Shown one piece after another: positions 1-64,000 of a stretch of 64,000 nucleotides of DNA. Source of the DNA: Escherichia phage ECOP18. Position numbers and translations under genes: made by a program. Location of the stretch: sequence record NC_105825.1; one strand, given 5' to 3'. Every line of letters begins with the position of its first letter. Within the stretch, counting starts at the first letter, position 1. The notes below the pieces were generated by a model. That model was not told where the DNA came from, ran no database searches, and saw nothing but the letters and a program-made list of their open reading frames with translations.

Positions 1-43
1 GGTTAGTCTTTTCTTCTTTTTTATTAGTCATAGCGATCCTTGA

Positions 44-796
44 TTATCCAACTAGTGGTTCTAGCTCTAAGTCACAGAAGTTATAAACTTCTAGTTTAAG
101 GTTATTGATACCATCGAATTTATTAACTAATTCGTGAGTAATATATTTTGCAGGAATACCACTTTCAGATGGATGATCTGATTTAATAGTGAACTTCTGC
201 TCAGCGGGTACTACATTTACTATCAAAGAATCCATATCTAAATGGTTTGTTTCTCTGAGTAACTCTCCTTCATTGGGGAATCTAACATCTGTTATTACGG
301 CGACATCTGGGTCGTCTTTAAAGATGGATTGCTCCAGAATTATGAGCCAAATGCGTTCATGCACCAGCTGCCTTCCTAGCTCTGTCCCTACGAGCTGTAA
401 CATTTTTCTCGGAGAAATAAATAAACTATAAAGTCCGTCTTCTTTATTCTCTGAGATAAGTTGTTGAGGATTAAGATATTTTTCCTCAAAAATAGGCCAA
501 ACGTACGAGAAGTCTTCAAACTTATCGATACCGTACTTAAACCACACATCTCTGGCTCGCTCCAATTGAGATTGTGTGACCGTAAACCATTGGTCAATCT
601 CTTTTCCTCTGCGCTCTCCTAGAAACTCTGGAGTTACACCGAGGATTACGGATGCAAGTTCATAAACAGGCTTAGCAAAACTATAACGACGGGATAAACA
701 CGTTGGATACGTGTCATTACACCAATCGATAATTAATTTTGCAACGGTATCTTTTCCCGAACCAGCTTCACCATGTAAACCAACTAATACTGACAT
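44..796 (-). CDS. dnk: deoxynucleoside monophosphate kinase
   Basis: N-terminal P-loop GEAGSGKDT; size and position as in T5-like early region. Confidence 0.6.
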   Translation of the reverse strand: MSVLVGLHGEAGSGKDTVAKLIIDWCNDTYPTCLSRRYSFAKPVYELASVILGVTPEFLGERRGKEIDQWFTVTQSQLERARDVWFKYGIDKFEDFSYVWPIFEEKYLNPQQLISENKEDGLYSLFISPRKMLQLVGTELGRQLVHERIWLIILEQSIFKDDPDVAVITDVRFPNEGELLRETNHLDMDSLIVNVVPAEQKFTIKSDHPSESGIPAKYITHELVNKFDGINNLKLEVYNFCDLELEPLVG

Positions 797-1149
797 TAAT
801 CTTTCCTATTGTTAATTGGTGGATAGTAAACTAAGCAACGTTTTTCTTGTAAATCTTGGCGATAGAAGCAAACCATACCAGTCAGTCGTGAGATATATGA
901 ATATTCTGCCTCGCGGCATTTTGCCAACATATTCCAATCTTTATATGGTACAACAACTACTACGCCATCTTCGCCATTTGTAGCTAATTTCTTTTCGAAT
1001 TTGAAATCAAAGCTACAAGGCTGAAGTCCTTTAGGCCAGTCTACATGAGCTTGCTTTAACTCATGAGATGACTCTGGTTTTATTTCTTCTGCACAGCCTG
1101 TGATTGTGATTGCGGCTGCGAGCAGTATTCCAAGTTTCCAGTTAAACAC
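796..1149 (-). CDS. lipoprotein, possible o-spanin
   Basis: Signal peptide with lipobox LAAAITITGC; start lies inside 3' end of upstream TM/coiled-coil gene in another frame. Confidence 0.4.
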   Translation of the reverse strand: MFNWKLGILLAAAITITGCAEEIKPESSHELKQAHVDWPKGLQPCSFDFKFEKKLATNGEDGVVVVVPYKDWNMLAKCREAEYSYISRLTGMVCFYRQDLQEKRCLVYYPPINNRKD

Positions 1150-1529
1150 GCTAATCTTTCCTCGAACTCTTTACTCTGCTTTTTAGCAATTAATGTTACC
1201 AATCCAGGCTTTGCAGCTATAATATCTTGGCGACTAAGAGCTTTATCTAACTGCTTAATCTTTTTGTCTAGATCTGCTTGCGAAATATTATTCATTGTGA
1301 AATACTGATTCATTCTAGTCTCACGAAGTTCACTTTCAGCTTTCACCTTATTAAGGGAAGCCTCTAGAGAAGAAATCTTTTTAGTAGCTACCGCAAGATC
1401 TCCCGCTAAAGTCTCCACTTTATCTACTAAGTGATAAGCACCGAATCCGATGCCTATCGCTAGACCTGCTCCCAGGATATACCACTTACCGTGCCATATT
1501 CCTGAAAGAAGTTTTTGTATCAAATCCAT
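1080..1529 (-). CDS. possible i-spanin (N-terminal TM anchor, coiled coil)
   Basis: N-terminal hydrophobic segment WYILGAGLAIGIGFGAY then charged helical region; overlaps lipoprotein gene. Confidence 0.4.
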   Translation of the reverse strand: MDLIQKLLSGIWHGKWYILGAGLAIGIGFGAYHLVDKVETLAGDLAVATKKISSLEASLNKVKAESELRETRMNQYFTMNNISQADLDKKIKQLDKALSRQDIIAAKPGLVTLIAKKQSKEFEERLACLTGNLEYCSQPQSQSQAVQKK

Positions 1530-2184
1530 GCGCTGCTAACCTGTCTTTATCTGATACTTTAATCATATCAGGCTCACCAGTTCCTAGTACACCGAAGATA
1601 TACTGTTCGAGAACTTGGTGTAAACGGTATAAGTTACTTTCAATTTCCTGCCACGGAATACCGGACTGATGGAAACGAATGTTAGTCTGAATTACGAAGT
1701 TACGAACATCATCGTTATCGTTCTTCTTAATACCTTTCACATATGCAATTGGTACACGCAGTTCGGATAAGATGCGTTCTGCTTTAGGTTTTGCTTCAGC
1801 GAGCAAATCACGCATTGTTTCACGAACATCTCCGAGACTCTTATCCATTAAGTAAGAGCGAGCATGTAATCCCATCTCTTCCATTTTATCGAACATAGAG
1901 TCGAGGTTGAACGTTTTGAAGCTAAATGCTGGATGCCAGCAGTATAGCTCGTGTAACCAGTAAACTTCACCTGCAACAAATAGTGGGTTTACAAAATATT
2001 CGAAATCACCACGGAAAGATAGCGAACCATCACGAAATACCTGGCGACTATGCACGATGTTCTTTTCTGCATCATCAGTTACTTTAACCAGTAACTCTTC
2101 AGTTTTACGCTCCCAAACACGATCTGGGTCGAACAAACTGTTCTGCAAATCATACACATCGGCGAACTTAGAAATAATCCTCAT
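1486..2184 (-). CDS. hypothetical protein
   Basis: 232-aa ORF, leftward gene block. Confidence 0.5.
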   Translation of the reverse strand: MRIISKFADVYDLQNSLFDPDRVWERKTEELLVKVTDDAEKNIVHSRQVFRDGSLSFRGDFEYFVNPLFVAGEVYWLHELYCWHPAFSFKTFNLDSMFDKMEEMGLHARSYLMDKSLGDVRETMRDLLAEAKPKAERILSELRVPIAYVKGIKKNDNDDVRNFVIQTNIRFHQSGIPWQEIESNLYRLHQVLEQYIFGVLGTGEPDMIKVSDKDRLAAHGFDTKTSFRNMAR

Positions 2185-2254
2185 ATTTAATCCTCTTGCC
2201 TCAATCTATAAACATATTATACAAAAGTTTGGGCATCTAAGCAACTAAAATTTT

Positions 2255-2294
2255 ATTATAAAAATAGCCCAGTCGCAAAAGTGCAGGCTGGGCT
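2255..2294 (-). terminator. rho-independent terminator
   Basis: GC hairpin AGCCCAG/CTGGGCT followed by T-run on minus strand. Confidence 0.5.
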
Positions 2295-2338
2295 TTGTCA
2301 TTATTTGCTTTTGCTAGTAAGCTGACTTAGTGTCAATC

Positions 2339-2719
2339 TTATGTAATATTAGTTTTTCTAGCTTTGTGCAGTACCCCTGCATTTCTCCATAACTTAATAT
2401 CATCTACTGTTTCTTTATAAGGAGCTATGGTAAAACCTAGTGGGCCAGCACTAAATAATCCTAAGAATCCTATTGCACGCATATAGAATAAGCATTCTTC
2501 GCCTGTCATTCCTTCAACTGCTTTTCTTTGTTTTTCGTTTTCAAACTCGTGCTCCTTGTTGTCTATACGAAGGTGTTTAATGAACCATTCAGCAGAATAT
2601 TCATCTAAGTGTCTAAGTATAGCTACTGCATACCCAGCGCCGATTAAAAACCAAGTGGTAACAAGAATTAGTACTATAGTCATATAATCTCCAGTTAAGG
2701 TCAGCGACCAACTCACCAC
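2339..2719 (-). CDS. hypothetical membrane protein
   Basis: ORF with hydrophobic N-terminal segment; terminator hairpin downstream. Confidence 0.5.
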   Translation of the reverse strand: MVSWSLTLTGDYMTIVLILVTTWFLIGAGYAVAILRHLDEYSAEWFIKHLRIDNKEHEFENEKQRKAVEGMTGEECLFYMRAIGFLGLFSAGPLGFTIAPYKETVDDIKLWRNAGVLHKARKTNIT

Positions 2720-2793
2720 TTACCGCACTAAGGGGCACGACTCCCTTATCCGTAACAGTTGCAGGTGACGCAACTCGGTCCTACGCGAGTTCT

Positions 2794-3078
2794 TTAGGTA
2801 TTCTGCATTTCAGCTTTAAATTTTTTCATATTACGAGTCTTTCTATAAAAGAAAAACACATATGTTGGGCCTAGAAGAATATCCACAATAAATATCATAG
2901 ATCTAGCACATCTGAGTAATGTTTTATCATCAAGAGGAGGCAGATCTAACGGTCGAGTTTTATGTATAACGTATAATATTACATCTTTATTCTTAGAAAT
3001 ATACAGATCATCAACCAAGCTGTAAATAGCTACTATAGACCCAATGACGAACCAAAGAGCAAATGGAGAAATAATCAT
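2794..3078 (-). CDS. hypothetical membrane protein
   Basis: 94-aa ORF, two hydrophobic segments. Confidence 0.45.
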   Translation of the reverse strand: MIISPFALWFVIGSIVAIYSLVDDLYISKNKDVILYVIHKTRPLDLPPLDDKTLLRCARSMIFIVDILLGPTYVFFFYRKTRNMKKFKAEMQNT

Positions 3079-3371
3079 TTCAGATCCTTTTCATTAATTA
3101 GAATATTAGTAAACAGTGGAGTAACCCCTAGACTCATAGTAGGTCCAAACGTATTCATGGCTACCCACAATTGCATAGTGATCATCCCATCTTTAATCTC
3201 CGGATCTTTATATTCTTCGATACGTTTTTTGGCAAAGGCAACTACATCTGGAATACTACCGTTCTTTACAACATGATCATGCCAAAACTGAGCGTTTTCA
3301 CTTCGTAGGAATGTTAAAACATCCTTAGTTGCTGGAATCTGCACTGTGCTATTGATGTTTAGTCTTTTCAC
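3075..3371 (-). CDS. hypothetical protein
   Basis: ORF start overlaps upstream stop (coupled). Confidence 0.5.
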   Translation of the reverse strand: MKRLNINSTVQIPATKDVLTFLRSENAQFWHDHVVKNGSIPDVVAFAKKRIEEYKDPEIKDGMITMQLWVAMNTFGPTMSLGVTPLFTNILINEKDLK

Positions 3372-3768
3372 GTTCTTCTCTCCGACGTTTAGATTCTTTC
3401 ATCATATGAGCTGCTACAACTTCGTGGTAGTAGTCATTAATGTTATCTTCTGGCAAGAAATGCTTAATAGTCTCTAGCTGACAAATAACTCGATGAAGAT
3501 GGCTATTTGGTAGACATAATTTCATCCCCGCAACAAATCCAGAGAAGCCTGGAACACTGAACATAGGTTGGGCTTCTACTCTACCTTCAGAGTTGATATT
3601 AAGCTCAATTGAGATACCCATTTTCATGCTGTAAAGCTGGCAGTACTCCCCATTACCAGACCTTGACCAAATAGTGAAGTCCTCATCAATTTGATCTTGG
3701 ATTTCTGTAATTGCAAATTTAATTCTAGGGTCTAAATTATTCATCTTCACCTTCAAAGTCGCAATCAT
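3349..3768 (-). CDS. hypothetical protein
   Basis: 139-aa ORF. Confidence 0.5.
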   Translation of the reverse strand: MIATLKVKMNNLDPRIKFAITEIQDQIDEDFTIWSRSGNGEYCQLYSMKMGISIELNINSEGRVEAQPMFSVPGFSGFVAGMKLCLPNSHLHRVICQLETIKHFLPEDNINDYYHEVVAAHMMKESKRRREEREKTKHQ

Positions 3769-4042
3769 AACGACAAGTAAAAGAATCAGAACTATTAGTA
3801 CGTTGAGTGGTTATTTCACCGCGTTTGCTAATAGTAACGGCTGGAGTAGAGAAGTTTTTATTAGTATATATTTCTACTTTACCATTACGTTCCTTAACAT
3901 CACGAACTTTACCATACTCGGTAATAATGCCGTTCTGTTGGACTTTAACATTACCATTTTTCATAGAAACTTTGGTAGATGCCAGAGAACCGAAACTAAC
4001 TGCGGAGATCATCAGTGCAATAATAAACTTATTCATCTTCAT
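3737..4042 (-). CDS. hypothetical secreted protein
   Basis: Start moved to internal MKMNKF (signal peptide FIIALMISAVSFGSLAS) to avoid overlap with upstream gene. Confidence 0.45.
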   Translation of the reverse strand: MKMNKFIIALMISAVSFGSLASTKVSMKNGNVKVQQNGIITEYGKVRDVKERNGKVEIYTNKNFSTPAVTISKRGEITTQRTNSSDSFTCRYDCDFEGEDE

Positions 4043-4310
4043 CCTCCCCACTACAATCACGACATACATCATAATCGTTGAAAGAACGTTCGTGAGCTTC
4101 ACACCACCAAGAACAAGAATCGCAGAGAAACATTTCGGTTTTCTCCAGTGCTTGACCTAAAAGATCATCAGCTTCCTCAGCAGTAATCTTCAATCCGCAC
4201 ACATCTGCCACACGTTCTTTAATTAAACGACCTGCTTCATGGTAGGACATACAGGTTCCCGCAACATCATGTTCAAGAACATGAATGGCACAGTCTAGGC
4301 GATTTTTCAT
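4029..4310 (-). CDS. hypothetical Cys-rich protein
   Basis: ORF downstream of consensus early promoter; several Cys pairs. Confidence 0.5.
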   Translation of the reverse strand: MKNRLDCAIHVLEHDVAGTCMSYHEAGRLIKERVADVCGLKITAEEADDLLGQALEKTEMFLCDSCSWWCEAHERSFNDYDVCRDCSGEDEDE

Positions 4311-4340
4311 TTCAAACCTCTCTCATCAATTTATAAACAT

Positions 4341-4369
4341 ATTATAGCAAGAAAAGAGAGGTTTAGCAA
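4341..4369 (-). promoter_or_regulatory. sigma70-type early promoter (TTGCTA-N17-TATAAT on the minus strand)
   Basis: Exact -10, near-consensus -35, A/T-rich upstream block. Confidence 0.6.
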
Positions 4370-4386
4370 ATGAATTATTTCAGAAT

Positions 4387-4734
4387 TTAGTCATAGCACC
4401 ACCATAACCCACGCTTACGCATGTCATGATCGCGATTATAATCATAATTTTCTGGATCTTTCATCACGCGGTGGAGTTCTTGACGATTCCCTTGACGAAC
4501 CATTTTATTAGAATGCCACTTAACATTCTTACTAATAGAATTCCAGTTATAACCATCCTTTTTCTCATTACGAATGGTTGCTTCCTTCATTTCTTTCTTG
4601 ATGTCGTCCCAGGATTTGGCATAAATAACACGAATCCAGTAGCCATTTTCTTTGAAGAAAGAATATTCTTGAGAAAAGTGTTCTTTAGACTTCCACCACT
4701 GATCACCAGATTGTTTACGATAAGTACGGCTCAT
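4387..4734 (-). CDS. hypothetical protein
   Basis: 115-aa ORF. Confidence 0.5.
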   Translation of the reverse strand: MSRTYRKQSGDQWWKSKEHFSQEYSFFKENGYWIRVIYAKSWDDIKKEMKEATIRNEKKDGYNWNSISKNVKWHSNKMVRQGNRQELHRVMKDPENYDYNRDHDMRKRGLWWCYD

Positions 4735-4805
4735 ATTACCTCCATTAAGTCTTTTAAATTAACCTAATGTGGATGAATTTTATTATACATAGATTATTTA
4801 CCTAT

Positions 4806-4844
4806 ATACAGAAAAACCCCAGACTACTTATTCAATAGCTGGGG
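4806..4844 (-). terminator. rho-independent terminator
   Basis: Hairpin CCCCAG/CTGGGG, T-run (TTTTTCTG) on minus strand. Confidence 0.55.
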
Positions 4845-4855
4845 TTTGTTATTAA

Positions 4856-5170
4856 TTACAGATCGGGGCGTTCATCTTCGAAACAGCCTGAGCTGATTCC
4901 TTCTCCGAATCCTACAAAGCCATCAAATTCATCATTTGAGATGCCCATAATCATCGCTTCCATTTTCCTGATCTCCGAGGTTTTCATGCCTGCTTTACTA
5001 TTCTTATAGTACTTGCGAGGGTTCCCGCACATCCAACAAGAACAGATGCAAGGAGTAGTAGTGATAATACCTAACCGCTTAGGGCTTTCTTCATGTGGAA
5101 AGACTGTCCAGTACTTCTTGCGGTTGTTCTTCACACGTTGCCGGTGATGGCGTCTTAATGCTCGATCCAC
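4856..5170 (-). CDS. hypothetical protein
   Basis: 104-aa ORF; terminator hairpin downstream. Confidence 0.5.
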   Translation of the reverse strand: MDRALRRHHRQRVKNNRKKYWTVFPHEESPKRLGIITTTPCICSCWMCGNPRKYYKNSKAGMKTSEIRKMEAMIMGISNDEFDGFVGFGEGISSGCFEDERPDL

Positions 5171-5251
5171 ACATTTCTCCTAAAACTTGGGAGATAAACG
5201 GAGTTTGCTCGACTACCTTACGTAGTTCGTAGAAACCGTACCCAAACCCCA

Positions 5252-5620
5252 TTACATCGCCTGAGTAAATGTACGACTAATAACATCGTTCTGCTGTTCA
5301 CGCGTCAGTGCGTTAAAACGTACAGCATAGCCAGAGACACGGATGGTCAACTGAGGATATTTTTCAGGATGTTTCTGCGCATCCAAAAGCTGATCACAGC
5401 TTAACACATTGACATTTAGGTGCTGACCACCTTCGATTTGAGGGGCGACTTCCACTTTGACTTCACGGAAGGCTTCGGGATCGAATTGTGGTGTGATACC
5501 TTCTAGATCTTCAACTAGAACTTTCTGTTTAAGTTCACCGTTGTCGGAGTATAGCTGAATAATCTGATTTTCATGAACAAGGTTAATTACGCCAGATTTA
5601 AGATTTTGATATGCTTTCAT
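5252..5620 (-). CDS. grcA: autonomous glycyl radical cofactor (GrcA/YfiD-like)
   Basis: C-terminal half nearly collinear with E. coli GrcA as recalled: [42 protein letters not shown]. Confidence 0.75.
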
Positions 5621-5662
5621 TAGATCTCCCCGATGTTAGAATTTGGCTCAGCTATTTATTCT

Positions 5663-5857
5663 TTATACTTTTCCATAGTATACGGAAACTGTCTTACCAG
5701 TTTGGTTCATGACATATGCTACTTCATCTTCTTTTAAAAAGATGGCTTGGTCTACTCCAACTATAGCCAATCTTTTATTTCTAGGATTAAAGCTTACACT
5801 TTTGCCTGTATGAATCTGTTCCCCATTCTTGGCTGACATTATTTTAATTGTTAACAT
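5663..5857 (-). CDS. hypothetical protein
   Basis: 64-aa ORF. Confidence 0.4.
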   Translation of the reverse strand: MLTIKIMSAKNGEQIHTGKSVSFNPRNKRLAIVGVDQAIFLKEDEVAYVMNQTGKTVSVYYGKV

Positions 5858-5904
5858 AGCTGCTCCTAAAGTTAGCTATCTCTAGCTCTTTTAATGGTAG
5901 TTAG

Positions 5905-5980
5905 TAGTGGATTTGAACCACTGTAGTCGCTCCGTATGAAGGAGGTGCATAACCACTCTGCCAACTAACTAGTTAATTCT
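5905..5980 (-). tRNA. tRNA-Met (anticodon CAT)
   Basis: Hand fold: CCA encoded, 7-bp acceptor, T-arm, anticodon loop TTCATAC. Confidence 0.7.
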
Positions 5981-6137
5981 TTATAGGTTAGATCTAGAAG
6001 ATCTTTCTTACTGATAAGTCCTTCTCTATATTGGTCAATAAACATATCTATTCTAGAGTTCTCTGAGACTTCTATATCAGAAAGTTCAGCAAATATTTTT
6101 GCAAGTTTATCAATATCTTCCATACATAACCTTAATT

Positions 6138-6214
6138 TGGTACTCCGGGAGGGATTTAAACCCCCGATCTCTCGGTTATCAGCCGAGTGCTTTAGATCGC
6201 TAAGCTACCGAAGC
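6138..6214 (-). tRNA. tRNA-Ile (GAT)
   Basis: Anticodon arm CTCGG/CCGAG with loop CTGATAA. Confidence 0.7.
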
Positions 6215-6215
6215 A

Positions 6216-6422
6216 TTAACATTTTACAGCAGAACGTTTGCCATTTCTAGGTGCACCTGGAAGTCGTGCACGTTCTGCCATTCTTCTCTTAATCTTTGAG
6301 ATATTTTCTAGTGTTTGTTCCTCCGGCTTAATACCTGAAACACTACACCACTGATTACCATCCCATGCGGTAATGATCATAACACCATTACTCATGATCT
6401 TTTCTGTAAAAGTAATCCTCAT
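6216..6422 (-). CDS. hypothetical protein
   Basis: Start trimmed to ATG overlapping upstream stop (TAATG). Confidence 0.4.
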   Translation of the reverse strand: MRITFTEKIMSNGVMIITAWDGNQWCSVSGIKPEEQTLENISKIKRRMAERARLPGAPRNGKRSAVKC

Positions 6423-6715
6423 TATAGCAACTCGTCTAAGCAAGAGGTATATTTAAGTTTACCATCTTTATCTACTTTGATTTCGACTTCCGCTCGTGGT
6501 ACTTGATGAACTACACCATGAATCATCTTATAGCGAATGCCTTTAGCTGGTTCATGCTCTTTTGGAAATACTTGCTTAACCGTTACTACCTTAAAACCCT
6601 CACGCGGTGTTAACACTACTACTTGATCACCTTCTTTGATCTTCCAAGAGCCAGGAAATTCATAGGTATAGCGTTGACCACCAGTTTGGAACACAACAGA
6701 AAGATAACGTTTCAT
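6422..6715 (-). CDS. hypothetical protein
   Basis: 97-aa ORF behind consensus early promoter. Confidence 0.5.
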   Translation of the reverse strand: MKRYLSVVFQTGGQRYTYEFPGSWKIKEGDQVVVLTPREGFKVVTVKQVFPKEHEPAKGIRYKMIHGVVHQVPRAEVEIKVDKDGKLKYTSCLDELL

Positions 6716-6745
6716 TTGGCTTCCCTCTCATTAATTTATATAAAT

Positions 6746-6774
6746 ATTATAACAATAAATAAGAGAGAAAGCAA
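6746..6774 (-). promoter_or_regulatory. sigma70-type early promoter (TTGCTT-N17-TATAAT)
   Basis: Same architecture upstream of gene 6422-6715. Confidence 0.6.
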
Positions 6775-6782
6775 ATGAATTT

Positions 6783-6950
6783 TTAATAAAGTTTAGTCAC
6801 TTCATAAACTATACTACGAGATTCTTTATTACGTTCTATTAAATTAGAATATGCTTTTTCAGCTTCATTTTTAGTATTAAAGTCTATAACGTGGGAGGTA
6901 TTCGCTCTATTTGATTGACTATACCAGATAACTACTAATAATTTAAACAT
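6783..6950 (-). CDS. hypothetical protein
   Basis: ORF trimmed to internal Met so it does not overlap tRNA at 6965. Confidence 0.35.
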   Translation of the reverse strand: MFKLLVVIWYSQSNRANTSHVIDFNTKNEAEKAYSNLIERNKESRSIVYEVTKLY

Positions 6951-6964
6951 AATAGTCCTTAAGT

Positions 6965-7051
6965 TGGTGCTGGGCACAGGATTCGAACCTGTAACGGGAT
7001 TACTCCTCCTGATTACAAATCAGGTGCATTCAACCATTCTGCCGACCCAGC
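6965..7051 (-). tRNA. long-variable-arm tRNA, anticodon reads TGT
   Basis: Perfect T-arm and anticodon stem CCTGA/TCAGG; 15-nt variable region; 87 nt. Confidence 0.5.
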
Positions 7052-7216
7052 AGAACCCGTTATTTCAACGGGATTTCTTTTTCAATAATAGGAGACTTAT
7101 CAGTCATAACCGCCATTGCCATTTGTTGTAGAAATTCAAAGGTGAAGGCTACACGTTCTTCACCAATCTCTACTTCTACACGTTTCTTTTGTTTATCGAT
7201 CTTGACTTTTAGGTTA

Positions 7217-7468
7217 TCAGCCATTAGAGAGTACAGTACTGGTAGTTGGCAATACTACAGATGAAGCAACAGTGTTTAAATGCTTTCTCCAGTCTAGGTT
7301 AAATTGTTTTCGAAACTCTTCATAAGGTTCTTCTGGATAAAAGCTAAAACCTCCTTTCTCATCATTCAGGATAACAGAGCCGTCAGTTTGTTCGTATGCT
7401 CGGTATGTTTCTCCAATAACAATAACTCGTTTTTCGGTACTTTTATTACGAAACTCAAAAACGTGCAT
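7217..7468 (-). CDS. hypothetical protein
   Basis: 83-aa ORF between tRNA genes. Confidence 0.45.
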   Translation of the reverse strand: MHVFEFRNKSTEKRVIVIGETYRAYEQTDGSVILNDEKGGFSFYPEEPYEEFRKQFNLDWRKHLNTVASSVVLPTTSTVLSNG

Positions 7469-7484
7469 AATGTTTCCTTAAAGT

Positions 7485-7560
7485 TGGAGCGGCTAGAGGG
7501 AATCGAACCCTACTCAGCGAGGCTTGGAAGGCCTGCGGCACAACCCGTGTGCTTAACCGC
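7485..7560 (-). tRNA. tRNA-Gly (TCC)
   Basis: Anticodon loop CTTCCAA. Confidence 0.65.
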
Positions 7561-7568
7561 TTATTGTT

Positions 7569-7644
7569 TGGCTGGAGAAGGAGGAATCGAACCTACCATT
7601 AACGGAGTCAAAGGCCGTTGTGCTAACCGTTACACTACTCTCCA
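7569..7644 (-). tRNA. tRNA-Gln (TTG)
   Basis: Anticodon loop CTTTGAC. Confidence 0.6.
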
Positions 7645-7650
7645 ATTATT

Positions 7651-7726
7651 TGGCTGGGATGCCACGGATCGAACGTGGAACCTTCGGAGTCAGAGGCCGA
7701 CGATCTGCCAATTGATCTACATCCCA
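7651..7726 (-). tRNA. tRNA-Gln (CTG)
   Basis: Perfect T-stem and acceptor stem; anticodon loop CTCTGAC. Confidence 0.65.
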
Positions 7727-7738
7727 ATAATTTTTATT

Positions 7739-7933
7739 CTACGGAAAAATTGTTGTTGGCTCAGATTCTTCCAAACGTTTGCCTTCATGATCAACACGAA
7801 TAACGCCGCATCCTTCGCAAATCACAACTGCACCATAACCTTCTTTGACCTCAGCTTCTGTAATCAAACCAGAAAGATCACCAGTATCTTTACCCCACAT
7901 ATCAATGGAGCATTGTTTGCAGAAATCAGCCAT
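7739..7933 (-). CDS. hypothetical zinc-ribbon-like protein
   Basis: CxxC ... CxxC spacing (CKQC, CEGC). Confidence 0.45.
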   Translation of the reverse strand: MADFCKQCSIDMWGKDTGDLSGLITEAEVKEGYGAVVICEGCGVIRVDHEGKRLEESEPTTIFP

Positions 7934-7958
7934 ATTTTATTTCCTATTTAAGTTAATT

Positions 7959-8035
7959 TGGGGTGGCTAGTGAAATTCGAATCCACATAGGCCTGATTCA
8001 CAATCAGGATCATTAACCAATTATGATATAGCCAC
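7959..8035 (-). tRNA. tRNA-His (GTG)
   Basis: Perfect acceptor and anticodon stems; loop TTGTGAA. Confidence 0.75.
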
Positions 8036-8401
8036 AATTGAAAACTCGCAGGGTTAGCGAAACCTTCCTCAATTAGCATGTTCTAGAATACTAATCAAGT
8101 TATCTCCTATTGCACGCAGCTCAAGACGAGTACGAATTTTCAATTGTGGCGGCTCTCAGAAACTCTTCTACTCTAGTCTTAGCAGCTTACTCCCGAACGC
8201 ATGTCGGGGAAGTCTTACTAAGCGCATCAAATAGCACCGTTACACTTTGAGCCATTGGTGTATTAAGAAGCAGAAGGACTTGAACCTTCACGAGATAGAC
8301 CATTTATCTCAGCCGCTTTATGAGGTATGTTGCAGGGAGTGGATGTTCCCTATAAACCTTTTAGGCAGCCCCGTCTACCGATTCCGGCATACTTCAGGAT
8401 T

Positions 8402-8496
8402 TGGAGGTAGGTAAGGGGATCGAACCCTTACACCGTATCACTACGATCAACCGATTTCAAGTCGGAGTCCAGCGCCAGCCATTGGATTGACCTACC
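8402..8496 (-). tRNA. tRNA-Ser (TGA)
   Basis: Type II, 95 nt; anticodon loop CTTGAAA. Confidence 0.7.
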
Positions 8497-8508
8497 ATAT
8501 AAATTGTT

Positions 8509-8599
8509 TGGCGGAAGAGGAGAGATTTGAACTCTCAAGCCGTTTTACCAGTCAGCCACTTTCCAAGCGGTTTTCGTCACCAATTCGATTTGCTCTTCC
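8509..8599 (-). tRNA. long-variable-arm tRNA, anticodon unresolved (possibly Ser GGA)
   Basis: Perfect acceptor stem and T-arm; D-loop AATTGGTGA; anticodon arm non-canonical by hand. Confidence 0.5.
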
Positions 8600-8711
8600 A
8601 ATAACAAGATGATGCCTCTATCACACCAGGCAGTTACGCCTCGCTGGGATTCGAACCCATTAAAACAGCTCAACCGAGATAGTAGGTTTAATTTACTCTG
8701 ACCATCAAATT

Positions 8712-8788
8712 TGGTGCGTGACAAGGGATTCGAACCCTCAAAACCCGACTTCTAAGGACGGTATGTATGCCAATTCCATCAATCACGC
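8712..8788 (-). tRNA. tRNA, anticodon reads TAG
   Basis: Acceptor and T-arm present; anticodon loop CTTAGAA; short variable arm. Confidence 0.5.
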
Positions 8789-8793
8789 GTATT

Positions 8794-8872
8794 TGGTGGA
8801 GAATAACGGAATCGAACCGTTCTGATGTCCTCGGTGCAAGCGAGGTGTCCACTCCATGCAGACCCATTCCCC
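8794..8872 (-). tRNA. tRNA-Ala (TGC)
   Basis: G3-U70 pair; perfect anticodon stem CCTCG/CGAGG, loop CTTGCAC. Confidence 0.7.
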
Positions 8873-9110
8873 AAATTATTTAGTTTACTAAGGCTATTAG
8901 CTCGGCGTAACTACAGCACCTTCGCTTCGAGCGGAAGGAACCGCGTCATCTCGCAAACCCGATACACTATTCAGTTGCCACTGAATCTAGTGGACTAATC
9001 TAGAACTTCTCCCGAATCGTAGGGATCGTGCTTTTTGGCAGCCAGTCCTAGGTCGAACTAATACCTTAGTGAACTATGATGAGGATTTCTCCTCATCAAT
9101 TTATATAAAT

Positions 9111-9139
9111 ATTATAACAAGAAATTAAGCATTAAGCAA
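9111..9139 (-). promoter_or_regulatory. sigma70-type early promoter reading into the tRNA cluster
   Basis: TTGCTT-N17-TATAAT; no ORF immediately downstream. Confidence 0.55.
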
Positions 9140-9157
9140 CTGCGTTTTTCTTGAAAT

Positions 9158-9236
9158 TGGTAGATCGCCTGGGACTCGAACCCAGAACCTTCCGATTAAA
9201 AGTCGGATGCTACTAAACCTATTGAGCTAGCGATCT
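9158..9236 (-). tRNA. tRNA-Lys (TTT)
   Basis: Perfect acceptor, T and anticodon stems; loop CTTTTAA. Confidence 0.75.
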
Positions 9237-9237
9237 A

Positions 9238-9405
9238 TTAGTAACCATTATACACTTCTTTAATAGAGTGGACTTTTAAGTAAGGGTGATTAGTACTAAA
9301 CTCTACCATTACTTCATCCCAATTTTTACCATAATGAGCGAGTAAGGATTTTGATGTATTCTTACCTAACCGTTTGTCACTTACTACTAATCGAAATACT
9401 TTCAT
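9238..9405 (-). CDS. hypothetical small protein (55 aa)
   Basis: Hand-translated ORF below the ORF-track cutoff, with GAGGA RBS upstream of ATG. Confidence 0.35.
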   Translation of the reverse strand: MKVFRLVVSDKRLGKNTSKSLLAHYGKNWDEVMVEFSTNHPYLKVHSIKEVYNGY

Positions 9406-9425
9406 TTCGAAATCCTCTATTAAAA

Positions 9426-9503
9426 TGGAAGCGGGTGCAGGAATCGAACCTACCTCTTTCTAGCTTATGAGACTAGCGATCTCTACCAGAGATCTAACCC
9501 GCA
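9426..9503 (-). tRNA. tRNA-Met/Ile2 (CAT)
   Basis: Anticodon loop CTCATAA. Confidence 0.6.
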
Positions 9504-9509
9504 ATTGTT

Positions 9510-9585
9510 TGGTCAGTGCGGCAGGACTCGAACCTGCGACCCGAAGCATCCAAGGCTCCCACGCTACCAACTGCGCTACGCACTG
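9510..9585 (-). tRNA. tRNA-Pro (TGG)
   Basis: Perfect acceptor and T stems; loop CTTGGAT. Confidence 0.75.
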
Positions 9586-9594
9586 TTAATTCTT

Positions 9595-9792
9595 TTATTG
9601 TGGAGGAATATTAATAATTCGTCCGTCTACACAATAAACGGTACTAGGAATTGTACTATATATGTAGAAATTCTTTATATTACTCTCTCCGCCACAGAAA
9701 TTTTTAGCAAATTCATACTCTTTATTAATGGTTGAGTCAAGTTTAAAACAACCAGTAAGTAGGAATACAGACAGCAGTAAAACTTTTTTCAT
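9595..9792 (-). CDS. small lipoprotein
   Basis: Signal peptide with lipobox LLTGC; consensus promoter upstream. Confidence 0.5.
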   Translation of the reverse strand: MKKVLLLSVFLLTGCFKLDSTINKEYEFAKNFCGGESNIKNFYIYSTIPSTVYCVDGRIINIPPQ

Positions 9793-9824
9793 TTTGCTTT
9801 CCTTCTCAACACTTTATAAGGTAT

Positions 9825-9853
9825 ATTATACAGAGAATTAAGCATAATAGCAA
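9825..9853 (-). promoter_or_regulatory. sigma70-type early promoter
   Basis: TTGCTA-N17-TATAAT upstream of lipoprotein gene. Confidence 0.6.
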
Positions 9854-10002
9854 ATGAATTTTTAATAAATTTACTTATTGTGTAGGCCACCTGGAGGCTA
9901 CCAACCCCACGGCTGACAAAGAAGTTTGCGAGACCTCTCTTAAGTGCCAGAATAGACCCGCCGATCTATCGGAACCTACATAATAAGTAAACTTTATAGT
10001 GT

Positions 10003-10123
10003 CATTCTAGACAGGACTCGAACCTGTTATCACTTGTGCGGACTTACGAGAACCATTCTTTCACTCGAATCGAACGAGCTTCTGCCCTCGCCAAGCTGGT
10101 TTCCCCATCAACCACGCTAGAAT
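10003..10123 (-). ncRNA. aberrant tRNA-like element (121 nt)
   Basis: Perfect 7-bp end pairing (ATTCTAG/CTAGAAT) and canonical T-arm, but no 7-nt anticodon loop and an extra internal hairpin. Confidence 0.3.
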
Positions 10124-10287
10124 GTTTGATTGTTTTCAGTGCAAGAGTCCGAGTCTTGGACACGACCGCTTCGCAAGTACATAGGCAGCTTATCATGAGT
10201 CAGCACTTCCGAATTGCTAGCTCCGTGTTCTGCACTGAAATTTTATTAGTTTAACCGTAAAGTATTATCTACTTCACCATTAATTGT

Positions 10288-10593
10288 TCAGCATTCTTCT
10301 GGGATTGCTGGTGTAGCCTTATATTCCCACCATTCAGAACCGTCGTATTCACCACGTTCTAACCAAGTTCCATCAGTAAACCACACGTTACCATAAAGCA
10401 ATTGCCCACCGAAACCAGAATCATATTTAAAGTCTAGATTATTTAGAAAATCTTCAATATCTTTTTCTGTATAACCTACGGGTAACACCCAAACTTCTTT
10501 GTCCCCATAATAACCGAATTCTATCTTAATACACTTAACTTCAGAATTAATATTCTTTAAGGCAAGTAACAATTCTTCTTTAGCATTAATCAT
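10288..10593 (-). CDS. hypothetical protein
   Basis: 101-aa ORF. Confidence 0.5.
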   Translation of the reverse strand: MINAKEELLLALKNINSEVKCIKIEFGYYGDKEVWVLPVGYTEKDIEDFLNNLDFKYDSGFGGQLLYGNVWFTDGTWLERGEYDGSEWWEYKATPAIPEEC

Positions 10594-10619
10594 AGCATAT
10601 TTCTCGTACTAGTTTAATT

Positions 10620-10696
10620 TGGCGCGACCGATGGGATTTGAACCCACATTCTCTCCCGTGACAGGGGAGTACCATTACCAAGCCAGCCCCGGTCGC
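10620..10696 (-). tRNA. tRNA-Asp (GTC)
   Basis: Perfect acceptor and anticodon stems; loop CTGTCAC. Confidence 0.75.
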
Positions 10697-10705
10697 ATAA
10701 TTCAT

Positions 10706-10891
10706 TTACTCAGCTTTGAGTTTTTCAATAGCTGCATTAAGTTCTTTAAGAAACTTTTTTCGTACATTAAGACGGTTGAGACTTACTAGTATATCATGTT
10801 TAAGTTCTTCGATGTATTTCTTCTCAACTTCAATATTGTTGATAGTGCTATCACGATGAACTTCTAGCTGTGCAATTACATTCTTGGACAT
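10706..10891 (-). CDS. hypothetical protein
   Basis: 61-aa ORF. Confidence 0.4.
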   Translation of the reverse strand: MSKNVIAQLEVHRDSTINNIEVEKKYIEELKHDILVSLNRLNVRKKFLKELNAAIEKLKAE

Positions 10892-10993
10892 GCTTGTTTC
10901 CTCAGTTATTAATGAAAATGGTATCTGTGACTGAATTCGATGTCAGCAATGATAGCTGGTTGGCTACCGGTTTACTTAACTCTACACAGAATT

Positions 10994-11076
10994 TGGCGGG
11001 CCGTGTAGGATTCGAACCTACGTTGTCTTTCGACATGGATTAACAGTCCACCGCCAAACCGCTTGGCTAACGACCC
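10994..11076 (-). tRNA. tRNA-Asn (GTT)
   Basis: Anticodon loop CTGTTAA; 13-nt variable region. Confidence 0.6.
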
Positions 11077-11228
11077 TAAATTTATATTGCTGACTAGGAT
11101 TTTCACCTAGACGGAGTTAGCACCGTAGCGTGTAGCGGCATACCTCTCCAAACCGTGCCTCATCTTTCAATTACGGAGACAGTGTTCCTACGCGTGCCTG
11201 AATTGATTTAACAACTCTTTCAGCAAAT

Positions 11229-11304
11229 TGGACGACCGCATGAGATTTGAACTCACATAAAAAGGATTTGCAATCCTTCGCCTAAGCCATTCAGCCAACG
11301 GTCG
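11229..11304 (-). tRNA. tRNA-Cys (GCA)
   Basis: Perfect anticodon stem AAGGA/TCCTT; loop TTGCAAA. Confidence 0.75.
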
Positions 11305-11373
11305 ATTTATCTTGTTCTGTCATGTTGCTTCTCCAGTTCAATTTATGTAATTATTATACAGAACTTTTGGAAA

Positions 11374-11661
11374 CTAAGCAACTACATTTTTTAAAAATTT
11401 GATGCCTTTCTTTTTCTTCTTATATTTCCACGTTAAGGGATTCTGTCGATTATGAACGCTTGAGATCTTTGTCTCGTCAAAGTTCTTCAATATCATGTAA
11501 TCACAGGATAATTGTTCTAATGGAATGTGATCACCGTCAAAAGCGTATACATAAGGCTGTTGACTAGCACGATAATGATAGACTTTGTTAATTCTACGTT
11601 TCAGCAACTTATCCGCGCAGTAAATAAAGAAGTTTTCAGGATGCATCAGCAGCTCCCTCAA
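11374..11661 (-). CDS. hypothetical protein
   Basis: 95-aa ORF. Confidence 0.45.
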   Translation of the reverse strand: MRELLMHPENFFIYCADKLLKRRINKVYHYRASQQPYVYAFDGDHIPLEQLSCDYMILKNFDETKISSVHNRQNPLTWKYKKKKKGIKFLKNVVA

Positions 11662-11663
11662 TT

Positions 11664-11737
11664 TGGTGCACCCTGTTCGTATCGAACGAACCTCTCAAGC
11701 TCTTCAGGCAAGCGCTAATCCATCTCAGCTAAAGGTG
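11664..11737 (-). tRNA. tRNA, anticodon unresolved (possibly Phe GAA)
   Basis: CCA, acceptor pairing and T-arm present; anticodon stem imperfect. Confidence 0.4.
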
Positions 11738-11744
11738 CAAATTT

Positions 11745-11821
11745 TGGCAAACCTACTAGGACTTGAACCTAGACCGTACGGTTTTGGAGACCGACATGCT
11801 GTCCAGTAACACTCTAGGAAT
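11745..11821 (-). tRNA. tRNA-like gene, anticodon unresolved
   Basis: CCA and perfect T-arm (CTAGG/CCTAG); acceptor has two mismatches. Confidence 0.3.
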
Positions 11822-11828
11822 GCAGGAT

Positions 11829-11905
11829 TGGCGTCCTGTGCGGGGATCGAACCCACAAATCCTACCTTGAAAGGGTAGTGACTTTACCAGTTTGTCTAAC
11901 AGGAC
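11829..11905 (-). tRNA. tRNA-Glu (TTC)
   Basis: Perfect acceptor and anticodon stems; loop CTTTCAA. Confidence 0.75.
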
Positions 11906-11911
11906 TTAAAT

Positions 11912-12003
11912 TTGGTGTTGGATGATGGAGTCGAACCACCCGAGACCCTTCCGAGTCGGCAGATTTACAGTCTGCTTCGCTACCTCTACGATACTAATCC
12001 AAC
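11912..12003 (-). tRNA. tRNA-Tyr (GTA)
   Basis: Type II, 92 nt; perfect anticodon stem GCAGA/TCTGC, loop CTGTAAA. Confidence 0.75.
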
Positions 12004-12131
12004 ATATTTAAAAGTATTCAAATACTAGTTTAAACACTTTTAGATATGTTTCCAAATTAGATAACTATTATATCAAGTTTTATGGCACTGAGCAAGTCAA
12101 ATTTTAAAGAACTTGCTCAGTGCTGTATTAG

Positions 12132-12407
12132 TTAGTCGAACTTAGGAGCGACAGTTAAGGAGAATGGAAGTTCGAAAACTTCTTCGCCCTCATCACTAAC
12201 AGTAATTACACGACCTTTAAGTTCAGACATTGAAATATCAATATCAGCTTTTGCATCTGGAGCCATGCCAGCTTCAATACATTTAGCTTTAACTTCCGGC
12301 AGAAGTTCTACATCGTAGAAATAAAGCCATTCAATCTCACCTTCCCAGCCTTCCCAGGATTTACAGATTGCACTTTCAATACCAGTTGCTATAACACGAT
12401 TTTGCAT
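12132..12407 (-). CDS. hypothetical protein
   Basis: 91-aa ORF; long hairpin downstream. Confidence 0.5.
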   Translation of the reverse strand: MQNRVIATGIESAICKSWEGWEGEIEWLYFYDVELLPEVKAKCIEAGMAPDAKADIDISMSELKGRVITVSDEGEEVFELPFSLTVAPKFD

Positions 12408-12497
12408 TCGTTAACTCCTTCATCAATTTATATAACTATTATACCAGAAATTTAAAGCAAAAGGCAAGTACATTTTTAAAAATTCTGTTTGGAGGAG

Positions 12498-12704
12498 CTA
12501 AACTCCAGATTCTTCAGCTAAGTCTAGGCTAATAAGAGATATAGCCATAATTGCTGCTCCGTGTTCTCTTTCTCCTGTCTCTTTAGCTAGGGTTATAATA
12601 TCAAGAAATTGCTTATGAAAGTCTGCAACCTCTTGAGTCATACCTGCCTCAGCAATCATGCCTTTAAGCATGAAACGTTGTGCGGTAATTTCGGGATTAG
12701 CCAT
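12498..12704 (-). CDS. hypothetical protein
   Basis: 68-aa ORF. Confidence 0.45.
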   Translation of the reverse strand: MANPEITAQRFMLKGMIAEAGMTQEVADFHKQFLDIITLAKETGEREHGAAIMAISLISLDLAEESGV

Positions 12705-12864
12705 GTTGTTTCTCCAGTTTCATGTTTAATAGTCTACAAATAAAATCAATGTCTTCATCTGTGCCTAGATCTCTATCTTCAAGAGTTGCCTTGAAGTTTT
12801 TCGTCAATTCCATGAGGATAACTTCTATAGAACGACGTGTTGGCGGAGGTGGATGTCTATACAT
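12697..12864 (-). CDS. hypothetical small protein (55 aa)
   Basis: Hand-translated ORF with AAGGAAA RBS; stop overlaps start of next gene. Confidence 0.35.
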   Translation of the reverse strand: MYRHPPPPTRRSIEVILMELTKNFKATLEDRDLGTDEDIDFICRLLNMKLEKQHG

Positions 12865-12879
12865 CTTATTTCCTTAAGT

Positions 12880-12956
12880 TGGTAGGGGTGGTGGGATTCG
12901 AACCCACAAAACCTGAATTTTAAGTCCAGTACCTATGCCAATTCGATTACACCCCC
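12880..12956 (-). tRNA. tRNA, anticodon reads TAA (Leu-decoding) with short variable arm
   Basis: Perfect T-arm; anticodon loop CTTAAAA. Confidence 0.55.
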
Positions 12957-13057
12957 ATGTAATCAGTTTATTAGTTGATACATATTATAGCCTAGTGAAA
13001 ATCCTACTACTAGTCCCACAAACCAACCAATATAATAATCTTTTAGTTTCACAGGTA

Positions 13058-13243
13058 TTATCCTCGTTCAATATCTAGGGAAACACCGCAGTTAGGATTA
13101 ATACCTGTACCGTTGCAATTTGAACAAATCCAGATATTGCAAAAAGTATCTCCTGCTTCTGCATCAGAACTTTCACCAATTCCCCTACACTCAGGGCAGG
13201 CACATTCTTCTAGCTCTTGCTTGAGTTCTTGAAACTTGGACAT
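13058..13243 (-). CDS. DnaJ-type zinc-finger mini-protein
   Basis: Two CxxCxGxG repeats (CPECRGIG, CSNCNGTG). Confidence 0.5.
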   Translation of the reverse strand: MSKFQELKQELEECACPECRGIGESSDAEAGDTFCNIWICSNCNGTGINPNCGVSLDIERG

Positions 13244-13252
13244 ATAGTCTCC

Positions 13253-13441
13253 TTAGTCAATTACTTTTGAGGCTTCAAGGGAGTCGATATAGTATACGTT
13301 TTCTACCATAATCATATAATCTGCCACTTTATCCATAGCTTGGGCCTCAGAGGTAGCTCTGGCTAACCTATATCCTTTTTTATATTCATCCGGGTATTCT
13401 CTATCTTGAATAAATACAACATAAACTATGTATAATTCCAC
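13253..13441 (-). CDS. hypothetical protein
   Basis: Track ORF 13253-13588 runs through two tRNA genes; trimmed to in-frame GTG with AGGGGA RBS. Confidence 0.35.
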   Translation of the reverse strand: MELYIVYVVFIQDREYPDEYKKGYRLARATSEAQAMDKVADYMIMVENVYYIDSLEASKVID

Positions 13442-13461
13442 TTGTAATCCCCTAATTAAGT

Positions 13462-13539
13462 TGGTGGCTCCCCGAGGATTCGAACCTACGTACCTTCCGG
13501 TTATGAGCCGGGTGCTCATACCATATGAGCTTGAGAACC
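13462..13539 (-). tRNA. tRNA-Met/Ile2 (CAT)
   Basis: Anticodon arm CCGG/CCGG with loop CTCATAA. Confidence 0.55.
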
Positions 13540-13545
13540 AGAATT

Positions 13546-13634
13546 TGGCGGAAGAAGTGGGAATCGAACCCACAAGGCTATATTTCAAACCGACAGATTA
13601 GCAATCTGCTGCAATACCGTTATGCTATTCTTCC
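13546..13634 (-). tRNA. tRNA-Ser (GCT)
   Basis: Type II, 89 nt; perfect acceptor and T stems; loop TTGCTAA. Confidence 0.75.
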
Positions 13635-13655
13635 GAATTTATAAGATATATTATA

Positions 13656-14174
13656 TTAGAAATTTAGCTTCATAGCAAGAAAATTTTTCAAGTTTTCGGT
13701 AGACATCTCATCCACATCTACGGGAGAAACAAAGCCGTTTAATTTTCTAGCAAATTTTTCACCCGCAGGATCGTTGTCTCCGACAGCTACCAATTTAAAA
13801 GGTAATAATTTCAGTTGCTTTAATAACGCTTTTCCTGGAGAAGAACCTAACATTGCCAGGGCTGGATAACCAGCGTTATGTAGCGCAACTGCCTTAAATA
13901 CAGATTCAGCGATCAATACTACTTTTTCATCTCCATTGAGAGTTTCTAGTCCCCATACACACTGGGTAGTAGAATAAGTAAAATATTTAGCTTCAAAGGG
14001 ACACTTACTATGACCTTTTGGAGCAGAAGGATTATACGTCTGATAGCCTCGCAACATCCCGGAGAAGTCATACAACGGGACTGTTAGCCATCCTTCCGGA
14101 CTTAACCAGCAATGATATTTATCTGTATCAAATCCTCTGGATAAGAGGTGCTGTGTTAGCTCATCAACATTCAT
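13656..14174 (-). CDS. Toprim-domain protein
   Basis: Conserved Glu (VVLIAES) and DxD (VAVGDNDPAG); start set to MNVDELT downstream of the promoter. Confidence 0.5.
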   Translation of the reverse strand: MNVDELTQHLLSRGFDTDKYHCWLSPEGWLTVPLYDFSGMLRGYQTYNPSAPKGHSKCPFEAKYFTYSTTQCVWGLETLNGDEKVVLIAESVFKAVALHNAGYPALAMLGSSPGKALLKQLKLLPFKLVAVGDNDPAGEKFARKLNGFVSPVDVDEMSTENLKNFLAMKLNF

Positions 14175-14349
14175 ATTTGGTTCCTCTCTCAAATTTATAG
14201 ATATATTATACAGAGAATTTAGCATTCAAGCAATCAAATTTTTTAACTTTTTAGAGGAAAATCATAGGGCACTTAAGGGTAGCAGATAAGTGGGGAGGAC
14301 CAAAATTTGTGACCCCACTAAAAATCCGGGGGCAATTTTTAAAGACCCC

Positions 14350-14378
14350 TTGACATTTTCGCTGGGGTAGTGTAAAGT
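14350..14378 (+). promoter_or_regulatory. sigma70-like promoter for rightward cassette
   Basis: Consensus -35 TTGACA, 17-nt spacer, TG then TAAAGT. Confidence 0.5.
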
Positions 14379-14440
14379 ATATGTTATGGATGAGTGATCA
14401 AAGAGACACACATTTTCTATATACTAGGAGGTGTCAAAAT

Positions 14441-15430
14441 ATGACAGAAGAAGTAGCTAAGAGTCCTGAGACCGTCGCTAGCGTTGCAGCAGAACTGCAC
14501 CGTCACGAGGAATCAGATAAGAAAAAGTGGGAGAAGGTCAGAGTCTACGAAGAAAAACATCGTGAACACGATGATGAAGAAGAAGATGACGATGATGAAC
14601 ATTGTCATAAATATGGAAAACATAAAATGCAAGAACCAGTAAACGTATTCACTAGTGGCTTCCCTGGCCTACTGGGTGGTTACCCAGCAAACGCAGGTGC
14701 TTTCGGTGGTGAAGGTATGGGACTATTCGGAGCTATCCTAATCGGTGCTCTATTAACCGGCGGATTCGGTGGTTTCGGTGGATTCGGTGGACGTGGTGTA
14801 GTTGGTGAAGGTACCGCAGTTGATGCAGTACTTCAGAACCAAGATACCGCTAGTATTCTAGCAGCTATCAACACTACTCGTACAGAGGCTAACCAGGGTA
14901 CTGGAGCTGTTTTAAGCGCAGTTAACAATGGTTTTAGCCAGACAACCCAAAACCAGAGCCGTGATACTCAGTCTGTACTAACTACGATCTACGGTACAGG
15001 TGCTAATCTGTCTAATCAGATCTGCCAGGAAACTCGCAACGTTATTCAGGGTCAGTTCGATCTTTCTCGCCAGATTGATCAATCTTTCGCAGCTAACCAG
15101 ATAGCTCGTGCACAAGATAAGTTTGATTCTGCACAGATCGCTTTCCAGCAGACTTTACAAACTAATAACCAGTTTGCCGCTGTTCAGGCTCAGATGTGTG
15201 CTAACCAGAACTCTCTGGAACGTCAGATCGCTGAATGTTGCTGTGAACTTCAGACTGCGATCGCTGGTGTAACTACTGCGCGTATCCAGGATGAGTTAGA
15301 CGCATGTCGCCTACGTGAAGCAATCGCTGCGGGTAGCGGTGCTAACGGTCAGGTAATTAATCAAATCGCTTTAAGTCTTGGTGCTATCACTCAGACTCTG
15401 GCTGGTCTGCAGGCTAAACTGCCGGCTTAA
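14441..15430 (+). CDS. low-complexity protein (acidic/His-rich N-terminus, Gly-rich hydrophobic segment, Q/N/A/T-rich C-terminal region)
   Basis: AGGAGGTG RBS before ATG at 14441; GGFGGFGGFGG segment; host-like codon usage; own promoter. Confidence 0.6.
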   Translation: MTEEVAKSPETVASVAAELHRHEESDKKKWEKVRVYEEKHREHDDEEEDDDDEHCHKYGKHKMQEPVNVFTSGFPGLLGGYPANAGAFGGEGMGLFGAILIGALLTGGFGGFGGFGGRGVVGEGTAVDAVLQNQDTASILAAINTTRTEANQGTGAVLSAVNNGFSQTTQNQSRDTQSVLTTIYGTGANLSNQICQETRNVIQGQFDLSRQIDQSFAANQIARAQDKFDSAQIAFQQTLQTNNQFAAVQAQMCANQNSLERQIAECCCELQTAIAGVTTARIQDELDACRLREAIAAGSGANGQVINQIALSLGAITQTLAGLQAKLPA

Positions 15431-15451
15431 TATTAAGGGGAGGAGCCCCTT

Positions 15452-15868
15452 ATGAGTAAATATGGTTTTGTAAATAACGGACTTAATCAAAGTATGGGCT
15501 CCCAGCAGCCCATTCCGGGTCTGGATAACCCCTACTTACAACAGTTGCAACAGCGTTTAGCAGAAGCGCAACAGATGCAGCAACAACTCCAGCAAAACCC
15601 TGGAAGTGTGAGTCCTATGCAAATGATGCAGCAAATGAGCGGGCAGTCGCAAATGCCTCAACAAATGCAGCAACAGGTGCCTCAGCAGCAAGTTCAGCAA
15701 CAAACCCAACAACCGCAGGTTTCTGCGGAAGGACAGGCAGTACTAGCCCTTTTCGAAGACTTCGCAAAGACAGAGGATGGGAAACAGCTTGTATCACTTA
15801 TGGGTAAGTTTAATAGCTTCTGCCAAAGCCAAGTTGCAAAAGCTCAAAATGGGGGTAGTAACTCCTAA
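15452..15868 (+). CDS. Gln/Met-rich low-complexity protein
   Basis: GGGGAGG RBS; runs of QQ/MQQ. Confidence 0.55.
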   Translation: MSKYGFVNNGLNQSMGSQQPIPGLDNPYLQQLQQRLAEAQQMQQQLQQNPGSVSPMQMMQQMSGQSQMPQQMQQQVPQQQVQQQTQQPQVSAEGQAVLALFEDFAKTEDGKQLVSLMGKFNSFCQSQVAKAQNGGSNS

Positions 15869-15877
15869 GGAGGAAAT

Positions 15878-16072
15878 ATGTGTTGCAGAAAATCTGTTTC
15901 GTGCTGCCCAGTGCCTGTAGCACGTTGTTGCTCTCCAGCAATGTTTACGCAAATACCGGCGTTCAATCCCTTTGCCTTTAAACCTACTCTTATCCTGCCC
16001 CCTAGAGTAGATTTTCAGTCAAGATTGGCCTCCCGTATGGGTGGTTGCTGTACACCGAGAGTATGGTTCTAA
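15878..16072 (+). CDS. Cys-doublet small protein
   Basis: AAGGAGG RBS; CC doublets; followed by terminator. Confidence 0.5.
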   Translation: MCCRKSVSCCPVPVARCCSPAMFTQIPAFNPFAFKPTLILPPRVDFQSRLASRMGGCCTPRVWF

Positions 16073-16082
16073 ACCAAAAACA

Positions 16083-16118
16083 AAAGCCCCTGCCGAAAGG
16101 TAAGGGGCTTTTTCTTTT
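16083..16118 (+). terminator. rho-independent terminator ending rightward cassette
   Basis: Hairpin AGCCCC/GGGGCT then TTTTTCTTTTG. Confidence 0.65.
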
Positions 16119-16124
16119 GCCTTA

Positions 16125-16165
16125 AATACAGAAAAGCCCGCGCTCTCGTAGGAAACGCGGGCTTG
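16125..16165 (-). terminator. rho-independent terminator after SPFH gene
   Basis: Hairpin AGCCCGCG/CGCGGGCT then T-run on minus strand. Confidence 0.6.
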
Positions 16166-16187
16166 GTTCGAAGATTACGTGTAACTA

Positions 16188-17135
16188 TTACTTGTTACGC
16201 ATATCCATGATCATTTGACCATCGTAGCCAGTACCTACCACAGTCTGAGGTACACCACCTTGATACTTCTGAGCACGGATCATTTCAACTTCCAGTTGTT
16301 TCCAACGAATCATTTCAGGAGTAATGGTACGTTGCAATGCGGCGTTAGCTTCAGCTTCTTTCTTAGCTGCGTACAGTTTAGCATCTGCGTCACGTTCATT
16401 AGCAATAGCTTGGTTGTTACGAGCTTCACGATCTGCTTCTGCTTGTTTAACTTTTTGCTGTGCTTCCTGTTCAACGCGAGCAAGTTCAGCTTTCGCAGCA
16501 TTAACTTGCTCTTCACGAACTTTGGTATTCTGTACCTGTTCCATGATTACTGGCGGCAAGGTAATATCCTGAAGGAATACCTGCTTAACTGTGTAACCAT
16601 ATGGGCGCGCATACTCTTCAACTTCCTGTTGAATTGCAGTTTGCAATTGAGCCTGAATTTTAGCATCAAATAAATCTTGTGCTTTAGGTACAGACTTACC
16701 AAACTCACGAATAGTAGACAGTAATTTTTCAGTTACATACTTGTCTAGTGCCTGATCCTGAGTACCTGCGTTAATACGGTTAATCGGTGCTTTAGAACCA
16801 TCAAACTGCAACATAACAGTCAGGTCAACAGTGGATTTAAACTTATCCTGGCTAGGAACCTGAAGTTTATCTAATTTTACAGCAATATCTTTTGTACTAA
16901 AAGTATCGAAAGATGCAAACGGGTTTACAAGATGGAAGCCCGGCAATACTGGATTAGGGTCTACTTTACCCAGGAATGTTTGGGTTTTAACCGTACCATC
17001 AGAAACAATAGTATATGAATTAAAAGCTAGGATTAAACCTGCTAAACCAACTACAGCACCAATACCCCAACGTTTAATAGTACGAATTACTTTCTGCTCA
17101 GAAGTCAGTTCTTTCATATTTTTAGTAGCAAACAT
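16188..17135 (-). CDS. SPFH/band-7 (stomatin/prohibitin/HflC-like) membrane protein
   Basis: N-terminal TM, SPFH-like core, Ala/Gln/Glu-rich coiled-coil C-terminus. Confidence 0.55.
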   Translation of the reverse strand: MFATKNMKELTSEQKVIRTIKRWGIGAVVGLAGLILAFNSYTIVSDGTVKTQTFLGKVDPNPVLPGFHLVNPFASFDTFSTKDIAVKLDKLQVPSQDKFKSTVDLTVMLQFDGSKAPINRINAGTQDQALDKYVTEKLLSTIREFGKSVPKAQDLFDAKIQAQLQTAIQQEVEEYARPYGYTVKQVFLQDITLPPVIMEQVQNTKVREEQVNAAKAELARVEQEAQQKVKQAEADREARNNQAIANERDADAKLYAAKKEAEANAALQRTITPEMIRWKQLEVEMIRAQKYQGGVPQTVVGTGYDGQMIMDMRNK

Positions 17136-17169
17136 ATATTTCCTTTGTTTTAGTTACAGTTAATAAAAT

Positions 17170-17244
17170 TGGCCGAGGTGACAGGATTCGAACCTGCATA
17201 AAGGAATTTAGAAGACTCCTGCCTCTCCCTTAGACTACACCCCG
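17170..17244 (-). tRNA. tRNA-Arg (TCT)
   Basis: Anticodon loop CTTCTAA. Confidence 0.65.
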
Positions 17245-18041
17245 TTTAAGTATTTTTAAGAACTCTCGTAAAAACTCTTAAAAATACAGACGATACCGGG
17301 AGAGTCATAAGTCTCACTCATTAAGTATTTCAAGACAAAATACAGTAACGTCTATTATTTTCCAGTTTAAGTCAGGGTGACTTAGTGGTTATGTCCTGCG
17401 GTATATTGAGGACTCGGTTAGGCTTGGGGTCATGACTTCCCACCTTTTGCTGCTACTCAACAGGAGTTATCGCGAATTACCTGTGCTATTGTGCACCATT
17501 AGTGACATCTCTCATGTCAGCATTTCCCACTTTGTGGATAGCTTGAAAAACTACTCCGATATGGAGAAAGAACTTCACTATCCTAGAATACCTTCTAAAG
17601 TTCTTCTTTAGCCTGGACATAGTTAAATCGTAATAAAACTATTCAGCAGACTGGTTGGTTAGTCTGGAACCAACTACCGCGTGGTTTAGGCAGTGCGCAA
17701 CTAACCTCGGAAGCTTTTATGTTAAAAGCATCAGTTATCCAGTTCTTACCGACCGTAGGATTCGAACCTACATCTTCCACCAGTTACGGCTTGATAATAC
17801 CAATTATACTAGGACGGCAGTGTTACTACATAAGTGATTTCCACACCCCACTATTTATAAATCAGAGAAGAGTTTAGGGGAGAGGTTTCAGACGCCTCAT
17901 TTTACACGTTCTAGCCACTAACCGGGATTGCCGCCCCCTGTGTACTAGTTTTACAACTAACCCACCGACTCTATTCAATGCGCTCCGGTTGGGATTCTGC
18001 ACTCAGCGTAATCGGCTCGCTGTTCCCTAATTTATGAATAT

Positions 18042-18070
18042 ATTATACAGAATTTATAAGCATTTAGCAA
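18042..18070 (-). promoter_or_regulatory. sigma70-type early promoter reading into ORF-free region and tRNA-Arg
   Basis: TTGCTA-N17-TATAAT; downstream ~800 nt has no credible ORF. Confidence 0.5.
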
Positions 18071-18078
18071 ATGAATTT

Positions 18079-18513
18079 TTAGAAAAATTCACTAGCAATC
18101 AAAGCAGTTGTTTTACCGTCATAACGTCCGGGAAATTCTGCCTTAATAGTTTTCATTAATAGAGCTTTGGTAATACCTGGGTTTAATTTAACCAGTTCTG
18201 CAAAATACTCACGAATCTGAACCTCAGTCAGTTGACTTGGCTGATACTCTTGCAGCATGGAATAAAGCAGTTGCTCATAGTCTACATCAGTAGGAACTTC
18301 CATACCAACTTTAATAGCGCGTTGTTTTGCATTTTCTAGAGCCTTAATCTGAGCTTTCAGATAGGCTACGAACTCGGTTCGAGTAACAATGTCTTTATCA
18401 ATACGTTGCAGATCACCAATCATGGTCTGAAGATTAAGTGCCCGTTCCTTATCACCGTGAGTACGTGCTAGACTAAGTAGTGCACGAAGGGTCATTAGAA
18501 TATTTTCACCCAT
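18079..18513 (-). CDS. hypothetical protein
   Basis: 144-aa ORF. Confidence 0.5.
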   Translation of the reverse strand: MGENILMTLRALLSLARTHGDKERALNLQTMIGDLQRIDKDIVTRTEFVAYLKAQIKALENAKQRAIKVGMEVPTDVDYEQLLYSMLQEYQPSQLTEVQIREYFAELVKLNPGITKALLMKTIKAEFPGRYDGKTTALIASEFF

Positions 18514-18683
18514 TATTTCATCCCCAATGCTTGGTTAAAAGATTGTTCTGTCATAACTGCTGAGACTTTGGCGAAATCAAACTTTTTAGGGTTCGTAGTT
18601 ATTTCAGCAACGTTAGAAGTTTTAACAGTTTTCGTAGTACGAATACCGCGAGTGTTAACACCAATAATTACAACTGATTTCAT
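18513..18683 (-). CDS. hypothetical small protein (56 aa)
   Basis: Hand-translated ORF with GAGGAAG RBS; stop overlaps next start. Confidence 0.35.
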   Translation of the reverse strand: MKSVVIIGVNTRGIRTTKTVKTSNVAEITTNPKKFDFAKVSAVMTEQSFNQALGMK

Positions 18684-18751
18684 ATTTCGCTTCCTCTCAT
18701 TAATTTATGAAAGTATTATACAGAAATTTAAGTAGCTAAGCAAGTAAATTT

Positions 18752-19219
18752 TTAAGTTTTAGTGACAACAGGTTTATAGAATGTATGTCCCTTAATCTTA
18801 GTTGTTTTCTTAAACTTCTTTGTCCAGTAAGGTTTATCTTTACCACTATGGAAGTATAGTGCTCCATATGTAGGATCTTGTGGTAAATCAACGTAGTATA
18901 TCACTCTAGCTAAATTCTTAGCGGTTTGCCAAGCCTCATCAGTTTTATCAACTTTTGGTCTCTTAGATACCCAAGAGAACTGGTTAGACTGATATACTAC
19001 TTTACAGTAGGAATCTGGGAATTTACCGGAGTTTACACGGTTTTTAGTAACATGTGCAATCGCCGTCATTCCCTTTATGCCCTCACCACGACTTTCGAAA
19101 TAGATATTTTTAGCAATGCAATCTATTTCTTTTGCATCGTGCGATGCCTGACTACTAAAGCTGAAGGTAAGGGCAGCTACTAAAAGCAAAGCTGCCTTCA
19201 TTCTTTTTACTCCTGCCAA
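18752..19219 (-). CDS. secreted cell-wall hydrolase (SleB/Hydrolase_2-like)
   Basis: Signal peptide; family resemblance recalled from motif NIYFESRGE. Confidence 0.5.
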   Translation of the reverse strand: MAGVKRMKAALLLVAALTFSFSSQASHDAKEIDCIAKNIYFESRGEGIKGMTAIAHVTKNRVNSGKFPDSYCKVVYQSNQFSWVSKRPKVDKTDEAWQTAKNLARVIYYVDLPQDPTYGALYFHSGKDKPYWTKKFKKTTKIKGHTFYKPVVTKT

Positions 19220-19524
19220 TCATATTCAACACGATTGGGATTTTCTTTATACCCTAAGTCAAGCAAATCATTACGCATATTTTGCTTAGCTACTGGGTTC
19301 GAGGTTACTAGTACCACTTTCTTTGGTCTCTGCCCAAATTCTAAGAGTAAACGAAGAATTTGATAACCTTCCATACCATCTACAGCCAAGTCATTATCCA
19401 TATAAACGAAATGGCCGGTGGTATCAGTTTTATTCAGAAACTCTACAGCGGCTTCTGGGGTTCGAATGATAATGTCCATTCCGTGAAGATTACGCACATC
19501 ATCAATCAAAATATGAAAAGTCAT
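19207..19524 (-). CDS. hypothetical protein, possible CheY-like receiver fold
   Basis: Acidic pocket pattern (IDDV ... DLAVDGMEG ... VVLVTSNP). Confidence 0.3.
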   Translation of the reverse strand: MTFHILIDDVRNLHGMDIIIRTPEAAVEFLNKTDTTGHFVYMDNDLAVDGMEGYQILRLLLEFGQRPKKVVLVTSNPVAKQNMRNDLLDLGYKENPNRVEYDWQE

Positions 19525-19966
19525 AATAGCCTCGTTTCATCAATTTAAAAATGTATTATACAGATAACTTAGTAAATTAGCAAATACATTTTTAAATTGT
19601 GAAACTAGTAAACCGATAAACAGCCTAGAGGCGCCACAGGCCATATCTTATGAGCCATGTACCTTTGATCTAGGGTTTGAATCATCAACGAATACTTTGC
19701 ATCTTTTAGCTTTAGAAGTTTAGAAGTTTGAGTTCTTTAAACTTTTCAGCTTTCATACTTAAATGTTGATCTTTGAAGTTGTGTCGGTAATATCAACGAC
19801 GCTTTGTTCTTACGTGTCAGCTTAAAAGGCTGGTGTAATAAACATAATCTCCAATAGATTATACTTTATAGTATGGTCAGCGGTCCTATTTAACCTCGTA
19901 TTTCAACCGCTGCTGCGAGGTAAGATGCTTGGGCTTTCGTCTACCGATTTACTAGCTTTTAAATTA

Positions 19967-20605
19967 TTACTCTACTTCAATGAAGGTAGAGGCGTTAGAC
20001 TCGGACAGAACAAAGTCAACATTTGTTGCAAAGTCCTGATATTCCTCGTCATGCTGCTTAATCAGCTTTTCCAGTTCCAGCGGATCAATCAAGAATGGAG
20101 TATTCTTGAGTTCCAGCAGGTTGAGCTGCATTTTAACTTCATCTTCGGAAGTTTTCTTATCGCGGGTAGCCATGCTATCCTGCAAACGCTCATATTTAGC
20201 ATCAAACTGTGCTTTCTGCGTATTAAACTTAACCGTAGCGGCATGGAACTGCTTACGCATGTTAGCCAGCAGTTGGGCTTTAAGTTCCATAGAACGCTTA
20301 GCTTCAATTGCTTCCGCAACAGTCATCTTACGAGAGCCAATCTCAACGATTGTTTCCGCATTGCTTTTAATCAGAGCAGCTTTGATACGATCACGCTGGG
20401 ACATCATATCCAGCAGAGACTGGAAATCAGTCTTAATACGAGTAGACAGATCAGCTACTTCGATTGCAGCGCCAACTACAACTTGGTTTTTATCCTTACC
20501 TTCACCAACAGCGATCAGAAGCTGCTGTTCAGTAGCTTTACGGATTTTAGCTTCCAGAGATTTGATAGTTGCCAGAGCGCGAGTTTTAGAAATACGAGTA
20601 GTCAT
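19967..20605 (-). CDS. hypothetical protein
   Basis: 212-aa ORF, helical composition. Confidence 0.5.
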   Translation of the reverse strand: MTTRISKTRALATIKSLEAKIRKATEQQLLIAVGEGKDKNQVVVGAAIEVADLSTRIKTDFQSLLDMMSQRDRIKAALIKSNAETIVEIGSRKMTVAEAIEAKRSMELKAQLLANMRKQFHAATVKFNTQKAQFDAKYERLQDSMATRDKKTSEDEVKMQLNLLELKNTPFLIDPLELEKLIKQHDEEYQDFATNVDFVLSESNASTFIEVE

Positions 20606-20658
20606 TATTTGCTTCCTTATATGAAGTTTGAGATTTGAATTTGTTTAAAGTTGGTCTA

Positions 20659-20841
20659 TTACAGACCAATTGCCAGCAGAGTGCGTAGAACAGTATCATT
20701 ACTGTTATCAATTTTAGGATTAGCACGATTTAGCAGATCAAAGATTTTCTGGGTACCTGATTGACGTTCAGCCATACGACGGATACCCAGATTACGAGTA
20801 GCTTTCTTACCATTTTTACGAACATTTTTAGATACTGGCAT
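20659..20841 (-). CDS. hypothetical basic protein
   Basis: 60-aa ORF. Confidence 0.4.
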   Translation of the reverse strand: MPVSKNVRKNGKKATRNLGIRRMAERQSGTQKIFDLLNRANPKIDNSNDTVLRTLLAIGL

Positions 20842-20911
20842 ATATGTTTTCCTTTTATTGTTTTCTCAAATTTATGAATATATTATACAGAATTTTGAGG
20901 CCGGAAGCAAA

Positions 20912-21613
20912 TCAAATTTTCATTTTTTCGATCATAGCTGCAACACAATAGCTTTCAACTAAGGCATCAAATGCAGGATCATGCTTAACCGGATAGATCC
21001 CATAACGAATAGTGTCCATCTTCTCCATTTTAGCTATTGCCCAGCTAATACCTTCGGTCTCTAGAGCTTTATAACTGTATCCAGCTTGCATCCAGAGATT
21101 ACGAAGAGATCGAACATTACCCAAATTCCAGAATTTCCACGGAACTACCTCTTCATTAGTTCCAGAATGGAACGTGTTTGCAGAGTAGATAGTCATATCA
21201 AACTCTGGGCCATTGCCATAATACAAAGCATTTTCACCTAGAGCCAACTCCATAATATTTTGAGCCATAGAGAAGGCAGCATAGTTTGAGCCTAATTTAT
21301 TAGTGCAATGATGTTTACCATTTTGGAAGGCAATCAGTTTTGGATTACGTTCCTTCATGGCTTCCATAATGTGGATAGCAGACGGGCTATTTTTAGCTTG
21401 ATCCATCCAGAATGCTAGAGTAGATGCTGTAACTTTGGCACCAGAATTAAGCTGATCCTGCACATCCAAAGTAACAAATACTAGATCAGGGTCTTTATCA
21501 ATTCCATGCATAGCCACAAAAGCGAAAGAAGGCATTGCGATATGAGTAGTACCACAATCTCCTGGAGTTCCCAGAGATTCAATATCTAGCATACCAAATG
21601 GTTTTACTTTCAT
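20912..21613 (-). CDS. putative DEDDh 3'-5' exonuclease
   Basis: Exo I-like LDIES near N-terminus and H-x4-D (HDPAFD) near C-terminus. Confidence 0.4.
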   Translation of the reverse strand: MKVKPFGMLDIESLGTPGDCGTTHIAMPSFAFVAMHGIDKDPDLVFVTLDVQDQLNSGAKVTASTLAFWMDQAKNSPSAIHIMEAMKERNPKLIAFQNGKHHCTNKLGSNYAAFSMAQNIMELALGENALYYGNGPEFDMTIYSANTFHSGTNEEVVPWKFWNLGNVRSLRNLWMQAGYSYKALETEGISWAIAKMEKMDTIRYGIYPVKHDPAFDALVESYCVAAMIEKMKI

Positions 21614-21641
21614 AACTTATCCTTTATTGTGTAGAAAACTA

Positions 21642-21878
21642 TTAAAGAGCTGTCTCTTTAATAGACTCCCACTTCTTGGGGTCTTTAAAACCAGGAAGCA
21701 TATCCTCACCGACATCCCAGTTTTCTTCCATAGAAAAATCGGGCCATTCATCCCAGCTACCTTCCAATTCTTCGTAACAGGTATCCATTACCTCATGACT
21801 AGAAAGTCGTGTATAATCTCTAGCGGACTTATGAGTGCTAGCACGATTAAAGTCATTCTTTGCTACAAAATTACGCAT
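21642..21878 (-). CDS. hypothetical acidic protein
   Basis: 78-aa ORF. Confidence 0.45.
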   Translation of the reverse strand: MRNFVAKNDFNRASTHKSARDYTRLSSHEVMDTCYEELEGSWDEWPDFSMEENWDVGEDMLPGFKDPKKWESIKETAL

Positions 21879-21883
21879 AGTTT

Positions 21884-21910
21884 CTCCAAATAAGAGGGGC
21901 TTTCGCCCCC
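21884..21910 (-). terminator. putative rho-independent terminator
   Basis: Hairpin GGGGC/GCCCC with TTATTTGG on minus strand. Confidence 0.4.
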
Positions 21911-21919
21911 TGATTTAAA

Positions 21920-22135
21920 TTACTTGCCCAGCAGTTTAAGAATATTTTCCATAATAGTTTGGGCAGACTTTTCACTCTTGTTGGTTTCAGCCAACTTTAA
22001 AGCGAGTTCTTCCTGCTGTTTCTGAATATCAGCAGCGATTTTTTGATCAGCCTCAATACGAGCTTGAAGCTCATCAGTGATAGTGGTAAAGGAAGCAATG
22101 ATTTCAGTAACGGAACGTGGTTTCTTAGAGAACAT
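21920..22135 (-). CDS. hypothetical protein
   Basis: 71-aa ORF; terminator downstream. Confidence 0.45.
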   Translation of the reverse strand: MFSKKPRSVTEIIASFTTITDELQARIEADQKIAADIQKQQEELALKLAETNKSEKSAQTIMENILKLLGK

Positions 22136-22198
22136 AAAAATATCCTTGATTAGTTAGAGAATCGGTAGATTGTAGGGGCAGAAGCCCCTACTTATCTA

Positions 22199-22714
22199 TT
22201 ACTTCGCTTTACGCTTGCGAGCTGGTTTAGCAGATTTACGAGCGGAATCACCAGTGAACTTAATGCCTACACCGTAACACAGAGCGCGAACATTATCTTT
22301 ACTATACTCTACGCCAAAGATATTTGGCTTAACAGAACCAAACTGTCCACGAGTATCACGCAATACATCTGCTGTTGGTTTACGCTTCTGGTTAACTGCC
22401 TTCTCATAGTCTTTCATAGACATACCATTACGAGAGAACAATTCAGCCCCAGCGTTGAAGCTCAGGGAAACTGGGACAGATTTGTGGCCGTAATTTTCTA
22501 CATACATAACCATTTTGTAAGATTTACGGGTGGTATTTTTAGCTTTAGGCTTTTGACGAATCGGAGCCGGATTATTCAGTGCTTGCGCAGCCTGAGCATC
22601 GGTAGGATGCTTACGCAGGTGACGTTCCAGACGAGCTTTGCGATTAGCCTCGGTCTGTGGGAAAGTTTTAACTGCCGGAGCTGCTTGAGTTTTTGCGTTT
22701 TTCTGCTTAGCCAT
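22199..22714 (-). CDS. hypothetical basic protein, possibly nucleic-acid binding
   Basis: Lys/Arg-rich termini. Confidence 0.45.
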   Translation of the reverse strand: MAKQKNAKTQAAPAVKTFPQTEANRKARLERHLRKHPTDAQAAQALNNPAPIRQKPKAKNTTRKSYKMVMYVENYGHKSVPVSLSFNAGAELFSRNGMSMKDYEKAVNQKRKPTADVLRDTRGQFGSVKPNIFGVEYSKDNVRALCYGVGIKFTGDSARKSAKPARKRKAK

Positions 22715-22797
22715 TATTTGTTTTCCTTTTTGTTTATCAATTTATGAAGTATATTATACGAGAATTTGAAGCGTTTAGCAAATGAATTTTTTAAAAA

Positions 22798-23076
22798 TTA
22801 TCTACCAACCATCTTAGCTTGTTCGGCATCTGAGACATATTGATACGCTCCTTTATTATACGCTGGAGCAGTACACATTTTCTTACGCTCAATCTCTTCT
22901 TGAGCTTTTCTTTCGCGTTCAGCTAATTCTTCATCCAGATAAACTAAACGTTGCTCTGGAGGAGGTGGGAGACGTGTTTCTGGCTCACCAATATTAGCCT
23001 TTCTTATTTGACGAGGTGATTGTGCACGTTTTCTCAATGGCTTAAATCCTAATGAATTTGAGTTATAAATCCGCAT
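22798..23076 (-). CDS. hypothetical protein
   Basis: 92-aa ORF. Confidence 0.45.
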   Translation of the reverse strand: MRIYNSNSLGFKPLRKRAQSPRQIRKANIGEPETRLPPPPEQRLVYLDEELAERERKAQEEIERKKMCTAPAYNKGAYQYVSDAEQAKMVGR

Positions 23077-23152
23077 AAAGCCCTCCTCACTTTCAATACG
23101 AATATTATACTAAATTAGAGGGCTTTAAGCAAGAAAATTTTTAATTTATTTA

Positions 23153-23629
23153 TTACATCTCGGCAAGTTCTTGCTCGGTAATAACTGTGTTACACAATGC
23201 ATCTACAGCCTCATTACCACTAATACCAGAATGCCCTTTAACCTTAATAAAGGTAGGATTAGTATTATGAAAGTTGATATACTGCTGTGTTAATCTAAAT
23301 GCTTCCTGCCAAAGTTCTAGATTAAGAGGGACTTCACCATCTGCTTTCTTCCAACCTTTCCTTTGCCAAGAAAACATCCAACTTTCCATACCATTTTTGC
23401 AATAAGCAGAGTCAGTATAGATAGCAATTGGTCTATTATCTTTTCTAACAGACCAACGTAGAGCTTCTACAATAGCTGTGAGTTCCATCTCATTATTTGT
23501 AGTTTTAGGATTATAACCAGATTTAGAACCTAAACGATCGTCGTTATCATCATAGACAATAAAACCCCAAGCACCTGGACCTGGATTAGACTTACAAGCA
23601 CCATCTGTGTAAATGTGGAAAACCGACAT
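23153..23629 (-). CDS. rnh: ribonuclease H
   Basis: RNase HI N-terminal motif IYTDGACKSNPGPGAWG. Confidence 0.75.
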   Translation of the reverse strand: MSVFHIYTDGACKSNPGPGAWGFIVYDDNDDRLGSKSGYNPKTTNNEMELTAIVEALRWSVRKDNRPIAIYTDSAYCKNGMESWMFSWQRKGWKKADGEVPLNLELWQEAFRLTQQYINFHNTNPTFIKVKGHSGISGNEAVDALCNTVITEQELAEM

Positions 23630-23892
23630 TATTTTTCACCTTCTGTTACAACTCTAGTTTTTGGCGGAGTAGGAGGCATTGGTGGAACTCTTTGGTACTC
23701 TCTTTGTGGACCATTTGATGCTAAACACGGCTCAGGAGGCTTAGGTTTTATAACCTCTAATTCCCTATCCAAGAATTCCTCTATTGCTCTATCTACAAAG
23801 TAGTCATAAGGTAAATGATAGTATTCTGATAGAGTAAGAAGTTTATGTTCTTGCCTTTCTGTTAAATAAATTTTCTTTCTAAAGAGTCCCAT
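23629..23892 (-). CDS. hypothetical protein
   Basis: 87-aa ORF coupled to rnh. Confidence 0.45.
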   Translation of the reverse strand: MGLFRKKIYLTERQEHKLLTLSEYYHLPYDYFVDRAIEEFLDRELEVIKPKPPEPCLASNGPQREYQRVPPMPPTPPKTRVVTEGEK

Positions 23893-23986
23893 ATGTGTAC
23901 CTCCAATTTATAAAATATATTATATTTAAATTTCACTAAATAAGCAAATGAAATTTAAATATAATAGCCCCGAAGGGCTATTTAAA

Positions 23987-24826
23987 TTAAGAAGACATTT
24001 TAGCTTTAAGAGCTGGATGCGGATCATATCCTTCAAGCTGGAAGGACCAAGCCGCAGTATTATTCTCTAATAAATCATAAAGGTCTACAAATTCTGGCAT
24101 TACTAGAGTTGGCAGAGGACGTGGTTTACGTTTCAGTTGCTCCTCTACTTGCTCTATATGATCACTGTAAATGTGTGTATCTCCACCACTAAAGATGAGA
24201 TAACGAGGTTTTAGCCCAGTCAGTTTTGCCAGGATATGTGTTAATAAAGCATAACTAGCAATATTGAAAGGTAGGCCTAGAAAACAGTCTACAGAACGTT
24301 GTGTCCATTTAAGATCTAAGTATCCATCATTACTTACGTAACACTGGAAACCATAGTGACATGGTGGTAGTGCCATCTTATCTAGTTCGGCAACGTTCCA
24401 TGCAGATACTAGGTGTCTACGACCATGTGGATTATTCTTGAGACCCTCAATGAGTTCTGTGATCTGATCTCGTCCACCAAAGTTGCGCCATTGTTTACCA
24501 TATACTGGTCCCAGATTACCTCTGTCATAACCCATGCTTATGGCTTGGTCTTCATAATTTGGAGTCCAGATAGTCCACTGTCCTTCGTCACGCCCAAATG
24601 TGGATACTCGCAAATCATGGAGATTTGTAGATCCAGATAAAAACCATAAGAGTTCTCCAACTACCGATTTCCAAGCTAGACGTTTAGTGGTTACGGCAGG
24701 GAACCCCTCACGTAGGTCGAACTTAGCATAGGAATCAAAAATTGAAACTGTGCCTGTTCCTGTACGATCGTTACGTGGTTCGCCTAGTAGAATTACATCT
24801 GTTAGAATTTTTAAATATTGTTGCAT
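23987..24826 (-). CDS. thyA: thymidylate synthase
   Basis: Active-site LPPCH and GPVYG motifs. Confidence 0.8.
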   Translation of the reverse strand: MQQYLKILTDVILLGEPRNDRTGTGTVSIFDSYAKFDLREGFPAVTTKRLAWKSVVGELLWFLSGSTNLHDLRVSTFGRDEGQWTIWTPNYEDQAISMGYDRGNLGPVYGKQWRNFGGRDQITELIEGLKNNPHGRRHLVSAWNVAELDKMALPPCHYGFQCYVSNDGYLDLKWTQRSVDCFLGLPFNIASYALLTHILAKLTGLKPRYLIFSGGDTHIYSDHIEQVEEQLKRKPRPLPTLVMPEFVDLYDLLENNTAAWSFQLEGYDPHPALKAKMSS

Positions 24827-25359
24827 TAATAAGTAACCAATTCCTGTACAAATCGCAGGCTGTTATCACTGTTTGCGCCAGTTGCGTAAACTAAACGAGT
24901 AGATTCATAGTTGTAATCTAGAATCGTATTATCCAGATGTACATCTGCCTCTAGTTTTTGATCACTAAAGATTGTGGATACGAAAGCACTTTCAATATGA
25001 CCGTGAATATACATTTCGTACAGTAATGTTGCGCCACCTAAAACCACTGTCTGTTGATCTTTTAAGAACGTAGGCAATGTATCCCCAATCTTAGAAATTG
25101 GGGTGTAAATATCATGTGTAATATCGTCTGGCAGTGGACGATCAGCACGAATAAATAGATCAGAAGCTCCAATCATACGTTCCCTAACGGCGTATGGAAG
25201 AGCTAAATAAGTACCAGCACCAATGATGATGTTATCTGGATTCAACACGTCCAGTTGAGAATAGAAAGCATCTAGTTCTTCTTTGAAGGAAGCCCACGGA
25301 AGTTTACCGCGGAGGCCGAACTCCCCATTCGGCCCAACTGCATACATTGCTGTAATCAT
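24826..25359 (-). CDS. dihydrofolate reductase
   Basis: DHFR-like VVLGGATLLYEMY; between thyA and nrdB. Confidence 0.55.
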   Translation of the reverse strand: MITAMYAVGPNGEFGLRGKLPWASFKEELDAFYSQLDVLNPDNIIIGAGTYLALPYAVRERMIGASDLFIRADRPLPDDITHDIYTPISKIGDTLPTFLKDQQTVVLGGATLLYEMYIHGHIESAFVSTIFSDQKLEADVHLDNTILDYNYESTRLVYATGANSDNSLRFVQELVTY

Positions 25360-26501
25360 AAGAAATCTCCAAATTCATTACCCAGATCTTTCAGAGTATC
25401 AGTAGAGGTTTCGGTGACTTGACCTACACGATATGCTGCACCAATCTGGATTTCTTGTGGAGCAGGCTGTAAAGAAGTGGTATCCAGCCAGTTCATGATC
25501 CACGGAATGGGGTTCTTGGTGATTACTGGTAAATGACTAGGCCATTCTACACCAATGTGCATAAATGCATTACGCCCCACAAAGTACAGATATTCTTCTA
25601 GAAGTTCTGCATTCAAGCCAATCAGACTACGACCTTTGAAAATGAAATGACCCCATTCAATTTCAGTTTTCAAAGTTTTCAGGAGCTGTGCTGGTGCTTT
25701 AGCCACTGCTTCATCTACCAGATCTTTGTCAAACTGCTGGAACATAATCTGGATGATTGCTTTGGACATCTGAGTGTGCAGAGCTTCATCTTTAGCGATT
25801 AATTGCAGATTTTTAGCAATACCTTGCAGAATATCGTTCTCTGCTAATGCAAAGGTACATGCAAAGGATGCGTAAAACTGCATTGCTTCCAGACCATAGA
25901 TCGCAAAGTAAGCGTCTAATAGTTTAGCCTGAGTTTCACGTTTAACTTCAGGGAACTCAGTTTCTGGATATGTATTGTCGCCACGATGATCGCGTACTGC
26001 GATGAAATACTGACCTAACTGATATAGCTCATCAAATAGCTCAACAGAATCAGCGATTCGTGCGAATGCTTCCTGGTTTTTGGTTACAGAATCAATAAAT
26101 TCTGCTGGGTCAGTCAGCACATTACGAATAATATTACTATAAGCACGACTATGCAGATCTTCGAAGTAGCTCCACTGCTTGAGCATACCTTCCAATTCTG
26201 GACGGCTTACAAGCGGCATAATAGCTGCTTCAGGGGCACGACTGATAAAGGAGTCGGTTTGGGTTTGCCATGCTAAGTTCAGGAGTGTAATTTCCTGAAT
26301 TTCACGTGGGAGATTAGGCCATTGTTTCTTATCTGCTTCCAGACTGATTTCAGTTTCAGTCCAAAATTGAGAGCGTTGCAGTAGTGCCAGACGTTCTAGT
26401 TCTGAATGTGCTACACGTACATAATCTGCGATACCGAGAGAATCTCCCAGGAAAAGGTCAGCGTTAGTATGATCCCAATTCAGGTTTAGTAAAGTAGTCA
26501 T
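25356..26501 (-). CDS. nrdB: ribonucleotide reductase class Ia small subunit
   Basis: 381 aa directly downstream of nrdA. Confidence 0.75.
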   Translation of the reverse strand: MTTLLNLNWDHTNADLFLGDSLGIADYVRVAHSELERLALLQRSQFWTETEISLEADKKQWPNLPREIQEITLLNLAWQTQTDSFISRAPEAAIMPLVSRPELEGMLKQWSYFEDLHSRAYSNIIRNVLTDPAEFIDSVTKNQEAFARIADSVELFDELYQLGQYFIAVRDHRGDNTYPETEFPEVKRETQAKLLDAYFAIYGLEAMQFYASFACTFALAENDILQGIAKNLQLIAKDEALHTQMSKAIIQIMFQQFDKDLVDEAVAKAPAQLLKTLKTEIEWGHFIFKGRSLIGLNAELLEEYLYFVGRNAFMHIGVEWPSHLPVITKNPIPWIMNWLDTTSLQPAPQEIQIGAAYRVGQVTETSTDTLKDLGNEFGDFL

Positions 26502-26569
26502 TGATTTTCCTCTTTCTCACTATTTCAGGAATATTATAGCAAATCTGGTAGCGATTAGCAAGTAAAATT

Positions 26570-26600
26570 TCAAAGAAAAAGGAGACCCGAAGATCTCCTT
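26570..26600 (-). terminator. rho-independent terminator after nrdA
   Basis: Hairpin GGAGA/TCTCC flanked by T-runs on both strands. Confidence 0.5.
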
Positions 26601-26607
26601 GTTTTTA

Positions 26608-29043
26608 TTAAATAGTACAACCACCGGATGCACAACCTGCTGCTTCTTCTCCAGCACCTCCACCATTTGCGGTATTGAAGTTAGCATAATACCAAGTTTT
26701 CCACCCATACTTAACAGCAGTCATGAAATCACGAACTACTACTGGGCCAGGAATAATTTCATTCTCAAACTTGGTGTAGTCATAGTACATATTCGTACTG
26801 ATAGACTGACTGAAGAATTTCTGCATAGTTGCTACCCATTTGATCCACTCGATACGATCTACATCATAAGCCAGTTTATAGCTCATTAACGTTTCCCAAT
26901 CGGTTGCACCCGGGGCAATTGCAATTACTTTATTCACTGCACTACCTTTGATAGATACAATCTTACGAGGCGGTTCAATAGAGTTAGTAACACCTAACAG
27001 AACAGAAGAACTTTCTCCCGGCATCTGAGCAGTCAGAACAGAGTTACGCATACCGTATTTCAGAATATCTGCACGTAGAGACTCCCAATCCATTTCTAGA
27101 CCTACGGATACCAGTTCATCAACAGTTTTCTTATACGTGTCGATTACTAGAATTCCTTTAGATGGTTTAGTACGATCAAACCACTCACATGCACCCTGTT
27201 CTTTAGCCAGGCGTACAGAGGCTTTATGCAGGAAGTAAGACAGTTTTTCAGCCTCACGGTGAATCCAGTTACGGGCTTCAATACCTTCGTAAGCCAGACC
27301 TTCTGCTGCCATTGCACCCGCTGCATTCATCAGGCCAATACCAACATTACGACGTTTCTTAGCCGTATATTCCATAGTTGGGAACGGATAATCCTGAATT
27401 TCAATAATTGTATCAACGAATTTCAGAAGGATGTAGCAAGTTTTTTCCCACTCAGCCAGAGATTCCATGCGTCCAAGTACAACACCACCTAAGTTACACA
27501 GGGATACTTCACCAATATCCTCCGGCTTCATTTGATCAAGCTGCTCTTTTGTCTTATACAGCTCTGTAATATGATGGAACGGGCGTGTAGGCTGAGTAAT
27601 TTCAACACAAAGGTTTGTCATGCGGATCGGATCAAGGAAGTTACCGTGACGATTGGATTCCCCAATGTGGTGAGCATACATACGTCCTGTTTCCATTCGG
27701 ATACGTAGCCAAGTATCTAGGATTTCTTTTGCAGAGACCTTAGGAGCTGCTGGAACTGTCTTTCCTTCGTGGTCGATCTTTGTAAGAGATGCCACACGTT
27801 TCTCCGCTGCCACATAGATTTCTTCAAATTTAGCCTCGTCATCACTATAAAACGCCTCATGAACTTCTGGAGCATAGAAGTATGACATTAGCGTAATATC
27901 TTCGTTTTTCAGATAACGTTTTAACAAAAGATTGTTGAAGCTCAGAGAATAATCCATCTTATCGATTTTATTCTCATCTGTAGCACGTTGTTGCTTAACC
28001 TGCATCAATTGAATGATTTCAGGATCGAAATATGGATAAGACACTGTAGCAGAACCACCACGAGTTTGCTGAGTATTGGCCTTTACTGAGCGGTCAATGT
28101 GTCGATAATATGGCAGTTTTCCGGAATGCGGGAATGCCCCATTTCGCACCGGATCAGCAATTGATCGGCTTTCAAGATGATACCCGATTCCCGCTCTGGC
28201 TGCGACCATTTTGAAGACGATGTGCTCGGCGGTGTCGATTGAATCCAACGTGTCAGTGGAATCCACGAGACAGCAACTAGCAAATCCACGGTCACTAGAG
28301 CGCAAGCCAACCAATGGCGGCGTAGGAATGTTGATTTTGTGTAGCGACATTGCGTTGTAGAGGTCGATTGCATCTAGAATTGTCCAATTAGGTTGAGATA
28401 ACATCGCCATTGCCATACCCATATAGGCAAATTGCGGAGTTTCGTAAATTTCGCCAGTTGCGATATTACGACGGGAATACTTATCAAAGAATTGTTTCAA
28501 TCCTCCGCTAGTGAAAAGACGGTCACGATCATGGTCAATAACCTGATTCAAAGCCTCAAACTGCTCATCGGTAATCCATGCACTCATGTCTTCCCATGCA
28601 CCTACACTAACCATATGATCGTGGAAGAAGCGTAGAGAAGGTGGTTCGAAGGAATCATAAAGGCGTTTACGCATCTGCGCAAGACGTAATTCCTTTGCTG
28701 GCACGTCGTATGCTGGGTTATCTTTAATAAGACTTTCAGCAGCCTTAATTAAAGCATCCATCAGAGTGTCGGAATCCACAACCCCTTTAGGCAGAGTTTT
28801 TTGGGCAGCCATAGTAATGGCAGACCAACTTACATCAACTGTTTTACAACCATACTCTGCCCAACCATTGAGTTTTTCAGGAGCAAAGTCTTCTACAGTA
28901 CCGTCACGTTTAATTACTTTTTCAATGCGATGGCTCATTTGGTTTTCCTTTTTATAGTTATCAGGATTTAGGAAATAGTTTACTTTATTCTCAGTCATTT
29001 GGCAAATAAAATTTTCTGATAGAAAAGGCCCGAGTATTTTCAT
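26608..29043 (-). CDS. nrdA: ribonucleotide reductase class Ia large subunit
   Basis: 811 aa; C-terminal Cys pair (CASGGC); GAAGG RBS. Confidence 0.8.
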   Translation of the reverse strand: MKILGPFLSENFICQMTENKVNYFLNPDNYKKENQMSHRIEKVIKRDGTVEDFAPEKLNGWAEYGCKTVDVSWSAITMAAQKTLPKGVVDSDTLMDALIKAAESLIKDNPAYDVPAKELRLAQMRKRLYDSFEPPSLRFFHDHMVSVGAWEDMSAWITDEQFEALNQVIDHDRDRLFTSGGLKQFFDKYSRRNIATGEIYETPQFAYMGMAMAMLSQPNWTILDAIDLYNAMSLHKINIPTPPLVGLRSSDRGFASCCLVDSTDTLDSIDTAEHIVFKMVAARAGIGYHLESRSIADPVRNGAFPHSGKLPYYRHIDRSVKANTQQTRGGSATVSYPYFDPEIIQLMQVKQQRATDENKIDKMDYSLSFNNLLLKRYLKNEDITLMSYFYAPEVHEAFYSDDEAKFEEIYVAAEKRVASLTKIDHEGKTVPAAPKVSAKEILDTWLRIRMETGRMYAHHIGESNRHGNFLDPIRMTNLCVEITQPTRPFHHITELYKTKEQLDQMKPEDIGEVSLCNLGGVVLGRMESLAEWEKTCYILLKFVDTIIEIQDYPFPTMEYTAKKRRNVGIGLMNAAGAMAAEGLAYEGIEARNWIHREAEKLSYFLHKASVRLAKEQGACEWFDRTKPSKGILVIDTYKKTVDELVSVGLEMDWESLRADILKYGMRNSVLTAQMPGESSSVLLGVTNSIEPPRKIVSIKGSAVNKVIAIAPGATDWETLMSYKLAYDVDRIEWIKWVATMQKFFSQSISTNMYYDYTKFENEIIPGPVVVRDFMTAVKYGWKTWYYANFNTANGGGAGEEAAGCASGGCTI

Positions 29044-29082
29044 ACCCAGGCCTTCTGTGTTGTCAGTCTAGTTTTTGGCCAC

Positions 29083-29280
29083 TTAAGTTCTCAGCAGAAT
29101 ATCTATCGAGGTACTTAGTTCATTATAATTGAAGGGCCGATTTGGATTTGAGGTTACAATTTTCCACGCTAGGGTAGTCTTAGGACTTTCTTCCCCTTCC
29201 TTACGTGTAATCATATTAGCAGCACTCAGTGAAGTACGATGTATTTTAGTTTTACGGTGTAGATGTACAACGTCTCCCAT
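29083..29280 (-). CDS. hypothetical protein
   Basis: Start trimmed to MGDVV immediately after phoH stop. Confidence 0.35.
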   Translation of the reverse strand: MGDVVHLHRKTKIHRTSLSAANMITRKEGEESPKTTLAWKIVTSNPNRPFNYNELSTSIDILLRT

Positions 29281-29281
29281 A

Positions 29282-30043
29282 TTACACCTTCCCCATGTCT
29301 TTAAAAATATCGTAGAATGCTTTAGACTCAGCAGAACGAACGTTATCAATCAATTCGATCATTGAGAATGGGGCATTTTCGTATTTCTCATAGACTTCCA
29401 TAAGTAGTGCTAGACCTGAGTCACATTTAATGTCTTTCTGAGCTATATCTCCGCAGATAATTAAACGGCAGTCTTGTCCTACACGAGTTAGGAGACAAAT
29501 CATTGCCTCAACGGAAATATTCTGAGCTTCATCGACAATTACATAGGAGTTGTTGAAAGTTCTGCCACGAGCATGTTCTACAGCCAAAAATTTAATTTTC
29601 TGACGTTCGACATATCCCTTATAGGCATGATCACCGATGGCCCATTTCATACCATCAGCTATTGGCTCTAACCAAGGCTCTAGCTTTTCCGCTAGATCAC
29701 CAGGAAGCATACCAAGAGACTTACCTAGAGGTTCATTAGGACGTACGAGGATCACTTGCTCAATATCTGAGTGAATGTCTACGAGTTCCTGAGCTGCAAG
29801 AACAGACGGGATAAAGGTTTTACCAGTACCTGGCTCACCGATACCCACAGTCACTGTGTTGTTCTTGATCATATTGATATATGATTTTTGCTCGCGGTTT
29901 TTACCTACTAGGGATTTAGCAACTGGGTTAGCGTAATCATTAGAAAAATCAGCCTGAATTACGTTATTCTCATATTTGTTGCCACGCTTTCTTGAACCAT
30001 TGCGGTTCTCTCTTTTTTGACGTGCTTTTCCCATAAATAACAC
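29282..30043 (-). CDS. phoH: PhoH-like ATPase
   Basis: Walker A GEPGTGKTF and PhoH-like layout. Confidence 0.7.
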   Translation of the reverse strand: MLFMGKARQKRENRNGSRKRGNKYENNVIQADFSNDYANPVAKSLVGKNREQKSYINMIKNNTVTVGIGEPGTGKTFIPSVLAAQELVDIHSDIEQVILVRPNEPLGKSLGMLPGDLAEKLEPWLEPIADGMKWAIGDHAYKGYVERQKIKFLAVEHARGRTFNNSYVIVDEAQNISVEAMICLLTRVGQDCRLIICGDIAQKDIKCDSGLALLMEVYEKYENAPFSMIELIDNVRSAESKAFYDIFKDMGKV

Positions 30044-30327
30044 TCCTATAGTGTACTTCGCTAACAGAGGATCAACAAAAAGATCTTGTTTATCAACTTA
30101 CAAATATATTATACCAATATATACAGTAAAAAGCAACTACAATTTTAAATAAGCCTATGATATTGCATTTAAATAAAAAATTTGCTTGCTTTTAACGTGA
30201 GATGTGTGATACTAGATAATCATTTTATATCGCGTGCACGAGTGCGTGATTATACAATTTTTAATAGAGATTGGCAAATAAAATTTTTTGACTCAGATCA
30301 TGTTACAGAACTTTATAGTAAAATATT

Positions 30328-30357
30328 GTTGACATCCGCCCTCGAATGAGTTATAAT
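30328..30357 (+). promoter_or_regulatory. sigma70 promoter for nrdD
   Basis: TTGACA-N18-TATAAT, 30 nt upstream of nrdD. Confidence 0.65.
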
Positions 30358-30386
30358 AGTAGTCTTAGTTAGAGAAGGAGAGTATA

Positions 30387-32261
30387 ATGAATCGCAATGA
30401 AGAACTAAAGTATAAAGAAATGCAGGCGTTAATTAGAAACTGCAAAGAGATTATCGAAGGGTCAGCAGATGAAGAGCTGCTGTTTAATAATGCCAATAAA
30501 CCCTCAGAACGTTTCCCTACACAAAGGGATATGCTTGCAGGTGAATTGAGTAAGTATCTGATTCTAGAAGAAATGCCCATTCAGATTCGAAATGCTCATA
30601 TGATTGGAGATATTCATTTCCATGATGCTGACTATGCTGCATTAGGTATGACTAACTGTTGTCTGGTAGCTCTGGAAGATATGTTGAAGAATGGTATGAA
30701 GGTTGGTAATGCTGAAATTAGCACTCCAAACTCTATCACTACTGCGGCAGCTATTACAGCTCAGATTATCACTCAGGTTAGCTCCCATCAGTATGGTGGT
30801 ACTTCTGTAGATCGCCTTGATGAAGTATTAGCCCCTTATGTTCGTAAATCCTATGACAAAAATCATGCGTTTGCAAAACGTTGGACTAAGGATGAAGCCA
30901 AAGCATCCGTAATGGCTACGGAGATGACTGAAAAAGAAGTCTATGATGCTTGTCAGGGTCTAGAGTATGAAATCAATACGATGTTCAACTCTAATGGTCA
31001 GAGTCCATTTATTACCTTTGGTTTTGGTCTAGGGACTTCTTGGGAAGCACGTCTAGTACAGAAAGCAATACTGAAAGTACGTATGGATGGCTTAGGCATC
31101 AATAAACGTACAGCTATCTTTCCGAAACTGGTGTTTGTTCTGCGTGATGGCGTAAATATGAAGCCAGGAGATGTTAATTATGACGTCAAGAAGTTAGCTA
31201 TGAAATGTACTGCTGAACGTATGTATCCAGATTATATCAGCTATGATAAGGTTGTAGAAGTTACTGGGGACTATAAAGTTTCTATGGGCTGCCGTTCATT
31301 CCTAGCTGCTACAGAAGATGGTGAAACTGCCGGTCGTAATAACTTAGGTGTTGTTTCTGTAAACTTGCCTAGAATTGCTATCGAAGCTGAAGGAAATATT
31401 GACCTATTCTTTGATTTGCTTGAGCTACGTGTAGATACAGCATTAAAAGCGTTGGAGTGGAGAGTTGATCGCTTAAAATACATTCAAGCTAAAGCTGCAC
31501 CCATCCTCTATATGTCAGGAGCCTTTGGGTTACGTTTGGGGCCTGATGAATATGTATTCGATCATTTCTATAACCGTGCTTCTGTATCTCTAGGGTATAT
31601 TGGTTGCCATGAAATGCTACAGTTCATGTTTGGCAAAGATGTAGACACAATGTCCGAGACCTGCATCAAGTTTGTTCAGCGTGTATTGCAGTACATGCGG
31701 GATAGAGTCGATCAGAAGAAGGAAGAAACTAAGTTAGGTTATAGCCTGTATGCTACACCATCAGAATCCCTATGTGACCGTTTTTGTCGTCTAGACCGTG
31801 AATACTTCCCGGAGCATGAAGATATTCTGTCCAAAGGATACTACACTAACTCTCACCACCTTGATGTAGAACGTAAAGTTGCTCCCAATGTGAAATTTGA
31901 TTATGAATCTAACTTTACGCCGATTGCTTCTGGTGGATGTATTTCCTATGTAGAACTACCGGATATGAAACGATTCCCAGATGCACTGGAATGGGTTATT
32001 AATTATGCTGCTAGTAAGGTTCATTACTTCGGTATTAATACTCCAGTGGATTCTTGTGGTAAATGTGGATTCTTAGGTGAAACAATAGCATCCGAAGATG
32101 GGTTTAAGTGCCCTATCTGTGGTAATCATGACCCTGAAACTCTTGAAGTAACTCGTCGAGTTTGTGGGTATCTTGGAAATCCGGGTGCTCGTCCATTTAA
32201 CCCCGGCAAACAGCACGAGGTTATGGGCAGAGTGAAACATCAGGATATTCGAGCTAAATAA
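30387..32261 (+). CDS. nrdD: anaerobic ribonucleotide reductase (class III)
   Basis: C-terminal glycyl-radical motif RRVCGYLG and CGKCG zinc site; TTGACA/TATAAT promoter. Confidence 0.85.
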   Translation: MNRNEELKYKEMQALIRNCKEIIEGSADEELLFNNANKPSERFPTQRDMLAGELSKYLILEEMPIQIRNAHMIGDIHFHDADYAALGMTNCCLVALEDMLKNGMKVGNAEISTPNSITTAAAITAQIITQVSSHQYGGTSVDRLDEVLAPYVRKSYDKNHAFAKRWTKDEAKASVMATEMTEKEVYDACQGLEYEINTMFNSNGQSPFITFGFGLGTSWEARLVQKAILKVRMDGLGINKRTAIFPKLVFVLRDGVNMKPGDVNYDVKKLAMKCTAERMYPDYISYDKVVEVTGDYKVSMGCRSFLAATEDGETAGRNNLGVVSVNLPRIAIEAEGNIDLFFDLLELRVDTALKALEWRVDRLKYIQAKAAPILYMSGAFGLRLGPDEYVFDHFYNRASVSLGYIGCHEMLQFMFGKDVDTMSETCIKFVQRVLQYMRDRVDQKKEETKLGYSLYATPSESLCDRFCRLDREYFPEHEDILSKGYYTNSHHLDVERKVAPNVKFDYESNFTPIASGGCISYVELPDMKRFPDALEWVINYAASKVHYFGINTPVDSCGKCGFLGETIASEDGFKCPICGNHDPETLEVTRRVCGYLGNPGARPFNPGKQHEVMGRVKHQDIRAK

Positions 32262-32303
32262 GCTAATCAGCCGGGTTGCTAGTCGACCTGGCTTTTATTT
32301 TAT

Positions 32304-32332
32304 TTGCTTTCAGCCAAAAATTTATATATAAT
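32304..32332 (+). promoter_or_regulatory. sigma70-type early promoter
   Basis: TTGCTT-N17-TATAAT. Confidence 0.6.
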
Positions 32333-32360
32333 AGATTTATAAATTTGAGAGGAGAAAGCT

Positions 32361-32642
32361 ATGAGCGAGTTGCTTCCTAAAGTAGATGTCTCCCATCTTG
32401 GAGAGCCTAGTGAAGAACGTAAGGCTCTAGATTGGTTGGGTGGATTTGATTATCGTCGTGTTGTTGCAACATGGAATGATAAGAAAGTTAAGAAGTTTCG
32501 GGTACATTATGTAGGTAAAGACAAGTGGCTCTGGATTGATTATGAAGAATCGAAGGGATCTACTAAGGCTGTGAAAATTTATCGTATGTATGGGTATTAT
32601 TATGCCCACTGTGATAAGAATGAATTTACAGTACAGAACTAA
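32361..32642 (+). CDS. hypothetical protein
   Basis: 93-aa ORF behind consensus promoter and GAGGAG RBS. Confidence 0.55.
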   Translation: MSELLPKVDVSHLGEPSEERKALDWLGGFDYRRVVATWNDKKVKKFRVHYVGKDKWLWIDYEESKGSTKAVKIYRMYGYYYAHCDKNEFTVQN

Positions 32643-32651
32643 GGAACAAGA

Positions 32652-32855
32652 ATGAAAAACGTAAAACATCTTAAATATCGCTTAATTTACAACGGACGTA
32701 TGGAAACAGAAGACCTGGCCCAGTTAGCTATTAATTCTAATGAGGTTACAGTGCGTGCGCTGGCAATTGAAAAGTTGCGTGCCTCTTATGAAAATCGTGT
32801 TATGGAATTGGAGGAGAAACTTTATGGCATTCTCGAAGCCGATGCTACCAGATAA
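32652..32855 (+). CDS. hypothetical protein
   Basis: 67-aa ORF. Confidence 0.45.
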   Translation: MKNVKHLKYRLIYNGRMETEDLAQLAINSNEVTVRALAIEKLRASYENRVMELEEKLYGILEADATR

Positions 32856-33045
32856 GGGTTTAAACGCCGCTTTGGAAAACGCATTAATGCAGCACTGGGA
32901 AACTGGTTATAAGGATGGTGTTGAATCCTGCGCTACTATGTTAGAAGTTATTGCTAATACCTTAATGGAGAAAGGCAATAAAGAATTAGCTGAGCTATTA
33001 GACAGTATTGGGCAAAACTTCAGAGAACAGGTGAAAAATGCGTAG
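32824..33045 (+). CDS. hypothetical protein
   Basis: Trimmed to ATG with GGAGA RBS; overlaps previous stop. Confidence 0.4.
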   Translation: MAFSKPMLPDKGLNAALENALMQHWETGYKDGVESCATMLEVIANTLMEKGNKELAELLDSIGQNFREQVKNA

Positions 33046-33865
33046 ATTAATTATTATTAGCGGTGCAGGTTTGAGTGTTGAAAGTGGTGTACGAGCTTTT
33101 CGTACTGATACTGCTAGTGGTAAAGCACTGTGGGATGATTATGATCTAGAAGAAGTATGTAATATTCATGCCTTTCGTGGTAATTTTTATCATAAAACCC
33201 ATATGTTTTACAACAAGCGTCGTGAAGAGCTAAAAACTGTTGAACCCAATCTTGCACATTTGCGTATTGGTGAATGGTATAAACAATATCCAGGTCAAGT
33301 AGTAAACTTGACTACCAATGTTGATGACCTTATTGAACGTGCAGGCGTTCCACATAGCGACATTCTGCACATTCACGGATATTTAAAAGAGGTTGTTGTA
33401 GCTGACAGCTACAATAGTAGTAATAAACGAATTATTGATGTTGGGTATAACTCTATTGACCCAGATGATTATAAATGGGTTAAACCTAATGTAATCTTCT
33501 TTGGTGAGCATGCTCCAGCATATACAGAAATGTACAATGTTTTTGATGGTATTACCAGTCAAGATATGATCATTGTGGTTGGTTGCTCTAACCAAGTAAT
33601 TAACTTCTACTGGGAATTATTTCCTGTTCTTAATTTGACTGCTGCCAAATTAATGGTAGTTAACTACTATGATAGTGCCCTAGCGACAGAGCCAGGCTAT
33701 CAAGGTATGACTCGTAGTGAGATGTACCAGTTGGAAGAACGCGGTGTCCCTTACTGGAGTAAAGGTGCGGTAGATGCTTTCAGTGATCCTGATTTTATTG
33801 CTCGTGTGGAAGCTCATTTAGAGGGTAGACCTTATATGCTGGGGAACAGACATGTCCATAGTTAA
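33038..33865 (+). CDS. Sir2-family (sirtuin-like) protein, no zinc ribbon
   Basis: NAD-binding motif GAGLSVESGVRAFR and HG (LHIHGY). Confidence 0.6.
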   Translation: MRRLIIISGAGLSVESGVRAFRTDTASGKALWDDYDLEEVCNIHAFRGNFYHKTHMFYNKRREELKTVEPNLAHLRIGEWYKQYPGQVVNLTTNVDDLIERAGVPHSDILHIHGYLKEVVVADSYNSSNKRIIDVGYNSIDPDDYKWVKPNVIFFGEHAPAYTEMYNVFDGITSQDMIIVVGCSNQVINFYWELFPVLNLTAAKLMVVNYYDSALATEPGYQGMTRSEMYQLEERGVPYWSKGAVDAFSDPDFIARVEAHLEGRPYMLGNRHVHS

Positions 33866-34034
33866 ATCTGTGTATACACATCCTGATGATATATTTGTAT
33901 GGGCGGACGGTAGTTGGTGCTATCGCTGTGAGCTGTGGGAAATGGACTATAAATCCGATGACTATGGTGTTATATATGTTGATACGGTTGAGTATGATAC
34001 GTTCTTAGAAAGGAACAAAGATGGAAATAAGTAA
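33852..34034 (+). CDS. hypothetical protein
   Basis: 60-aa ORF. Confidence 0.4.
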   Translation: MSIVKSVYTHPDDIFVWADGSWCYRCELWEMDYKSDDYGVIYVDTVEYDTFLERNKDGNK

Positions 34035-34527
34035 TACTCCAATTATTTTTCTAGACATTGATGGGGTGCTCAATTCGAGCATCTCCCACCATCATGCACC
34101 TGATGATGAAAAGATTTTCTTTGGAAGTGATTGGGTTTTCAAACCGCTTCTCAAGGCTTTTCAAGACTTTATTCGTTCTTCTCCAATAATGATTGTTGGG
34201 GTATCTTCATGGTTCTCTGTCAGGAATGAGATGGAGAACGTTCAGATTATGACCGGATTAGATCTTATCAATCGTTTTATTGGTACAACGGATTTTACTG
34301 GTGGTGGGCTATCTAGGGGTAATTCTGTTCTTCGCTTCGTTGAAAAGCATAAGCTCAAACATTGGTGTGTGCTGGATGATGCTGGTGCTATGATGTATCA
34401 GTACCCAACGGTTATAGTCAATGGTAGAACTGGAATAAACCTTCAAGATTTAAGAGCTGTTAGCTATATGTTAGAATTTAGTCCAGATCTTGAAATGTGT
34501 AAAGCTCTACAACAACTTAAGGTGTAA
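34021..34527 (+). CDS. HAD-superfamily hydrolase (putative nucleotidase/phosphatase)
   Basis: HAD motif I FLDIDGVLN near N-terminus. Confidence 0.5.
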   Translation: MEISNTPIIFLDIDGVLNSSISHHHAPDDEKIFFGSDWVFKPLLKAFQDFIRSSPIMIVGVSSWFSVRNEMENVQIMTGLDLINRFIGTTDFTGGGLSRGNSVLRFVEKHKLKHWCVLDDAGAMMYQYPTVIVNGRTGINLQDLRAVSYMLEFSPDLEMCKALQQLKV

Positions 34528-34529
34528 AT

Positions 34530-34955
34530 ATGTTCAATAATGTATTTTCTAAAGCTAACCCAATTTTGGTTAATTTTTGGCGTACTCTTCCAGCCAACCT
34601 GTATAATGAGGCTATTAACTCTTTGAAAATATGGTGTGAGAATAACGAAATCTCCTTTGCTTTTAAAGATGATATTGATGAGGCCCCTTGTATTGGTTTA
34701 ATTGTTCAGGTAGAGGAGGGTCTTGAAGAGATTGTGGGCTGGAAAGAGTTAGACGAAATGGGCTTAGTTTTTGCGTTAAATTATAAGCTGTTTATGCCTG
34801 CTAAGCATCGCCTTGTTGTTAACTATAAAACTAGTGAATCTCCTGGTTTTCAGGTTAATGAACGTTATGGTTGGTCTTACTCACCGGAAGAAGTAAATGA
34901 GGGGATTCAGAAACTTCGACGTTTCGGGTATATGATCCCAGGTTTAACTGCTTAA
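34530..34955 (+). CDS. hypothetical protein (paralog A)
   Basis: Shares motifs with next gene (DD.CIG, W.EL..MGL..ALN, C-terminal G.Y.PGL). Confidence 0.5.
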   Translation: MFNNVFSKANPILVNFWRTLPANLYNEAINSLKIWCENNEISFAFKDDIDEAPCIGLIVQVEEGLEEIVGWKELDEMGLVFALNYKLFMPAKHRLVVNYKTSESPGFQVNERYGWSYSPEEVNEGIQKLRRFGYMIPGLTA

Positions 34956-34964
34956 GGAGGCAGA

Positions 34965-35357
34965 ATGGAACAAGTATATTGGCGTCAGATTGATCCTAGT
35001 TTGGTGAAGCGTGCGGAGAAGCTGCTACAACGTTGGTTGGGGGTAAGACAAGCCTCCTTCACTTTTCCGGAGCAGCAAATAGACGATCCCTGTATTGGTG
35101 TTTTCCTATCAGGCTACGCTAGGGAATGGGAATTGGATTGGAATGAGTTGTCTGCTATGGGTTTAATTGTTGCCCTAAATTTCTCTTTGTTACACCCACG
35201 TGGTTTGGCTATATGTCGTGTGCCCGATGATGGTTGTTCGCCCCATCTTTTACAGGTGGAAGATGATATTTTGGAGTACACTCCAGATATTCTCAAAGAA
35301 GCTAAAGAACAATTAAACCGTGTTGGGATCTATGTTCCAGGCCTGAATGATGAATGA
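34965..35357 (+). CDS. hypothetical protein (paralog B)
   Basis: Tandem paralog of 34530-34955. Confidence 0.5.
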   Translation: MEQVYWRQIDPSLVKRAEKLLQRWLGVRQASFTFPEQQIDDPCIGVFLSGYAREWELDWNELSAMGLIVALNFSLLHPRGLAICRVPDDGCSPHLLQVEDDILEYTPDILKEAKEQLNRVGIYVPGLNDE

Positions 35358-35496
35358 TTTTTATTAGCTGAACTTTGTAATCCGGGCTATTAGTGCTCGG
35401 ATTATTACATAATCTTTTCAGTCGATTGACAGTCAAAATAAATTGTCGTTGACAATTTGGATGGATTATGTAATAATATATGTATTGGAGGTGAGG

Positions 35497-35949
35497 ATGT
35501 CATTCACACAGCAAGAACTTTTAGATAACTTCCGATATGAAGATGGTAAGTTATTTAGAACTACAGGAAGAAATGCAGGGAAAGAATGTTGTGTTTCTAC
35601 GGGTAACGGATATTACCGTATATCTCTAGGGAATAGGACTATGCTTCGGCATAGAGCAATATTTTTAATGCACCATGGATACTTACCTGATTTAGTAGAT
35701 CATGTGAACACTATAAAAGGTGATGATCGTATTGAAAATCTTAGAGAGCAGACGGTATCCGGTAATCTAAGAAATATCAAATACAAGAAAGGAATGCATG
35801 TTTACCCTTCTGGTAGTAAGAACTGGCAAGTAGTATTTACTATTAACCGTAAACGGATAGTTAAAGGAACATATGACAACTATGAGGTTGCATGTTCTAT
35901 GGCCAAGATGTTTAGAGGTCAATTATACGGTAGGGAATCAATCCAGTAA
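35497..35949 (+). CDS. HNH homing endonuclease
   Basis: HNH motifs (RHRAIFLMHHGYLP, VDHVNTIKGDDRIENL); start at MSFTQQ with GGAGGTGAGG RBS. Confidence 0.7.
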   Translation: MSFTQQELLDNFRYEDGKLFRTTGRNAGKECCVSTGNGYYRISLGNRTMLRHRAIFLMHHGYLPDLVDHVNTIKGDDRIENLREQTVSGNLRNIKYKKGMHVYPSGSKNWQVVFTINRKRIVKGTYDNYEVACSMAKMFRGQLYGRESIQ

Positions 35950-36483
35950 AATTTCATTTGCAAGGGAGTATTATTTTATAGTATAATATTCCCATAAATG
36001 AGAGACATTAGTAAAAATTGATTTTGCTAATTTTTCTTGTTTACAATCCGCGATACGGAACAGTTAGGCTGCCCCATTAAGGGTTGTTTTAACTGTTACG
36101 TGTTAGTTTTTAAACAAATAATTAATAGAATACTTAGCGATCTACATCCCGTAGGAACCCTGGTAAGGCCTCGAAGCAACCTAGTGTGAGGTGGTTGTGA
36201 AGTGAGACGGGAAGAGTGAAAAACTCTGAGAAGTGATGACGTAAGGTATACTGCATCTAGTATGAGCTAGTACATGAAGCATTAGGTGAGCAAATCTGGC
36301 TTAGCGGCCATCCTCAAGGATTTGTGCGGTATAGTGAAGCGGCAGTGTAGCGTGAAAGGGGAAGTTGCCACCCCCCTTCAGTATTTGCGATTAATTGTTG
36401 AGAAATTGACAGTAACAGTTGTTCTATTCTTTCTGAATAGTCCTAAAGAAAACTTATTTCATATCCAACACAGGAGTATTGTT

Positions 36484-39273
36484 GTGTTCTCAATCCTACA
36501 AGGTCATGCAGGATTTCATCGTGATTTAGCCACAGGCAATTGGCGAGAAGTTAAAGCAGAAGACTATCTTTTTGCTAAAAGATTTTCCTCAAAGCATCCT
36601 GAAGGTAAACCAGCTTCAATGCCCTTCAAGTTTGATGTAATTGATGAAGTTGATCCTCAAACCCTAGTAGAAATGCTTCCTCTTATGAGACGTTTAACGT
36701 CTGACCCTCATATCGTTGCGGTACGAGGTCGATGTCTTGCACCTAAAAATAATGTGCGACGTAAGAAGGGCAACTTTAATGTATCTAACCCAAGTCATAT
36801 AATCGCAATGGATGTGGATGGTATTGTAGATACAGGTGGTTGTAACAAGTTTGATCTTGTTGGCATGGCTCGACATATTATTAGAATGTTAAATAGTATT
36901 AGTGAGGATATGTTCCCTCTTGATGCAGGGTTTATCGCTCATGCATCGTCTTCGGCTGGGCTAAAACCAGGTATCCGAATGCACTTAATACTAGAATCTA
37001 ATGTTAAAGTAACTCAGGGTCAAATCAAATTCTTATTTACATCTATCAACGAAAGTAGTAGACAAAAGTATGGCTTTGATATTGCCGACTTAGCTTATTA
37101 CTCTTCCGTACAGCTTCATTATTTTGCAGATCCGTTATTTATCGATGGTATAGTAGATCCGTTTAAAGCGGAGGGTGCTTCACGTCTGGTATTTGTTAAG
37201 GGTTCTAAAGTAAATTTACCCAATAATCTGGTTGACTATGAAACAACTAGAGGAGAGTTTAAAGAGGAGTTCTACTCCTTACTCGATCAAATTAAAGGTA
37301 AAAAGGCTGCCTCTGATAAAGTAGAAGAAACCATCAGCGAGTTAGAAGAAGCCGAGGATGGAGTGTATCTACGTATTATTCCTAAACTCTATCACAGAGC
37401 TTTAGAGGATGGTGTTGATTTTGCATGGCTAGAAAAAGAAATCCGCCCAGCCTTATCAGAATATATTGCAACTAAAGATAATAGTCGTAATATTCAAGAC
37501 TACTTTAATAACGGTCGTAAACAGGCTCTGAAAGCGTTTGTTAATAATTCTAAACGCGATATACCTGATGTTTTAAAAGGTATTCCACTTAAAAAGCTAG
37601 AAACTAATTCTCTAGAAACTGATAACTTCTTGAAATTAAACACTGTACCACCAGAAGGTTATATGACTTTTGTAAAAGCAAGTCTAGGTACAGGTAAAAC
37701 TACGGCGGTTGTGCGTTGGTTGGATTCAGGAGTTATTAAAGGTAATTTCTTAGCAATTACCAATACTCGAGCACTGGTATCTTCAAATGCTAAGAAATTT
37801 AGTGCAGGACAATATGATAAGTCTGTAGATATGCTTAATTTTAAGCGTGGTGCTATTGACCGTATGTCCACAACTATTCACTCTTTGCATAAATTCAAGA
37901 GTTTTATTGGTCAAATTGACGCAATCTTTATCGATGAATGTGATGCAGTAATGAATGACCTATTATTCGCCCCGGTTGTTAAGCAACGTCGCGAGTGTAT
38001 TCAGGTTCTTAGGGATATTCTTGCAACTGCAAAAATCATTATATTATCCGATGGTGATATTAGTGCGGAAACAATTGAAGCATATGGTTCTTTGATTGAG
38101 TTCGATAAACCAGTTGCATTCTATAATCATCACCGTAAGATGCTGTCAAAAGCTCATGCTTATGAGTTCCCTGATGAATCCAGTATTTGGGTTGCACTTC
38201 AGACTTCTCTAGAGATGGGTGAGAAATCTATTCTAGTATCTGATTGTGGTCCTGATGAGCTGAATGAGAAGGGTATGGCACTACGTCGTAATACTGGTGC
38301 GTTAGTTAAGGAAATCCATTCAAACTCCACCTCAGATGTGGATATTCGACGTATTCTGGATTATACAACTAATGAGCTAATTGATCAACAAATTGATTGC
38401 TTATTATGTAGTCCATCCGTAACGAGTGGCGTTGACTTCAACTATTTCGATAATGTATTTGTTATTACTAGAACCAGTAATCAAGCGCCAAACATGCGTT
38501 TTCAAGCAATCAGGCGCGACCGTGGTGCTCAGAACATCTATTATTTTATTGATAAATCCACAAGTGGATTCTCCGCAGGTTCTGAACAATATAACATTGA
38601 TGAGGGTTGGCTGGAGTTAGCACAGCAATTATACGCACGTCGTAGGGAGCTGGAATCTAGGAACTATACTAGTACTTTACGTTATTACTTGCTTGATCAG
38701 GGTGCAACTATTGATATTTTCAGCGAAAGCTGGGGAACTATTGAAGGTGCTGGTAAAGAGTACACAGAAGAGCGAATCAAAGCTATTCTGCACTCAACTC
38801 CTGATTATTGTGCTCCACGTCATGCGGATGCGTATGAGGCTAAACTACTTCTTGTTCGCTATTATCATCTTGGGTCTATTAAAGATGTAACAGTTGAGCA
38901 TGTTGAACAATATATCAAAGATAAACCGAATGATCGAGCTGCATTCTTCCATAAGATGCACGAGATGTTCTGGGAAGATATTAAGAAGTGTTCAAATGTT
39001 ACTATCAAACCATTCATAGAAGCTCTGAAAGGTAAGAAGAAAGATTTCTTCCTTAAAACAGGTCAGAGTGCTAACCCAAAATATGCTAGAATGTATCTTG
39101 GTATGATGGGTATTGGTAAGGATATGAACACTGAAAATATTGTAGACTGGTACAGAACCTATTGTAAAATCGAGTGTATGCCAATTCCTTATAAGTTCAT
39201 GACTGACGAGGAAAAACATATGCATGATGAAGCAATGTCAGAGCTAGGTGCTAGAAATGACAGTGAAGAATAA
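36484..39273 (+). CDS. large P-loop ATPase / putative helicase
   Basis: Walker A LGTGKTT and Walker B FIDECDAV; start placed at in-frame GTG with AGGAG RBS (uncertain). Confidence 0.55.
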   Translation: MFSILQGHAGFHRDLATGNWREVKAEDYLFAKRFSSKHPEGKPASMPFKFDVIDEVDPQTLVEMLPLMRRLTSDPHIVAVRGRCLAPKNNVRRKKGNFNVSNPSHIIAMDVDGIVDTGGCNKFDLVGMARHIIRMLNSISEDMFPLDAGFIAHASSSAGLKPGIRMHLILESNVKVTQGQIKFLFTSINESSRQKYGFDIADLAYYSSVQLHYFADPLFIDGIVDPFKAEGASRLVFVKGSKVNLPNNLVDYETTRGEFKEEFYSLLDQIKGKKAASDKVEETISELEEAEDGVYLRIIPKLYHRALEDGVDFAWLEKEIRPALSEYIATKDNSRNIQDYFNNGRKQALKAFVNNSKRDIPDVLKGIPLKKLETNSLETDNFLKLNTVPPEGYMTFVKASLGTGKTTAVVRWLDSGVIKGNFLAITNTRALVSSNAKKFSAGQYDKSVDMLNFKRGAIDRMSTTIHSLHKFKSFIGQIDAIFIDECDAVMNDLLFAPVVKQRRECIQVLRDILATAKIIILSDGDISAETIEAYGSLIEFDKPVAFYNHHRKMLSKAHAYEFPDESSIWVALQTSLEMGEKSILVSDCGPDELNEKGMALRRNTGALVKEIHSNSTSDVDIRRILDYTTNELIDQQIDCLLCSPSVTSGVDFNYFDNVFVITRTSNQAPNMRFQAIRRDRGAQNIYYFIDKSTSGFSAGSEQYNIDEGWLELAQQLYARRRELESRNYTSTLRYYLLDQGATIDIFSESWGTIEGAGKEYTEERIKAILHSTPDYCAPRHADAYEAKLLLVRYYHLGSIKDVTVEHVEQYIKDKPNDRAAFFHKMHEMFWEDIKKCSNVTIKPFIEALKGKKKDFFLKTGQSANPKYARMYLGMMGIGKDMNTENIVDWYRTYCKIECMPIPYKFMTDEEKHMHDEAMSELGARNDSEE

Positions 39274-39490
39274 AAAATGGGAAACAAGGAAGTTTCCAGT
39301 AAAAGAACGTAAAGTTCCTATTTATGATACTTCGGAAAAGCTATGTAGGGTGGTACCGCACAGATTAGCTGGCATCCCTAACATATCCGAATGGTTACTT
39401 AAACAACGGAGGACTAACGTATCCCTTCGCATAGGGTTTGAGTTAGATAAAGTATACGCTGAACTTTCTTCTTTGCTCAAAGAATCATAA
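39248..39490 (+). CDS. hypothetical protein
   Basis: 80-aa ORF overlapping helicase 3' end. Confidence 0.35.
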   Translation: MLEMTVKNKKWETRKFPVKERKVPIYDTSEKLCRVVPHRLAGIPNISEWLLKQRRTNVSLRIGFELDKVYAELSSLLKES

Positions 39491-39498
39491 AAAATTTA

Positions 39499-39528
39499 TT
39501 TGCTTTCAGGAAAATTTTTCTGTATAAT
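39499..39528 (+). promoter_or_regulatory. T5 P_N25-type early promoter
   Basis: TCATAAAAAATTTATTTGCTTTCAGGAAAATTTTTCTGTATAATAGATTCATAAATTTGAGAGAGGAG matches P_N25 as I recall it. Confidence 0.75.
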
Positions 39529-39559
39529 AGATTCATAAATTTGAGAGAGGAGTTTAAAT

Positions 39560-40264
39560 ATGGCTGGTTCTCGCAGGAAGAAACATATCCATGAAATCCC
39601 GGATGAAGTCTTTAAAAAAGTTATAGAGCATCTGGAGAACGGTGGTACTAAGAAAGCAGCATGTGAAATGCTCGGCGTATCCTCCAATCCGACTATGGAA
39701 AGGATGATAGAAGAGTGGCAAGATCGCCAAATTCAAGTTGCCGAGATGAAGAAAAAGAAACGTGGTACACTCATTGAAGGTATTGAGTTGGCCAACGTTA
39801 TTGAACAGTATCTATCTGGTGATTCCTTTGAGGAGATTGCCGATCGTAATTATCGTTCTGTAGCAATGGTTAAATCTGTTCTGGAACGCTATGGTGCTCT
39901 GCTTCGTTTGAATGATATTGTAGACCCATTGAATCCGCCAATTATTCCTGATGATGCTGTAGCAGAAGAATTTGAGATAGGCGAGCTTGTTTGGGTTCCT
40001 GGATACCAGTGTATTGGTGAAATCAAAAAAGCAATGGATAACCCCGTTGGTTGCTACCGTGTATGGCTTCTATCGGAAGGCAAACAACAGAATGTTCATT
40101 ATATGAATTATGAATTAGCTTCTGTAAAGCATTTGGAAAAGCTGGGGGTAGATGTAAAATCTCTGGGATATAAATGGACTCGGGAAGAAGTCATTACATT
40201 GATTAACGAAGCTGTTAAGGCTGCCCTGAAACTTGATAAAGAAAAAGGAAAACGCCGTGAGTAA
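39560..40264 (+). CDS. HTH DNA-binding protein
   Basis: Behind the P_N25-type promoter; N-terminal HTH (GGTKKAACEMLGVS). Confidence 0.55.
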   Translation: MAGSRRKKHIHEIPDEVFKKVIEHLENGGTKKAACEMLGVSSNPTMERMIEEWQDRQIQVAEMKKKKRGTLIEGIELANVIEQYLSGDSFEEIADRNYRSVAMVKSVLERYGALLRLNDIVDPLNPPIIPDDAVAEEFEIGELVWVPGYQCIGEIKKAMDNPVGCYRVWLLSEGKQQNVHYMNYELASVKHLEKLGVDVKSLGYKWTREEVITLINEAVKAALKLDKEKGKRRE

Positions 40265-40493
40265 ACTAACTGATTTACTTAAAGATGGAGATGTAAAATA
40301 TCTCCAGCGGGATAGCTGGGAAAATAGTAAAGAATATACTGTACTATTGAAATTTGACGTAGACAGCAATACTGTACGCCAATACGTGTGGATGCCTTCA
40401 GACACTACGCTGCTGCCTAGTGATGAAGAGGTTGAATTAACACTAGACGAAGCTCTAGCGGATGATTGGGAGATTGTTGAGCTAGATGTGTAG
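40233..40493 (+). CDS. hypothetical acidic protein
   Basis: 86-aa ORF. Confidence 0.4.
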   Translation: MIKKKENAVSKLTDLLKDGDVKYLQRDSWENSKEYTVLLKFDVDSNTVRQYVWMPSDTTLLPSDEEVELTLDEALADDWEIVELDV

Positions 40494-40599
40494 CAATTAC
40501 CGAAAAATTTCAGTTGCTTAATCCTACAATTCTTGATATAATATTCTCATAGTTTGAAAGAACTATTCTGTTTAATTCTTAATTAAGGAAATATAAAAT

Positions 40600-41010
40600 A
40601 TGACTACTCCAACTCAGTGGACTGATGAACTGTTTGAAAAAATGTCTTCCGAATACGTTGCTCGTATGGAGCAATTCCCAGAGGATGAACGTCCGGGTGT
40701 TAGCATGGAAATTGTTAGCGAAATCGCCCAGGAAAATGGTGTAACTCCGAACGGTTTTCGTATGAAGCTGACTAAAGCAGGTTTGTATATCAAGAAAGCT
40801 GCTGGCTCTGCTTCTAAATCTAGCGCATCTACTGGAGAAAAAGCTTCCGGTGGTTCTCGTACCTCCAAAGCCCAAGCTCATGCTGATCTTCGTTCAGCAT
40901 TCTCTGATGCTGGCTTAGCACCAGATTTTCTGGATGATGCAATTATCGACAAACTGACCGGTAAAGCGGCTGCTCATATGGCAGAAGCAATCCGAGCTAT
41001 CACTAAGTAA
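40600..41010 (+). CDS. hypothetical protein
   Basis: 136-aa ORF behind consensus promoter. Confidence 0.55.
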   Translation: MTTPTQWTDELFEKMSSEYVARMEQFPEDERPGVSMEIVSEIAQENGVTPNGFRMKLTKAGLYIKKAAGSASKSSASTGEKASGGSRTSKAQAHADLRSAFSDAGLAPDFLDDAIIDKLTGKAAAHMAEAIRAITK

Positions 41011-41046
41011 TTTTTAGATAAATCCACCAACAAAAGGAACACAGTT

Positions 41047-41343
41047 ATGACCAAAGCTGAAATTATTGCACAATGTGAAAAATTTGGTGAGTTTTATCTT
41101 CATTACGAGAAACTTCGTCAGAAAGGAACCACGTACCTTCAGGGTACGATGGAATTTGATCCAGCCCAGGATAAATATCTGGCTGAGCGTATTAAACGTG
41201 AACGTATTCGTAAAGCGAAAGATGATGAGATCCTTGTCTTCTCTCGTACTAATGATAGCTTCCGTTTTATTCCTGTCGAGAAAGTCCGTCGTGTGACTAG
41301 CCTCCAGTCAGAGTTAGATCGTGCTTCTCCAGTAGGCCGATAA
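41047..41343 (+). CDS. hypothetical protein
   Basis: 98-aa ORF followed by terminator. Confidence 0.5.
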   Translation: MTKAEIIAQCEKFGEFYLHYEKLRQKGTTYLQGTMEFDPAQDKYLAERIKRERIRKAKDDEILVFSRTNDSFRFIPVEKVRRVTSLQSELDRASPVGR

Positions 41344-41353
41344 GAAACCAATT

Positions 41354-41378
41354 AGCCCCTATATGGGGCTTTTTGTGT
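41354..41378 (+). terminator. rho-independent terminator
   Basis: Hairpin AGCCCC/GGGGCT then TTTTTG. Confidence 0.6.
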
Positions 41379-41393
41379 ATTTGGGATATGTAA

Positions 41394-41699
41394 ATGAGCG
41401 AACAGGTAAATCAAAACTATGATGGACACGTTGATGACCAGTCCATCATACTTTGGGAGAAGGAGGGAGAACAAGTAAGATTAACAGTATCTGAATTTCG
41501 TGGGAATCTATACATGGGTATTCGTTACTGGCTTCTTGATATTAATGATGAATGGTTTCCAACGAAATCTGGCTTCTCTTTTCCTTACACCCTAGAAACA
41601 ACATCACAGCTTTTCTATGCGTTTACACAGATTCTTAGCGAATCTGAGGTTTTACATGAAGTACAGAAACGAGCTGAAGAACTCAAAGCCAAGAACTAG
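41394..41699 (+). CDS. hypothetical protein
   Basis: 101-aa ORF. Confidence 0.5.
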   Translation: MSEQVNQNYDGHVDDQSIILWEKEGEQVRLTVSEFRGNLYMGIRYWLLDINDEWFPTKSGFSFPYTLETTSQLFYAFTQILSESEVLHEVQKRAEELKAKN

Positions 41700-41772
41700 G
41701 CATTCTTGGCTTTTTCTTTATAAATGTATTTGCTTTCAACTCAGTTTTGTTATATAATATTTATATAAATTA

Positions 41773-41988
41773 ATGAGAGGATTAATCATGGCAATGACAG
41801 TAACACTTCCCAAGATTCAAGCAAAACTTAATCTACTTTCCACAGCACGCATTAATTATCAGGATAACATAGGCACAGTAAATCAAAAGGTGTACAAAGA
41901 TGCGTTTCTGAAAGAATCTGCTGATTTGATGGATATGGTTACACAATATAATAAAGAACTCAAGATGGAAATCGCCGATGATGAATAA
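41773..41988 (+). CDS. hypothetical protein
   Basis: 71-aa ORF behind consensus promoter. Confidence 0.45.
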   Translation: MRGLIMAMTVTLPKIQAKLNLLSTARINYQDNIGTVNQKVYKDAFLKESADLMDMVTQYNKELKMEIADDE

Positions 41989-42952
41989 TGTAAAAGACTT
42001 TATTAAGCGTTGTCAAGAAGCATATTATCAAGGCATGTCTTTAATCTCTGACGAAGAATATGATCGTCTGATTAAAAGATTTCCACTAGAAGAAGAGATC
42101 GGGCCTAAGGGTGATATTCCACACCTGTATCGTATGTATTCTTTACAGAAAGTTTATTATAATCGTGGAGATAAACCTCCGTTTAACCCATTAGGTCAGG
42201 TGGAAACTGATAAGTTAGATGGTTGTGCGATTTCTCTGCTATATATTAATGGCGATTTTGTTCAAGCACTAACTCGTGGTAACGGTATTTTAGGAAATGA
42301 TGTCACAAGCAACGTAAGATTGCTGAACATCCCCAAAAAGATTTCCCAAAAAGTACCTACTCAAATCACTGGTGAAGTTCTAATTACAAAAGAAGTAGAA
42401 AATAAACGTAACTTTGCCTCTGGTGCTATTAACCTCAAAGATAGCGATGATTTCGTACAACGTATCGGGGAAGGTGGTTTAATCTTCGTTGCATATGGTA
42501 TCCAGTGTTCTGCTGAATCTGTAGGTATTACAGAAGCATATTTAAAAGATATGCTTTGGCTAGAGAATGAGAACTTCTTAACAGTTGTTAATGTGCGTTC
42601 CTTCTTTAAATGGATTCCGACGGACGGTAAAGTTGTCCGTATTAATGATAACAACAAATTCTTCCGAGAAGGCTGGACTAATAAATTCCCTCGTGGAGCA
42701 TTCGCTATTAAAGAGGATGAAGAAGGCGAGATTACAACCCTTACTAAAGTTGAATGGCAGGTAGGGGCTTCTGGTAAAGTAACTCCAGTTGGTTATTTCG
42801 AACCGGTAATTATTGATGATGCTACAATTGTTAAAGCGACTCTTAATAACGTTGATTATATTAACTCTCTTGATTTAGAGATCGGTTGCCAGATTCGAGT
42901 GATTCGTGCTGGTGGTGTAATCCCGTGCATAGTAGAGCGAGTATACGATTAA
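41978..42952 (+). CDS. lig: NAD-dependent DNA ligase, N-terminal adenylation fragment
   Basis: KxDG adenylation motif (ETDKLDGCA). Confidence 0.65.
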   Translation: MMNNVKDFIKRCQEAYYQGMSLISDEEYDRLIKRFPLEEEIGPKGDIPHLYRMYSLQKVYYNRGDKPPFNPLGQVETDKLDGCAISLLYINGDFVQALTRGNGILGNDVTSNVRLLNIPKKISQKVPTQITGEVLITKEVENKRNFASGAINLKDSDDFVQRIGEGGLIFVAYGIQCSAESVGITEAYLKDMLWLENENFLTVVNVRSFFKWIPTDGKVVRINDNNKFFREGWTNKFPRGAFAIKEDEEGEITTLTKVEWQVGASGKVTPVGYFEPVIIDDATIVKATLNNVDYINSLDLEIGCQIRVIRAGGVIPCIVERVYD

Positions 42953-43095
42953 TACATAACCCTTTGCTACCCATCTACCATATCGGAATTATAAAGTGGT
43001 TATTGACATTTTCGCCGCTTAGGTATATACTATTATCATTCAGTTGAGGGATAGAAAGTTATGGCGAGGGTAAGCAAAGTTAGTTAAAATTGTAG

Positions 43096-43124
43096 TTGCT
43101 AAATGCTTAAATACTTGCTATAAT
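43096..43124 (+). promoter_or_regulatory. sigma70-type promoter inside the split ligase locus
   Basis: TTGCTA-N17-TATAAT upstream of the second ligase ORF. Confidence 0.55.
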
Positions 43125-43151
43125 ATTTATATAAATTGATAAGGAAGAAAT

Positions 43152-43925
43152 TTGATGAAAATCGAAATTCCAACACAATGTCCCTCTTGTGGTTCTAAGC
43201 TAGATCTTGTCAACGGACAATTATTCTGTCGGAATAAGTCCAACTGTCCAGCGCAATCAAGTAAGTTAATTGAGAACTTCTGTTCAAAAATGAAGTTAAA
43301 GGGCTTTGGCCCGAAAACTATTGAGAAGCTGGAGCTGACGAAGATTTCAGAACTCTTTTACCTAACCGAAGAAGATTTGGTTAGAGCCGTGGGTAGTAAG
43401 GTTGCCGCTAAGTTAATTAGCGAATTAAATACTAAAGTTCGCGGAGACATTGACTTTGGTTCAGTTCTCGGTTCTTTAGGAATCCCTCTAATTGGAGAGG
43501 TTGCAGCAAAGAAATTATCCCAAAATTGCACTAGCTTCCATGATGTGAAGGCTGACGGCAAGGCTGGAGAAAATTATAAAGCCTGGCTAAATTCCCCACA
43601 AGGCAAGGATGTTATCGAATTACCGTGGAAATTCTCAACTGGTGCTAAAGCTAAAACCGTCGTTACTGATGATTTAGTTGCCCAGCCAAATGGAATCGCG
43701 GTATGTATTACCGGATCTTTGCAAGATTTTGCAAATCGAACGGATGCAACAAACTACTTAGAAGGTCTAGGATACACGGTTAAGAAATCCGTTACCAAAG
43801 ACGTCAAATACCTAATCTGTGAGGATGAATCAAAACGTTCTTCCTCATCTTATAAGAAAGCCGAAACGAATGGGATAGAAATCCTGTCGATTAAAGAACT
43901 ATTGGAGAAAAATAATAATGTCTAA
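43152..43925 (+). CDS. lig: NAD-dependent DNA ligase, C-terminal fragment
   Basis: LigA-type zinc finger (CPSCGSKL ... CRNKSNC) with helical and BRCT-like tail; own promoter and RBS. Confidence 0.65.
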   Translation: MMKIEIPTQCPSCGSKLDLVNGQLFCRNKSNCPAQSSKLIENFCSKMKLKGFGPKTIEKLELTKISELFYLTEEDLVRAVGSKVAAKLISELNTKVRGDIDFGSVLGSLGIPLIGEVAAKKLSQNCTSFHDVKADGKAGENYKAWLNSPQGKDVIELPWKFSTGAKAKTVVTDDLVAQPNGIAVCITGSLQDFANRTDATNYLEGLGYTVKKSVTKDVKYLICEDESKRSSSSYKKAETNGIEILSIKELLEKNNNV

Positions 43926-44685
43926 ACTGAACTGGAACGTAGAAGGTGTAACCGAGTCTCTGAAAGCAAAAGCCACTGCTCTGGGTGTTGCTGTAATCTC
44001 TCAAGAACAAGTAGCTGCTATCGCTGCTGAACTGGCCGCTGAAACTGGCAAAGATGTTACCGCTCGCTCTGTTGGCTCTAAACTGCGTAAAGAAGGTTTT
44101 GAAGTACAGAAAGCTAACGAAGTACAGAAATCCCCGTGGACTCCTGAGCAGGAAGCTGAACTGGTTGATTTCCTGAACGCTCATGCTGGTCAGTATACCT
44201 ATGCTGAAATCGCTGCTGCTGTGGCTGGTGGTCAGTTCGGTGCTAAGCAGGTACAGGGTAAGATTCTGAGTCTGGAAATGACCGCTTCTGTTAAGCCAAC
44301 CGAAAAAGCTGCTGCTGTTCGTTCCTTCACTCCAGATGAAGAAACTGATTTTGTTAATCAGGTTGTTGCTGGTGCTACTATTGAAGCTATCGCTGCTCAC
44401 TTCGGTCGTAATATTAAGCAGATCCGCGGTAAAGCTCTGAGCCTGCTTCGTGAAGGTCGTATCGCTGCTATGCCGGTACAGGAAACCTCAAGTGCTAAAA
44501 CTAGTGAAGATCTGTTAGAAGGTCTGGATCTGGTTAACATGACTGTTGCTGAGATCGCTGAGAAAACTGGTAAGTCTGAGCGCGGTGTTAAATCTATGCT
44601 GTCTCGTCGTGGTCTGGTTGCTAAGGACTATGATGGTGCCGCTAAGCGTGCTAAACTGGATGCAAAAGCTGCGGCTGCTGAATAA
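43918..44685 (+). CDS. repeat HTH-like DNA-binding protein
   Basis: Four tandem ~55-aa repeats; GC-richer host-like codons; terminator downstream. Confidence 0.55.
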   Translation: MSKLNWNVEGVTESLKAKATALGVAVISQEQVAAIAAELAAETGKDVTARSVGSKLRKEGFEVQKANEVQKSPWTPEQEAELVDFLNAHAGQYTYAEIAAAVAGGQFGAKQVQGKILSLEMTASVKPTEKAAAVRSFTPDEETDFVNQVVAGATIEAIAAHFGRNIKQIRGKALSLLREGRIAAMPVQETSSAKTSEDLLEGLDLVNMTVAEIAEKTGKSERGVKSMLSRRGLVAKDYDGAAKRAKLDAKAAAAE

Positions 44686-44702
44686 TCTGGTAAATTAAAC
44701 CT

Positions 44703-44736
44703 AAGGGGAGGGGGCTATGCTCCTTCCCCTTTTTGC
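44703..44736 (+). terminator. rho-independent terminator
   Basis: Hairpin AAGGGGAGG/CCTTCCCCTT then TTTTTG. Confidence 0.6.
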
Positions 44737-44767
44737 ATTTAGAAGGCACGAAAGCGTGCAAAGGAGA

Positions 44768-46240
44768 ATGACCTTGTTTAACGTGCAAGCTGTAGTGTTG
44801 AAGATGCTTCTAGCTTCCGAACAGAAGCAAATAGCATTGGAAACATTCTCAAAACTGCATAAAGATCATTTTAATGACGCTTTCTCCTCAATTTACCAAG
44901 CCGTCCAGAATTATTATAAAAAATATAACACAATGCCGTCCATTGACGCACTTATGCTTGAAGCTAATAGGAACGCCCGCCTTTCTCAAGCTCTAGTCGT
45001 CTTAGCTAACACTCAAATTCCAGAAGTGAGCATGGAACAGGCACTTGAAGTCCTAGAGGCTGAATATACACAGGATTTATTCCTGAAGCTTCTAGAAACA
45101 GACGTGCTTCAAGATTTAACAATGCTGGATCAGGGAGAAATTCTCAACCGAGTTGCCTCCCTTCACTTAAAATTAGAAGAGAAAGTAACGAATACTGGAA
45201 AAGTATTCAACGCAGATAACATGCGTATTTTCCAGAGAGAAGAAGATACCAAACTGAACTTAATCGCTCTTGGTATTTGTAATGAGTTCGACGCTCAAAT
45301 TGGTTTAGCTCGCACAGAAACGTTACTGCTTGGTGGTTGGCGTGGTACTGGTAAATCCATTATCTGTTCAAACATACAGGTTCAGCAATATTTGAATGGA
45401 GATATTGCTCCATACTTCTCAATTGAGATGAAAGAACATGAAGTATTTAGACGTAATCTAGCCATGTTAGCCGGGGTATCAGCACTAGCAATGCGTAATA
45501 ATACTCTAGAAGGTGCAGCTCTATTGAGATTAGCCAGAACTAGAGCTAGAATGTTCAACGGTGGTGAAGAGCTTTTCGATAACTTCGTTAAACAGTATAC
45601 AATGGCTAAGATGAGTGATTTCTACGATATGGAGAGTAAGCTAATAGAAGGGTATGAACTACATACTCCTATGATTATCGTTTATGACCCTGAACTGTCC
45701 ATTACAACAGTTGACGTAGAATTAAATAAATTAGTTGCTAGATATGGTGATAAAGTTACAGTAGCTTTACTGGACTATATTAACCAAACCCGACTTCCAG
45801 ATTCTAAAACCATTGATATGTATGACTGGAAAGAACAGATGGTTGTTAGCTCGTCTTTCAAATCCATCTGCCAGAAACATAACGTGGCTGGCGTAGCTCC
45901 TTACCAGATCGATCAAGATGGTAGAACACGTATGTCAAAGGGGATTCTTGATTCCGCAGACATGGCTGCTAATCTTAATGCTGCAAAAGCTGATAATGGT
46001 CAAGGTGCTATTATGTTTGACTTCGTTAAGACTCGTTCTTCTGATAGCGTGAAGTTTATGCCTAAAATGAACTGGGAAACCCTGCGGATGGATAACACTA
46101 CCAATCTAGCAATGGAAGATATATCTCAAATGGAAGCTGAGTTCGTTATCCCTATTGAGAAGGATAAGCCGGCTCAACCTAAACGTGCTAAGAAAGACAA
46201 AACTGAAAATTCAACAGGTGAACAGGCCAGCGATATATGA
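44768..46240 (+). CDS. replicative DNA helicase (DnaB-like)
   Basis: P-loop GGWRGTGKS; start at ATG with AAGGAGA RBS downstream of the terminator at 44703-44736. Confidence 0.65.
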   Translation: MTLFNVQAVVLKMLLASEQKQIALETFSKLHKDHFNDAFSSIYQAVQNYYKKYNTMPSIDALMLEANRNARLSQALVVLANTQIPEVSMEQALEVLEAEYTQDLFLKLLETDVLQDLTMLDQGEILNRVASLHLKLEEKVTNTGKVFNADNMRIFQREEDTKLNLIALGICNEFDAQIGLARTETLLLGGWRGTGKSIICSNIQVQQYLNGDIAPYFSIEMKEHEVFRRNLAMLAGVSALAMRNNTLEGAALLRLARTRARMFNGGEELFDNFVKQYTMAKMSDFYDMESKLIEGYELHTPMIIVYDPELSITTVDVELNKLVARYGDKVTVALLDYINQTRLPDSKTIDMYDWKEQMVVSSSFKSICQKHNVAGVAPYQIDQDGRTRMSKGILDSADMAANLNAAKADNGQGAIMFDFVKTRSSDSVKFMPKMNWETLRMDNTTNLAMEDISQMEAEFVIPIEKDKPAQPKRAKKDKTENSTGEQASDI

Positions 46241-47127
46241 GTAGAATAACAGAACTACTTGATCTGAAAGGCATTGAATATAAAGACACAGGTGGGGACA
46301 TCCTCATCTGTTGTCTCAATCCAGATCATGACGATAAACACCCAAGTTTGCGTATTGATCCTGAAACAGGTATTATGCACTGCTTGAGTTGTGGCTTCGG
46401 TAAAGGTATACCGAGCATTTACCATTATTTTAATGAGACTCAGTACCGACAGTCTCCAAGACTATCGCAGGTACGTAAAAAGATTTCAGAGATTAGGAAT
46501 GGATCTACAAATCTTGCAATTCCTGAATCTGCTTACCTTTTCGAAGGTGATTTCCGAGGTATAAGTTCTAAGACCTTGAAGAAATATTTTGCTTTCCAAC
46601 ACCAAGCAGACTGGGAAGGCAGAATTGTATTCCCAATCACAGATGCTGTTGGACGCAATATCCTATTTTTGGGTCGTTCTATAAACAGTTCTGCCCCTCC
46701 TAAATACTTAGTAAAACCAAAACAAGTTTCACCACCGATTTTCCCTGTACGATATAATACTCCAGTTCTTATTCTAGTTGAAGGTATCTTTGATATGCTG
46801 AACCTAGAGGATAATGGTATAGACTATGCTTCTTGTTGCTTTGGTACACATCAGTTTACCTCGGATAATATTGCAGATAAGTTCAGCCCTTATATTATTG
46901 CTGGTGTAAAAGTTGTTGTTATCTTACTAGATAATGATGCTTCTGGTAATAAGGCTGCACAAGCATTGGCCAAGTTAATTCGTACAAAAACGCGTTTAAC
47001 ACCTGTAGTTGCTAACTTTCTTCTACCCGAAGGTAAAGACCCCGGTGACTTAAATAAAGAAGAAATTGATATGTTAGCAAAACGTATTGAAATTTTAGTT
47101 GCTGAATCGCTTAAAGATTTGGTATAA
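46237..47127 (+). CDS. DNA primase (DnaG-like)
   Basis: Zinc finger (CLNPDHDDKHPS ... CLSCGFGKG) and Toprim residues (EGIFD, DNDASG). Confidence 0.7.
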   Translation: MSRITELLDLKGIEYKDTGGDILICCLNPDHDDKHPSLRIDPETGIMHCLSCGFGKGIPSIYHYFNETQYRQSPRLSQVRKKISEIRNGSTNLAIPESAYLFEGDFRGISSKTLKKYFAFQHQADWEGRIVFPITDAVGRNILFLGRSINSSAPPKYLVKPKQVSPPIFPVRYNTPVLILVEGIFDMLNLEDNGIDYASCCFGTHQFTSDNIADKFSPYIIAGVKVVVILLDNDASGNKAAQALAKLIRTKTRLTPVVANFLLPEGKDPGDLNKEEIDMLAKRIEILVAESLKDLV

Positions 47128-47189
47128 TATATTGGTAAGTTAGAGAAGAAACACTGAAGTTATACTTACTTACCAAGAGGAGATTAAAT

Positions 47190-49757
47190 TTGAAAATCGC
47201 AGTAGTTGATAAAGCCCTAAACAACACTCGTTACGATAAACATTTCCAGCTATACGGCGAGGAAGTTGATGTATTCCATATGTGTAATGAGAAGTTATCT
47301 GGTCGTTTGCTTAAAAAGCACATTACTATTGGAACACCAGAAAACCCATTTGATCCGAATGATTACGATTTTGTTATACTAGTAGGTGCTGAACCTTTCC
47401 TGTATTTCGCAGGTAAGAAAGGCATTGGTGACTATACTGGTAAACGTGTAGAGTATAATGGATATGCTAACTGGATTGCGAGTATCAGCCCAGCCCAGTT
47501 ACACTTTAAACCTGAAATGAAACCAGTTTTCGATGCAACAGTAGAAAATATCCACGATATTATCAATGGTCGTGAGAAGGTTGCAAAAGCTGGTGATTAC
47601 CGTCCTATTACTGACCCTGACGAGGCGGAAGAATATATCAAGATGGTGTATAATATGGTTATCGGACCTGTCGCATTCGACTCCGAAACCTCAGCACTAT
47701 ACTGTCGAGATGGTTATCTGCTTGGTGTTTCTATGTCTCACCAAGAGTATCAGGGTGTATATATCGATTCTGATTGTCTCACAGAGGTTGCAGTATATTA
47801 TCTCCAGAAAATTCTGGATAGTGAAAACCACACTATTGTTTTTCACAACCTGAAGTTTGATATGCACTTTTATAAGTACCATCTGGGACTTACTTTTGAT
47901 AAAGCGCATAAAGAACGCAGGCTCCATGATACTATGTTGCAGCATTATGTTCTAGATGAACGTCGTGGTACTCATGGCTTGAAATCTCTAGCAATGAAGT
48001 ATACCGATATGGGTGACTATGACTTCGAACTAGATAAGTTCAAAGAGGATTACTGCAAAGCACATAAAATCAAGAAAGAAGATTTCACCTATGATTTAAT
48101 TCCGTTTGATATTATGTGGCCTTACGCTGCGAAAGATACCGATGCTACCATACGTTTGCACAACTTCTTCTTACCAAAAATTGAGAAGAATGAAAAACTT
48201 TGTAGTCTGTATTATGATGTCCTAATGCCTGGTTGTGTATTTCTCCAGCGTGTTGAGGATCGTGGTGTACCTATTTCTATTGATCGTTTAAAAGAAGCTC
48301 AGTACCAGTTAACCCATAATCTGAATAAAGCTCGTGAAAAACTGTATACTTATCCAGAAGTCGTTCAGCTAGAGAAAGATCATAACGAAGCGTTTAACCC
48401 AAACTCTGTTAAACAACTCCGTGTTCTTCTGTTTGATTATGTTGGCTTAACTCCAACAGGTAAATTGACGGATACTGGAGCAGATTCTACAGATGCAGAA
48501 GCTCTGAACGAATTGTCTACGCAGCATCCAATTGCTAAGACTCTACTAGAGATTCGTAAGCTAACTAAGCTGATCTCTACTTATGTTGAGAAGATTCTTC
48601 TGAGTATTGATGCAGATGGTTGCATTCGTACTGGTTTCCACGAACATATGACTACTTCTGGTCGTCTGAGTTCTTCCGGTAAACTGAACTTGCAACAGTT
48701 ACCTCGTGATGAATCTATTATCAAGGGTTGTGTAGTAGCTCCTCCTGGGTATCGTGTAATCGCATGGGACTTAACAACTGCGGAAGTTTATTATGCTGCT
48801 GTTCTATCTGGTGATAGAAATATGCAACAAGTATTTATCAACATGAGAAATGAACCAGATAAATACCCCGACTTCCACTCTAACATCGCACACATGGTAT
48901 TTAAGCTCCAATGCGAGCCTCGTGATGTTAAAAAGTTATTCCCAGCTCTGCGTCAAGCAGCTAAAGCAATCACCTTTGGTATTCTGTATGGTTCTGGCCC
49001 AGCTAAAGTAGCTCATTCTGTTAACGAAGCTCTTCTGGAACAGGCTGCTAAGACAGGCGAACCGTTTGTAGAGTGTACGGTTGCAGATGCTAAAGAGTAT
49101 ATAGAAACTTACTTCGGTCAGTTCCCGCAGCTTAAGCGTTGGATTGATAAGTGCCATGATCAGATCAAGAATCATGGATTTATCTATAGTCACTTTGGTC
49201 GTAAACGTCGTCTGCATAATATCCACTCCGAAGACCGTGGTGTTCAAGGTGAAGAAATCCGTTCTGGATTTAACGCAATCATTCAGTCTGCTTCTTCTGA
49301 TAGTCTCCTTTTAGGTGCTGTAGATGCAGATAATGAGATCATTTCTCTTGGCCTAGAACAAGAGATGAAGATTGTTATGCTGGTTCACGACTCCGTAGTT
49401 GCTATTGTTCGTGAGGATTTGATCGACCAATACAATGAAATCCTGATTCGTAATATTCAGAAAGACCGCGGTATTAGTATTCCTGGCTGTCCGATTGGTA
49501 TTGATTCAGATTCTGAAGCTGGAGGTTCTCGCGACTACTCTTGTGGTAAGATGAAGAAACAGCACCCATCAATCGCTTGTATTGATGATGATGAATATAC
49601 TCGTTATGTCAAGGGTGTATTACTTGATGCAGAATTCGAGTATAAGAAACTAGCTGCAATGGATAAAGAGCATCCAGATCATAGCAAATACAAGGATGAT
49701 AAGTTTATTGCTGTATGTAAAGATTTGGATAACGTGAGAAGGATTCTCGGTGCTTGA
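47190..49757 (+). CDS. DNA polymerase (family A)
   Basis: 855 aa starting MKIAVVDKALNN (TTG start), as I recall for T5 pol. Confidence 0.85.
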   Translation: MKIAVVDKALNNTRYDKHFQLYGEEVDVFHMCNEKLSGRLLKKHITIGTPENPFDPNDYDFVILVGAEPFLYFAGKKGIGDYTGKRVEYNGYANWIASISPAQLHFKPEMKPVFDATVENIHDIINGREKVAKAGDYRPITDPDEAEEYIKMVYNMVIGPVAFDSETSALYCRDGYLLGVSMSHQEYQGVYIDSDCLTEVAVYYLQKILDSENHTIVFHNLKFDMHFYKYHLGLTFDKAHKERRLHDTMLQHYVLDERRGTHGLKSLAMKYTDMGDYDFELDKFKEDYCKAHKIKKEDFTYDLIPFDIMWPYAAKDTDATIRLHNFFLPKIEKNEKLCSLYYDVLMPGCVFLQRVEDRGVPISIDRLKEAQYQLTHNLNKAREKLYTYPEVVQLEKDHNEAFNPNSVKQLRVLLFDYVGLTPTGKLTDTGADSTDAEALNELSTQHPIAKTLLEIRKLTKLISTYVEKILLSIDADGCIRTGFHEHMTTSGRLSSSGKLNLQQLPRDESIIKGCVVAPPGYRVIAWDLTTAEVYYAAVLSGDRNMQQVFINMRNEPDKYPDFHSNIAHMVFKLQCEPRDVKKLFPALRQAAKAITFGILYGSGPAKVAHSVNEALLEQAAKTGEPFVECTVADAKEYIETYFGQFPQLKRWIDKCHDQIKNHGFIYSHFGRKRRLHNIHSEDRGVQGEEIRSGFNAIIQSASSDSLLLGAVDADNEIISLGLEQEMKIVMLVHDSVVAIVREDLIDQYNEILIRNIQKDRGISIPGCPIGIDSDSEAGGSRDYSCGKMKKQHPSIACIDDDEYTRYVKGVLLDAEFEYKKLAAMDKEHPDHSKYKDDKFIAVCKDLDNVRRILGA

Positions 49758-50247
49758 TTTCAAATTGCCCGTATATGCTTTACGGGCTTTTGTATCAATT
49801 GAGCAAGAAGGTGATTATTCCGTAATTACAACAAGATATAATAAATATGTACTAGATAACAGGAAGTTGCCTGGCACTTTTTCTCAACGTAGGCTTATTC
49901 TATTTGAGAAACGGAAAGAATTACCATATAAGCTCTATCCTATTAGGGGCAGAATATCCATGTTGTCTCAATTAGTTGGGTCAAAGCGTAGCCAATTTAT
50001 AGATTCTGATGGAAATCTTATTAACTGGAAGAAAACTACGTTTTATGATGTTGTCACCTCTAAAGTTTTGCATTCAGCTAGAATTTACAACGGAAAATAC
50101 CAATGCTATGTAGCTAAAGTTCCATATCCATTTGTATTATCCTATGTTCCAGCTTATATAAGCTATATTCTGGTAAATAATAGCCCTGTTATTTACCAAG
50201 TCCATCAAGAGGAGCCTGAAATTCCTAGACTTAGAATAAAATTATGA
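49750..50247 (+). CDS. hypothetical protein
   Basis: 165-aa ORF coupled between pol and helicase. Confidence 0.5.
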   Translation: MLDFKLPVYALRAFVSIEQEGDYSVITTRYNKYVLDNRKLPGTFSQRRLILFEKRKELPYKLYPIRGRISMLSQLVGSKRSQFIDSDGNLINWKKTTFYDVVTSKVLHSARIYNGKYQCYVAKVPYPFVLSYVPAYISYILVNNSPVIYQVHQEEPEIPRLRIKL

Positions 50248-51596
50248 AGGTTGTTATATCTAATAAAGCCTATTTCAAGCCCGATGATGAACTTTGGGAT
50301 TATTGTAGTAAACAAACCACTTATCACATTGAGACAATGACTAGTAAATACCCTATTATGTATAAGAATAGTGGTGTTGTTGCCAAAGAGATTAAGTGGA
50401 TTCCTATCACGCGTCTGGATTTACTAGATGCTAAAGGAGTAAAATACGAATTAGTCGATAAACGCACATTAGCTCCAGTAGATATACCAAGACCTAAGTT
50501 CAAGCTGCGTGAAGAAGACCAGCTCCCAATATATGAAGAGTGCGATGATACCTGTATTATTAATGGTAAGCCTGGATTTGGCAAAACTATCCTAGCCCTG
50601 GCACTTGCGTATAAATTTGGCCAGAAAACTTTGGTAATTTGTACCAACACATCTATTCGTGAAATGTGGGCGGCAGAAGTTCGTAAATGGTTTGGGTTTG
50701 AACCAGGTATCATAGGTTCTGGGAAATACAATATTGATCCACCAATTGTGGTCAGTAATATTCAAACAGTGAATAAACATGCGAATAATCTTTCTAAAGT
50801 ATTCGGTACTGTTATAGTTGATGAAGTTCACCATTGTGTGGCCACAACTTTCACCAACTTCCTAGAAATATCATGTGCTCGCTATAAGATTGGGCTATCT
50901 GGAACATTAAAACGTAAAGATGGTTTACAAGTTATGTTCAAAGATTTCTTTGGATATAAGATCTTTAGCCCACCGGTTAATAATACTGTTGCACCTACAA
51001 TCCATAGGTACTCCGTGCCTGTTGAGTTATCAGGAAACCAAAACGTACCCTGGGCATTACGTGCTAATGATGTGTATAATCATCCTGAGTATCGAGAGAC
51101 TATTATAAACCTGGCACATTTATATGTGAATATTGGGCATAAAGTACTCATTGTGAGTGACAGAACAGAGTTAATCCAAACAGTACTAGAAGCTCTCACA
51201 CAGCGTGGTGTTACAACATATGAAATTATAGGGGCAACCCACTTGGATGACCGATTAAAAATTCAGGAAGATATAGCAAAAGGTGGACCTTGTGTACTTG
51301 CAGCAGCTCAAAGTATCTTCTCTGAGGGTATTTCCCTTAATGAATTATCTTGCTTAATAATGGGCAGTCTCATTAATAATGAGTCTCTCATTGAACAGCT
51401 CGCAGGGCGTGTTCAACGTATTGTCGATGGTAAACTCGACCCTATTGTTGTAGATCTAATTATGAAAGGTGGTACTGGGCTAAGACAGGCTTCCGGACGT
51501 ATGGCAGTATATCGTAACAACGGGTGGAAAACTATTACCATGACTCCTGAGAAAGCAGTTCAATTAGCTAAAATTGCATTTGGCAACAGCTCATAA
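50244..51596 (+). CDS. SF2 DNA helicase (T5 D10-like)
   Basis: Walker A GKPGFGKT and DEVH box. Confidence 0.7.
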   Translation: MKVVISNKAYFKPDDELWDYCSKQTTYHIETMTSKYPIMYKNSGVVAKEIKWIPITRLDLLDAKGVKYELVDKRTLAPVDIPRPKFKLREEDQLPIYEECDDTCIINGKPGFGKTILALALAYKFGQKTLVICTNTSIREMWAAEVRKWFGFEPGIIGSGKYNIDPPIVVSNIQTVNKHANNLSKVFGTVIVDEVHHCVATTFTNFLEISCARYKIGLSGTLKRKDGLQVMFKDFFGYKIFSPPVNNTVAPTIHRYSVPVELSGNQNVPWALRANDVYNHPEYRETIINLAHLYVNIGHKVLIVSDRTELIQTVLEALTQRGVTTYEIIGATHLDDRLKIQEDIAKGGPCVLAAAQSIFSEGISLNELSCLIMGSLINNESLIEQLAGRVQRIVDGKLDPIVVDLIMKGGTGLRQASGRMAVYRNNGWKTITMTPEKAVQLAKIAFGNSS

Positions 51597-51679
51597 ATGA
51601 TGTATAATATATACATAAATTTGAGAGAGAAAGTTTCGGATTGATAAGAAAGTCCGAAGCAGAAAAATAAAAATTTTAG

Positions 51680-51709
51680 TTGCTAAATTCTCTCGAAATC
51701 TAGTATAAT
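51680..51709 (+). promoter_or_regulatory. sigma70-type early promoter (one of a tandem pair)
   Basis: TTGCTA-N18-TATAAT; similar element ~100 bp upstream. Confidence 0.5.
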
Positions 51710-51816
51710 ATATACATAAATTCGAGGAGAAAACAAAAATTAAATTCTTCGATTATGAAAAGCTATACTTACTAGCTAGAGGAAATTCCGACCTAATTAT
51801 TAAGCTATTCAAAAGA

Positions 51817-52101
51817 ATGCTTACAGAGCCTGATGCTCACCAATTATTGGTCGGTCCTTCATTCATTTTGAATGAATCAACTATTGTTGATAATCCAAAT
51901 AAATTGTCTAATAGACAACTGGCAGAATATCTAGGAATTTTAAGTCTACGAAATTATGCCGAATACAAGTTTACAAACGATCCTAGTTTGGACATACAAT
52001 ATGTTCCAGTATGGATACCACGTTTAGTAATCGACACTAACCCACTAATCGCAATTAACAAATCAAAATTAATCTTTAAAGAGGAAATAAAATATGGCTA
52101 A
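51817..52101 (+). CDS. hypothetical protein
   Basis: 94-aa ORF behind tandem consensus promoters. Confidence 0.45.
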   Translation: MLTEPDAHQLLVGPSFILNESTIVDNPNKLSNRQLAEYLGILSLRNYAEYKFTNDPSLDIQYVPVWIPRLVIDTNPLIAINKSKLIFKEEIKYG

Positions 52102-52867
52102 GTCTTGGGGCGAAACTACTGGCGGTTCTAACGATAAAATCGAATTCCTGAAGTTCAACAACGGTATCACTCGTGTTCGTATCGTTTCTGGTGTTCTTCC
52201 ACGTTATGTCTATTGGCTGACTAATAAAGAGGGTAGCGTAGCTCCTTTCGAGTGTCTCCGTTTTAACCGTGACAAAGAGAGCTTTGTTCGTGGTAAAGCT
52301 GATCCGGTTCATGAGATGGGCTTCTTTGAGAAAGAGCTGGATAAAGATGGTAATCGTGTTCCGCTGAAACCGAAGAAAAACTATATCGCTTTTGTTATCG
52401 ACCGTTCTGATAACAAACTGAAAGTAATGGAAGTCAAGGCTACTATTCTGAAAGGCATCCAGTCTATCATGAAGCAGTTGAATCTGGCAACCCCATTTGA
52501 TATTGATATTTCTATCGAGAAAAAAGGTAAAGGTTTCGATACTGAGTATGATGTACAGCAGATTGCTGCTATGCAGTTCCAGATTAAGCTGCAAGATCCT
52601 AACAGTGCGGAATCTAAGCAATATGCTGCGGATGTCGATCTGATCGGTGAAGCTATGTGTGATGAAGATGGCGACATCATTAAGTTCGAAAAAGTTCCTT
52701 CTCTGGAACAAACCTATCCGGTTCCTACCTATGAAGAGCAGAAAGAAGCAATTCTAGCCTTCATGGAGGGTCGCGAGAATAAAGATGATGATGCCAAATC
52801 TGGTAATAGCAATGCAGGTTCCCAGAAAGGTATTGACTCAGAAGCTGCAAGCGATCTGGACGACTAA
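52094..52867 (+). CDS. putative ssDNA-binding protein
   Basis: Acidic C-terminal tail; position in replication module; terminator downstream. Confidence 0.4.
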   Translation: MAKSWGETTGGSNDKIEFLKFNNGITRVRIVSGVLPRYVYWLTNKEGSVAPFECLRFNRDKESFVRGKADPVHEMGFFEKELDKDGNRVPLKPKKNYIAFVIDRSDNKLKVMEVKATILKGIQSIMKQLNLATPFDIDISIEKKGKGFDTEYDVQQIAAMQFQIKLQDPNSAESKQYAADVDLIGEAMCDEDGDIIKFEKVPSLEQTYPVPTYEEQKEAILAFMEGRENKDDDAKSGNSNAGSQKGIDSEAASDLDD

Positions 52868-52874
52868 TAAATAG

Positions 52875-52899
52875 AGGGGCTTCGGCCCCTTTCTTTTTA
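52875..52899 (+). terminator. rho-independent terminator
   Basis: Hairpin AGGGGC/GCCCCT then TTTCTTTTT. Confidence 0.6.
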
Positions 52900-52903
52900 A
52901 CCA

Positions 52904-53881
52904 ATGAGAATATTATTTAGTGCTGATCATCATATCAAACTAGGACAAGATAAAATTCCAAAGGAATGGCAGAAGCGTCGCTTCCTGATGCTAGGAGAAC
53001 GGTTAAATGATATATTCCATAATCATAACTGTGATCTGCATATTGCTGGTGGTGATATACTTGATGTTGCCGACCCGTCGTCAGAAGAAATAGAACTGCT
53101 TGAACAGTTCATGTCAAGACTTGACCATCCAGGCAAAATCTTTACTGGAAATCATGAAATGCTAACTAAAACCATTTCATGTCTATATCACTATGCAGGA
53201 GTTATTAATAAAGTAACTAGTGGGAAGTGGGAAGTAATTACCAAACCATATCGTTCTCCTGAATTTGATATTGTTCCGTATGATGAGATCCATAAATCTA
53301 AGTGGAAACCATCTGAATCAAAACTATGTTTCACGCATGTTCGTGGTGAAATCCCTCCACATGTAAAACCAGAAATTGATCTAACTAAGTATAACTGTTA
53401 TGATACTGTAATTGCTGGCGATTTACATTCTTATACTAATAGCCAGACTATCGGATCTACTAGACTTCTCTATCCAGGGTCTCCATTAACTACATCGTTC
53501 CATAGAGAACGCACAAAAGGTACAAATGGTTGTTTTATCGTTGATACCGACACATTAAAAGTAGAATGGATTGAACTAGGTGATTTACCACAACTGATTC
53601 GTAAAACAATCGGAGTTGGTGAAGAGATGGAACCTAGTGATTATGATCGTGTAGTCTATGAAGTTACTGGTGACGTTGTTCAATTAAAGTCTATCAAAGA
53701 CTCTGATTTATTAGATAAGAAGATTAACCATCGAGTTACTAAAGACGCTAAGTTAAATCTTGTTGATCTTGATATGTTAGGTGAACTTGAACTTTACTTC
53801 CGTGAAGTTGAGAAGCTATCTCAAGGCGACATTGATAGAATCTTGGCTAGAGCTGCGAAATATGTCAAAGATTACAATTAA
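52904..53881 (+). CDS. Mre11/SbcD-like nuclease (T5 D12-like)
   Basis: Metallophosphoesterase motifs (SADHH, GNHE). Confidence 0.65.
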   Translation: MRILFSADHHIKLGQDKIPKEWQKRRFLMLGERLNDIFHNHNCDLHIAGGDILDVADPSSEEIELLEQFMSRLDHPGKIFTGNHEMLTKTISCLYHYAGVINKVTSGKWEVITKPYRSPEFDIVPYDEIHKSKWKPSESKLCFTHVRGEIPPHVKPEIDLTKYNCYDTVIAGDLHSYTNSQTIGSTRLLYPGSPLTTSFHRERTKGTNGCFIVDTDTLKVEWIELGDLPQLIRKTIGVGEEMEPSDYDRVVYEVTGDVVQLKSIKDSDLLDKKINHRVTKDAKLNLVDLDMLGELELYFREVEKLSQGDIDRILARAAKYVKDYN

Positions 53882-55700
53882 GACACTAAAATTTAGTAAC
53901 GTTATGTCTTACGGTAAGGACATCGTAATCCATTTCGATAAGAATCCAGTTACTCAACTAATTGGGGGCAATGGGCTAGGGAAATCCACCATTGCTACTG
54001 TTATTGAAGAACTCTTTTATAATAAGAACTCACGCGGTATTAAGAAAGATGCTCTGTTCTCTTGGTCTTCCCCAAAAAAAGAGTATGATATGCACGCTTA
54101 CTTCTCGAAAGATGAAGATGAGTACGAACTGCATAAAGTAGTTAAATCAACTGCTAAAGTAACTCTTATTAAGAATGGAGAAGATATTAGTGGACACACG
54201 GCAACTCAAACATACAAGATGATTGAAGAGATTATGGGTGGTGACTTCCAAACATTCACCAAACTGATTTATCAATCAGTGGGTTCCAATCTAGACTTTC
54301 TAAAAGCAACAGATGCAACACGTAAGGCTTTTCTTGTTAACTTGTTCAATCAAGAACAGTATAAAGAAATGTCAGAAACTATTAAGGCTGACCGTAAAGA
54401 AATAGCAAATACCTTAAATAATTTGCAGGGCCAAATGGCCGTAATTACGAAAATCCTTAATGGAAAGAATAATCTGGGAACTTTGCAGGAACCTGTAGAA
54501 GTACCAGAGTTTGATGAAGAGCCATTAGCACAAGAACTTACTGAATCGAAAATTAAGGCGGCATTAGCCAAGTCTCAAGAGGCTAATATTACTAAATTGC
54601 GTAATTTGGACAAAGCTGTACAAGTTGCCGAACAATCTTTCGAGCCTTTCAAAAATTTACCCGCGCCCACTGACCAAAATGAAGAGATCTCGAGTGTTAC
54701 GCGTGACCTAACGATTGTGACCTCACGTGCGAGCGAAGTTAAGAAACGTTATCAGAAGTTCAAGCAAGAGGCTTCAAATACTGAATGTCCTACCTGTGGT
54801 ACTCATCTGGATACAACTGCTGCGCAAAAAGCAATGGATATGGCTAGAACAGAATATGATCCTCTGTTCAAAGAGAAGCAATCTCTTGAAGCTAAGCTAG
54901 AACAGTTGAAGAAAGAACAACTTGAGTACGTTGCATATACTAGAGCAAAGGATGCTTTGGATAAGGCAGTAGCAGCTAGAGACGAGTTCAAAAATTCAAT
55001 GAGTGATGCTTCTTTTGAAGAACTCAATGTGCAAATCCTACAGGTGCAAATCCGACAATTAGAACAGGAAATAGCTGATGGACGTTCTAAGGTTGCAATT
55101 GCTAAAGAACATAATGCAAATGTTGAGTTAGCCAATGCAAAATATAAGGCGAAACTAGAACAGATTGAGAAAGCTGAGGCAGAAATGTCTGAGATTACTT
55201 CCAAACTGGATGGAGTATCAGAAGCTGTTGCTGATCTCGATATTCTGATTGCTGCATTAAAGAATCTAGTAGGATATAAGCTAGAGCATAGTGTGAAAGT
55301 ATTTGAAGAACTAATTAATAAATACCTTTCCATTATGACTGGTGGTAAGTTCGCACTTGGATTTGAGCTTGATGAAACAAAATTACAAGTAGTAATCTTC
55401 AATGATGGAAATCGTACCAGTATGGAGAACTGCTCTACTGGTCAACAGAGTAGAATTAACCTAGCAACCCTGTTAGCTATTCGGATGCTGTTAACATCTA
55501 TTAGTAAAGTTAATATTAATCTTCTATTCCTTGATGAAGTAATTAGCTTTATTGATACAAAAGGACTTGATACTCTTGTTGAATTATTAAATGAGGAAGA
55601 AAGTCTAAATTCTATCATTGTTTCTCATGGGCATACGCATCCACTAGCTCATAAGATTACTGTCAAAAAAGATGCAGAAGGATTTTCCTACTTAGAATAA
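53862..55700 (+). CDS. Rad50/SbcC-like ATPase (T5 D13-like)
   Basis: Walker A GGNGLGKST, long coiled coil, C-terminal LLFLDEV; start trimmed to MSKITIK. Confidence 0.65.
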   Translation: MSKITIKTLKFSNVMSYGKDIVIHFDKNPVTQLIGGNGLGKSTIATVIEELFYNKNSRGIKKDALFSWSSPKKEYDMHAYFSKDEDEYELHKVVKSTAKVTLIKNGEDISGHTATQTYKMIEEIMGGDFQTFTKLIYQSVGSNLDFLKATDATRKAFLVNLFNQEQYKEMSETIKADRKEIANTLNNLQGQMAVITKILNGKNNLGTLQEPVEVPEFDEEPLAQELTESKIKAALAKSQEANITKLRNLDKAVQVAEQSFEPFKNLPAPTDQNEEISSVTRDLTIVTSRASEVKKRYQKFKQEASNTECPTCGTHLDTTAAQKAMDMARTEYDPLFKEKQSLEAKLEQLKKEQLEYVAYTRAKDALDKAVAARDEFKNSMSDASFEELNVQILQVQIRQLEQEIADGRSKVAIAKEHNANVELANAKYKAKLEQIEKAEAEMSEITSKLDGVSEAVADLDILIAALKNLVGYKLEHSVKVFEELINKYLSIMTGGKFALGFELDETKLQVVIFNDGNRTSMENCSTGQQSRINLATLLAIRMLLTSISKVNINLLFLDEVISFIDTKGLDTLVELLNEEESLNSIIVSHGHTHPLAHKITVKKDAEGFSYLE

Positions 55701-55703
55701 AAC

Positions 55704-56186
55704 ATGGCTGTAGATAGTAGAGAGAAAGGTAAACGCGGTGAATATCAGGTAAGAGATATTCTACGTGAGCGTACAGGTCTTGAGTGGGAACGTGTTCCTG
55801 GCTCTGGTGCTTTTGGCCAGAGCCACGGACTGAAGGGTGACATCTACCTTCCACCACAAAGTGGACACATTAGTAAATACTGCTTCGAAGTTAAGTGGTA
55901 TAAAGATGATAATATCTCAAGTAATTTATTTAATGTTGGTGAATCCACTCTAGAGAAGTGGTGGCAGCAGTGCTCACGTGAAGGTGAGCAGATGAACTCC
56001 AAACCTGCATTAATATTCAAAAAAGACAGAGGACAGTGGTTAATAGCTTTGGATAGCTCAGACCCGATGGTTGACAACTTAATGAGTCGTACCCATATGG
56101 TGTTAAATAAAAAAGACATGGAAATCGTAATTGGTTTATTTGAGCCGTGGCTACATCATGCATCTGTTGAGGACTTAATTAAATAA
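55704..56186 (+). CDS. hypothetical protein, possible PD-(D/E)xK nuclease
   Basis: GDIY ... FEVKW pattern; between the SbcCD-like pair and flap endonuclease. Confidence 0.35.
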   Translation: MAVDSREKGKRGEYQVRDILRERTGLEWERVPGSGAFGQSHGLKGDIYLPPQSGHISKYCFEVKWYKDDNISSNLFNVGESTLEKWWQQCSREGEQMNSKPALIFKKDRGQWLIALDSSDPMVDNLMSRTHMVLNKKDMEIVIGLFEPWLHHASVEDLIK

Positions 56187-57061
56187 TGAGTAAATCCTGG
56201 GGAAAATTTATTGAAGAAGAGGAAGCTGAAATGGCTTCCCGTCGTAACCTAATGATTGTCGATGGAACTAACTTAGGCTTTCGCTTCAAACATAACAATA
56301 GTAAAAAACCATTTGCCTCAAGTTATGTTTCCACTATTCAGTCTCTAGCAAAATCTTATTCTGCTAGAACTACAATAGTTTTAGGAGATAAGGGGAAGTC
56401 TGCATTCCGCTTAGAGCATTTACCTGAGTATAAGGGTAATCGAGATGAGAAATACTCTCAACGTACGGAAGAGGAGAAAGCGTTAGATGAGCAGTTCTTC
56501 GAGTATTTGAAAGATGCTTTCGAGTTATGTGAAACTACATTCCCAACTTTCACTATTCGGGGTGTAGAAGCAGATGATATGGCAGCTTATATTGTTAAAC
56601 TGATCGGGCATCTATATGATCACGTTTGGCTGATTTCTACTGACGGTGACTGGGATACTTTATTAACTGATAAAGTATCTCGCTTCTCTTTCACAACACG
56701 TCGTGAATACCATCTTCGTGATATGTATGAGCATCATAATGTTGACGATGTAGAGCAGTTTATCTCCCTGAAAGCAATTATGGGTGATTTAGGGGATAAT
56801 ATCCGAGGTGTTGAAGGTATTGGGGCAAAGCGCGGGTATAATATTATTCGTGAATTTGGTAACGTTCTGGATATTATTGATCAGCTTCCACTGCCTGGAA
56901 AACAGAAATATATACAGAATTTAAATGCTTCGGAAGAATTGCTTTATCGAAACCTAATTCTGGTTGATTTACCTACCTACTGTGTGGATGCTATTGCTGC
57001 TGTAGGTCAAGATGTATTAGATAAATTTACAAAAGATATTTTGGAGATTGCAGAACAATGA
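56186..57061 (+). CDS. D15: flap endonuclease / 5'-3' exonuclease
   Basis: 291 aa beginning MSKSWGKFIEEEEAEMASRRNLMIVDGTNLGFRF, which I recognise as T5 D15. Confidence 0.85.
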   Translation: MSKSWGKFIEEEEAEMASRRNLMIVDGTNLGFRFKHNNSKKPFASSYVSTIQSLAKSYSARTTIVLGDKGKSAFRLEHLPEYKGNRDEKYSQRTEEEKALDEQFFEYLKDAFELCETTFPTFTIRGVEADDMAAYIVKLIGHLYDHVWLISTDGDWDTLLTDKVSRFSFTTRREYHLRDMYEHHNVDDVEQFISLKAIMGDLGDNIRGVEGIGAKRGYNIIREFGNVLDIIDQLPLPGKQKYIQNLNASEELLYRNLILVDLPTYCVDAIAAVGQDVLDKFTKDILEIAEQ

Positions 57062-57504
57062 TTAAAATTAAATTAACTCATCCAGATTGTATGCCTAAGA
57101 TTGGTTCCGAAGATGCCGCAGGTATGGATCTGCGAGCATTCTTTGGTACTAATCCTGCCGCAGACTTACGCGCTATTGCACCAGGCAAATCTCTTATGAT
57201 TGACACCGGTGTCGCGGTAGAAATTCCGCGAGGTTGGTTCGGTTTGGTAGTTCCTCGCAGCTCTTTAGGTAAGCGTCATCTGATGATCGCAAACACCGCA
57301 GGAGTGATTGACTCAGACTACCGTGGTACTATTAAGATGAACCTTTATAACTATGGTTCTGAAATGCAAACTCTGGAAAATTTTGAAAGACTTTGTCAGT
57401 TAGTGGTAGTACCGCACTATTCAACTTATAATTTTGAAATCGTTGACGAACTAGAGGAGACTGATCGTGGAGAAGGCGGCTTTGGAAGCTCAGGAAGTAA
57501 ATAA
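57058..57504 (+). CDS. dut: dUTPase
   Basis: 148 aa in the expected position after the flap endonuclease. Confidence 0.7.
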   Translation: MIKIKLTHPDCMPKIGSEDAAGMDLRAFFGTNPAADLRAIAPGKSLMIDTGVAVEIPRGWFGLVVPRSSLGKRHLMIANTAGVIDSDYRGTIKMNLYNYGSEMQTLENFERLCQLVVVPHYSTYNFEIVDELEETDRGEGGFGSSGSK

Positions 57505-57739
57505 TTCTGTTGACCCTACTCAAATAGAGATTGATGTTAATCAACACCCGAATTTCTATGATGTGATTGTAGCACCACCTACACTTGATAAGGTAGTATT
57601 AAAAGTGGATATGTTTGGCAATATAGAGCAGTGGGATGAAGAAGGTTTTATTAACCTATGTTCTGAGTCTCAAGATCCTACCCTTAGGGCTATGCTTGCC
57701 GTATATAACTTAGGTATTATCGCAGGTAGTAAAGAATAA
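57467..57739 (+). CDS. hypothetical protein
   Basis: 90-aa ORF before bidirectional terminator. Confidence 0.4.
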   Translation: MEKAALEAQEVNNSVDPTQIEIDVNQHPNFYDVIVAPPTLDKVVLKVDMFGNIEQWDEEGFINLCSESQDPTLRAMLAVYNLGIIAGSKE

Positions 57740-57740
57740 T

Positions 57741-57780
57741 AAAAAACCCCCAGTGGACAATCCACTGGGGGTTTTATTTT
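57741..57780. terminator. bidirectional rho-independent terminator at early/late boundary
   Basis: 11-bp GC stem flanked by A-run upstream and T-run downstream; between convergent genes. Confidence 0.7.
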
Positions 57781-60022
57781 ATTTAGCTTTCAGCTTTTTA
57801 ATTTCTAATTTGGCAGAATCTAACTCTTGTTTAAGAGTTGTAACAGCAGCTATTAAGTCAGAAATCAGAGCAGATGTACTAACATTTAATACCTCTTCTC
57901 CTTCCCCAACAGTTGATGAGTATACATAGGTAGGATCTACATCACGTAATTCCTGAGCAATATATCCTCTATCATGCCTACCTCCAGCTTTCCAGTCAAA
58001 CTCTCTAGGAGTGATTTTAGTTATTCTATCTAAGGCCCCTTCGGATGCTCTAACTATATTCTCCTTAAGTTTGATATCCGAACCTTCAATAGCAATAGTA
58101 CCTGCAGTGGAAGCAATCCTACCATCATTAGCTCTAAAGAACCACTGTTTTAACCCAAATGTATTAGAGTATATAGTTAAGGCTACAGCATCCAATACAA
58201 CAGAACCACTACGAACAGTCCCGAACTGGAACCTATCGTCATACCACCATCCTTGCAGCCAGTTAACATAACCACCAGAACCTACAGCACCTGGGGCATT
58301 ATTCAACTCGATAGCATTTCTCTCTGCCGCAGATACACCACAACCCCCACCGGGCATAGTATGTAGATCCGTAGTAGTAGTAGCAGCCTCTAAATGTAGG
58401 CCGTTGGCACCCGAAGCTTTTATCCAGGATTTATTATTAATCGAAGTAGGTAAGTTAACAACACCATTAGATTGTACTTCAAAGTTAGCAAGATCCCCAT
58501 TCTCCCTATTATGCGCTTGTAGAACAGCAACACTATAAGGATTACCAAATCTTTTGGCACTTACTATTAAAGCTGAGTGATTAACTGCTTCCCCTACTCT
58601 GTAGTCGCTATATGTAAAGCCACCATAAGTAGTAGTTCCATCAGCAGGGCGTGTAGAATCTCCATTAATAACATGATACTGTGAACCAGCAGCGTTAAAA
58701 GAACCGTTAGCACGGATAATCCAAATACCTGCTGCATGGTTAGGGTATAGATCACCAATAGGGCCGGTACCGCCAGGGTCTGATTGGTAAGCCACACCAC
58801 GACCATATGTCTTGCTACTTCTAGAGGCCGAAAATCCTAAGTGGTCTCCCTTATCTGTACCTCCTATAGTAAGGGAACTACCTGTATCTTGAGCATTTAA
58901 ATAAAAAGCCCCCATGGCATCTATAGCATCTGCGTTACTACCATGAGTATAGAAAGTACCAGTAATATTGGGGGCAACCTGATTCCACACCTGATTAGCC
59001 GAAGGTTCATTAGTAGCACCTGAACTACCAGATAAAAATAAATGCTTAATACTATTTAACTGAGTACCGTTAAGATCTGGAACTCGGAAAGTAGTAGAAC
59101 CATCACCAGTAGAGTAGGAAGCTCTCCAAGCGCAGGGTCTAACAGGATCCCCACTATTAATCCATAAAGCGTCGGAAACAGCGTAAAATAGACCACTAGA
59201 TACCGCAGACCATAGATCTGCTGTTTTAGCATCAGTACGGCTAACTAACTGACCATCTGCTGGTATATAGCCGGCTGGCAGTTTAGTACGGTTACCGTTA
59301 AACCATTCTACAGCACCAATGAAGTTATTCATAACCCCACTCATGCTAGCGTTGCCGCCACCAGAAATATTAGCTAGCTGACGAACAGTAACAGCATCAT
59401 AAGGTGCTTGACCATCGGCGGCTAATGCTAGAGGTTTACCATCTAGCAGCTTAGTTAAGGCCTCCGCAGGAGTACTAGCACCGGTACCACCAGATTGAAT
59501 AGGTAAAGGTATAAATGTACCAGAAGCTGTACTATAAACTCCCCAGGTAGTACCTTCACCAACAGTAAGATAGTTTGTCGCATAGGGACTATATACCAGA
59601 GTTTCGCCGGGCAACTGCTTAAACCTATTAAGATCTAAGTTAACTCTAGCGTTTTCCGCAGTGCTAGCCCCTGTACCACCCTGAGCAACCGTAATAGCCT
59701 TAGTAAGTGCGTTTAGTTCAGTAATATCGTTATTAGCACCTGTAGCAGCTTTAGTGTTGAGAGTACTATTAATACTACCAATTGCAATATTAATATTGCC
59801 AATAGCCTCTACATTGCTCTGAATGGAACTATCTATGCCAGTAAGACGAGTATTTAATTCTTGTTTATCTAAATTATATTTAGATATTTGTAAGTATTTG
59901 GAAGTTAGTACAACAGCACCAGCTTCTCCATCAACAGAGAAAACACCAGCTACTGCTGCGTCTCTGTTAACTACAACGTAAGGCGCCATTGCGCCAGATT
60001 TTGGCATTAAATTACGTGACAT
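57779..60022 (-). CDS. tail fibre with C-terminal intramolecular chaperone domain (LtfB-like)
   Basis: Gly/Ser/Thr-rich beta-type composition; C-terminal GSDIKLKENI ... coiled-coil auto-processing module. Confidence 0.7.
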   Translation of the reverse strand: MSRNLMPKSGAMAPYVVVNRDAAVAGVFSVDGEAGAVVLTSKYLQISKYNLDKQELNTRLTGIDSSIQSNVEAIGNINIAIGSINSTLNTKAATGANNDITELNALTKAITVAQGGTGASTAENARVNLDLNRFKQLPGETLVYSPYATNYLTVGEGTTWGVYSTASGTFIPLPIQSGGTGASTPAEALTKLLDGKPLALAADGQAPYDAVTVRQLANISGGGNASMSGVMNNFIGAVEWFNGNRTKLPAGYIPADGQLVSRTDAKTADLWSAVSSGLFYAVSDALWINSGDPVRPCAWRASYSTGDGSTTFRVPDLNGTQLNSIKHLFLSGSSGATNEPSANQVWNQVAPNITGTFYTHGSNADAIDAMGAFYLNAQDTGSSLTIGGTDKGDHLGFSASRSSKTYGRGVAYQSDPGGTGPIGDLYPNHAAGIWIIRANGSFNAAGSQYHVINGDSTRPADGTTTYGGFTYSDYRVGEAVNHSALIVSAKRFGNPYSVAVLQAHNRENGDLANFEVQSNGVVNLPTSINNKSWIKASGANGLHLEAATTTTDLHTMPGGGCGVSAAERNAIELNNAPGAVGSGGYVNWLQGWWYDDRFQFGTVRSGSVVLDAVALTIYSNTFGLKQWFFRANDGRIASTAGTIAIEGSDIKLKENIVRASEGALDRITKITPREFDWKAGGRHDRGYIAQELRDVDPTYVYSSTVGEGEEVLNVSTSALISDLIAAVTTLKQELDSAKLEIKKLKAK

Positions 60023-60065
60023 TTTATTTCCTTAGTAACTTAGGGGAGGAAACTCCCCTATGCCC

Positions 60066-63000
60066 TTATTTGTTAACTAGAGTAGCTACTAGAGCTCTTA
60101 ACTCTGCCAGCTCTGCCTTGACTGTTTTCAGTTCTTCCTGTGACTCTTCAAACTTAATAGATAAGTAGCGAACTGCTAAAGCAGTATCAATAGCAATTGG
60201 GTTGATATCTAAGGCTAGAGTATCATCATTATAACCAATGATCTTACCTTCTGCATTCTCAGCTTCACCATTACAGCAATGATGTTCTGGGATTTCTATA
60301 ATAGGAGAACCAGGTATTAACTTGACATATTCGGGGTCAATTTTATAAAGATCTTGAGCAATAACACCACGGCGTACACGATTATACTTATCTAGTTTAT
60401 AGATAAATGTGGTAGGTTTAAATTGCTTTATATTCTCATAGGAGGCTAACCCATCATCATAATTAATATCTCTTTTGATATCTCTATCTGAAGAAGGGTT
60501 CATAGCAATGTCATAGTTACCTCCCCAAGGATCATGACCCCAAGTATACATGCTACCATTTGTTCTAAAGTTGAATGAACGGTGGAACTGGCCATCCCCA
60601 TTTAACTTAAGAGCAGCATCAGGCCATGCAGCGTTACCATTAGAAATACATCCAAGCCCAACACGTAGTGAGTAGCCTCCTGTAGATACAGTACCACCAG
60701 AAACAAATGGAGACCAACCACCATCATTATTTGTTACAGACTCTGCAAAAAATGGGGCGCCCATGTAATTCCACTCTAAGCCCCAAGATCCTTGGATACA
60801 CTGACCACGAAAACCTCTTTGAGCAGTTATGTGCCCACCGAAAGAGTTATAGAAGTTAAACTCTTTCCAATCTGTACCAGCGTTGTTAACTCCAATACGG
60901 AAGCAGTCTAAGTCCAGTCCACTACCACGGATACCACCTACTTGCCAGTAACCGTTATACCAGTTACCATGTAGTAAGTTAACCCAAGAACCAGCACCAG
61001 GGTCATTATTAGGAGTAGGTACAGCCATACTAATTTCCCTGTTGCCACCACCTGTTTGCTGTATATAGATTTTTTCCCCACCTTTGATCCATCCCTGGGC
61101 TGTAACATAACCACTTGCAAGGTAGTTAACTGCATGTACATTCTGTAGCCCAGTTAAATCACCATTTTCTACAAACTGTATATAACGGTTTGCACTATTT
61201 AAAGTATTGTTAATATGAAGGGTAATTTTAGCCAAGCCTGATTGCATCTCATGATAGATTCTACCCTGAGTAATAACATTTTGATCAGATTCCTTTAGCC
61301 TGTTTAGATTAAGGACACCACTATGGGGTAGGCTTTCGGGATTAGATAGATCTACCCCAGTAAATCTAGGAGTATTATGATACCCCAATCCAAAGTTATC
61401 ACGCACCGCAACTTTATCAGTAGCTCCTGTACCACCAGAGGCTATAGGCAACGCAGCTACCGTTTCTTCACCCTTCTTCCAGACACCCCATGTTCCATCA
61501 TTAGTTATTCTAAACTCATTAATACCAGCAGGGCTCTGGAGGGAATTGAAAGCAGCATCAGCGGGACTATCATTACAGAAAACTCCACCAACTTCTAAAG
61601 CTTTCTTAGCAGCACTAACTGTGGTAGCTCCAGTACCACCTTTACCAACACTAAGAACTCCATTAGTATCACCATTTAGATCTGGCTTATTAACAGTACC
61701 ATAAAGAATATTAGTATGAACAATAGGGTTTTCACTATCTAAACCAGCATCATTGATTGCAGCTACAAATACTGCGGCACTACCATACCCAGCGCAGATA
61801 AATGAGTTAGTATCTGCTACCCTAGAGTAGAAACCTGCAGAATACGAGGGCAAACCATCAAATCCAGTATCATTGCGATAATACCCAGAACCAAAGGCTC
61901 TCATAGCTTTAAAGAAGGATACTAGATCCGGCTCATTTAACGTAATACCAGCACCACCTAAGCCAAAAGCACCACGAAGTAGAACTTCTCCATCAGTACC
62001 GTTCCAAGCATTCTTAGTAACAACGTTACCTAGTGCTAGGTTACCATTCTCATCAGGTATAATAGCACCATTAACCATAGCCACATAAGGGAGCTTAATA
62101 GCTCCAGTATCATCAGCAGGACTAATCCCATTCACAGTGGTAATATAAGGAATTTGTTCTTTGATAGCACCAGCATCTTCTTCACCCTTAGTTGGTGCAC
62201 GGAATGCCTGTCCCTGCATCATATCTGGTAGACGGAAAGTAGTAGTACCATTACCAGTGGAGAAATAGAGAGTTGCACCTGCTTGCCATTGTTCTTCGGT
62301 AACAGAAGGGATTAAGCCAGCCTCAATAGCTTCCCAAGTATCTGGGTAGTCTACACGAAGAACTTCACGACCATCAGCAGGAAGAACACCAGGGTAGCCA
62401 ACACCTGAATCTTTATCATAAGGGAACCAAGTAACTTCACCCAGCCATAAAGAGGGGTTACCACCAGGAAGAGTAATCTGTACGTTACCTGCGTCATCTG
62501 CACGAACGTTGTTAATAGAAACTAGCTTTTGCTCTGTCTCTACTAACTCTAATACTGGAGTCTCAGCAGTTCCAGCTACTTTGTACCAACCGTACTTTGA
62601 ATCAGTTTGATTCCATACTAAAATCTTTTCACCTAATACACGACTAGATACATCTGCATCAGCTTCAGCTTTAGTTTTATATACTTTGATAAATCCAGAA
62701 ATATCTTCTTTATCAAGTTTAGTGTCTACTATTTGAGCAGCACGATCAGCTTCTGCTTTAGCGCGATTAGCCTCAGTAGTTGCATTTCCTGCCTGATTAG
62801 TGGCTTCACCCTCAGATGCAGCAGCATTAATCTCAGACGTTTTAGCATTTAATTCCGATTGCTTAGCAGCAGCAGCATGTTCTCCAGCAGTTGTAGCAGA
62901 ATTAGCAGCTTTTATTTCGGAAGAGGCGGTTCTTTTCTCAGCAGCTTCTGCACCAGTTTGGGCTGTCTGTGCAGCTATTTTAGCCTGTTCAGCTAATAAA

Positions 63001-63416
63001 CGACTTTGTTCAGCATTCTGCGCTGCCAATTCGGCAGAGTCTCTAAATCCCTTTGATTCTTGCGCAGAAGCTGCAGAATTATCTGCACTGCTCTGGGCTA
63101 ATCCCGCCTGTTTTTCTGACTCAGTAGCAGAGGCAGCAGATTGAGTTGCTGAAGCTTCGGAAGCATCAGCATGAATACCTGCCTGAATCTCTGAATCTTT
63201 AGCTTTATTTTCAGAGTCTTTAGCTGCTATTTCAGAACCTTTAGCAGCAGCAGCGGATCCTGCAGCGGCCTCTACAGCAGCAGTTAATTCACCAGCAGTA
63301 ATAGAACTAATAGAATTACCTAAAACTACTGTATATTTAGGATACTTACTAGCAGTAGTTGTAGTATCATCTATGTTCAGAATCTGCTGTACAATAATTT
63401 TAGTTTTAAGTGCCAT
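60066..63416 (-). CDS. ltf: L-shaped tail fibre with C-terminal intramolecular chaperone domain (LtfA-like)
   Basis: N-terminal Ala/Ser/Glu-rich repeats, long Gly-rich fibre region, C-terminal SSDRDIKRDINYDD ... module. Confidence 0.75.
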   Translation of the reverse strand: MALKTKIIVQQILNIDDTTTTASKYPKYTVVLGNSISSITAGELTAAVEAAAGSAAAAKGSEIAAKDSENKAKDSEIQAGIHADASEASATQSAASATESEKQAGLAQSSADNSAASAQESKGFRDSAELAAQNAEQSRLLAEQAKIAAQTAQTGAEAAEKRTASSEIKAANSATTAGEHAAAAKQSELNAKTSEINAAASEGEATNQAGNATTEANRAKAEADRAAQIVDTKLDKEDISGFIKVYKTKAEADADVSSRVLGEKILVWNQTDSKYGWYKVAGTAETPVLELVETEQKLVSINNVRADDAGNVQITLPGGNPSLWLGEVTWFPYDKDSGVGYPGVLPADGREVLRVDYPDTWEAIEAGLIPSVTEEQWQAGATLYFSTGNGTTTFRLPDMMQGQAFRAPTKGEEDAGAIKEQIPYITTVNGISPADDTGAIKLPYVAMVNGAIIPDENGNLALGNVVTKNAWNGTDGEVLLRGAFGLGGAGITLNEPDLVSFFKAMRAFGSGYYRNDTGFDGLPSYSAGFYSRVADTNSFICAGYGSAAVFVAAINDAGLDSENPIVHTNILYGTVNKPDLNGDTNGVLSVGKGGTGATTVSAAKKALEVGGVFCNDSPADAAFNSLQSPAGINEFRITNDGTWGVWKKGEETVAALPIASGGTGATDKVAVRDNFGLGYHNTPRFTGVDLSNPESLPHSGVLNLNRLKESDQNVITQGRIYHEMQSGLAKITLHINNTLNSANRYIQFVENGDLTGLQNVHAVNYLASGYVTAQGWIKGGEKIYIQQTGGGNREISMAVPTPNNDPGAGSWVNLLHGNWYNGYWQVGGIRGSGLDLDCFRIGVNNAGTDWKEFNFYNSFGGHITAQRGFRGQCIQGSWGLEWNYMGAPFFAESVTNNDGGWSPFVSGGTVSTGGYSLRVGLGCISNGNAAWPDAALKLNGDGQFHRSFNFRTNGSMYTWGHDPWGGNYDIAMNPSSDRDIKRDINYDDGLASYENIKQFKPTTFIYKLDKYNRVRRGVIAQDLYKIDPEYVKLIPGSPIIEIPEHHCCNGEAENAEGKIIGYNDDTLALDINPIAIDTALAVRYLSIKFEESQEELKTVKAELAELRALVATLVNK

Positions 63417-63838
63417 TATTGAGTTACTCCATCGCTGATGTATACTTTACCTTCCATAATACGGAAAGAACTGACTTCAGAGCCAATTACATCACGAGTC
63501 ATTAGGATATCATAATAACCAGCAAAGCGTTGTCTTGGGTTATACTTATCACGTTCTTTAGATGCTTTTTCACCAATATTAGTAACGTCTGCAACGGAAA
63601 GACTAATTGCAGCAGCACCTTGAGCAGCATCAATAACGCGAGTTTTAAAGTTAGCTAGAACTTCGGCGTTCTCGTCTAAGCTAGACTTAATAGTTCCTCG
63701 GAGTGAATATCCGGTTAAGTTAACAGGAACTTCTGTTGGTGGATACACACTATCATCAACATCCATAAACTGCATGATAAGACCATAAGGCACTTTCTCA
63801 TCAACAACAATATCAATTACTCTATTTTCTGTACTCAT
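63416..63838 (-). CDS. hypothetical late protein
   Basis: 140-aa ORF coupled upstream of tail-fibre gene. Confidence 0.5.
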
Positions 63839-64000
63839 TATTTATTACCTTATATGGATATACCCACTATTTAGGTCTATCTTCATCTTATAGTATGCTT
63901 CAGGGTTCCCTGATAGCGCAGCATTTCTATCATAGATTATATTAACACCGATTTGTGATAAGAAGGCATTTCCTGCCACAATCTTATCGGCAGTCACAAC

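What the first reader, a model, noticed from the sequence alone, without database searches (positions are those of the whole stretch)
10003..10250. Aberrant 121-nt tRNA-like element plus a 10-bp inverted repeat closing a ~96-nt domain
10003-10123 has a perfect 7-bp end pairing and a canonical T-arm, but the interior has no standard anticodon arm and contains a second T-arm-like hairpin. Immediately after, TTTCAGTGCA (about 10135) and TGCACTGAAA (about 10241) are exact reverse complements around ~96 nt. This could be a disrupted tRNA or a distinct structured RNA.
Basis: seen in the sequence. Interest (0 to 1): 0.6.

Follow-up and report, generated by a model that had tools for sequence, protein, structure and literature searches.

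The report
Phage T5 tRNA-like RNA2 gene
The 121-base element is the already annotated "RNA2" of bacteriophage T5, a tRNA-shaped RNA of unknown function whose anticodon loop is replaced by a conserved 55-base folded module found in many unrelated large phages; the neighbouring inverted-repeat domain is a separate, conserved, unannotated 107-base module.

Summary
The window is a T5-like phage. On the minus strand, 10003-10123 is T5 RNA2, annotated in GenBank since 2004 as a "tRNA-like stable RNA with unknown functions". ARAGORN and Rfam call nothing there. It is not a broken tRNA. A covariance model finds 38 distinct relatives (50-126 bits; ordinary tRNAs score 36 or less). They occur in T5-like phages, T4-like Acinetobacter phages and uncultured phage contigs up to 363 kb. 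Only one occurs among 185,579 bacterial species genomes. Acceptor, D, anticodon and T stems all covary. The 7-nt anticodon loop is replaced by a 55-nt insert with invariant bases. The insert has a GGGY/RUCC helix with an unvarying G.U, a GUAA bulge, and a T-loop hairpin beside a UGG mini-hairpin (inferred second "elbow"). Only 2 of 38 members encode CCA; all 21 tRNA genes of the window do. Best reading: a non-decoding tRNA scaffold, processed by tRNA enzymes, that displays a functional module, possibly a decoy. It is dispensable in the laboratory. The inverted-repeat domain (10134-10240) is a discrete module 95-100% conserved in 226 phage records. It is formatted like T5 stable RNAs III and IV but has no covariation support. 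The object is known; its family-wide architecture appears undescribed.

The parts
10003..10123 (-). RNA2 gene: 121-nt tRNA-shaped non-coding RNA (T5 rna2 / T5s06 equivalent)
   Evidence: 98-100% identical to the stretch annotated rna2 in NC_005859, AJ604530 and AJ604531. Covariance model R1 scores it 125 bits. No ARAGORN or Rfam call.
10117..10123 (-). Acceptor stem, 5' strand (AUUCUAG); inferred RNase P cleavage site between 10124 and 10123
   Evidence: All 7 pairs show changes on both sides in 38 homologues. The cleavage site is an inference from tRNA-like geometry.
10004..10010 (-). Acceptor stem, 3' strand (CUAGAAU). The discriminator G is at 10003 and is followed by ACA, not CCA.
   Evidence: Only 2 of 38 family members encode CCA, against 21 of 21 tRNA genes in the window.
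10097..10114 (-). D-arm (UGGUU-GAUGGGGA-AACCA)
   Evidence: All 4 modelled pairs covary. Example: UGGUU/AACCA in T5 against UGGCU/AGCCA in INF11.
10092..10096 (-). Anticodon-type stem, 5' strand (GCUUG), pairing with 10032-10036 (CAAGU)
   Evidence: Covaries: GCUUG/CAAGU, GUCUG/CAGAU, GCCAU/GUGGU, GCCUG/CAGGU, GCGCUG/CAGUGC. 93% of cells paired. The extra pair 28-92 has 5 pair types.
10037..10091 (-). 55-nt conserved insert that replaces the 7-nt anticodon loop
   Evidence: Invariant or nearly invariant: GGG, G42, the T-loop bases, G70 G71, CGUAA, UCC, (GC)A.
10084..10087 (-). Helix Pa, 5' strand GGGC, pairing with GUCC at 10040-10043. It reads G-C, G-C, an unvarying G.U, then a covarying Y-R pair.
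   Evidence: G.U in 36 of 38 sequences and never replaced by another standard pair. Pair 40-81 is C-G in 9 and U-A in 19. Member L079, which lacks the hairpins, still keeps GGG and UCC.
10044..10047 (-). Invariant GUAA bulge opposite the single base A41 (10083)
   Evidence: C76 G77 U78 A79 A80 are invariant in 20 of 20 sequences and at least 95% conserved in 38.
10063..10079 (-). Internal T-loop hairpin (GCUCG-UUCGAUU-CGAGU)
   Evidence: 4 of 5 stem pairs covary, and these give the top three mutual-information pairs. The loop bases U50 U51 C52 A54 U56 and the closing G-C pair are invariant.
10050..10058 (-). Mini-hairpin GAA-UGG-UUC presenting the invariant GG (10053-10054). It is inferred to dock on the internal T-loop as D-loop G18/G19 do in tRNA.
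   Evidence: Pair 67-73 covaries: AU 14, UA 6, GC 5, CG 2. G70 is invariant. GG and the T hairpin are lost together in L079. The docking itself is an inference.
10011..10027 (-). Canonical T-arm (ACAGG-UUCGAGU-CCUGU)
   Evidence: 97% of cells paired; 3 pairs covary and 2 are invariant G-C.
10124..10133 (-). A-rich 10-nt spacer/leader (ACAAUCAAAC) between the repeat domain and RNA2
   Evidence: Similar A/U-rich leaders occur in homologues.
10134..10240 (-). 107-nt domain closed by the perfect 10-bp inverted repeat (arms 10134-10143 and 10231-10240); unannotated in T5, BF23 and phage 5
   Evidence: together with 7, 56 and 57 for the missing annotation. The strand is inferred from the orientation of all neighbouring genes.
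9880..9982 (-). RNAIV equivalent: the next stem-closed stable RNA (closing repeat 9867-9886 with 9975-9994), 20 nt downstream of RNA2
   Evidence: (z = -3.8).
9825..9853 (-). Promoter-like site (TTGCTA-17-TATAAT) matching T5 promoter P13a, which starts the next operon. It marks the end of the transcription unit that carries the repeat domain, RNA2 and RNAIV.

Best explanation
Identity (shown). Window 10003-10123, minus strand, is the gene for bacteriophage T5 RNA2. It belongs to a phage-specific family of tRNA-shaped non-coding RNAs.

Architecture (shown by comparison).
- It has a normal acceptor stem, D-arm, 5-bp anticodon-type stem, 5-nt variable loop and T-arm.
- The anticodon loop is replaced by a 55-nt module.
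- The module starts with a 4x3 internal loop ending in a conserved GCA.
- Next comes helix Pa, GGGY/RUCC, containing a G.U that never varies.
- Next comes an invariant GUAA bulge opposite one base, then a 2-bp helix (G42-C76, N43-N75).
- The module ends in a three-way junction that carries a true T-loop hairpin and a 3-bp mini-hairpin with a UGG loop.

Mechanism (inferred).
- RNA2 is transcribed within the polycistronic tRNA-cluster transcript.
- The tRNA frame makes it a substrate for host tRNA end-processing: RNase P at its 5' end and 3' trimming. The frame also makes it stable.
- The invariant GG docks on the internal T-loop and forms a second, miniature tRNA 'elbow' at the tip of a rod of about 12 stacked layers.
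- It cannot decode, because it has no anticodon loop.
- It is probably not meant to be aminoacylated, because CCA is not encoded.
- The conserved insert is the working part, displayed on a tRNA scaffold.
- Its most likely role is an accessory one: a mimic or decoy for a host or phage factor that reads tRNA shape.

The adjacent 107-nt repeat-closed domain (10134-10240) is a separate conserved module. It is most likely released from the same transcript, with its 3' end made by the RNase P cut at RNA2. Its terminal stem would protect it, as in T5 stable RNAs I, III and IV.
For: Identity.
- The window is 99.9% identical to T5-like phages.
- rna2 is annotated at the same place in NC_005859, BF23 and phage 5.

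Not a tRNA or a known family.
- Nothing from ARAGORN or Rfam, even at E up to 10.

Family.
- Model R1 separates 38 distinct members (50-126 bits) from tRNAs (36 bits or less).
- Members lie in tRNA clusters of T5-like phages, T4-like Acinetobacter phages 133 and ZZ1, and uncultured phage contigs of 14-363 kb.
- Only 1 member was found in 185,579 bacterial and archaeal species genomes, on a 167-kb contig.

Structure.
- 90% of cells are paired, against 61% in shuffles (0 of 500 reach the observed value) and 50% or less when partners are slid.
- The result is the same on a MAFFT alignment that was not fitted to the model: 92% against 68% and 56% or less.
- A mutual-information scan recovers all helices and adds pairs 28-92, 40-81 and 67-73.
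- The G.U is present in 36 of 38 members and never becomes another standard pair, although the next pair switches freely between C-G and U-A.
- Variant L079 has lost the T hairpin and the GG together but keeps the GGG/UCC/GUAA core.

Not for charging.
- 21 of 21 tRNA genes in the window encode CCA. RNA2 does not, and only 2 of 38 members do.
- Acceptor sequences and discriminators are not conserved. The first pair is A-U or U-A in 30 of 38.

Accessory role.
- T5Mos, with deletion 30661-38625 (AY543070 coordinates), lacks RNA2 and the repeat domain and still forms plaques (PMC11464382).
- The region is the del-1 deletion hotspot (PMC12483538).
- T5 tRNA-Lys and tRNA-Tyr from the same cluster counter tRNA-cleaving defences (PMC11464382).

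Repeat domain.
- 226 records at 90% identity or more, with fewer substitutions than the adjacent ORF end.
- Module boundaries fall at the repeat arms. In L039 and CRW-SP6 the domain starts 3-4 nt after a CCA end.
- Same size and format as annotated RNAIII and RNAIV.
Against: - No expression, end-mapping or binding data could be examined here. 'Stable RNA' rests on the GenBank note alone.
- The decoy role is inference from context. No partner is identified.
- Several key insert features are invariant (GGG/UCC, GG, T-loop, GUAA), so they cannot be tested by covariation. The GG-T-loop contact is a model.
- The main alignment was fitted to the model (partly offset).
- In the Acinetobacter phages and in L040 the acceptor and D parts look degenerate, so the tRNA frame is not universal.
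- The repeat domain has no covariation. Of 6 variable sites, 4 lie in predicted loops and 2 break a predicted arm.
- The repeat domain's fold z-score is only -1.6.
- A 10-bp inverted repeat alone is within chance.
Confidence: 0.55

Rival explanations
1. RNA2 is a tRNA gene that carries an intron, or a decaying tRNA pseudogene. In the first case the insert is removed to give a decoding tRNA. In the second it is junk inside a dead gene.
For: - The frame is fully tRNA-like, and ordinary tRNAs align to the model end to end.
- If 33-80 were removed, the remaining N81-U-C-C-G-C-A would be a 7-nt loop with U at position 33 and A at position 38.
- The 4-bp helix Pa is flanked by loops on opposite strands, which loosely recalls a bulge-helix-bulge splice motif.
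Against: - 55 nt is far too short for a self-splicing group I intron, and Rfam finds no intron or ribozyme.
- From general knowledge, no bulge-helix-bulge endonuclease is known in these hosts or phages.
- The hypothetical loop would have a pyrimidine at position 37. Its 'anticodon' would be CCG in most members and CCA in others, without matching changes elsewhere.
- Pseudogene decay is excluded by invariant insert bases and compensatory changes across distant phages.
- CCA is not encoded, unlike in every tRNA gene of the window.
Confidence: 0.05
2. The insert is a permuted copy of the 'top half' of a tRNA (a 7+5 layer minihelix plus elbow). Its first three pairs, G-C, G-C, G.U, imitate the tRNA-Ala/tmRNA acceptor. 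It either titrates enzymes that read that half (AlaRS, RNase P, CCA-adding enzyme, T-loop modification enzymes), or RNase P cuts it at 36/37 to give a two-piece or mini RNA.
For: - GGG/UCC is invariant, and the G.U never changes although the next pair covaries.
- The 5' strand has seven positions (37-43) before a 5-bp T stem.
- The T-loop consensus and the GG are invariant.
- The base before G37 is A or U, and an R-C-A tail follows UCC.
Against: - The resemblance to alanine identity elements is recalled from general knowledge and was seen after the fact. It was not tested.
- The module has no free 3' end.
- The 3' strand carries 3 extra bases (the GUAA bulge).
- The strand topology is mirrored relative to a tRNA.
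- The four or five 'type 2' members (L037, L128, L119, ZZ1) have A rather than G at the first position, and ZZ1 lacks the U.
Confidence: 0.12
3. The inverted-repeat domain 10134-10240 has no function of its own as an RNA. It is either just the structured 5' leader of RNA2, or a DNA-level footprint of the mosaic, homing-endonuclease-driven shuffling of the tRNA region, and its 10-bp repeat is incidental.
For: - A 10-bp repeat is within chance for 64 kb.
- No covariation was found, and 2 of 6 variable sites break a predicted arm.
- The fold z-score is -1.6.
- The domain is absent from R2-01, L060 and L049, where RNA2 follows tRNA-Lys directly, so RNA2 does not need it.
- The region is rich in HNH endonuclease genes and indels.
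Against: - It is conserved at 95-100% in 226 records and has fewer substitutions than the adjacent ORF end.
- Its G+C matches that of structured RNA genes.
- It moves as a unit whose ends coincide with the repeat arms.
- It has the same length and closing-stem format as annotated stable RNAs III and IV.
- A different 55-nt stem-closed element sits at the same place in DU_PP_V-type phages and shows a compensatory C-G to U-A change in its closing stem.
Confidence: 0.3

Closest known systems
Bacteriophage T5 RNA2 (gene rna2, locus T5s06; also annotated in BF23 and Salmonella phage 5)
   Same: It is the same locus: 98-100% identical sequence, same neighbours (tRNA-Asp, ORF T5.067, RNAIV, promoter P13a) and same strand.
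   Different: Nothing differs at the sequence level. The records I read hold no structure, family or function. The adjacent repeat domain is not annotated.
Canonical tRNA (Rfam RF00005)
   Same: 7-bp acceptor, D-arm, 5-bp anticodon stem, 5-nt variable loop and a T-arm with GG-UUCRANU-CC. Real tRNAs align to the RNA2 model over its whole length at 20-36 bits.
   Different: A 55-nt structured insert stands in place of the 7-nt anticodon loop. CCA is not encoded, while all 21 tRNA genes in the window encode it. The first pair is mostly A-U or U-A. ARAGORN and Rfam do not detect it.
Bacteriophage T4 species 1 and species 2 RNAs (rnaC, rnaD)
   Same: Small stable RNAs of 119-139 nt inside a phage tRNA cluster, with unknown function and a tRNA-like T-arm and acceptor end in rnaC.
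   Different: They do not match model R1 and lack the GGG...CGUAA.UCCGCA core. Only a short shared string (GGTTGAGATA) links rnaC with some RNA2 inserts. True family members do exist in other T4-like phages: Acinetobacter phages 133 and ZZ1.
T5 stable RNAs I, III and IV
   Same: For the repeat domain: 103-107 nt, closed by a terminal stem, placed next to tRNA-type processing sites in the same cluster, function unknown.
   Different: No sequence similarity was seen by eye. The repeat domain is not annotated and its stability is untested.
tmRNA tRNA-like domain and tRNA-Ala acceptor stem
   Same: A tRNA mimic without an anticodon. The string CGAGGG...CUCGUAA..CCGCA looks like the tmRNA pseudoknot-1 region, and helix Pa starts G-C, G-C, G.U as the alanine acceptor does. 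Both comparisons are from memory.
   Different: ARAGORN calls no tmRNA. There is no tag reading frame. The second pseudoknot stem cannot form. The real acceptor end of RNA2 is AUUCUAG, with U3-A70.
Engineered 'tRNA scaffold' RNAs (own knowledge: Ponchon and Dardel's method of inserting an RNA in place of the anticodon stem-loop to obtain stable, correctly processed RNA in E. coli)
   Same: Same design principle: a foreign structured module grafted on the anticodon stem of a tRNA frame.
   Different: RNA2 is natural, phage-encoded and evolutionarily conserved. The analogy is functional, not a family relationship.
Bacterial Y-RNA-like YrlA, and viral 3' tRNA-like structures
   Same: Non-decoding RNAs that copy the tRNA elbow.
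   Different: No Rfam hit. From memory, YrlA has its ends on the anticodon side and a closed acceptor, which is the opposite topology. Plant-virus tRNA-like structures are 3' ends of RNA genomes and are aminoacylated.

Membership tests
T5 RNA2 (annotated misc_RNA rna2) | Same sequence and same genomic position as the annotated feature in the T5 reference | tested here: met
   The 391-nt stretch is 98.0% identical to NC_005859 32829-33219, under the features rna2 and rnaIV. The offset derived from tRNA-Asp puts rna2 at window 10001-10125. BF23 and phage 5 agree.
T5 RNA2 (annotated misc_RNA rna2) | Accumulates as a stable small RNA in infected cells | not testable with these tools
   Only the GenBank note says 'stable'. 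No expression data were available.
Canonical tRNA | Cloverleaf frame: 7-bp acceptor, D-arm, T-arm with T-loop consensus | tested here: met
   All three helices covary in 38 homologues.
Canonical tRNA | 7-nt anticodon loop with U33 and an anticodon | tested here: not met
   The anticodon-type stem encloses 55 nt.
Canonical tRNA | Recognised by tRNA gene finders or covariance models | tested here: not met
   ARAGORN makes no call. Rfam RF00005 gives no hit, even at E up to 10.
Canonical tRNA | 3' CCA, encoded in all tRNA genes of this phage | tested here: not met
   21 of 21 tRNA genes encode CCA. RNA2 has G-ACA. Only 2 of 38 family members encode CCA.
tmRNA | Alanine-type acceptor (G3.U70), tag reading frame, pseudoknots | tested here: not met
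   No ARAGORN tmRNA call and no Rfam tmRNA hit. The acceptor has U3-A70. The RNA is 121 nt with no tag frame.
[quoted passage not shown] | Two pentaloop T-loops with conserved AG..A and UG..A cores that interlock (PMC3664808) | tested here: not met
   The RNase P strings that resemble the insert (AUAGGGCA and GGUAAACUCC) are a junction strand and the 3' strand of P10/11. They do not face each other and are not the T-loop module. RNA2 has one classical 7-nt T-loop in the insert, not two AG..A/UG..A pentaloops.
Group I intron in a tRNA anticodon loop / self-cleaving ribozymes | Catalytic core recognisable by Rfam models; for a group I intron, length of about 200 nt or more | tested here: not met
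   The insert is 55 nt, and Rfam gives no hit at E up to 10.
Intrinsic transcription terminator (for the 10-bp repeat) | G+C-rich hairpin with a 3-8 nt loop followed by a run of U | tested here: not met
   No terminator-like site in 9500-10900. The stem encloses 87 nt. On the transcribed strand it is followed by ACAAUCAAAC.
T5-type stem-closed stable RNAs (RNA I, III, IV), for the repeat domain | About 103-107 nt, terminal closing stem, located in the tRNA cluster next to tRNA-type processing sites | tested here: met
   107 nt with a 10-bp closing stem. It lies 10 nt upstream of RNA2 and 3-4 nt downstream of a CCA end in L039 and CRW-SP6. Compare RNAIII and RNAIV.
T5-type stem-closed stable RNAs (RNA I, III, IV), for the repeat domain | Detected as a stable RNA species in infected cells | not testable with these tools
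   No expression data. The domain is not annotated in three curated records.
RNA2 family as defined here (model R1) | Anticodon-type stem enclosing GGGY...[T-loop hairpin]...GG...CGUAA-R-UCC-RYA, followed by a T-arm; R1 score well above the tRNA scores | tested here: met
   The window element scores 125 bits, but it was in the seed alignment. Independent members score 50-126 bits (51-85 bits outside the T5-like genus), against 36 bits or less for tRNAs.

The most novel reading that the evidence does not exclude
The RNA2 family is a natural 'tRNA scaffold' that displays a permuted miniature of the tRNA top half. That miniature is a rod of about 12 layers that starts with an invariant G-C, G-C, G.U (the alanine/tmRNA acceptor signature), carries a GUAA bulge, and is capped by its own T-loop/GG elbow. 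Large virulent phages of several unrelated lineages would use it to titrate or redirect a host enzyme or defence nuclease that recognises the acceptor/T-arm half or the elbow of tRNAs (RNase P, AlaRS, CCA-adding enzyme, or a tRNA-cleaving immune effector). Alternatively, RNase P cuts it to release a mini-tRNA. If so, this would be a new class of RNA-based host-takeover or anti-defence factor, and it would give a function to the 'stable RNAs' that have sat unexplained in phage tRNA clusters for decades.
Probability: 0.15. Interest if true: 0.8.

Novelty: already known. Interest (0 to 1): 0.45.

Why it matters
RNA2 itself is not new. It has been annotated in T5, BF23 and phage 5 since 2004, and its function remains unknown.

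What this analysis adds:
- It is not a T5 oddity. It is one member of a phage-restricted family spread over T5-like phages, T4-like Acinetobacter phages and uncultured phage contigs of up to 363 kb. Rfam has no model for it.
- Selection acts on the insert, not on the acceptor sequence. The insert has a defined fold with a handful of invariant bases.
- Those bases are ready-made targets for mutagenesis and pull-downs: the G.U pair, the GUAA bulge, and the T-loop with its GG partner.

The same tRNA cluster has recently been shown to carry tRNAs that defeat tRNA-cleaving defences (PARIS, retron Eco7). A conserved non-decoding tRNA mimic sitting among them is therefore a sensible candidate for another counter-defence or host-takeover RNA.

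The work also flags an unannotated, highly conserved 107-nt module next to RNA2.

Tried and rejected
1. Rfam at gathering threshold over the whole window, and at E up to 10 over 9590-10620. Nothing at 9880-10250, only two chance hits inside the ORF.
2. Resemblance of the insert strings to conserved regions of the RNase P specificity domain (recalled from memory). I fetched E. coli rnpB and read the Rfam structure line. AUAGGGCA is a junction strand and GGUAAACUCC is the 3' strand of P10/11. They do not face each other, and neither is the double T-loop module, whose definition is in PMC3664808. Rejected.
3. Resemblance to tmRNA pseudoknot 1. There is no second stem, no tag frame and no ARAGORN tmRNA call. 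Rejected.
4. T4 rnaC/rnaD and T5 RNA1 as relatives. They share a short string only and do not match model R1.
5. Kink-turn, loop E/sarcin-ricin and UAA/GAN readings of the GUAA loop, checked by eye. The opposite-strand sequences do not fit. Left open.
6. Intron reading: see the rival explanations.
7. Genome-wide scan of 185,579 species genomes. 31 of the 32 pattern matches were not family members.
8. Covariation in the repeat domain. There is too little variation: 6 variable sites.
9. Homology between the T5 repeat domain and the 55-nt element of DU_PP_V-type phages. Only the string CGGACUCU is shared, so this is inconclusive.
10. The inverted repeat at 18893/18991. It lies inside a 155-aa ORF, so it was dropped.
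11. Literature searches for a function of T5 RNA2. None was found in the held library. The original papers are not in it.
Full report
WHAT THE WINDOW IS

The 1,034 bases around the finding are 99.9% identical to T5-type phages. ARAGORN finds 21 tRNA genes, all on the minus strand, between 5.9 and 17.2 kb. Rfam finds the same set plus two more. The finding lies between tRNA-Pro (9510-9585) and tRNA-Asp (10620-10696). Everything below is read on the minus strand.

CHECK OF THE OBSERVATION

- The terminal complementarity, the canonical T-arm and the second T-loop hairpin are all there.
- The exact repeat is 8 nt (10003-10010 with 10117-10124). Homologues show a 7-bp acceptor plus a discriminator G at 10003.
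- The 10-nt inverted repeat is exact. It lies at 10134-10143 and 10231-10240, with 87 nt between the arms, giving a domain of 107 nt.
- A third closed domain lies just downstream: arms 9867-9886 and 9975-9994.
- Perfect 10-nt inverted repeats with spacers up to 150 nt occur at 66 positions in the window. Dinucleotide shuffles give 14.5 on average. The repeat alone is therefore weak evidence.
- G+C is 0.42-0.50 over 9850-10250, against 0.28-0.36 in the flanks.
- Single-sequence folding gives z = -1.0 for the tRNA-like element, -1.6 for the repeat domain and -3.8 for the downstream domain.

IDENTITY

The T5 reference record (NC_005859) annotates two misc_RNA features here. They are rna2, 'tRNA-like stable RNA with unknown functions', and rnaIV, 'stable RNA with unknown functions'. 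Using the offset given by tRNA-Asp, they fall on window 10001-10125 and 9880-9982.

The separately annotated tRNA regions of BF23 and Salmonella phage 5 carry the same rna2 feature. In all three records the 121 nt between the upstream ORF and rna2, which hold the inverted-repeat domain, are unannotated.

ARAGORN and Rfam find nothing at 9880-10250, even with Rfam at E up to 10.

A FAMILY, NOT A RELIC

- BLAST finds RNA2 in 482 phage records down to about 75% identity. These are T5-like genera on Escherichia, Salmonella, Klebsiella, Yersinia and Pectobacterium.
- BLAST also finds partial matches in T4-like Acinetobacter phages 133 and ZZ1, inside their tRNA clusters.
- Pattern scans of IMG/VR brought in many more loci, on contigs of 14 to 363 kb.
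- A covariance model was built from 20 diverse copies. It separates 38 distinct members at 50-126 bits from ordinary tRNAs at 36 bits or less. The tRNAs align to the tRNA frame with the insert deleted.
- Members that were not in the seed alignment score 50-126 bits (51-85 bits outside the T5-like genus).
- The same pattern scanned over one genome for each of 185,579 bacterial and archaeal species gave 32 matches. Only one is a family member, on a 167-kb contig.
- The family is therefore essentially phage-specific. The window holds a single copy.

STRUCTURE

Counts on the 38-sequence alignment:
- 90.4% of cells form standard pairs, against 61% in shuffles (0 of 500 reach the observed value) and 50% or less when partners are slid.
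- Acceptor, D, anticodon-type, internal hairpin and T stems all show changes on both sides.
- That alignment was fitted to the model, so I repeated the count on the plain MAFFT alignment for the well-aligned part. The result was 91.6%, against 68% in shuffles and 56% or less when slid.

An all-against-all mutual-information scan returned the modelled helices at the top and added three pairs:
- 28-92, the 26-44-type pair that extends the anticodon stem.
- 40-81 (C-G in 9 sequences, U-A in 19).
- 67-73 (four pair types).

In T5 numbering (position p corresponds to window coordinate 10124 - p) the RNA reads:
- Acceptor stem: 1-7 with 114-120.
- D-arm: 10-27.
- Anticodon-type stem: 28-32 with 88-92.
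- Variable loop: 93-96.
- T-arm: 97-113.
- Discriminator: 121.

The 55 nt enclosed by the anticodon-type stem form:
- An internal loop: 33-36 opposite G85 C86 A87.
- Helix Pa: G37-C84, G38-C83, G39.U82, Y40-R81.
- A 1x4 loop: A41 opposite the invariant G77 U78 A79 A80.
- Helix Px: G42-C76, N43-N75.
- A three-way junction with a T-loop hairpin (45-61; loop UUCGAUU, with the tRNA T-loop consensus invariant) and a mini-hairpin (66-74) whose UGG loop holds the invariant G70 and near-invariant G71.

The G39.U82 wobble is present in 36 of 38 sequences. It never becomes another standard pair, although the next pair switches freely.

One natural variant (L079) has replaced the T hairpin and the GG hairpin together by a plain hairpin. 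It keeps GGG, GUAA and UCC. This variant supports two points:
- GGG pairs with UCC.
- GG and the T-loop belong together.

I infer, but cannot show, that GG docks on the internal T-loop as G18/G19 do in tRNA. That would give a second small 'elbow' at the tip of a rod of about 12 stacked layers.

NOT MADE TO BE CHARGED

- All 21 tRNA genes of the window encode CCA. RNA2 is followed by ACA, and only 2 of 38 family members encode CCA.
- Acceptor sequences and discriminators differ between members.
- The first acceptor pair is A-U or U-A in 30 of 38, which is unusual for tRNAs.
- In the Acinetobacter phages the acceptor and D parts look degenerate, and the element is simply flanked by tRNA genes.

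Selection therefore falls on the insert and the stems that hold it, not on acceptor identity.

MECHANISM

Shown:
- It is a transcribed-strand element of the tRNA operon.
- No promoter or terminator is predicted between tRNA-Asp and RNAIV.
- The next promoter-like site, 9853-9825, matches T5 promoter P13a.

Inferred:
- RNase P and 3' trimming release RNA2 from the polycistronic transcript.
- The tRNA frame gives stability. This is the same principle as the engineered 'tRNA scaffold' (own knowledge).
- The insert is the working part.

Context:
- T5Mos, with deletion 30661-38625, removes RNA2, the repeat domain and RNAIV, and is viable (PMC11464382).
- The region is the del-1 deletion hotspot (PMC12483538).
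- tRNA-Lys and tRNA-Tyr of this cluster neutralise the tRNA-cleaving PARIS and retron-Eco7 defences (PMC11464382).

My best guess is therefore an accessory tRNA mimic or decoy aimed at a factor that reads tRNA shape. I put about 0.3 on the decoy part and 0.55 on the whole statement.

THE INVERTED-REPEAT DOMAIN

- It is found only in T5-type phages and a few relatives: 226 records, all at 90% identity or more.
- It has fewer substitutions than the end of the adjacent ORF.
- It is a discrete unit. In L039 and in Salmonella phage CRW-SP6 it begins 3-4 nt after a CCA end. In several records homology starts 2-3 nt before the arm.
- RNA2 does not need it. R2-01, L060 and L049 have RNA2 directly after tRNA-Lys.
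- DU_PP_V-type phages have a different 55-nt stem-closed element at the same place, with a compensatory C-G to U-A change in its closing stem.
- Its size and format equal those of annotated RNAIII (14-nt closing repeat 8031-8044 with 8137-8150, next to tRNA-His) and RNAIV.
- There is no covariation. Four of six variable sites fall in predicted loops and two break a predicted arm.
- I read it as another spacer-type stable RNA whose 3' end is made by the RNase P cut at RNA2. The alternative, that it is only a leader or a recombination footprint, gets 0.3.

COMPARISONS THAT FAILED

- The RNase P specificity-domain resemblance did not survive inspection of the Rfam structure line.
- tmRNA, group I intron, known ribozymes and YrlA give no hits.
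- T4 rnaC/rnaD and T5 RNA1 do not match the model.

VERDICT

- The interpretation 'distinct structured RNA' is right; 'disrupted tRNA' is wrong.
- The object is already known (annotated RNA2), so novelty is 'already known'.
- The family-wide spread, the fold of the insert and the unannotated neighbour appear undescribed in the sources I could search. They make an old open question, what the stable RNAs in phage tRNA clusters do, experimentally approachable.

Noticed in passing
window 9867-9994 (minus strand): RNAIV equivalent. It is a 103-nt core closed by a 20-nt, 90% complementary inverted repeat, and it folds into a four-way junction with z = -3.8. It is the most strongly structured of the three adjacent domains. 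It is annotated in T5 only as a stable RNA of unknown function.
   Followed up: partly
window 8031-8150 (minus strand): A 14-nt perfect inverted repeat (8031-8044 with 8137-8150) encloses about 92 nt immediately 5' of tRNA-His. This corresponds to the position of T5 RNAIII. It has the same stem-closed format of about 105 nt as the finding's repeat domain.
   Followed up: partly
window 13465-13539 and 17747-17818 (minus strand): Two Rfam tRNA hits (40.3 and 35.5 bits) that ARAGORN does not call. The second lies inside the stretch annotated in T5 as the 719-nt 'RNAX, stable RNA with unknown functions', which suggests a tRNA-like unit inside RNAX.
   Followed up: no
L146 (Salmonella phage CRW-SP6) about 613-701: An unannotated tRNA-like sequence of about 88 nt with an alanine-type acceptor end (GGGGUCU...AGACUCC-ACCA, including G3.U70) but no ordinary T-loop. 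It sits between tRNA-Lys and the inverted-repeat domain.
   Followed up: no
window, all 21 ARAGORN tRNA genes: Every tRNA gene encodes its 3' CCA, mostly followed by an A-rich spacer (often AAAUU or AAUU). RNA2 is the exception in the cluster.
   Followed up: yes
L001 4502-4645 (T5 RNA1) and L006 1909-2047 (T4 rnaC): T5 RNA1 has a tRNA-Leu-like D-loop (GGAATTGGTAGAC) and a T-arm. It shares the string GGTTGAGATAAATGGTCT with the RNA2 inserts of Klebsiella and Yersinia phages. T4 rnaC has GGTTGAGATATGG. Neither matches model R1, so any relationship is distant or coincidental.
   Followed up: partly
window 6965-7051 and 10994-11076 (minus strand): tRNA-Thr (87 nt) and tRNA-Asn (83 nt) are unusually long for class I tRNAs. 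The T5 reference annotates tRNA-Thr as 75 nt.
   Followed up: no
L007 1436-1496, L023, L083 (DU_PP_V-type phages): A different stem-closed element of about 55 nt lies between tRNA-Lys and RNA2. Its closing stem shows a compensatory C-G to U-A change between phages (CAGAGU/ACUCUG against UAGAGU/ACUCUA). It shares CGGACUCU with the 3' part of the T5 repeat domain.
   Followed up: partly
window 10247-10594 (minus strand): The ORF upstream of the repeat domain ends at 10288 in the window (101 aa). The T5 reference ORF T5.067 is 115 aa and would end at about 10247. The C-terminus therefore differs between strains, which fits this stretch being more variable than the non-coding domain beside it.
   Followed up: no
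window 7959-8788 against NC_005859 30206-31708: The gap between tRNA-His and tRNA-Leu is about 676 nt here and about 1,340 nt in the T5 reference. ARAGORN finds no tRNA-Ser(UGA/GGA), tRNA-Gly(UCC) or tRNA-Val in the window. This strain therefore carries deletions in the del-1 tRNA region.
   Followed up: no

What the first reader, a model, noticed from the sequence alone, without database searches (positions are those of the whole stretch)
14350..16120. Rightward three-gene low-complexity cassette inside the leftward tRNA/early region
Three rightward ORFs with strong RBSs sit between a TTGACA-N17 promoter and a terminator, opposite to all neighbours. Products are compositionally extreme: an acidic/His-rich N-terminus, a GGFGGFGGFGG hydrophobic segment and a Q/N/A/T-rich C-terminal region; a poly-Q/M protein; and a 64-aa CC-doublet peptide. 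Codon usage is GC-richer and host-like, unlike the AT-rich surrounding genes. I cannot place any of the three in a known family; roles in exclusion, envelope modification, condensate formation or toxin/immunity are guesses.
Basis: partly seen in the sequence, partly recalled or inferred. Interest (0 to 1): 0.85.

Follow-up and report, generated by a model that had tools for sequence, protein, structure and literature searches.

The report
Dispensable three-gene cysteine-motif operon in T5-like phage
This is a real, self-contained three-gene operon of a T5-like phage (the long-annotated but uncharacterised T5.077-T5.079). The phage can live without it, and its main protein belongs to a large, undescribed family of phage proteins with one hydrophobic segment and an invariant Cys-Cys-Cys motif.

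Summary
Three + strand genes lie at 14441-15430 (A), 15452-15868 (B) and 15878-16072 (C). Each has a strong ribosome-binding site. They sit between a conserved TTGACA-17-TAAAGT promoter and a strong bidirectional terminator, among leftward tRNA and early genes.

They are not new as ORFs. They are the orthologues of T5.077, T5.078 and T5.079, annotated as hypothetical in GenBank together with promoter P12 and the terminator.

The cassette behaves like a moron-type accessory unit:
- it is GC-richer than its flanks;
- about half of T5-like genomes lack it, and Bas33 has a clean deletion;
- a T5 knock-down screen scored all three genes "Not Fit";
- the same A-B-C set occurs in the unrelated Pseudomonas phage KPP23.

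No characterised family matches any of the three proteins.

New here: A belongs to a wide family (PHROGs 8119, 16490 and 9288) in phages of Clostridium, crAss-like phages and uncultured gut phages. Members share a Gly-rich hydrophobic segment, Q/N-rich helices and an invariant CCC motif.

The "host-like codon usage" claim holds only for A. The poly-Q/M stretch of B is a variable linker.

Function remains unknown. My best guess, at low confidence, is a thiol-linked, membrane-anchored accessory complex that acts on the infected cell's envelope.

The parts
14350..14378 (+). Sigma-70-type promoter (-35 TTGACA at 14350-14355, 17-nt spacer, -10 TAAAGT at 14373-14378). It corresponds to the annotated T5 promoter P12.
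   Evidence: Consensus scan, 10 of 12 matches. Annotated as P12 in NC_005859 and AJ604531. Both hexamers are conserved in distant T5-like contigs L005 and L006. In Bas33, which has lost the genes, the -10 is kept and the -35 reads TTGATT.
14379..14440 (+). 5' leader carrying the Shine-Dalgarno AGGAGG (14426-14431).
   Evidence: Sequence. The leader up to about 14415 is retained in the Bas33 deletion variant.
14441..15430 (+). Gene A (329 aa), orthologue of T5.077. It has an acidic N-domain with a conserved 'ELxxHExxD' helix, an 'EPVNVF' motif, a Gly-rich hydrophobic segment (residues about 93-118), and a Q/N/A/T-rich helical domain with invariant C266-C267-C268.
   Evidence: PHROG 8119, E = 3.8e-204. 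dN/dS 0.14-0.17. Profile-profile link to the gut-phage family: probability 99.1%, E = 2e-18.
15452..15868 (+). Gene B (138 aa), orthologue of T5.078. It has a conserved helix (residues 27-48), a variable Q/M-rich linker, and a conserved C-terminal helical hairpin (92-133) with invariant C124.
   Evidence: AlphaFold2 pLDDT 84-93 over the hairpin. PHROG 7894. dN/dS 0.15-0.27 in most pairs.
15878..16072 (+). Gene C (64 aa), orthologue of T5.079. It is a Pro-rich peptide that starts Met-Cys-Cys, carries four CC doublets, and has no signal peptide or transmembrane segment.
   Evidence: Found by tblastn in 220 phage records at 80% identity or more. An equivalent MCC...CC ORF follows gene B in L005, L006 and KPP23.
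16082..16118 (.). Bidirectional intrinsic terminator (an A-tract, a GC-rich hairpin, then a U-tract) that ends the operon.
   Evidence: Fold: dG -22.9 kcal/mol, z = -4.3. Annotated as an 'efficient bidirectional rho-independent transcription terminator' in T5 and as 'ter1' in phage 5. It is deleted together with the genes in Bas33.

Best explanation
The cassette is a moron-like accessory transcription unit with its own sigma-70 promoter, three translationally close-packed genes and its own terminator. T5-like phages carry it or lose it as a block.

Its products most likely form one complex at the cytoplasmic membrane:
- Protein A is held in the membrane by its Gly-rich hydrophobic segment and oligomerises through long amphipathic helices.
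- The invariant CCC motif of A, the invariant Cys of B and the CC doublets of C link the parts, either by disulfides or by a shared metal-thiolate centre.
- B (a helical hairpin) and C (a Pro/Cys-rich peptide) are small partner subunits. C replaces the Pro/Cys-rich C-terminal tail that is fused to A in most family members.

Shown: the operon anatomy, co-inheritance of A, B and C, dispensability, family membership and the conserved motifs.

Inferred: membrane insertion, complex formation and thiol linkage.

Guess, about 1 in 4: the complex changes the infected cell's membrane or envelope to the phage's advantage in particular hosts. The most likely effect is exclusion of superinfecting phage or protection against an envelope-level threat. 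It is not a step of the core lytic cycle.
For: Operon anatomy:
- Promoter, ribosome-binding sites and terminator are present and annotated in T5 and phage 5.

Accessory and mobile character:
- GC is 46-48% against about 38% in the flanks.
- Tequintavirus Bas33 carries a clean deletion running from the ribosome-binding site through the terminator.
- Gene A occurs in 221 phage records. The neighbouring SPFH gene, at 80% identity or more, occurs in about 438, and the Toprim gene in 270.
- T5.077, T5.078 and T5.079 were all scored 'Not Fit' in the CRISPRi-ART T5 screen (PMC11879866 supplementary files 8 and 16).
- The same A-B-C trio, bracketed by terminator-like hairpins, occurs in Pseudomonas phage KPP23, a 62.8-kb phage not classified in Demerecviridae.

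Real genes:
- dN/dS is 0.14-0.27 for A and for most B comparisons.
- The ORF of C is retained in four divergent lineages.

Membrane anchor:
- The hydrophobic core scores KD15 = 2.07 and KD19 = 1.72, and is conserved across the family.

Cysteine-centred function:
- CCC is invariant in alignments A1, A2 and A4.
- 114 of the 147 best representatives retrieved from a library of 1.84 billion protein representatives contain CCC.
- C124 of B is invariant.
- The MCC start of C is conserved although the rest of the peptide has diverged.

C as an equivalent of the fused tail:
- Among 34 distinct family proteins, 26 carry a Cys-rich tail. None of these is followed by an MCC-type peptide ORF; two have an unrelated Cys-rich ORF downstream that I take to be spurious.
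- All four representatives from phages of Gram-negative hosts lack the tail and do have a separate peptide.

Placement in temperate gut phages:
- The gene lies between endolysin and integrase, or between tail-fibre and lysis genes, where accessory genes usually sit.
Against: - No experiment or homology ties the proteins to exclusion or to any other function.
- Topology is unresolved. The flanks of the hydrophobic segment are almost uncharged. The long charged N-domain argues that the N-terminus is cytoplasmic. The many cysteines in Clostridium-phage homologues, and the absence of signal peptides in B and C, argue that the C-terminus is cytoplasmic.
- The AlphaFold2 model of A is poor (pLDDT 47).
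- Equivalence of C with the fused tail rests on composition and complementary distribution, not on alignable homology. Gene B lies between A and C, which a simple gene fission would not predict.
- The 4-versus-26 pattern reflects at most two or three independent lineages.
- I found no expression data for a phage that carries the cassette. The one T5-like RNA-seq data set I could read is from Bas33, which lacks it.
- Known exclusion proteins are usually single genes.
Confidence: 0.3

Rival explanations
1. Lysis-associated membrane effector. A acts like a fusion protein or spanin-type helical protein (or as a holin regulator) that destabilises or fuses membranes late in infection, with B and C as regulators.
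For: - A has a Gly/Phe-rich hydrophobic segment followed by long Q/N-rich helices and a Cys motif.
- The gut-phage profile gives a series of sub-threshold hits to influenza HA2 (E 0.4-0.8) and to coronavirus S2 heptad-repeat fragments.
- crAss-like homologues are labelled 'spike protein/glycoprotein' and lie close to a putative pinholin, a protein I read as i-spanin-like from its sequence, and a cell-wall enzyme.
- In L037 the gene lies about 2 kb upstream of a probable holin and amidase, as I read them from the sequences. In L003 it lies upstream of a VanY-like peptidase.
- Loss of spanin-type functions is often silent in shaken culture (own knowledge), so the 'Not Fit' result does not exclude this reading.
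Against: - The phage already has a canonical Rz-like spanin at 1080-1529 (-) (phrog_739, E = 2.6e-37). T5-like phages are reported to have a holin, an endolysin and two-component spanins elsewhere (PMC11664485).
- The family occurs in Clostridium perfringens phages, which have no outer membrane to breach.
- C has no lipoprotein signal.
- Hydropathy periodicity is 3.6-3.69 rather than the heptad value of 3.5, and is weak in T5-like proteins.
- The matches to fusion proteins are not significant.
- The promoter is an early-type sigma-70 promoter, and the cassette lies far from the lysis genes.
Confidence: 0.15
2. Metal- or redox-handling module. Vicinal thiols (CCC, CC doublets, metallothionein-like tails), the His/Asp/Glu-rich N-terminus and the Met-rich linker bind soft or borderline metals (Cu, Zn) or sense redox state, buffering the infected cell or supplying a phage process.
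For: - Cysteines are the only strictly conserved residues shared by all three proteins.
- Family tails such as GCGCNTGCGC and ...DSCCA resemble metallothionein motifs (the resemblance is from my own knowledge).
- Epseptimavirus-type A proteins carry runs such as HYHHHHHEHYEEDDEDDEE.
- In L037 the gene two positions downstream of A encodes a rubrerythrin/ferritin-like protein (Pfam PF02915, E = 0.0013, below the curated cut-off).
- The many cysteines in homologues from phages of anaerobic Clostridium fit a reduced, cytoplasmic, metal-binding state.
Against: - The His-rich and Met-rich stretches are not conserved. They are absent from L005, L006, KPP23 and distant B orthologues.
- C is rich in aromatic residues and is only 12.5% Cys, unlike metallothioneins.
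- No CxxC or other established metal-site pattern is present, and no metal-protein family matches.
- There is no obvious reason for a membrane anchor.
Confidence: 0.15
3. Counter-defence module, or a target that triggers a defence. The cassette neutralises or evades a host immune or abortive-infection system found only in some strains. This would explain its patchy distribution and its dispensability in laboratory E. coli K-12.
For: - The cassette is an accessory unit with an early-type promoter, present in only about half of T5-like genomes, shared with the unrelated phage KPP23, and dispensable.
- It lies in the tRNA region. In CRISPRi-ART supplementary file 8 the neighbouring Toprim gene T5.076 is annotated as subverting retron-mediated defence.
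Against: - There is no similarity to any characterised anti-defence protein, and PADLOC finds nothing. PADLOC holds defence models rather than anti-defence models, so this is weak evidence.
- A three-protein membrane complex is atypical of known anti-defence factors, which are mostly small soluble single proteins (own knowledge).
Confidence: 0.15
4. Condensate-forming low-complexity proteins (one of the first reader's guesses). The Q/M-rich, Gly-rich and acidic regions drive phase separation inside the infected cell.
For: Extreme composition: B is 28% Gln, A carries GGFGGFGGFGG, and A has an acidic tract. AlphaFold2 predicts disorder for the Q/M-rich linker (residues 65-87) and for residues 42-144 of A, which include the acidic tract.
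Against: - The low-complexity parts are the least conserved. The Q/M linker shrinks from about 45 to about 10 residues in distant orthologues, and the acidic/His tract varies in length or is absent.
- Selection acts on the helices and the Cys motifs instead.
- The Gly-rich stretch is part of a conserved hydrophobic, membrane-type segment.
Confidence: 0.05
5. Toxin/immunity or bacteriocin-like system. A Gly-rich hydrophobic, membrane-damaging protein is paired with small antidote proteins.
For: Gly-rich hydrophobic segments occur in class II microcins and bacteriocins (own knowledge). The N-termini of gut-phage homologues ('SLSDIAAVTG') loosely recall double-glycine leader peptides (resemblance only).
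Against: - No processing or export genes are present.
- The proteins (190-330 aa) are far larger than such peptides.
- No family match was found.
- The T5-like N-terminus bears no resemblance to a leader peptide.
Confidence: 0.05

Closest known systems
T5.077, T5.078 and T5.079 of Escherichia phage T5 (NC_005859), and ORF 327aa, 138aa and 64aa of Salmonella phage 5 (AJ604531)
   Same: They are direct orthologues in the same position, between the Toprim gene T5.076 and the SPFH gene T5.080, with the same annotated promoter P12 and bidirectional terminator. Identity to T5 is about 80% for A and 92% for C; B differs from its T5 orthologue at only a few positions in the alignment.
   Different: Nothing essential differs. 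All are annotated 'hypothetical protein'. No paper in the searchable library names them. CRISPRi-ART lists them as unknown function and 'Not Fit'.
Morons: accessory promoter-gene-terminator units described in lambdoid phages HK97 and HK022 (Juhala et al. 2000; own knowledge)
   Same: The cassette has its own promoter and terminator, and a base composition unlike its flanks. It is present or absent between otherwise collinear genomes, dispensable for lytic growth, and shared with an unrelated phage.
   Different: It carries three genes rather than one. It sits in a strictly lytic phage, so prophage expression and benefit to a lysogen do not apply.
Uncharacterised phage proteins of PHROGs 16490 and 9288, including CPD1_039 of Clostridium phage CPD1 and the 'spike protein/glycoprotein' KNV31_gp063 of crAss-like phage cr1_1
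   Same: They share the architecture of A (a short or long N-tail, a Gly/aromatic-rich hydrophobic segment, Q/N-rich helices) and the invariant motif Q(L/I)A(N/S/E)CCC(E/T). hhalign gives probability 99.1%, E = 2e-18.
   Different: Most carry a fused Pro-rich and Cys-rich C-terminal tail and lack the T5-type N-domain. Their neighbours differ from B and C: Q/P/Y-rich, Q/M-rich, BclA_C-like and rubrerythrin-like proteins.
Two-component spanins (lambda Rz/Rz1 type)
   Same: Both include a protein with one hydrophobic segment and a long helical domain with functionally important cysteines, encoded next to a small Pro-rich, Cys-bearing partner.
   Different: - C has no lipoprotein signal.
- The cassette is not in the lysis cluster.
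- A canonical Rz-like spanin exists at 1080-1529.
- The family also occurs in phages of Gram-positive hosts.
- There is no sequence similarity to spanins.
Class I viral fusion subunits (influenza HA2, coronavirus S2)
   Same: The order of elements is similar: a Gly/Phe-rich hydrophobic peptide (A even shares the hexapeptide GLFGAI with the HA2 N-terminus; own knowledge), then Q/N-rich long helices, a Cys motif, and in most family members a Cys-rich tail.
   Different: - Only sub-threshold profile hits were found (E 0.4 or above).
- There is no second (C-terminal) transmembrane anchor.
- Periodicity is not heptad.
- I regard this as a resemblance of pattern and composition, not homology.
Membrane-anchored superinfection-exclusion proteins (T4 Imm and Sp, lactococcal Sie2009, HK97 gp15; own knowledge)
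   Same: They are accessory, dispensable, membrane-anchored proteins, expressed early or from the prophage. In temperate phages they sit next to lysogeny or lysis modules.
   Different: There is no sequence relationship. The known examples are single proteins, and none has the cysteine motifs. The phenotype was not tested here.

Membership tests
Moron-type accessory transcription unit | Own promoter upstream of the cargo genes | tested here: met
   TTGACA-17-TAAAGT at 14350-14378. It is conserved in distant T5-like contigs and annotated as P12. Promoter activity itself is not testable with these tools.
Moron-type accessory transcription unit | Own factor-independent terminator downstream | tested here: met
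   Hairpin plus U-tract at 16082-16118, z = -4.3. Annotated as an efficient bidirectional terminator.
Moron-type accessory transcription unit | Base composition different from the flanks | tested here: met
   GC is 0.46-0.48 against about 0.35-0.41 in the flanks. Most of the difference comes from amino-acid composition.
Moron-type accessory transcription unit | Present or absent between otherwise collinear genomes, and dispensable | tested here: met
   Bas33 has a clean deletion. Gene A is in 221 records against about 438 with the SPFH neighbour. CRISPRi-ART scores all three genes 'Not Fit'.
CCC-motif phage protein superfamily (PHROGs 8119, 16490 and 9288; uncharacterised) | One Gly-rich hydrophobic segment N-terminal to a Q/N-rich helical region | tested here: met
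   Core KD15 = 2.07 at residues 95-109. The same feature is found in 27 of the 29 sequences of alignments A1 and A4; in the other two the scan picked a C-terminal segment instead.
CCC-motif phage protein superfamily (PHROGs 8119, 16490 and 9288; uncharacterised) | Motif Q(L/I)A(E/N/S)CCC(E/T) inside a helix | tested here: met
   C266-C268 are invariant. hhalign probability 99.1%. 114 of 147 remote representatives contain CCC.
Two-component spanin (i-spanin plus o-spanin) | The o-spanin is an outer-membrane lipoprotein with a signal peptide and a lipobox Cys | tested here: not met
   C starts MCCRKSVSCC, with no hydrophobic signal region (maximum KD19 = 0.97) and no lipobox.
Two-component spanin (i-spanin plus o-spanin) | Encoded in or next to the holin-endolysin cluster, and the phage's only outer-membrane disruptor | tested here: not met
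   An Rz-like spanin lies at 1080-1529 (-). Spanins next to the holin and endolysin genes are reported for the T5-like phage OSYSP.
Two-component spanin (i-spanin plus o-spanin) | Restricted to phages of diderm hosts | tested here: not met
   Homologues of A occur in Clostridium perfringens phages CPD1 and XP41-N3.
Class I viral fusion glycoprotein (the 'spike protein/glycoprotein' label on crAss-like homologues) | Significant sequence or structural similarity to a fusion subunit | tested here: not met
   The best PDB profile hits are HA2 at E = 0.4-0.8 and S2 fragments at E = 2.6-5.5. The T5-like profile gives none.
Class I viral fusion glycoprotein (the 'spike protein/glycoprotein' label on crAss-like homologues) | Heptad-repeat (3.5-residue) coiled coils and a C-terminal transmembrane anchor | tested here: not met
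   Periodicity is 3.6-3.69, with z only 0.3 in the window protein. In most family members the strongest hydrophobic segment is the N-proximal one; a second segment was not searched for systematically.
Superinfection-exclusion membrane proteins | Expression blocks infection or DNA entry by a second phage | not testable with these tools
   This needs a plating or DNA-entry assay. Only the circumstantial features (membrane anchor, accessory status, early-type promoter) are met.
Metallothionein-like Cys-rich metal binders | High Cys content in CxC, CC or CxxC arrays, with few aromatic residues | tested here: inconclusive
   C is 12.5% Cys in CC doublets but has 6 Phe and 1 Trp. The family tails (GCGCNTGCGC) look more metallothionein-like. 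Metal binding itself is not testable here.
Known anti-phage defence proteins (PADLOC-DB) | Match to a defence-system model | tested here: not met
   No hits at E up to 1 for A, B, C or the SPFH neighbour.

The most novel reading that the evidence does not exclude
The A-B-C trio, together with the wider CCC-motif family, represents an undescribed kind of phage system: a thiol- or metal-stapled effector, built like a fusion protein, that remodels membranes. Phages of Firmicutes, Bacteroidota and Proteobacteria would use it to alter the host cytoplasmic membrane for exclusion, for controlled permeabilisation or for membrane fusion and fission. The conserved N-terminal Cys-Cys of peptide C and the CCC motif would provide a chemistry not known from any characterised phage protein.
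Probability: 0.2. Interest if true: 0.8.

Novelty: new variant of a known kind. Interest (0 to 1): 0.5.

Why it matters
T5 is a model phage, yet this conserved, probably well-expressed operon still has no function after two decades of annotation.

Three findings turn it from a list of odd compositions into a concrete, testable problem:
- It is an optional, mobile module.
- Its main protein belongs to a family of at least about 200 sequence clusters, spread over phages of Gram-positive, Bacteroides and Gram-negative hosts.
- Cysteine motifs (CCC, the MCC start, CC doublets), not the eye-catching low-complexity tracts, are what selection preserves.

A natural deletion variant (Bas33) and CRISPRi tools already exist for experiments.

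If the family proves to be a new membrane-acting or exclusion system, it would matter for gut-phage ecology and for phage engineering. If it proves to be an ordinary exclusion or lysis accessory, it still removes three 'hypothetical' genes from a reference genome.

Tried and rejected
1. Family and structure searches for A, B and C found nothing characterised. Pfam, NCBIfam and PADLOC gave no meaningful hits; the weak RIFIN hits (E = 0.008-0.013) reflect composition. PDB sequence searches were run for A and C only, also without a meaningful hit.
2. AlphaFold2 of A with 17 sequences gave pLDDT 47, mostly long helices. The model was not good enough for a fold search, so none was run.
3. AlphaFold2 of B gave a confident C-terminal helical hairpin, but Foldseek against the PDB returned no match.
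4. I tested whether B is homologous to the Q/M-rich proteins of about 77 aa, or to the Q/P/Y-rich proteins, encoded upstream of A homologues in gut phages. hhalign probabilities were 0.3% and 1%. The idea is rejected; the likeness is compositional only.
5. I looked for expression evidence in the Bas33 RNA-seq data set (PMC13250531). I first took bas33_0082 for gene C, then found that Bas33 lacks the cassette altogether. The lead was discarded, but it yielded the natural-deletion evidence.
6. The spanin reading is disfavoured: a canonical Rz-like spanin lies elsewhere, there is no lipobox, and the family has Gram-positive phage members.
7. Canonical heptad coiled coil is not supported.
8. Topology from the positive-inside rule is uninformative, because both flanks of the hydrophobic segment are nearly uncharged.
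9. RNA-level explanations: an Rfam scan of 13000-18500 found only tRNAs and weak terminator-like hits. Folding the gene C region gave z = -1.86, not convincing.
10. 'Foreign, host-derived codon usage' is rejected as a general statement.
11. Literature searches for T5.077-079, for the PHROG numbers, and for T5 time-course transcriptomics found nothing on these genes. The crAss 'spike protein' literature hit concerned unrelated tail spikes.


Full report
**What the window is.** The window comes from a T5-like phage (Tequintavirus). The 1.85-kb region is 99.8% identical to Escherichia phages T5_ev212, SUT_E520 and EC148, and megablast matches it in 373 phage records. Twenty-one tRNA genes, all on the - strand, surround the region.

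**Check of the observation.**
- The three + strand ORFs are real: A at 14441-15430 (329 aa), B at 15452-15868 (138 aa) and C at 15878-16072 (64 aa).
- The longest mechanical ORF for A starts at 14381. That ATG lies at or before the likely transcription start and has no ribosome-binding site. The start at 14441 follows AGGAGG (14426-14431) and is the one annotated in T5.
- B and C follow GGAGG (15439-15443) and AAGGAGG (15867-15873).
- A sigma-70-type site, TTGACA-17-TAAAGT, lies at 14350-14378. Such a match alone is weak evidence: five sites were found in the 4-kb scan against 6.5 expected by chance. However, both hexamers are conserved in metagenomic T5-like contigs whose A protein is only about 45% identical.
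- The terminator hairpin at 16082-16118 folds at -22.9 kcal/mol (z = -4.3, 0 of 200 shuffles as good). Its A-tract and U-tract arrangement explains bidirectional action.
- A second hairpin at 16134-16164 serves the convergent - strand gene.
- The compositional description is accurate.

**The codon-usage claim.** This claim is only partly right. GC is 0.46-0.48 in the three genes against about 0.35-0.41 in the immediate flanks. GC3 of A is ordinary (0.35), so much of its excess comes from Ala, Gly and Gln codons. I computed an E. coli codon adaptation index with the Sharp & Li weights, recalled from memory because the Biopython table was not installed. It is high for A (0.456, 6th of 53 ORFs, similar to the SPFH neighbour at 0.461) but below the median for B (0.243) and C (0.222).

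**Not new as ORFs.** GenBank annotates exactly this unit in T5 and in Salmonella phage 5.
- In T5 (NC_005859) it comprises promoter P12, T5.077, T5.078, T5.079 and an 'efficient bidirectional rho-independent transcription terminator', followed by a major nick site.
- In Salmonella phage 5 (AJ604531) it comprises ORF 327aa, 138aa and 64aa with ribosome-binding sites, P12 and ter1.
- All products are labelled hypothetical.
- No paper in the searchable library mentions T5.077-079 or the PHROG numbers.
- The CRISPRi-ART study re-annotated T5 in 2025 and still lists the three as 'unknown function' (PHROG 8119, PHROG 7894, singleton). It scores all three 'Not Fit', meaning knock-down has no fitness cost (PMC11879866, supplementary files 8 and 16).

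**An optional, mobile module.**
- In the Tequintavirus HildyBeyeler (Bas33, MZ501074) the SPFH gene (bas33_0084) is followed after 287 bp by the Toprim gene (bas33_0085). Alignment shows that the promoter region (with the -35 changed to TTGATT) and most of the leader are kept. Everything from just upstream of the ribosome-binding site through terminator 1 is gone. This is a clean natural deletion.
- By tblastn, gene A is present in 221 phage records and gene C in 220. The flanking SPFH gene occurs at 80% identity or more in about 438 records, and the Toprim gene in 270. About half of T5-like genomes in the collection therefore lack the cassette.
- Distant T5-like contigs keep A, B and C in the same order, opposite in direction to their neighbours.
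- Pseudomonas phage KPP23 (62.8 kb, not classified in Demerecviridae) carries the same trio: A of 320 aa, B of 143 aa and C of 60 aa. Terminator-like hairpins bracket it. Its A protein is 60% identical to the window protein over the C-terminal half.
- Own promoter, own terminator, deviating composition, presence/absence polymorphism, dispensability and occurrence in an unrelated phage together are the defining features of a moron-type accessory unit (concept from Juhala et al. 2000; own knowledge).
- From memory, the classical heat-stable deletion mutants of T5 also map to this tRNA region. I did not check this.

**Are they genes?** Selection says yes for A and B: dN/dS is 0.14-0.17 for A and 0.15-0.27 for B in most comparisons. 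The SPFH neighbour, at 0.02-0.08, serves as a reference. C has few differences among close relatives (dN/dS 0.2-0.75). Its synonymous divergence is oddly low: 0.14-0.16, against 0.36-0.95 for A and B in the same genome pairs. I could not explain this; the RNA fold gives z = -1.86. The best evidence that C is coding is that an ORF of 60-69 aa persists downstream of B in four lineages that have otherwise diverged beyond alignment. In all four it starts with Met-Cys-Cys and contains further CC doublets.

**What is conserved.**
- In A the conserved parts are an N-terminal helix with 'ELxxHExxD', the motif 'EPVNVF(T)xG(F)PG', the Gly-rich hydrophobic segment, and much of the C-terminal 150 residues, with C266-C267-C268 invariant. 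The acidic/His tract varies in length and loses its histidines in distant members.
- In B a helix (Y-L/I-QQLQQRL-x-E/D-AQ) and the last 45 residues are nearly invariant, including C124. The Q/M-rich stretch is a length-variable linker and is almost absent in distant orthologues. AlphaFold2 models the C-terminal part as a helical hairpin (pLDDT 84-93) and the linker as disordered.
The cysteines are the common denominator of all three proteins.

**A much larger family.**
- A pattern and tblastn scan of IMG/VR with a profile of distant members returned 42 loci from contigs of 6.6-148 kb, too short or too long to be T5-like genomes of about 110 kb.
- They encode proteins of 173-311 aa. Most have a short acidic N-tail, a Trp/Gly/Phe-rich hydrophobic segment (for example GGWIWIIVLFLF...GWGGFGG) and Q/N-rich helices with the motif Q(L/I)A(N/S)CCC(E/T). 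Most also have a Pro-rich stretch and a Cys-rich extreme C-terminus (GCGCNTGCGC, NNCGCCC, GNGCC).
- Profile-profile comparison with the T5-like alignment gives probability 99.1%, E = 2e-18, over the 36 columns around CCC. PHROGs 16490 and 9288, which were weak hits for the window protein, are strong hits for these proteins.
- Members in public phage records include Clostridium perfringens phages CPD1 and XP41-N3, lemur and rodent gut viruses, human faecal phage contigs and several crAss-like phages. In the crAss-like phages the gene is labelled 'spike protein/glycoprotein'.
- A full HMMER scan of 1.84 billion protein representatives with the T5-like profile alone finds 197 clusters at E up to 1e-3. 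Of the 147 best representatives retrieved, 114 contain CCC.
- In gut phages the gene sits in a recurrent neighbourhood, read from the sequences:
  - a small HTH protein;
  - a Q/P/Y-rich protein with a beta domain;
  - a Q/M-rich protein of about 77 aa;
  - the CCC protein itself;
  - a BclA_C/C1q-like protein (Pfam PF18573, E = 1e-6, below the curated cut-off);
  - a rubrerythrin-like helical protein (E = 0.0013, also below cut-off).

  This block lies between tail-fibre and lysis genes, or between endolysin and integrase.
- B is not detectably homologous to the Q/M-rich or Q/P/Y-rich neighbours.

**Relation of peptide C to the fused tails.** Among 34 distinct family proteins, 26 end in a Cys-rich tail. 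None of these is followed by an MCC-type peptide ORF; two have an unrelated Cys-rich ORF downstream that I take to be spurious. All four representatives from phages of Gram-negative hosts (the window, L005, L006 and KPP23) end just where the Pro-rich tail would begin, and they encode a separate Pro/Cys-rich MCC peptide downstream. This complementary pattern suggests that C supplies in trans what the tail supplies in cis. The argument is weak because the lineages are few, the sequences are not alignable, and gene B lies between A and C. If it holds, it has a consequence for topology. C has no signal peptide, so the C-terminal domain of A would be cytoplasmic. The many cysteines in homologues from phages of anaerobic Clostridium fit this too. 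The long, highly charged and partly conserved N-domain of the T5-type proteins argues the opposite orientation. The flanks of the hydrophobic segment carry almost no charge. A re-entrant hairpin with both ends in the cytoplasm would reconcile the data. Topology remains open.

**What it is not.**
- It is not the phage's spanin. A canonical Rz-like spanin lies at 1080-1529 (-) (phrog_739, E = 2.6e-37). The T5-like phage OSYSP is described with a holin, endolysins and two-component spanins elsewhere (PMC11664485). C has no lipobox, and the family occurs in Gram-positive phages.
- It is not a demonstrable viral fusion protein. The gut-phage profile gives only sub-threshold hits to influenza HA2 (E 0.4-0.8) and coronavirus S2 fragments. 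The T5-like profile gives none. Periodicity is 3.6-3.69 rather than 3.5. These hits probably explain the GenBank label. The resemblance in the order of elements (Gly/Phe-rich hydrophobic peptide, Q/N-rich helices, Cys motif) is a lead for how the protein might work, not evidence of membership.
- It is not a known defence protein, and no Rfam element lies inside the cassette.

**Most likely mechanism.**
- Shown: the cassette is an optional early-type operon whose three products are inherited together.
- Inferred: A is membrane-inserted and oligomeric, and A, B and C form one assembly held together through their conserved cysteines, either by disulfides or by a metal-thiolate centre.
- Guessed: the assembly modifies the infected cell's membrane or envelope in a way that pays off only in some hosts or situations. 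The circumstantial profile fits exclusion of superinfecting phage or protection from an envelope-level threat best: membrane anchor, early-type promoter, dispensability, patchy distribution, and placement beside lysis or lysogeny modules in temperate relatives.
- I put this whole reading at about 0.3. The rivals are lysis accessory or fusogen (0.15), metal or redox module (0.15), counter-defence (0.15), condensate (0.05) and bacteriocin or toxin-immunity (0.05).

**Verdict.** The finding is real and correctly described, apart from the codon-usage claim. As an element it is already annotated and belongs to a familiar kind, a moron-like accessory cassette. Its cargo is unlike anything characterised. 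The cargo belongs to a broad, undescribed phage family defined by an invariant CCC motif, and that is the part worth following up. Interest is moderate at 0.5. It is a tractable known unknown in a model phage, with a natural deletion variant at hand, but it is dispensable and has no mechanistic handle yet.

Noticed in passing
window 15878-16072; L007 (KPP23) 6936-7118: Gene C is left unannotated in most GenBank T5-like records: 'none' appears under the tblastn match in most of the listed rows. In Pseudomonas phage KPP23 the annotated ORF072 (locus 6938-7132, GTG start) is in the wrong frame. The conserved MCC...CC peptide is at locus 6936-7118.
   Followed up: partly
window 15878-16072: Synonymous divergence of gene C (dS 0.14-0.16) is several-fold lower than that of genes A and B (0.36-0.95) in the same genome pairs. 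This suggests a nucleotide-level constraint or recent recombination. The RNA fold z-score is only -1.86.
   Followed up: partly
L013, L020, L037, L038, L050 (cr1_1), L051 (CPD1), around locus coordinates 4500-7700: Gut-phage relatives of gene A sit in a recurrent block of uncharacterised genes: a small HTH protein, a Q/P/Y-rich protein with a beta domain, a Q/M-rich protein of about 77 aa, the CCC protein, a BclA_C/C1q-like protein and a rubrerythrin-like protein. The composition of this block recalls spore-coat or exosporium proteins, yet it also occurs in crAss-like phages.
   Followed up: partly
window 16134-16164 (- strand): A second terminator hairpin serves the convergent SPFH gene. It contains GCGC at 16140-16143. 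T5 annotates a major single-strand interruption (nick consensus Pu-GCGC) at the equivalent place.
   Followed up: no
window 16188-17135 (- strand): The SPFH/Band-7 membrane protein (T5.080, annotated 'lipoprotein') has a high codon adaptation index (0.461). By tblastn it is present in 685 phage records, including Klebsiella, Aeromonas and Enterobacter phages. It is retained in Bas33, which lacks the cassette. Its function in phages is unknown.
   Followed up: partly
window 13465-13539 (-) and 17747-17818 (-): Rfam finds two further tRNA-model matches (40.3 and 35.5 bits, both above the gathering score) that ARAGORN did not report. The first corresponds by position to the tRNA annotated as tRNA-Ile2(CAU) in T5. 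The second lies in the region annotated as the stable RNA 'rnaX'.
   Followed up: no
window 13656-14225 (- strand): The Toprim/primase-like gene (T5.076 orthologue) lies next to the cassette. In CRISPRi-ART supplementary file 8 it is annotated as 'subverts retron-mediated defense' and scored 'Semi-Fit'. In Epseptimavirus Bas26 the left neighbour of the cassette is instead a nicotinamide-nucleotide adenylyltransferase gene.
   Followed up: no
window 19925-20638 (+ strand): This is another rightward ORF (237 aa) among leftward genes. It has the highest GC3 in the window (0.53), a low codon adaptation index (0.244) and no PHROG match at E up to 1e-5. It may be spurious or another inserted gene.
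   Followed up: no
window 1080-1529 (- strand) and 18752-19201 (- strand): An Rz-like spanin (phrog_739, E = 2.6e-37) and a second endolysin-like gene (phrog_938, E = 1.2e-29; T5.083 orthologue) lie far apart. The lysis-related genes of this phage are therefore scattered.
   Followed up: partly
window 43918-44685 (+ strand): This ORF (255 aa) has by far the highest E. coli codon adaptation index in the window (0.693) and a GC of 0.477, so it is presumably a very abundant early protein. I did not identify it.
   Followed up: no

Follow-up and report, generated by a model that had tools for sequence, protein, structure and literature searches.

The SPFH/band-7 gene of a T5-like Escherichia phage and the predicted periplasmic orientation of its product

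Known SPFH proteins and the T5 orthologue

SPFH proteins organize membrane microdomains, and to our knowledge all structurally characterized full-length members form rings or cages, in which the long helix makes up the wall and the C-terminal segment the cap. The bulk of prohibitin is located in the intermembrane space and that of erlin in the ER lumen. QmcA reportedly faces the cytoplasm, and HflKC is said to be oriented in the opposite direction. SPFH cages of cells are by now well described in structure, and many SPFH folds are also found among the viral models of BFVD. The copies of jumbo phages and giant viruses are related to the protein described here only structurally, with 12–22% identity, and those of T4-like phages (44RR ORF098c, Aeh1 ORF064c, RB43 ORF139c, and KP27_147) form one family with it at 60–78% identity. 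The T4-like orthologues were listed as Pfam SPFH matches by Nolan et al. 2006 (PMC1524935). A 2020 jumbo-phage paper, in which an SPFH protein was detected in virions, calls the part such proteins play in phages poorly understood (PMC7760394); nothing points to virion presence in T5.

The window analyzed here, a 64,000-nucleotide stretch of Escherichia phage ECOP18 (NC_105825.1), contains in its ORF list a 315-aa ORF with an ATG start at 16188..17135 on the minus strand, exactly the coordinates and strand that the initial annotation had given for a leftward product of this length. This SPFH/band-7 CDS (315 aa plus stop codon) was assigned by its Pfam Band_7 match and its orthology to T5.080 and AY587007 ORF075. 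A Shine-Dalgarno sequence, AAGGA, was read directly in the upstream sequence at 17141..17145 (minus strand), 5 nt 5′ of the ATG. The closest described system is T5.080 itself: the two proteins share 99% amino acid identity, and the gene occupies the same place between tRNA-Arg and a bidirectional terminator, with no substantive difference. The 1.6 kb around the gene was 99.3–99.9% identical at the DNA level to Tequintavirus SUT_E420, T5_ev212, EC148, and BB1, to which the window phage is nearer than to T5, and this region had matches in 439 phage records. ARAGORN found 21 tRNA genes in the window, as in T5-like phages.

The T5 gene has been deposited as T5.080 (AAS77126 / YP_006908) and, for T5 ATCC 11303-B5, as ORF075 (AAX12012). 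In AY543070, T5.080 is labeled "conserved hypothetical protein" that "contains single transmembrane domain" and is similar to Aeh1 ORF064c and 44RR ORF098c, and in AY587007, the orthologue, located between ORF073 and ORF076, is labeled "putative transmembrane protein; IPR001107: band 7 protein". Other public names for orthologues include "SPFH domain protein", "modulator of FtsH protease", and "HflC", the commonest being "lipoprotein"; one orthologue was named "prohibitin family protein" by NCBI. The SPFH/band-7 identity of the gene is already known, from the "band 7 protein" label in a public T5 record and, for the T4-like orthologues, from the Pfam listing by Nolan et al. 2006; the gene itself is unexceptional and has an existing annotation in T5. 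Our literature search found no functional study on T5.080 or on SPFH in bacteriophage T5 and no paper combining SPFH, phage, and anti-defence, and the HIDEN-SEQ transposon study was performed without any T5-like phage. The present analysis adds a correction of the "lipoprotein" label, a predicted periplasmic orientation, evidence that the gene travels alone among four virulent lineages, and the contrast between its near-universal, constrained retention and its dispensability in the laboratory.

Transcription unit, distribution, and dispensability

The gene lies 34 nt downstream of tRNA-Arg(UCU) (17170..17244, minus strand; ARAGORN, Rfam 49.3 bits, and T5 annotation) in one transcription unit. 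Upstream of the tRNA, an ORF-poor, non-coding leader of about 800 nt (17245..18041, minus strand) corresponds, according to the T5 annotation, to "rnaX", a stable RNA of 719 nt in T5; the leader contains a tRNA-like element (17747-17818; Rfam tRNA, 35.5 bits) that is annotated as a pseudo-tRNA in AY587007. A consensus scan placed a candidate sigma-70-type early promoter, TTGCTA-17-TATAAT, at 18042..18070 (minus strand), in a position equivalent to T5 P16-17. The unit ends at an intrinsic terminator found by scanning at 16134..16164 (minus strand), 24 nt past the stop codon, with a 12-bp stem containing 7 GC pairs and a T-run; terminators are annotated here in BB1 and T5. In the T5 annotation, the order is promoter P16-17, rnaX, tRNA-Arg, T5.080, and terminator, the last, immediately ahead of the 32.6% nick, being described as an "efficient bidirectional rho-independent terminator", and the window unit has the same parts. 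Because the promoter is of the sigma-70 type of T5 early promoters, the SPFH protein is predicted to be an early product. The KP27 annotation places a sigma-70-like promoter immediately 5′ of the orthologue, and the copy of a T7-like Aeromonas phage is located between the genes for DNA polymerase and 5′-3′ exonuclease; on account of this promoter and this location among replication genes, early or middle expression looks general.

On the other side of the terminator, a rightward cassette corresponding to T5.077-079 (14381-16072, plus strand) ends at its own convergent hairpin (16084..16118, plus strand), which was read from the sequence and matches the BB1 annotation mapped to 16086-16118, so that back-to-back terminators separate the cassette from the SPFH gene. 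Rfam matches to anti-hemB, ctRNA, and leader families near these terminators were far below gathering scores and were taken as terminator hairpins. The initial annotation had pointed out that the gene lies next to this cassette. The location is real but not meaningful, since only about 50% of T5-like records have the cassette, compared with about 99% for the SPFH gene. The G+C content of the SPFH gene was 40.3%, close to the 39.7% of the window, and that of the cassette was 46–48%. A functional link between the two was rejected on the partial occurrence of the cassette and its higher G+C content.

A tblastn search of phage records with the SPFH protein yielded homologues in 740 records. T5-like phages accounted for 439 records at ≥80% identity. 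T4-like phages of the Slopekvirus, Karamvirus, and RB43 types, which infect Klebsiella, Enterobacter, and Cronobacter, had copies with 76–78% identity, Salmonella phage 7-11 had a copy with 72% identity in two ORFs, T4-like Aeromonas phages had copies with about 60% identity, and Vibrio phages had copies with 23–35% identity. The family thus occurs in four virulent lineages, namely T5-like, T4-like, T7-like, and 7-11-like phages. The best 120 database homologues (>55% identity) were all phage-named or on phage-sized contigs. An exhaustive search of 50%-identity representatives yielded 953 clusters at E ≤ 1e-3, and a search of bacterial genomes with P0123, a relative with 50% identity, yielded one distant Ruminococcus locus.

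The neighbors of the gene differed among these lineages. They were tk/rI-region genes in the T4-like phages KP27 and 44RR2.8t, an AAA ATPase gene and a ProQ-like gene in 7-11, and a tRNA gene in T5. No NfeD gene or other shared neighbor was found in T5, KP27, 44RR2.8t, 7-11, and the T7-like Aeromonas phage, and no second SPFH gene was found nearby in the window or in T5. These comparisons indicate that the gene is passed on by itself among virulent phages of unrelated lineages, which would argue for a host component, rather than a phage-specific partner, as its target.

Within T5-like phages, the gene was retained in about 99%, as estimated from record totals of 439 for SPFH (≥80% identity, including the NG_S8 remnant described below) and 442 for DNA polymerase. 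The corresponding occurrence was about 61% for Rad (T5.076; 269 records) and about 50% for T5.077 (about 219 records). Because of this retention and a G+C content near the window mean, the gene looks resident in T5-like phages and not recently imported. The dN/dS value was 0.021 at a dS of 0.33 in comparison with T5 and 0.095 in comparison with KP27, and purifying selection on the gene is strong. This low value against T5 and the homologues in 740 phage records establish the ORF as a genuine, constrained gene and not a chance ORF.

In contrast to this retention, T5.080 is dispensable in the laboratory, as judged from a knock-down screen and from natural losses. In the genome-wide CRISPRi-ART study of T5, T5.080 was classified as "Not Fit" with a mean guide fitness of -4.28 (p 0.85), T5.077-079 were likewise "Not Fit", and the authors listed T5.080 as "Ambiguous: lipoprotein, phrog_200" (PMC11879866, including supplementary files 8 and 16). 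In BF23, ORF071-075 (AY587007 numbering) have been lost in a natural deletion of about 4 kb, and the deleted block was discussed as an anti-defence locus, ORF071 being Rad (PMC10644984); its position in AY587007 identifies ORF075 as the band-7 gene. In Epseptimavirus NG_S8, 771 bp are missing from within the gene (window 16311-17081), so that a remnant of 55 aa is left, and the cassette is absent from this phage as well. Azam et al. described spontaneous 8-kb deletions of the neighboring "Anti-Defense Island" (tRNA-Tyr and Rad) in T5n and SP15m.

Fold, membrane anchor, and orientation

Pfam PF01145 Band_7 matched aa 52-225 of the protein with an E-value of 2e-17 and 64.2 bits, the gathering cut-off being 23.6. 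A sequence search against PDB chains retrieved E. coli QmcA (1.8e-6), prohibitin-2 (8.6e-5), and prohibitin-1, and a family-profile search gave a marginal match to HflC (E=0.006), in which the N-terminal part aligned with the first 50 HflC residues. An AlphaFold2 monomer model was built from a 23-sequence family alignment and had a mean pLDDT of 78.6. In its numbering, which is the protein numbering minus 1 since the initiator Met was dropped, a TM helix (11-38), an alpha/beta core (40-191), an uninterrupted helix (194-269), and a second helix (272-289) are followed by short strands; confidence is low past residue 290, and pLDDT is below 50 in the C-terminal 25 residues. The top Foldseek matches in the PDB were all SPFH assemblies, namely erlin1/2 (1.2e-14), PHB1/2, HflK/C (7vhq, 7wi3, and 9cz2), stomatin, and QmcA, with flotillin and major vault protein lower down. 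The alignments to cage subunits covered 270–310 columns at 14–20% identity, with E-values of 1e-14 to 1e-10 and a probability of 1.00. The SPFH alpha/beta core, about aa 40-193 (16557..17018, minus strand), was delimited from the Pfam match at aa 52-225, the AlphaFold2 model, Foldseek, and invariant columns, and its VPSQDK motif (aa 92-97) is invariant in the family. The SPFH-like core proposed in the initial annotation was therefore borne out by Pfam, by the PDB sequence matches to QmcA and prohibitins, and by the fold, and the domain is present; together with the membrane anchor, domain and fold confirm membership in the SPFH/Band 7 superfamily.

No cellular subfamily appears to be clearly the closest, judging from the sequence and model comparisons. 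An NCBIfam scan of the protein yielded no HflK/HflC or other match at E ≤ 0.01. HflK and HflC resemble the phage protein in having an N-terminal TM, a periplasmic SPFH domain as predicted for the phage protein, a wall helix, and a C-terminal cap, with Foldseek E-values of 1e-12 to 1e-9; they differ in that the phage has one gene and no paired subunit, identity is 17–18%, and NCBIfam gives no match. By structure, the phage protein matched prohibitin 1/2 and erlin 1/2 best (E 1e-14 to 1e-13); these are of similar length, about 270–340 aa, and share an N-terminal anchor and the bulk of the protein in a non-cytosolic compartment, PHB2 and PHB1 also being sequence matches. However, these are eukaryotic organellar heteromers with 14–19% identity, and nothing in the phage protein suggests a lipid or ERAD role. 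QmcA, which among solved structures was the closest in sequence (E=1.8e-6), shares the domain order, but it reportedly faces the cytoplasm and is paired with the NfeD protein YbbJ, whereas the phage protein is predicted to have the opposite orientation and its gene has no adjacent NfeD gene.

Only one segment of the protein, at about aa 23-39, is strongly hydrophobic; its Kyte-Doolittle mean, taken over 19 aa, is 1.79. This single TM anchor, aa 23-39 (WGIGAVVGLAGLILAFN; 17019..17069, minus strand), was assigned from hydropathy and the AlphaFold2 helix. The N-terminal TM of the initial annotation thus coincided with both the hydropathy maximum and a modeled helix, and a TM-like segment was found in 233 of the 243 relatives. 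The N-terminal tail, aa 1-22 (17070..17135, minus strand), contains six K/R residues and is predicted from this charge bias to be cytoplasmic; the 15 aa C-terminal to the TM contain one K/R. The bias toward the N-terminal side of the TM was observed in 107 of 115 close relatives and was reversed in four.

A second indication of topology came from relatives in which a lipobox-like motif lies at the position of the TM helix. There were 12 such relatives, and several of the motifs are textbook lipoprotein signals; in P0123, the signal replaces the TM (MNQTKAIIYGAIASLALL-LGSC-SIETVPAGH). Because a lipoprotein signal means Sec export, the SPFH domain of these relatives would be located outside the cytoplasm. 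The charge bias, read by the positive-inside rule, which is statistical, and the lipobox relatives are two independent lines suggesting that the SPFH domain of the phage protein is probably on the periplasmic side, with the short basic N-terminus in the cytoplasm (N-in/C-out). Such an orientation would match those of HflK/C, prohibitin, and erlin; in contrast, QmcA, the nearest E. coli relative in sequence, reportedly faces the cytoplasm.

The lipobox relatives do not make the protein itself a lipoprotein, the identity given by PHROG_200 and many RefSeq records. The best PHROG match was indeed phrog_200 "lipoprotein" (1.9e-86), the name has been propagated by RefSeq, and some family members have a lipobox. 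However, the 315-aa protein contains no cysteine and therefore cannot be lipid-modified at a lipobox. Among the close relatives, cysteine was present in the N-terminal region of just 5 of 115, and only one of the 12 lipobox-like motifs (P0115) belongs to this close set. The lipoprotein identity was therefore ruled out for this protein, and we assign it practically no probability.

The core is followed by a long Ala/Glu/Gln-rich helix, CC1, at about aa 194-270 (16326..16556, minus strand; AlphaFold2 helix 194-269), the presumed cage wall. It is a single helix of 76 residues with 28% Ala and 45% E/Q/K/R, in agreement with the coiled-coil tail of the initial annotation. The CC2 helix (AlphaFold2 272-289) and the C-terminal strands, aa 271-315 (16191..16325, minus strand), form the presumed oligomer cap; the strand region carries the motif Y-x-G-G-V-P-Q-T-V-V-G, and W277, Y290, G292, and P295 are invariant or nearly invariant in the family. 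Every element of the subunits of SPFH rings and cages is present in the AlphaFold2 monomer.

The length of the long helix was compared among 141 family members as the distance between the flanking TKxREE and TITPE anchors. Distances separated by steps of 11 prevailed, with 66 residues in 109 sequences, 77 in 12, 88 in one, and 55 in one, and the remaining distances were 70 in 15, 59 in one, and 94 in two (offsets of +4, -7, and +28); these counts are of sequences and not of independent events. Steps of 11, 7, or 4 residues would keep the helical phase, as expected for a helix packing against its neighbors, and the length steps give modest support to a packing-constrained coiled coil. The SPFH gene was found at 741 places in 740 phage records and is thus single-copy, so that an oligomer, if formed, would be homomeric, in contrast to HflK/C, PHB1/2, and erlin1/2. 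By analogy with the characterized SPFH proteins and from the monomer model, we infer a homo-oligomeric ring or dome assembled through the long helices and the C-terminal strands.

Possible roles during infection

On the combined evidence of sequence, model, and analogy, we consider it reasonably probable that the protein is an early, single-pass SPFH scaffold that faces the periplasm, self-assembles on the inner membrane of the host, and gives a conditional benefit. In this scheme, host RNA polymerase would use the promoter to produce an early transcript containing the stable RNA, tRNA-Arg, and the SPFH mRNA, and the protein would anchor in the inner membrane by its one TM with the SPFH domain in the periplasm. 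The long helices and C-terminal strands would then build a homo-oligomeric ring or dome enclosing part of the host inner membrane, and the scaffold would act on a conserved component of the host envelope rather than on a protein of the phage. The benefit would be invisible on K-12 in rich medium. As a candidate benefit, the inner membrane, along with protein quality control there, may be kept favorable to the phage after host gene expression has been shut off; alternatively, the inner membrane may be shielded from an envelope-level attack.

The roles suggested in the initial annotation, in host membrane proteostasis or exclusion, would be compatible with the predicted periplasmic topology but are speculative, and knock-down carried no fitness cost on laboratory E. 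coli. More specific roles were weighed against this scaffold. The resemblance to HflK/C in predicted orientation and architecture suggests a mimic whose cage would capture or exclude host FtsH from the periplasmic side and so alter membrane-protein turnover during infection, for example, by protecting phage membrane proteins such as holin. The weak HflC profile match of the N-terminal part (E=0.006) and the public names "modulator of FtsH protease" and "HflC" on some records are in line with such a role, as is the fact that FtsH is a known phage target, lambda CIII being an example. However, the scan without an NCBIfam HflK/HflC match and the 17–18% identity to HflK/C chains, which are no closer than erlin or prohibitin, argue against it; moreover, HflK/C is an obligate heteromer, whereas the phage has a single gene. 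T5 destroys host DNA early, which would make regulatory FtsH substrates minor, and knock-down of T5.080 caused no phenotype. We regard this mimicry as unlikely. Equally unlikely in our estimation is a role in envelope-level counter-defence or superinfection exclusion, in which the cage would block a membrane-acting abortive-infection effector or the entry of rival-phage DNA. The gene adjoins Rad, which is anti-retron, and the tRNA array, in what has been called an anti-defence island; BF23 lost it together with Rad, and four virulent phage lineages have exchanged it. Furthermore, genes needed only under certain conditions usually show such a pattern, with a "Not Fit" result on a defence-poor laboratory strain and strong purifying selection. 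On the other hand, the position near Rad is guilt by association only, and the presence of the SPFH gene in about 99% of T5-like genomes, compared with about 61% for Rad and about 50% for the cassette, is unlike that of a variable island gene. In addition, a PADLOC scan of the protein yielded no match, the literature search revealed no paper on SPFH and anti-defence, and cytoplasmic effectors would be out of reach of a periplasmic domain.

The capacity of SPFH proteins to organize membrane microdomains also raises the role of a lysis-timing modulator, in which the scaffold would organize or restrain inner-membrane rafts of holin and antiholin. The copies of T4-like phages are located in the tk-rI region, and in KP27, the RI antiholin (PF24205) is encoded two genes upstream. 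This region is generally plastic in T4-like genomes, however, the T5 gene is far from the lysis genes, the T7-like copy lies among replication genes, and a late function is at odds with early expression. A role in lysis timing therefore seems improbable to us.

Returning to the conditional inner-membrane scaffold, the gene in T5 offers a tractable case of a viral SPFH protein, with a single gene, no partner, and a model phage, and a defined phenotype would expose a vulnerability of the host envelope that many phages manage. A bolder form of the scaffold, to which we give little credence, is a portable host-takeover module, in which a periplasmic homo-oligomeric cage would enclose FtsH or a membrane immune effector and would be conditionally essential on natural hosts. 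If true, such a module would account for the near-universality of the gene, the strong selection on it, its exchange with T4-like, T7-like, and 7-11-like phages, and its silence on K-12.

A leader RNA ahead of the SPFH gene

A non-coding leader of about 800 nt (17245-18041, minus strand) lies between the early promoter and the tRNA-Arg gene and is the counterpart of 'rnaX', an annotated stable RNA of T5. Inside the leader, a tRNA-like element (17747-17818, minus strand) scored 35.5 bits with the Rfam tRNA model, for which the gathering score is 29. This element was not called by ARAGORN and is labelled pseudo-tRNA in AY587007, the T5 ATCC 11303-B5 record. The SPFH mRNA would be located downstream of these stable RNAs, on one transcript with them.

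The rightward cassette and deletions in phage NG_S8

The rightward cassette (14381-16072, plus strand) consists of three genes corresponding to T5.077, T5.078, and T5.079, whose ORFs occupy 14381-15430, 15452-15868, and 15878-16072, respectively. No Pfam matches were obtained for the three products. The N-terminus of T5.077 is acidic and His/Asp/Glu-rich, and the protein also contains a hydrophobic glycine-zipper stretch (GGFGGFGGFGG), a CCC motif, and a tail rich in Q/N/T; T5.078 is Gln-rich, and T5.079 contains nine Cys residues in 64 amino acids. The G+C content of the cassette is 46-48%, compared with 40% for the genome. Only about half of T5-like phages carry the cassette, and a partial homologue is present in Pseudomonas phage KPP23. 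In CRISPRi-ART, a genome-wide T5 knock-down screen on laboratory E. coli, the cassette was scored 'Not Fit', meaning dispensable there (PMC11879866).

In Escherichia phage NG_S8 (LC788711, 3750-4400), the entire cassette is missing (window equivalent 14285-16104). The SPFH gene of this phage carries a 771-bp internal deletion (window 16311-17081), leaving a 55-aa ORF, and an additional 201-nt ORF is located between tRNA-Arg and the SPFH remnant.

Neighbouring minus-strand genes

The Toprim-domain protein encoded at 13656-14225 (minus strand) is the orthologue of T5.076, which is Rad, a retron defence inhibitor (Azam et al. bioRxiv 2023). Rad was scored 'Semi-Fit' in CRISPRi-ART (PMC11879866), and about 61% of T5-like records carry an orthologue.

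Adjoining the tRNA region, a gene at 18079-18513 (minus strand) encodes a 144-aa YqeY/GatB-like protein that matched phrog_1460 'tRNA amidotransferase' (5e-41), with a Pfam YqeY score below threshold. The T5.083 orthologue (18752-19219, minus strand) is a cell-wall hydrolase resembling SleB (Pfam Hydrolase_2, 3.8e-25), and it carries a stretch, MAGVKRMKAALLLVAALTFSFSSQASHD, that reads as a Sec-type signal peptide. T5.083 is located in the early region, with its own early promoter annotated in T5 records. Early synthesis of an exported peptidoglycan hydrolase is unusual for a lysis enzyme. The 105-aa T5.084 orthologue (19207-19524, minus strand) matched Pfam cREC_REC (PF20274, 3.8e-15), a cyclic-phosphate processing receiver domain.

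An SPFH homologue in a T7-like Aeromonas phage

A metagenome contig of a T7-like Aeromonas phage (L008) encodes a 50% identical SPFH homologue with a lipobox (7816-8757 of the contig), flanked by the genes for DNA polymerase A and a 5'-3' exonuclease. The same lipobox SPFH protein is also recorded under chromosome accessions of Aeromonas caviae and A. enteropelogenes.
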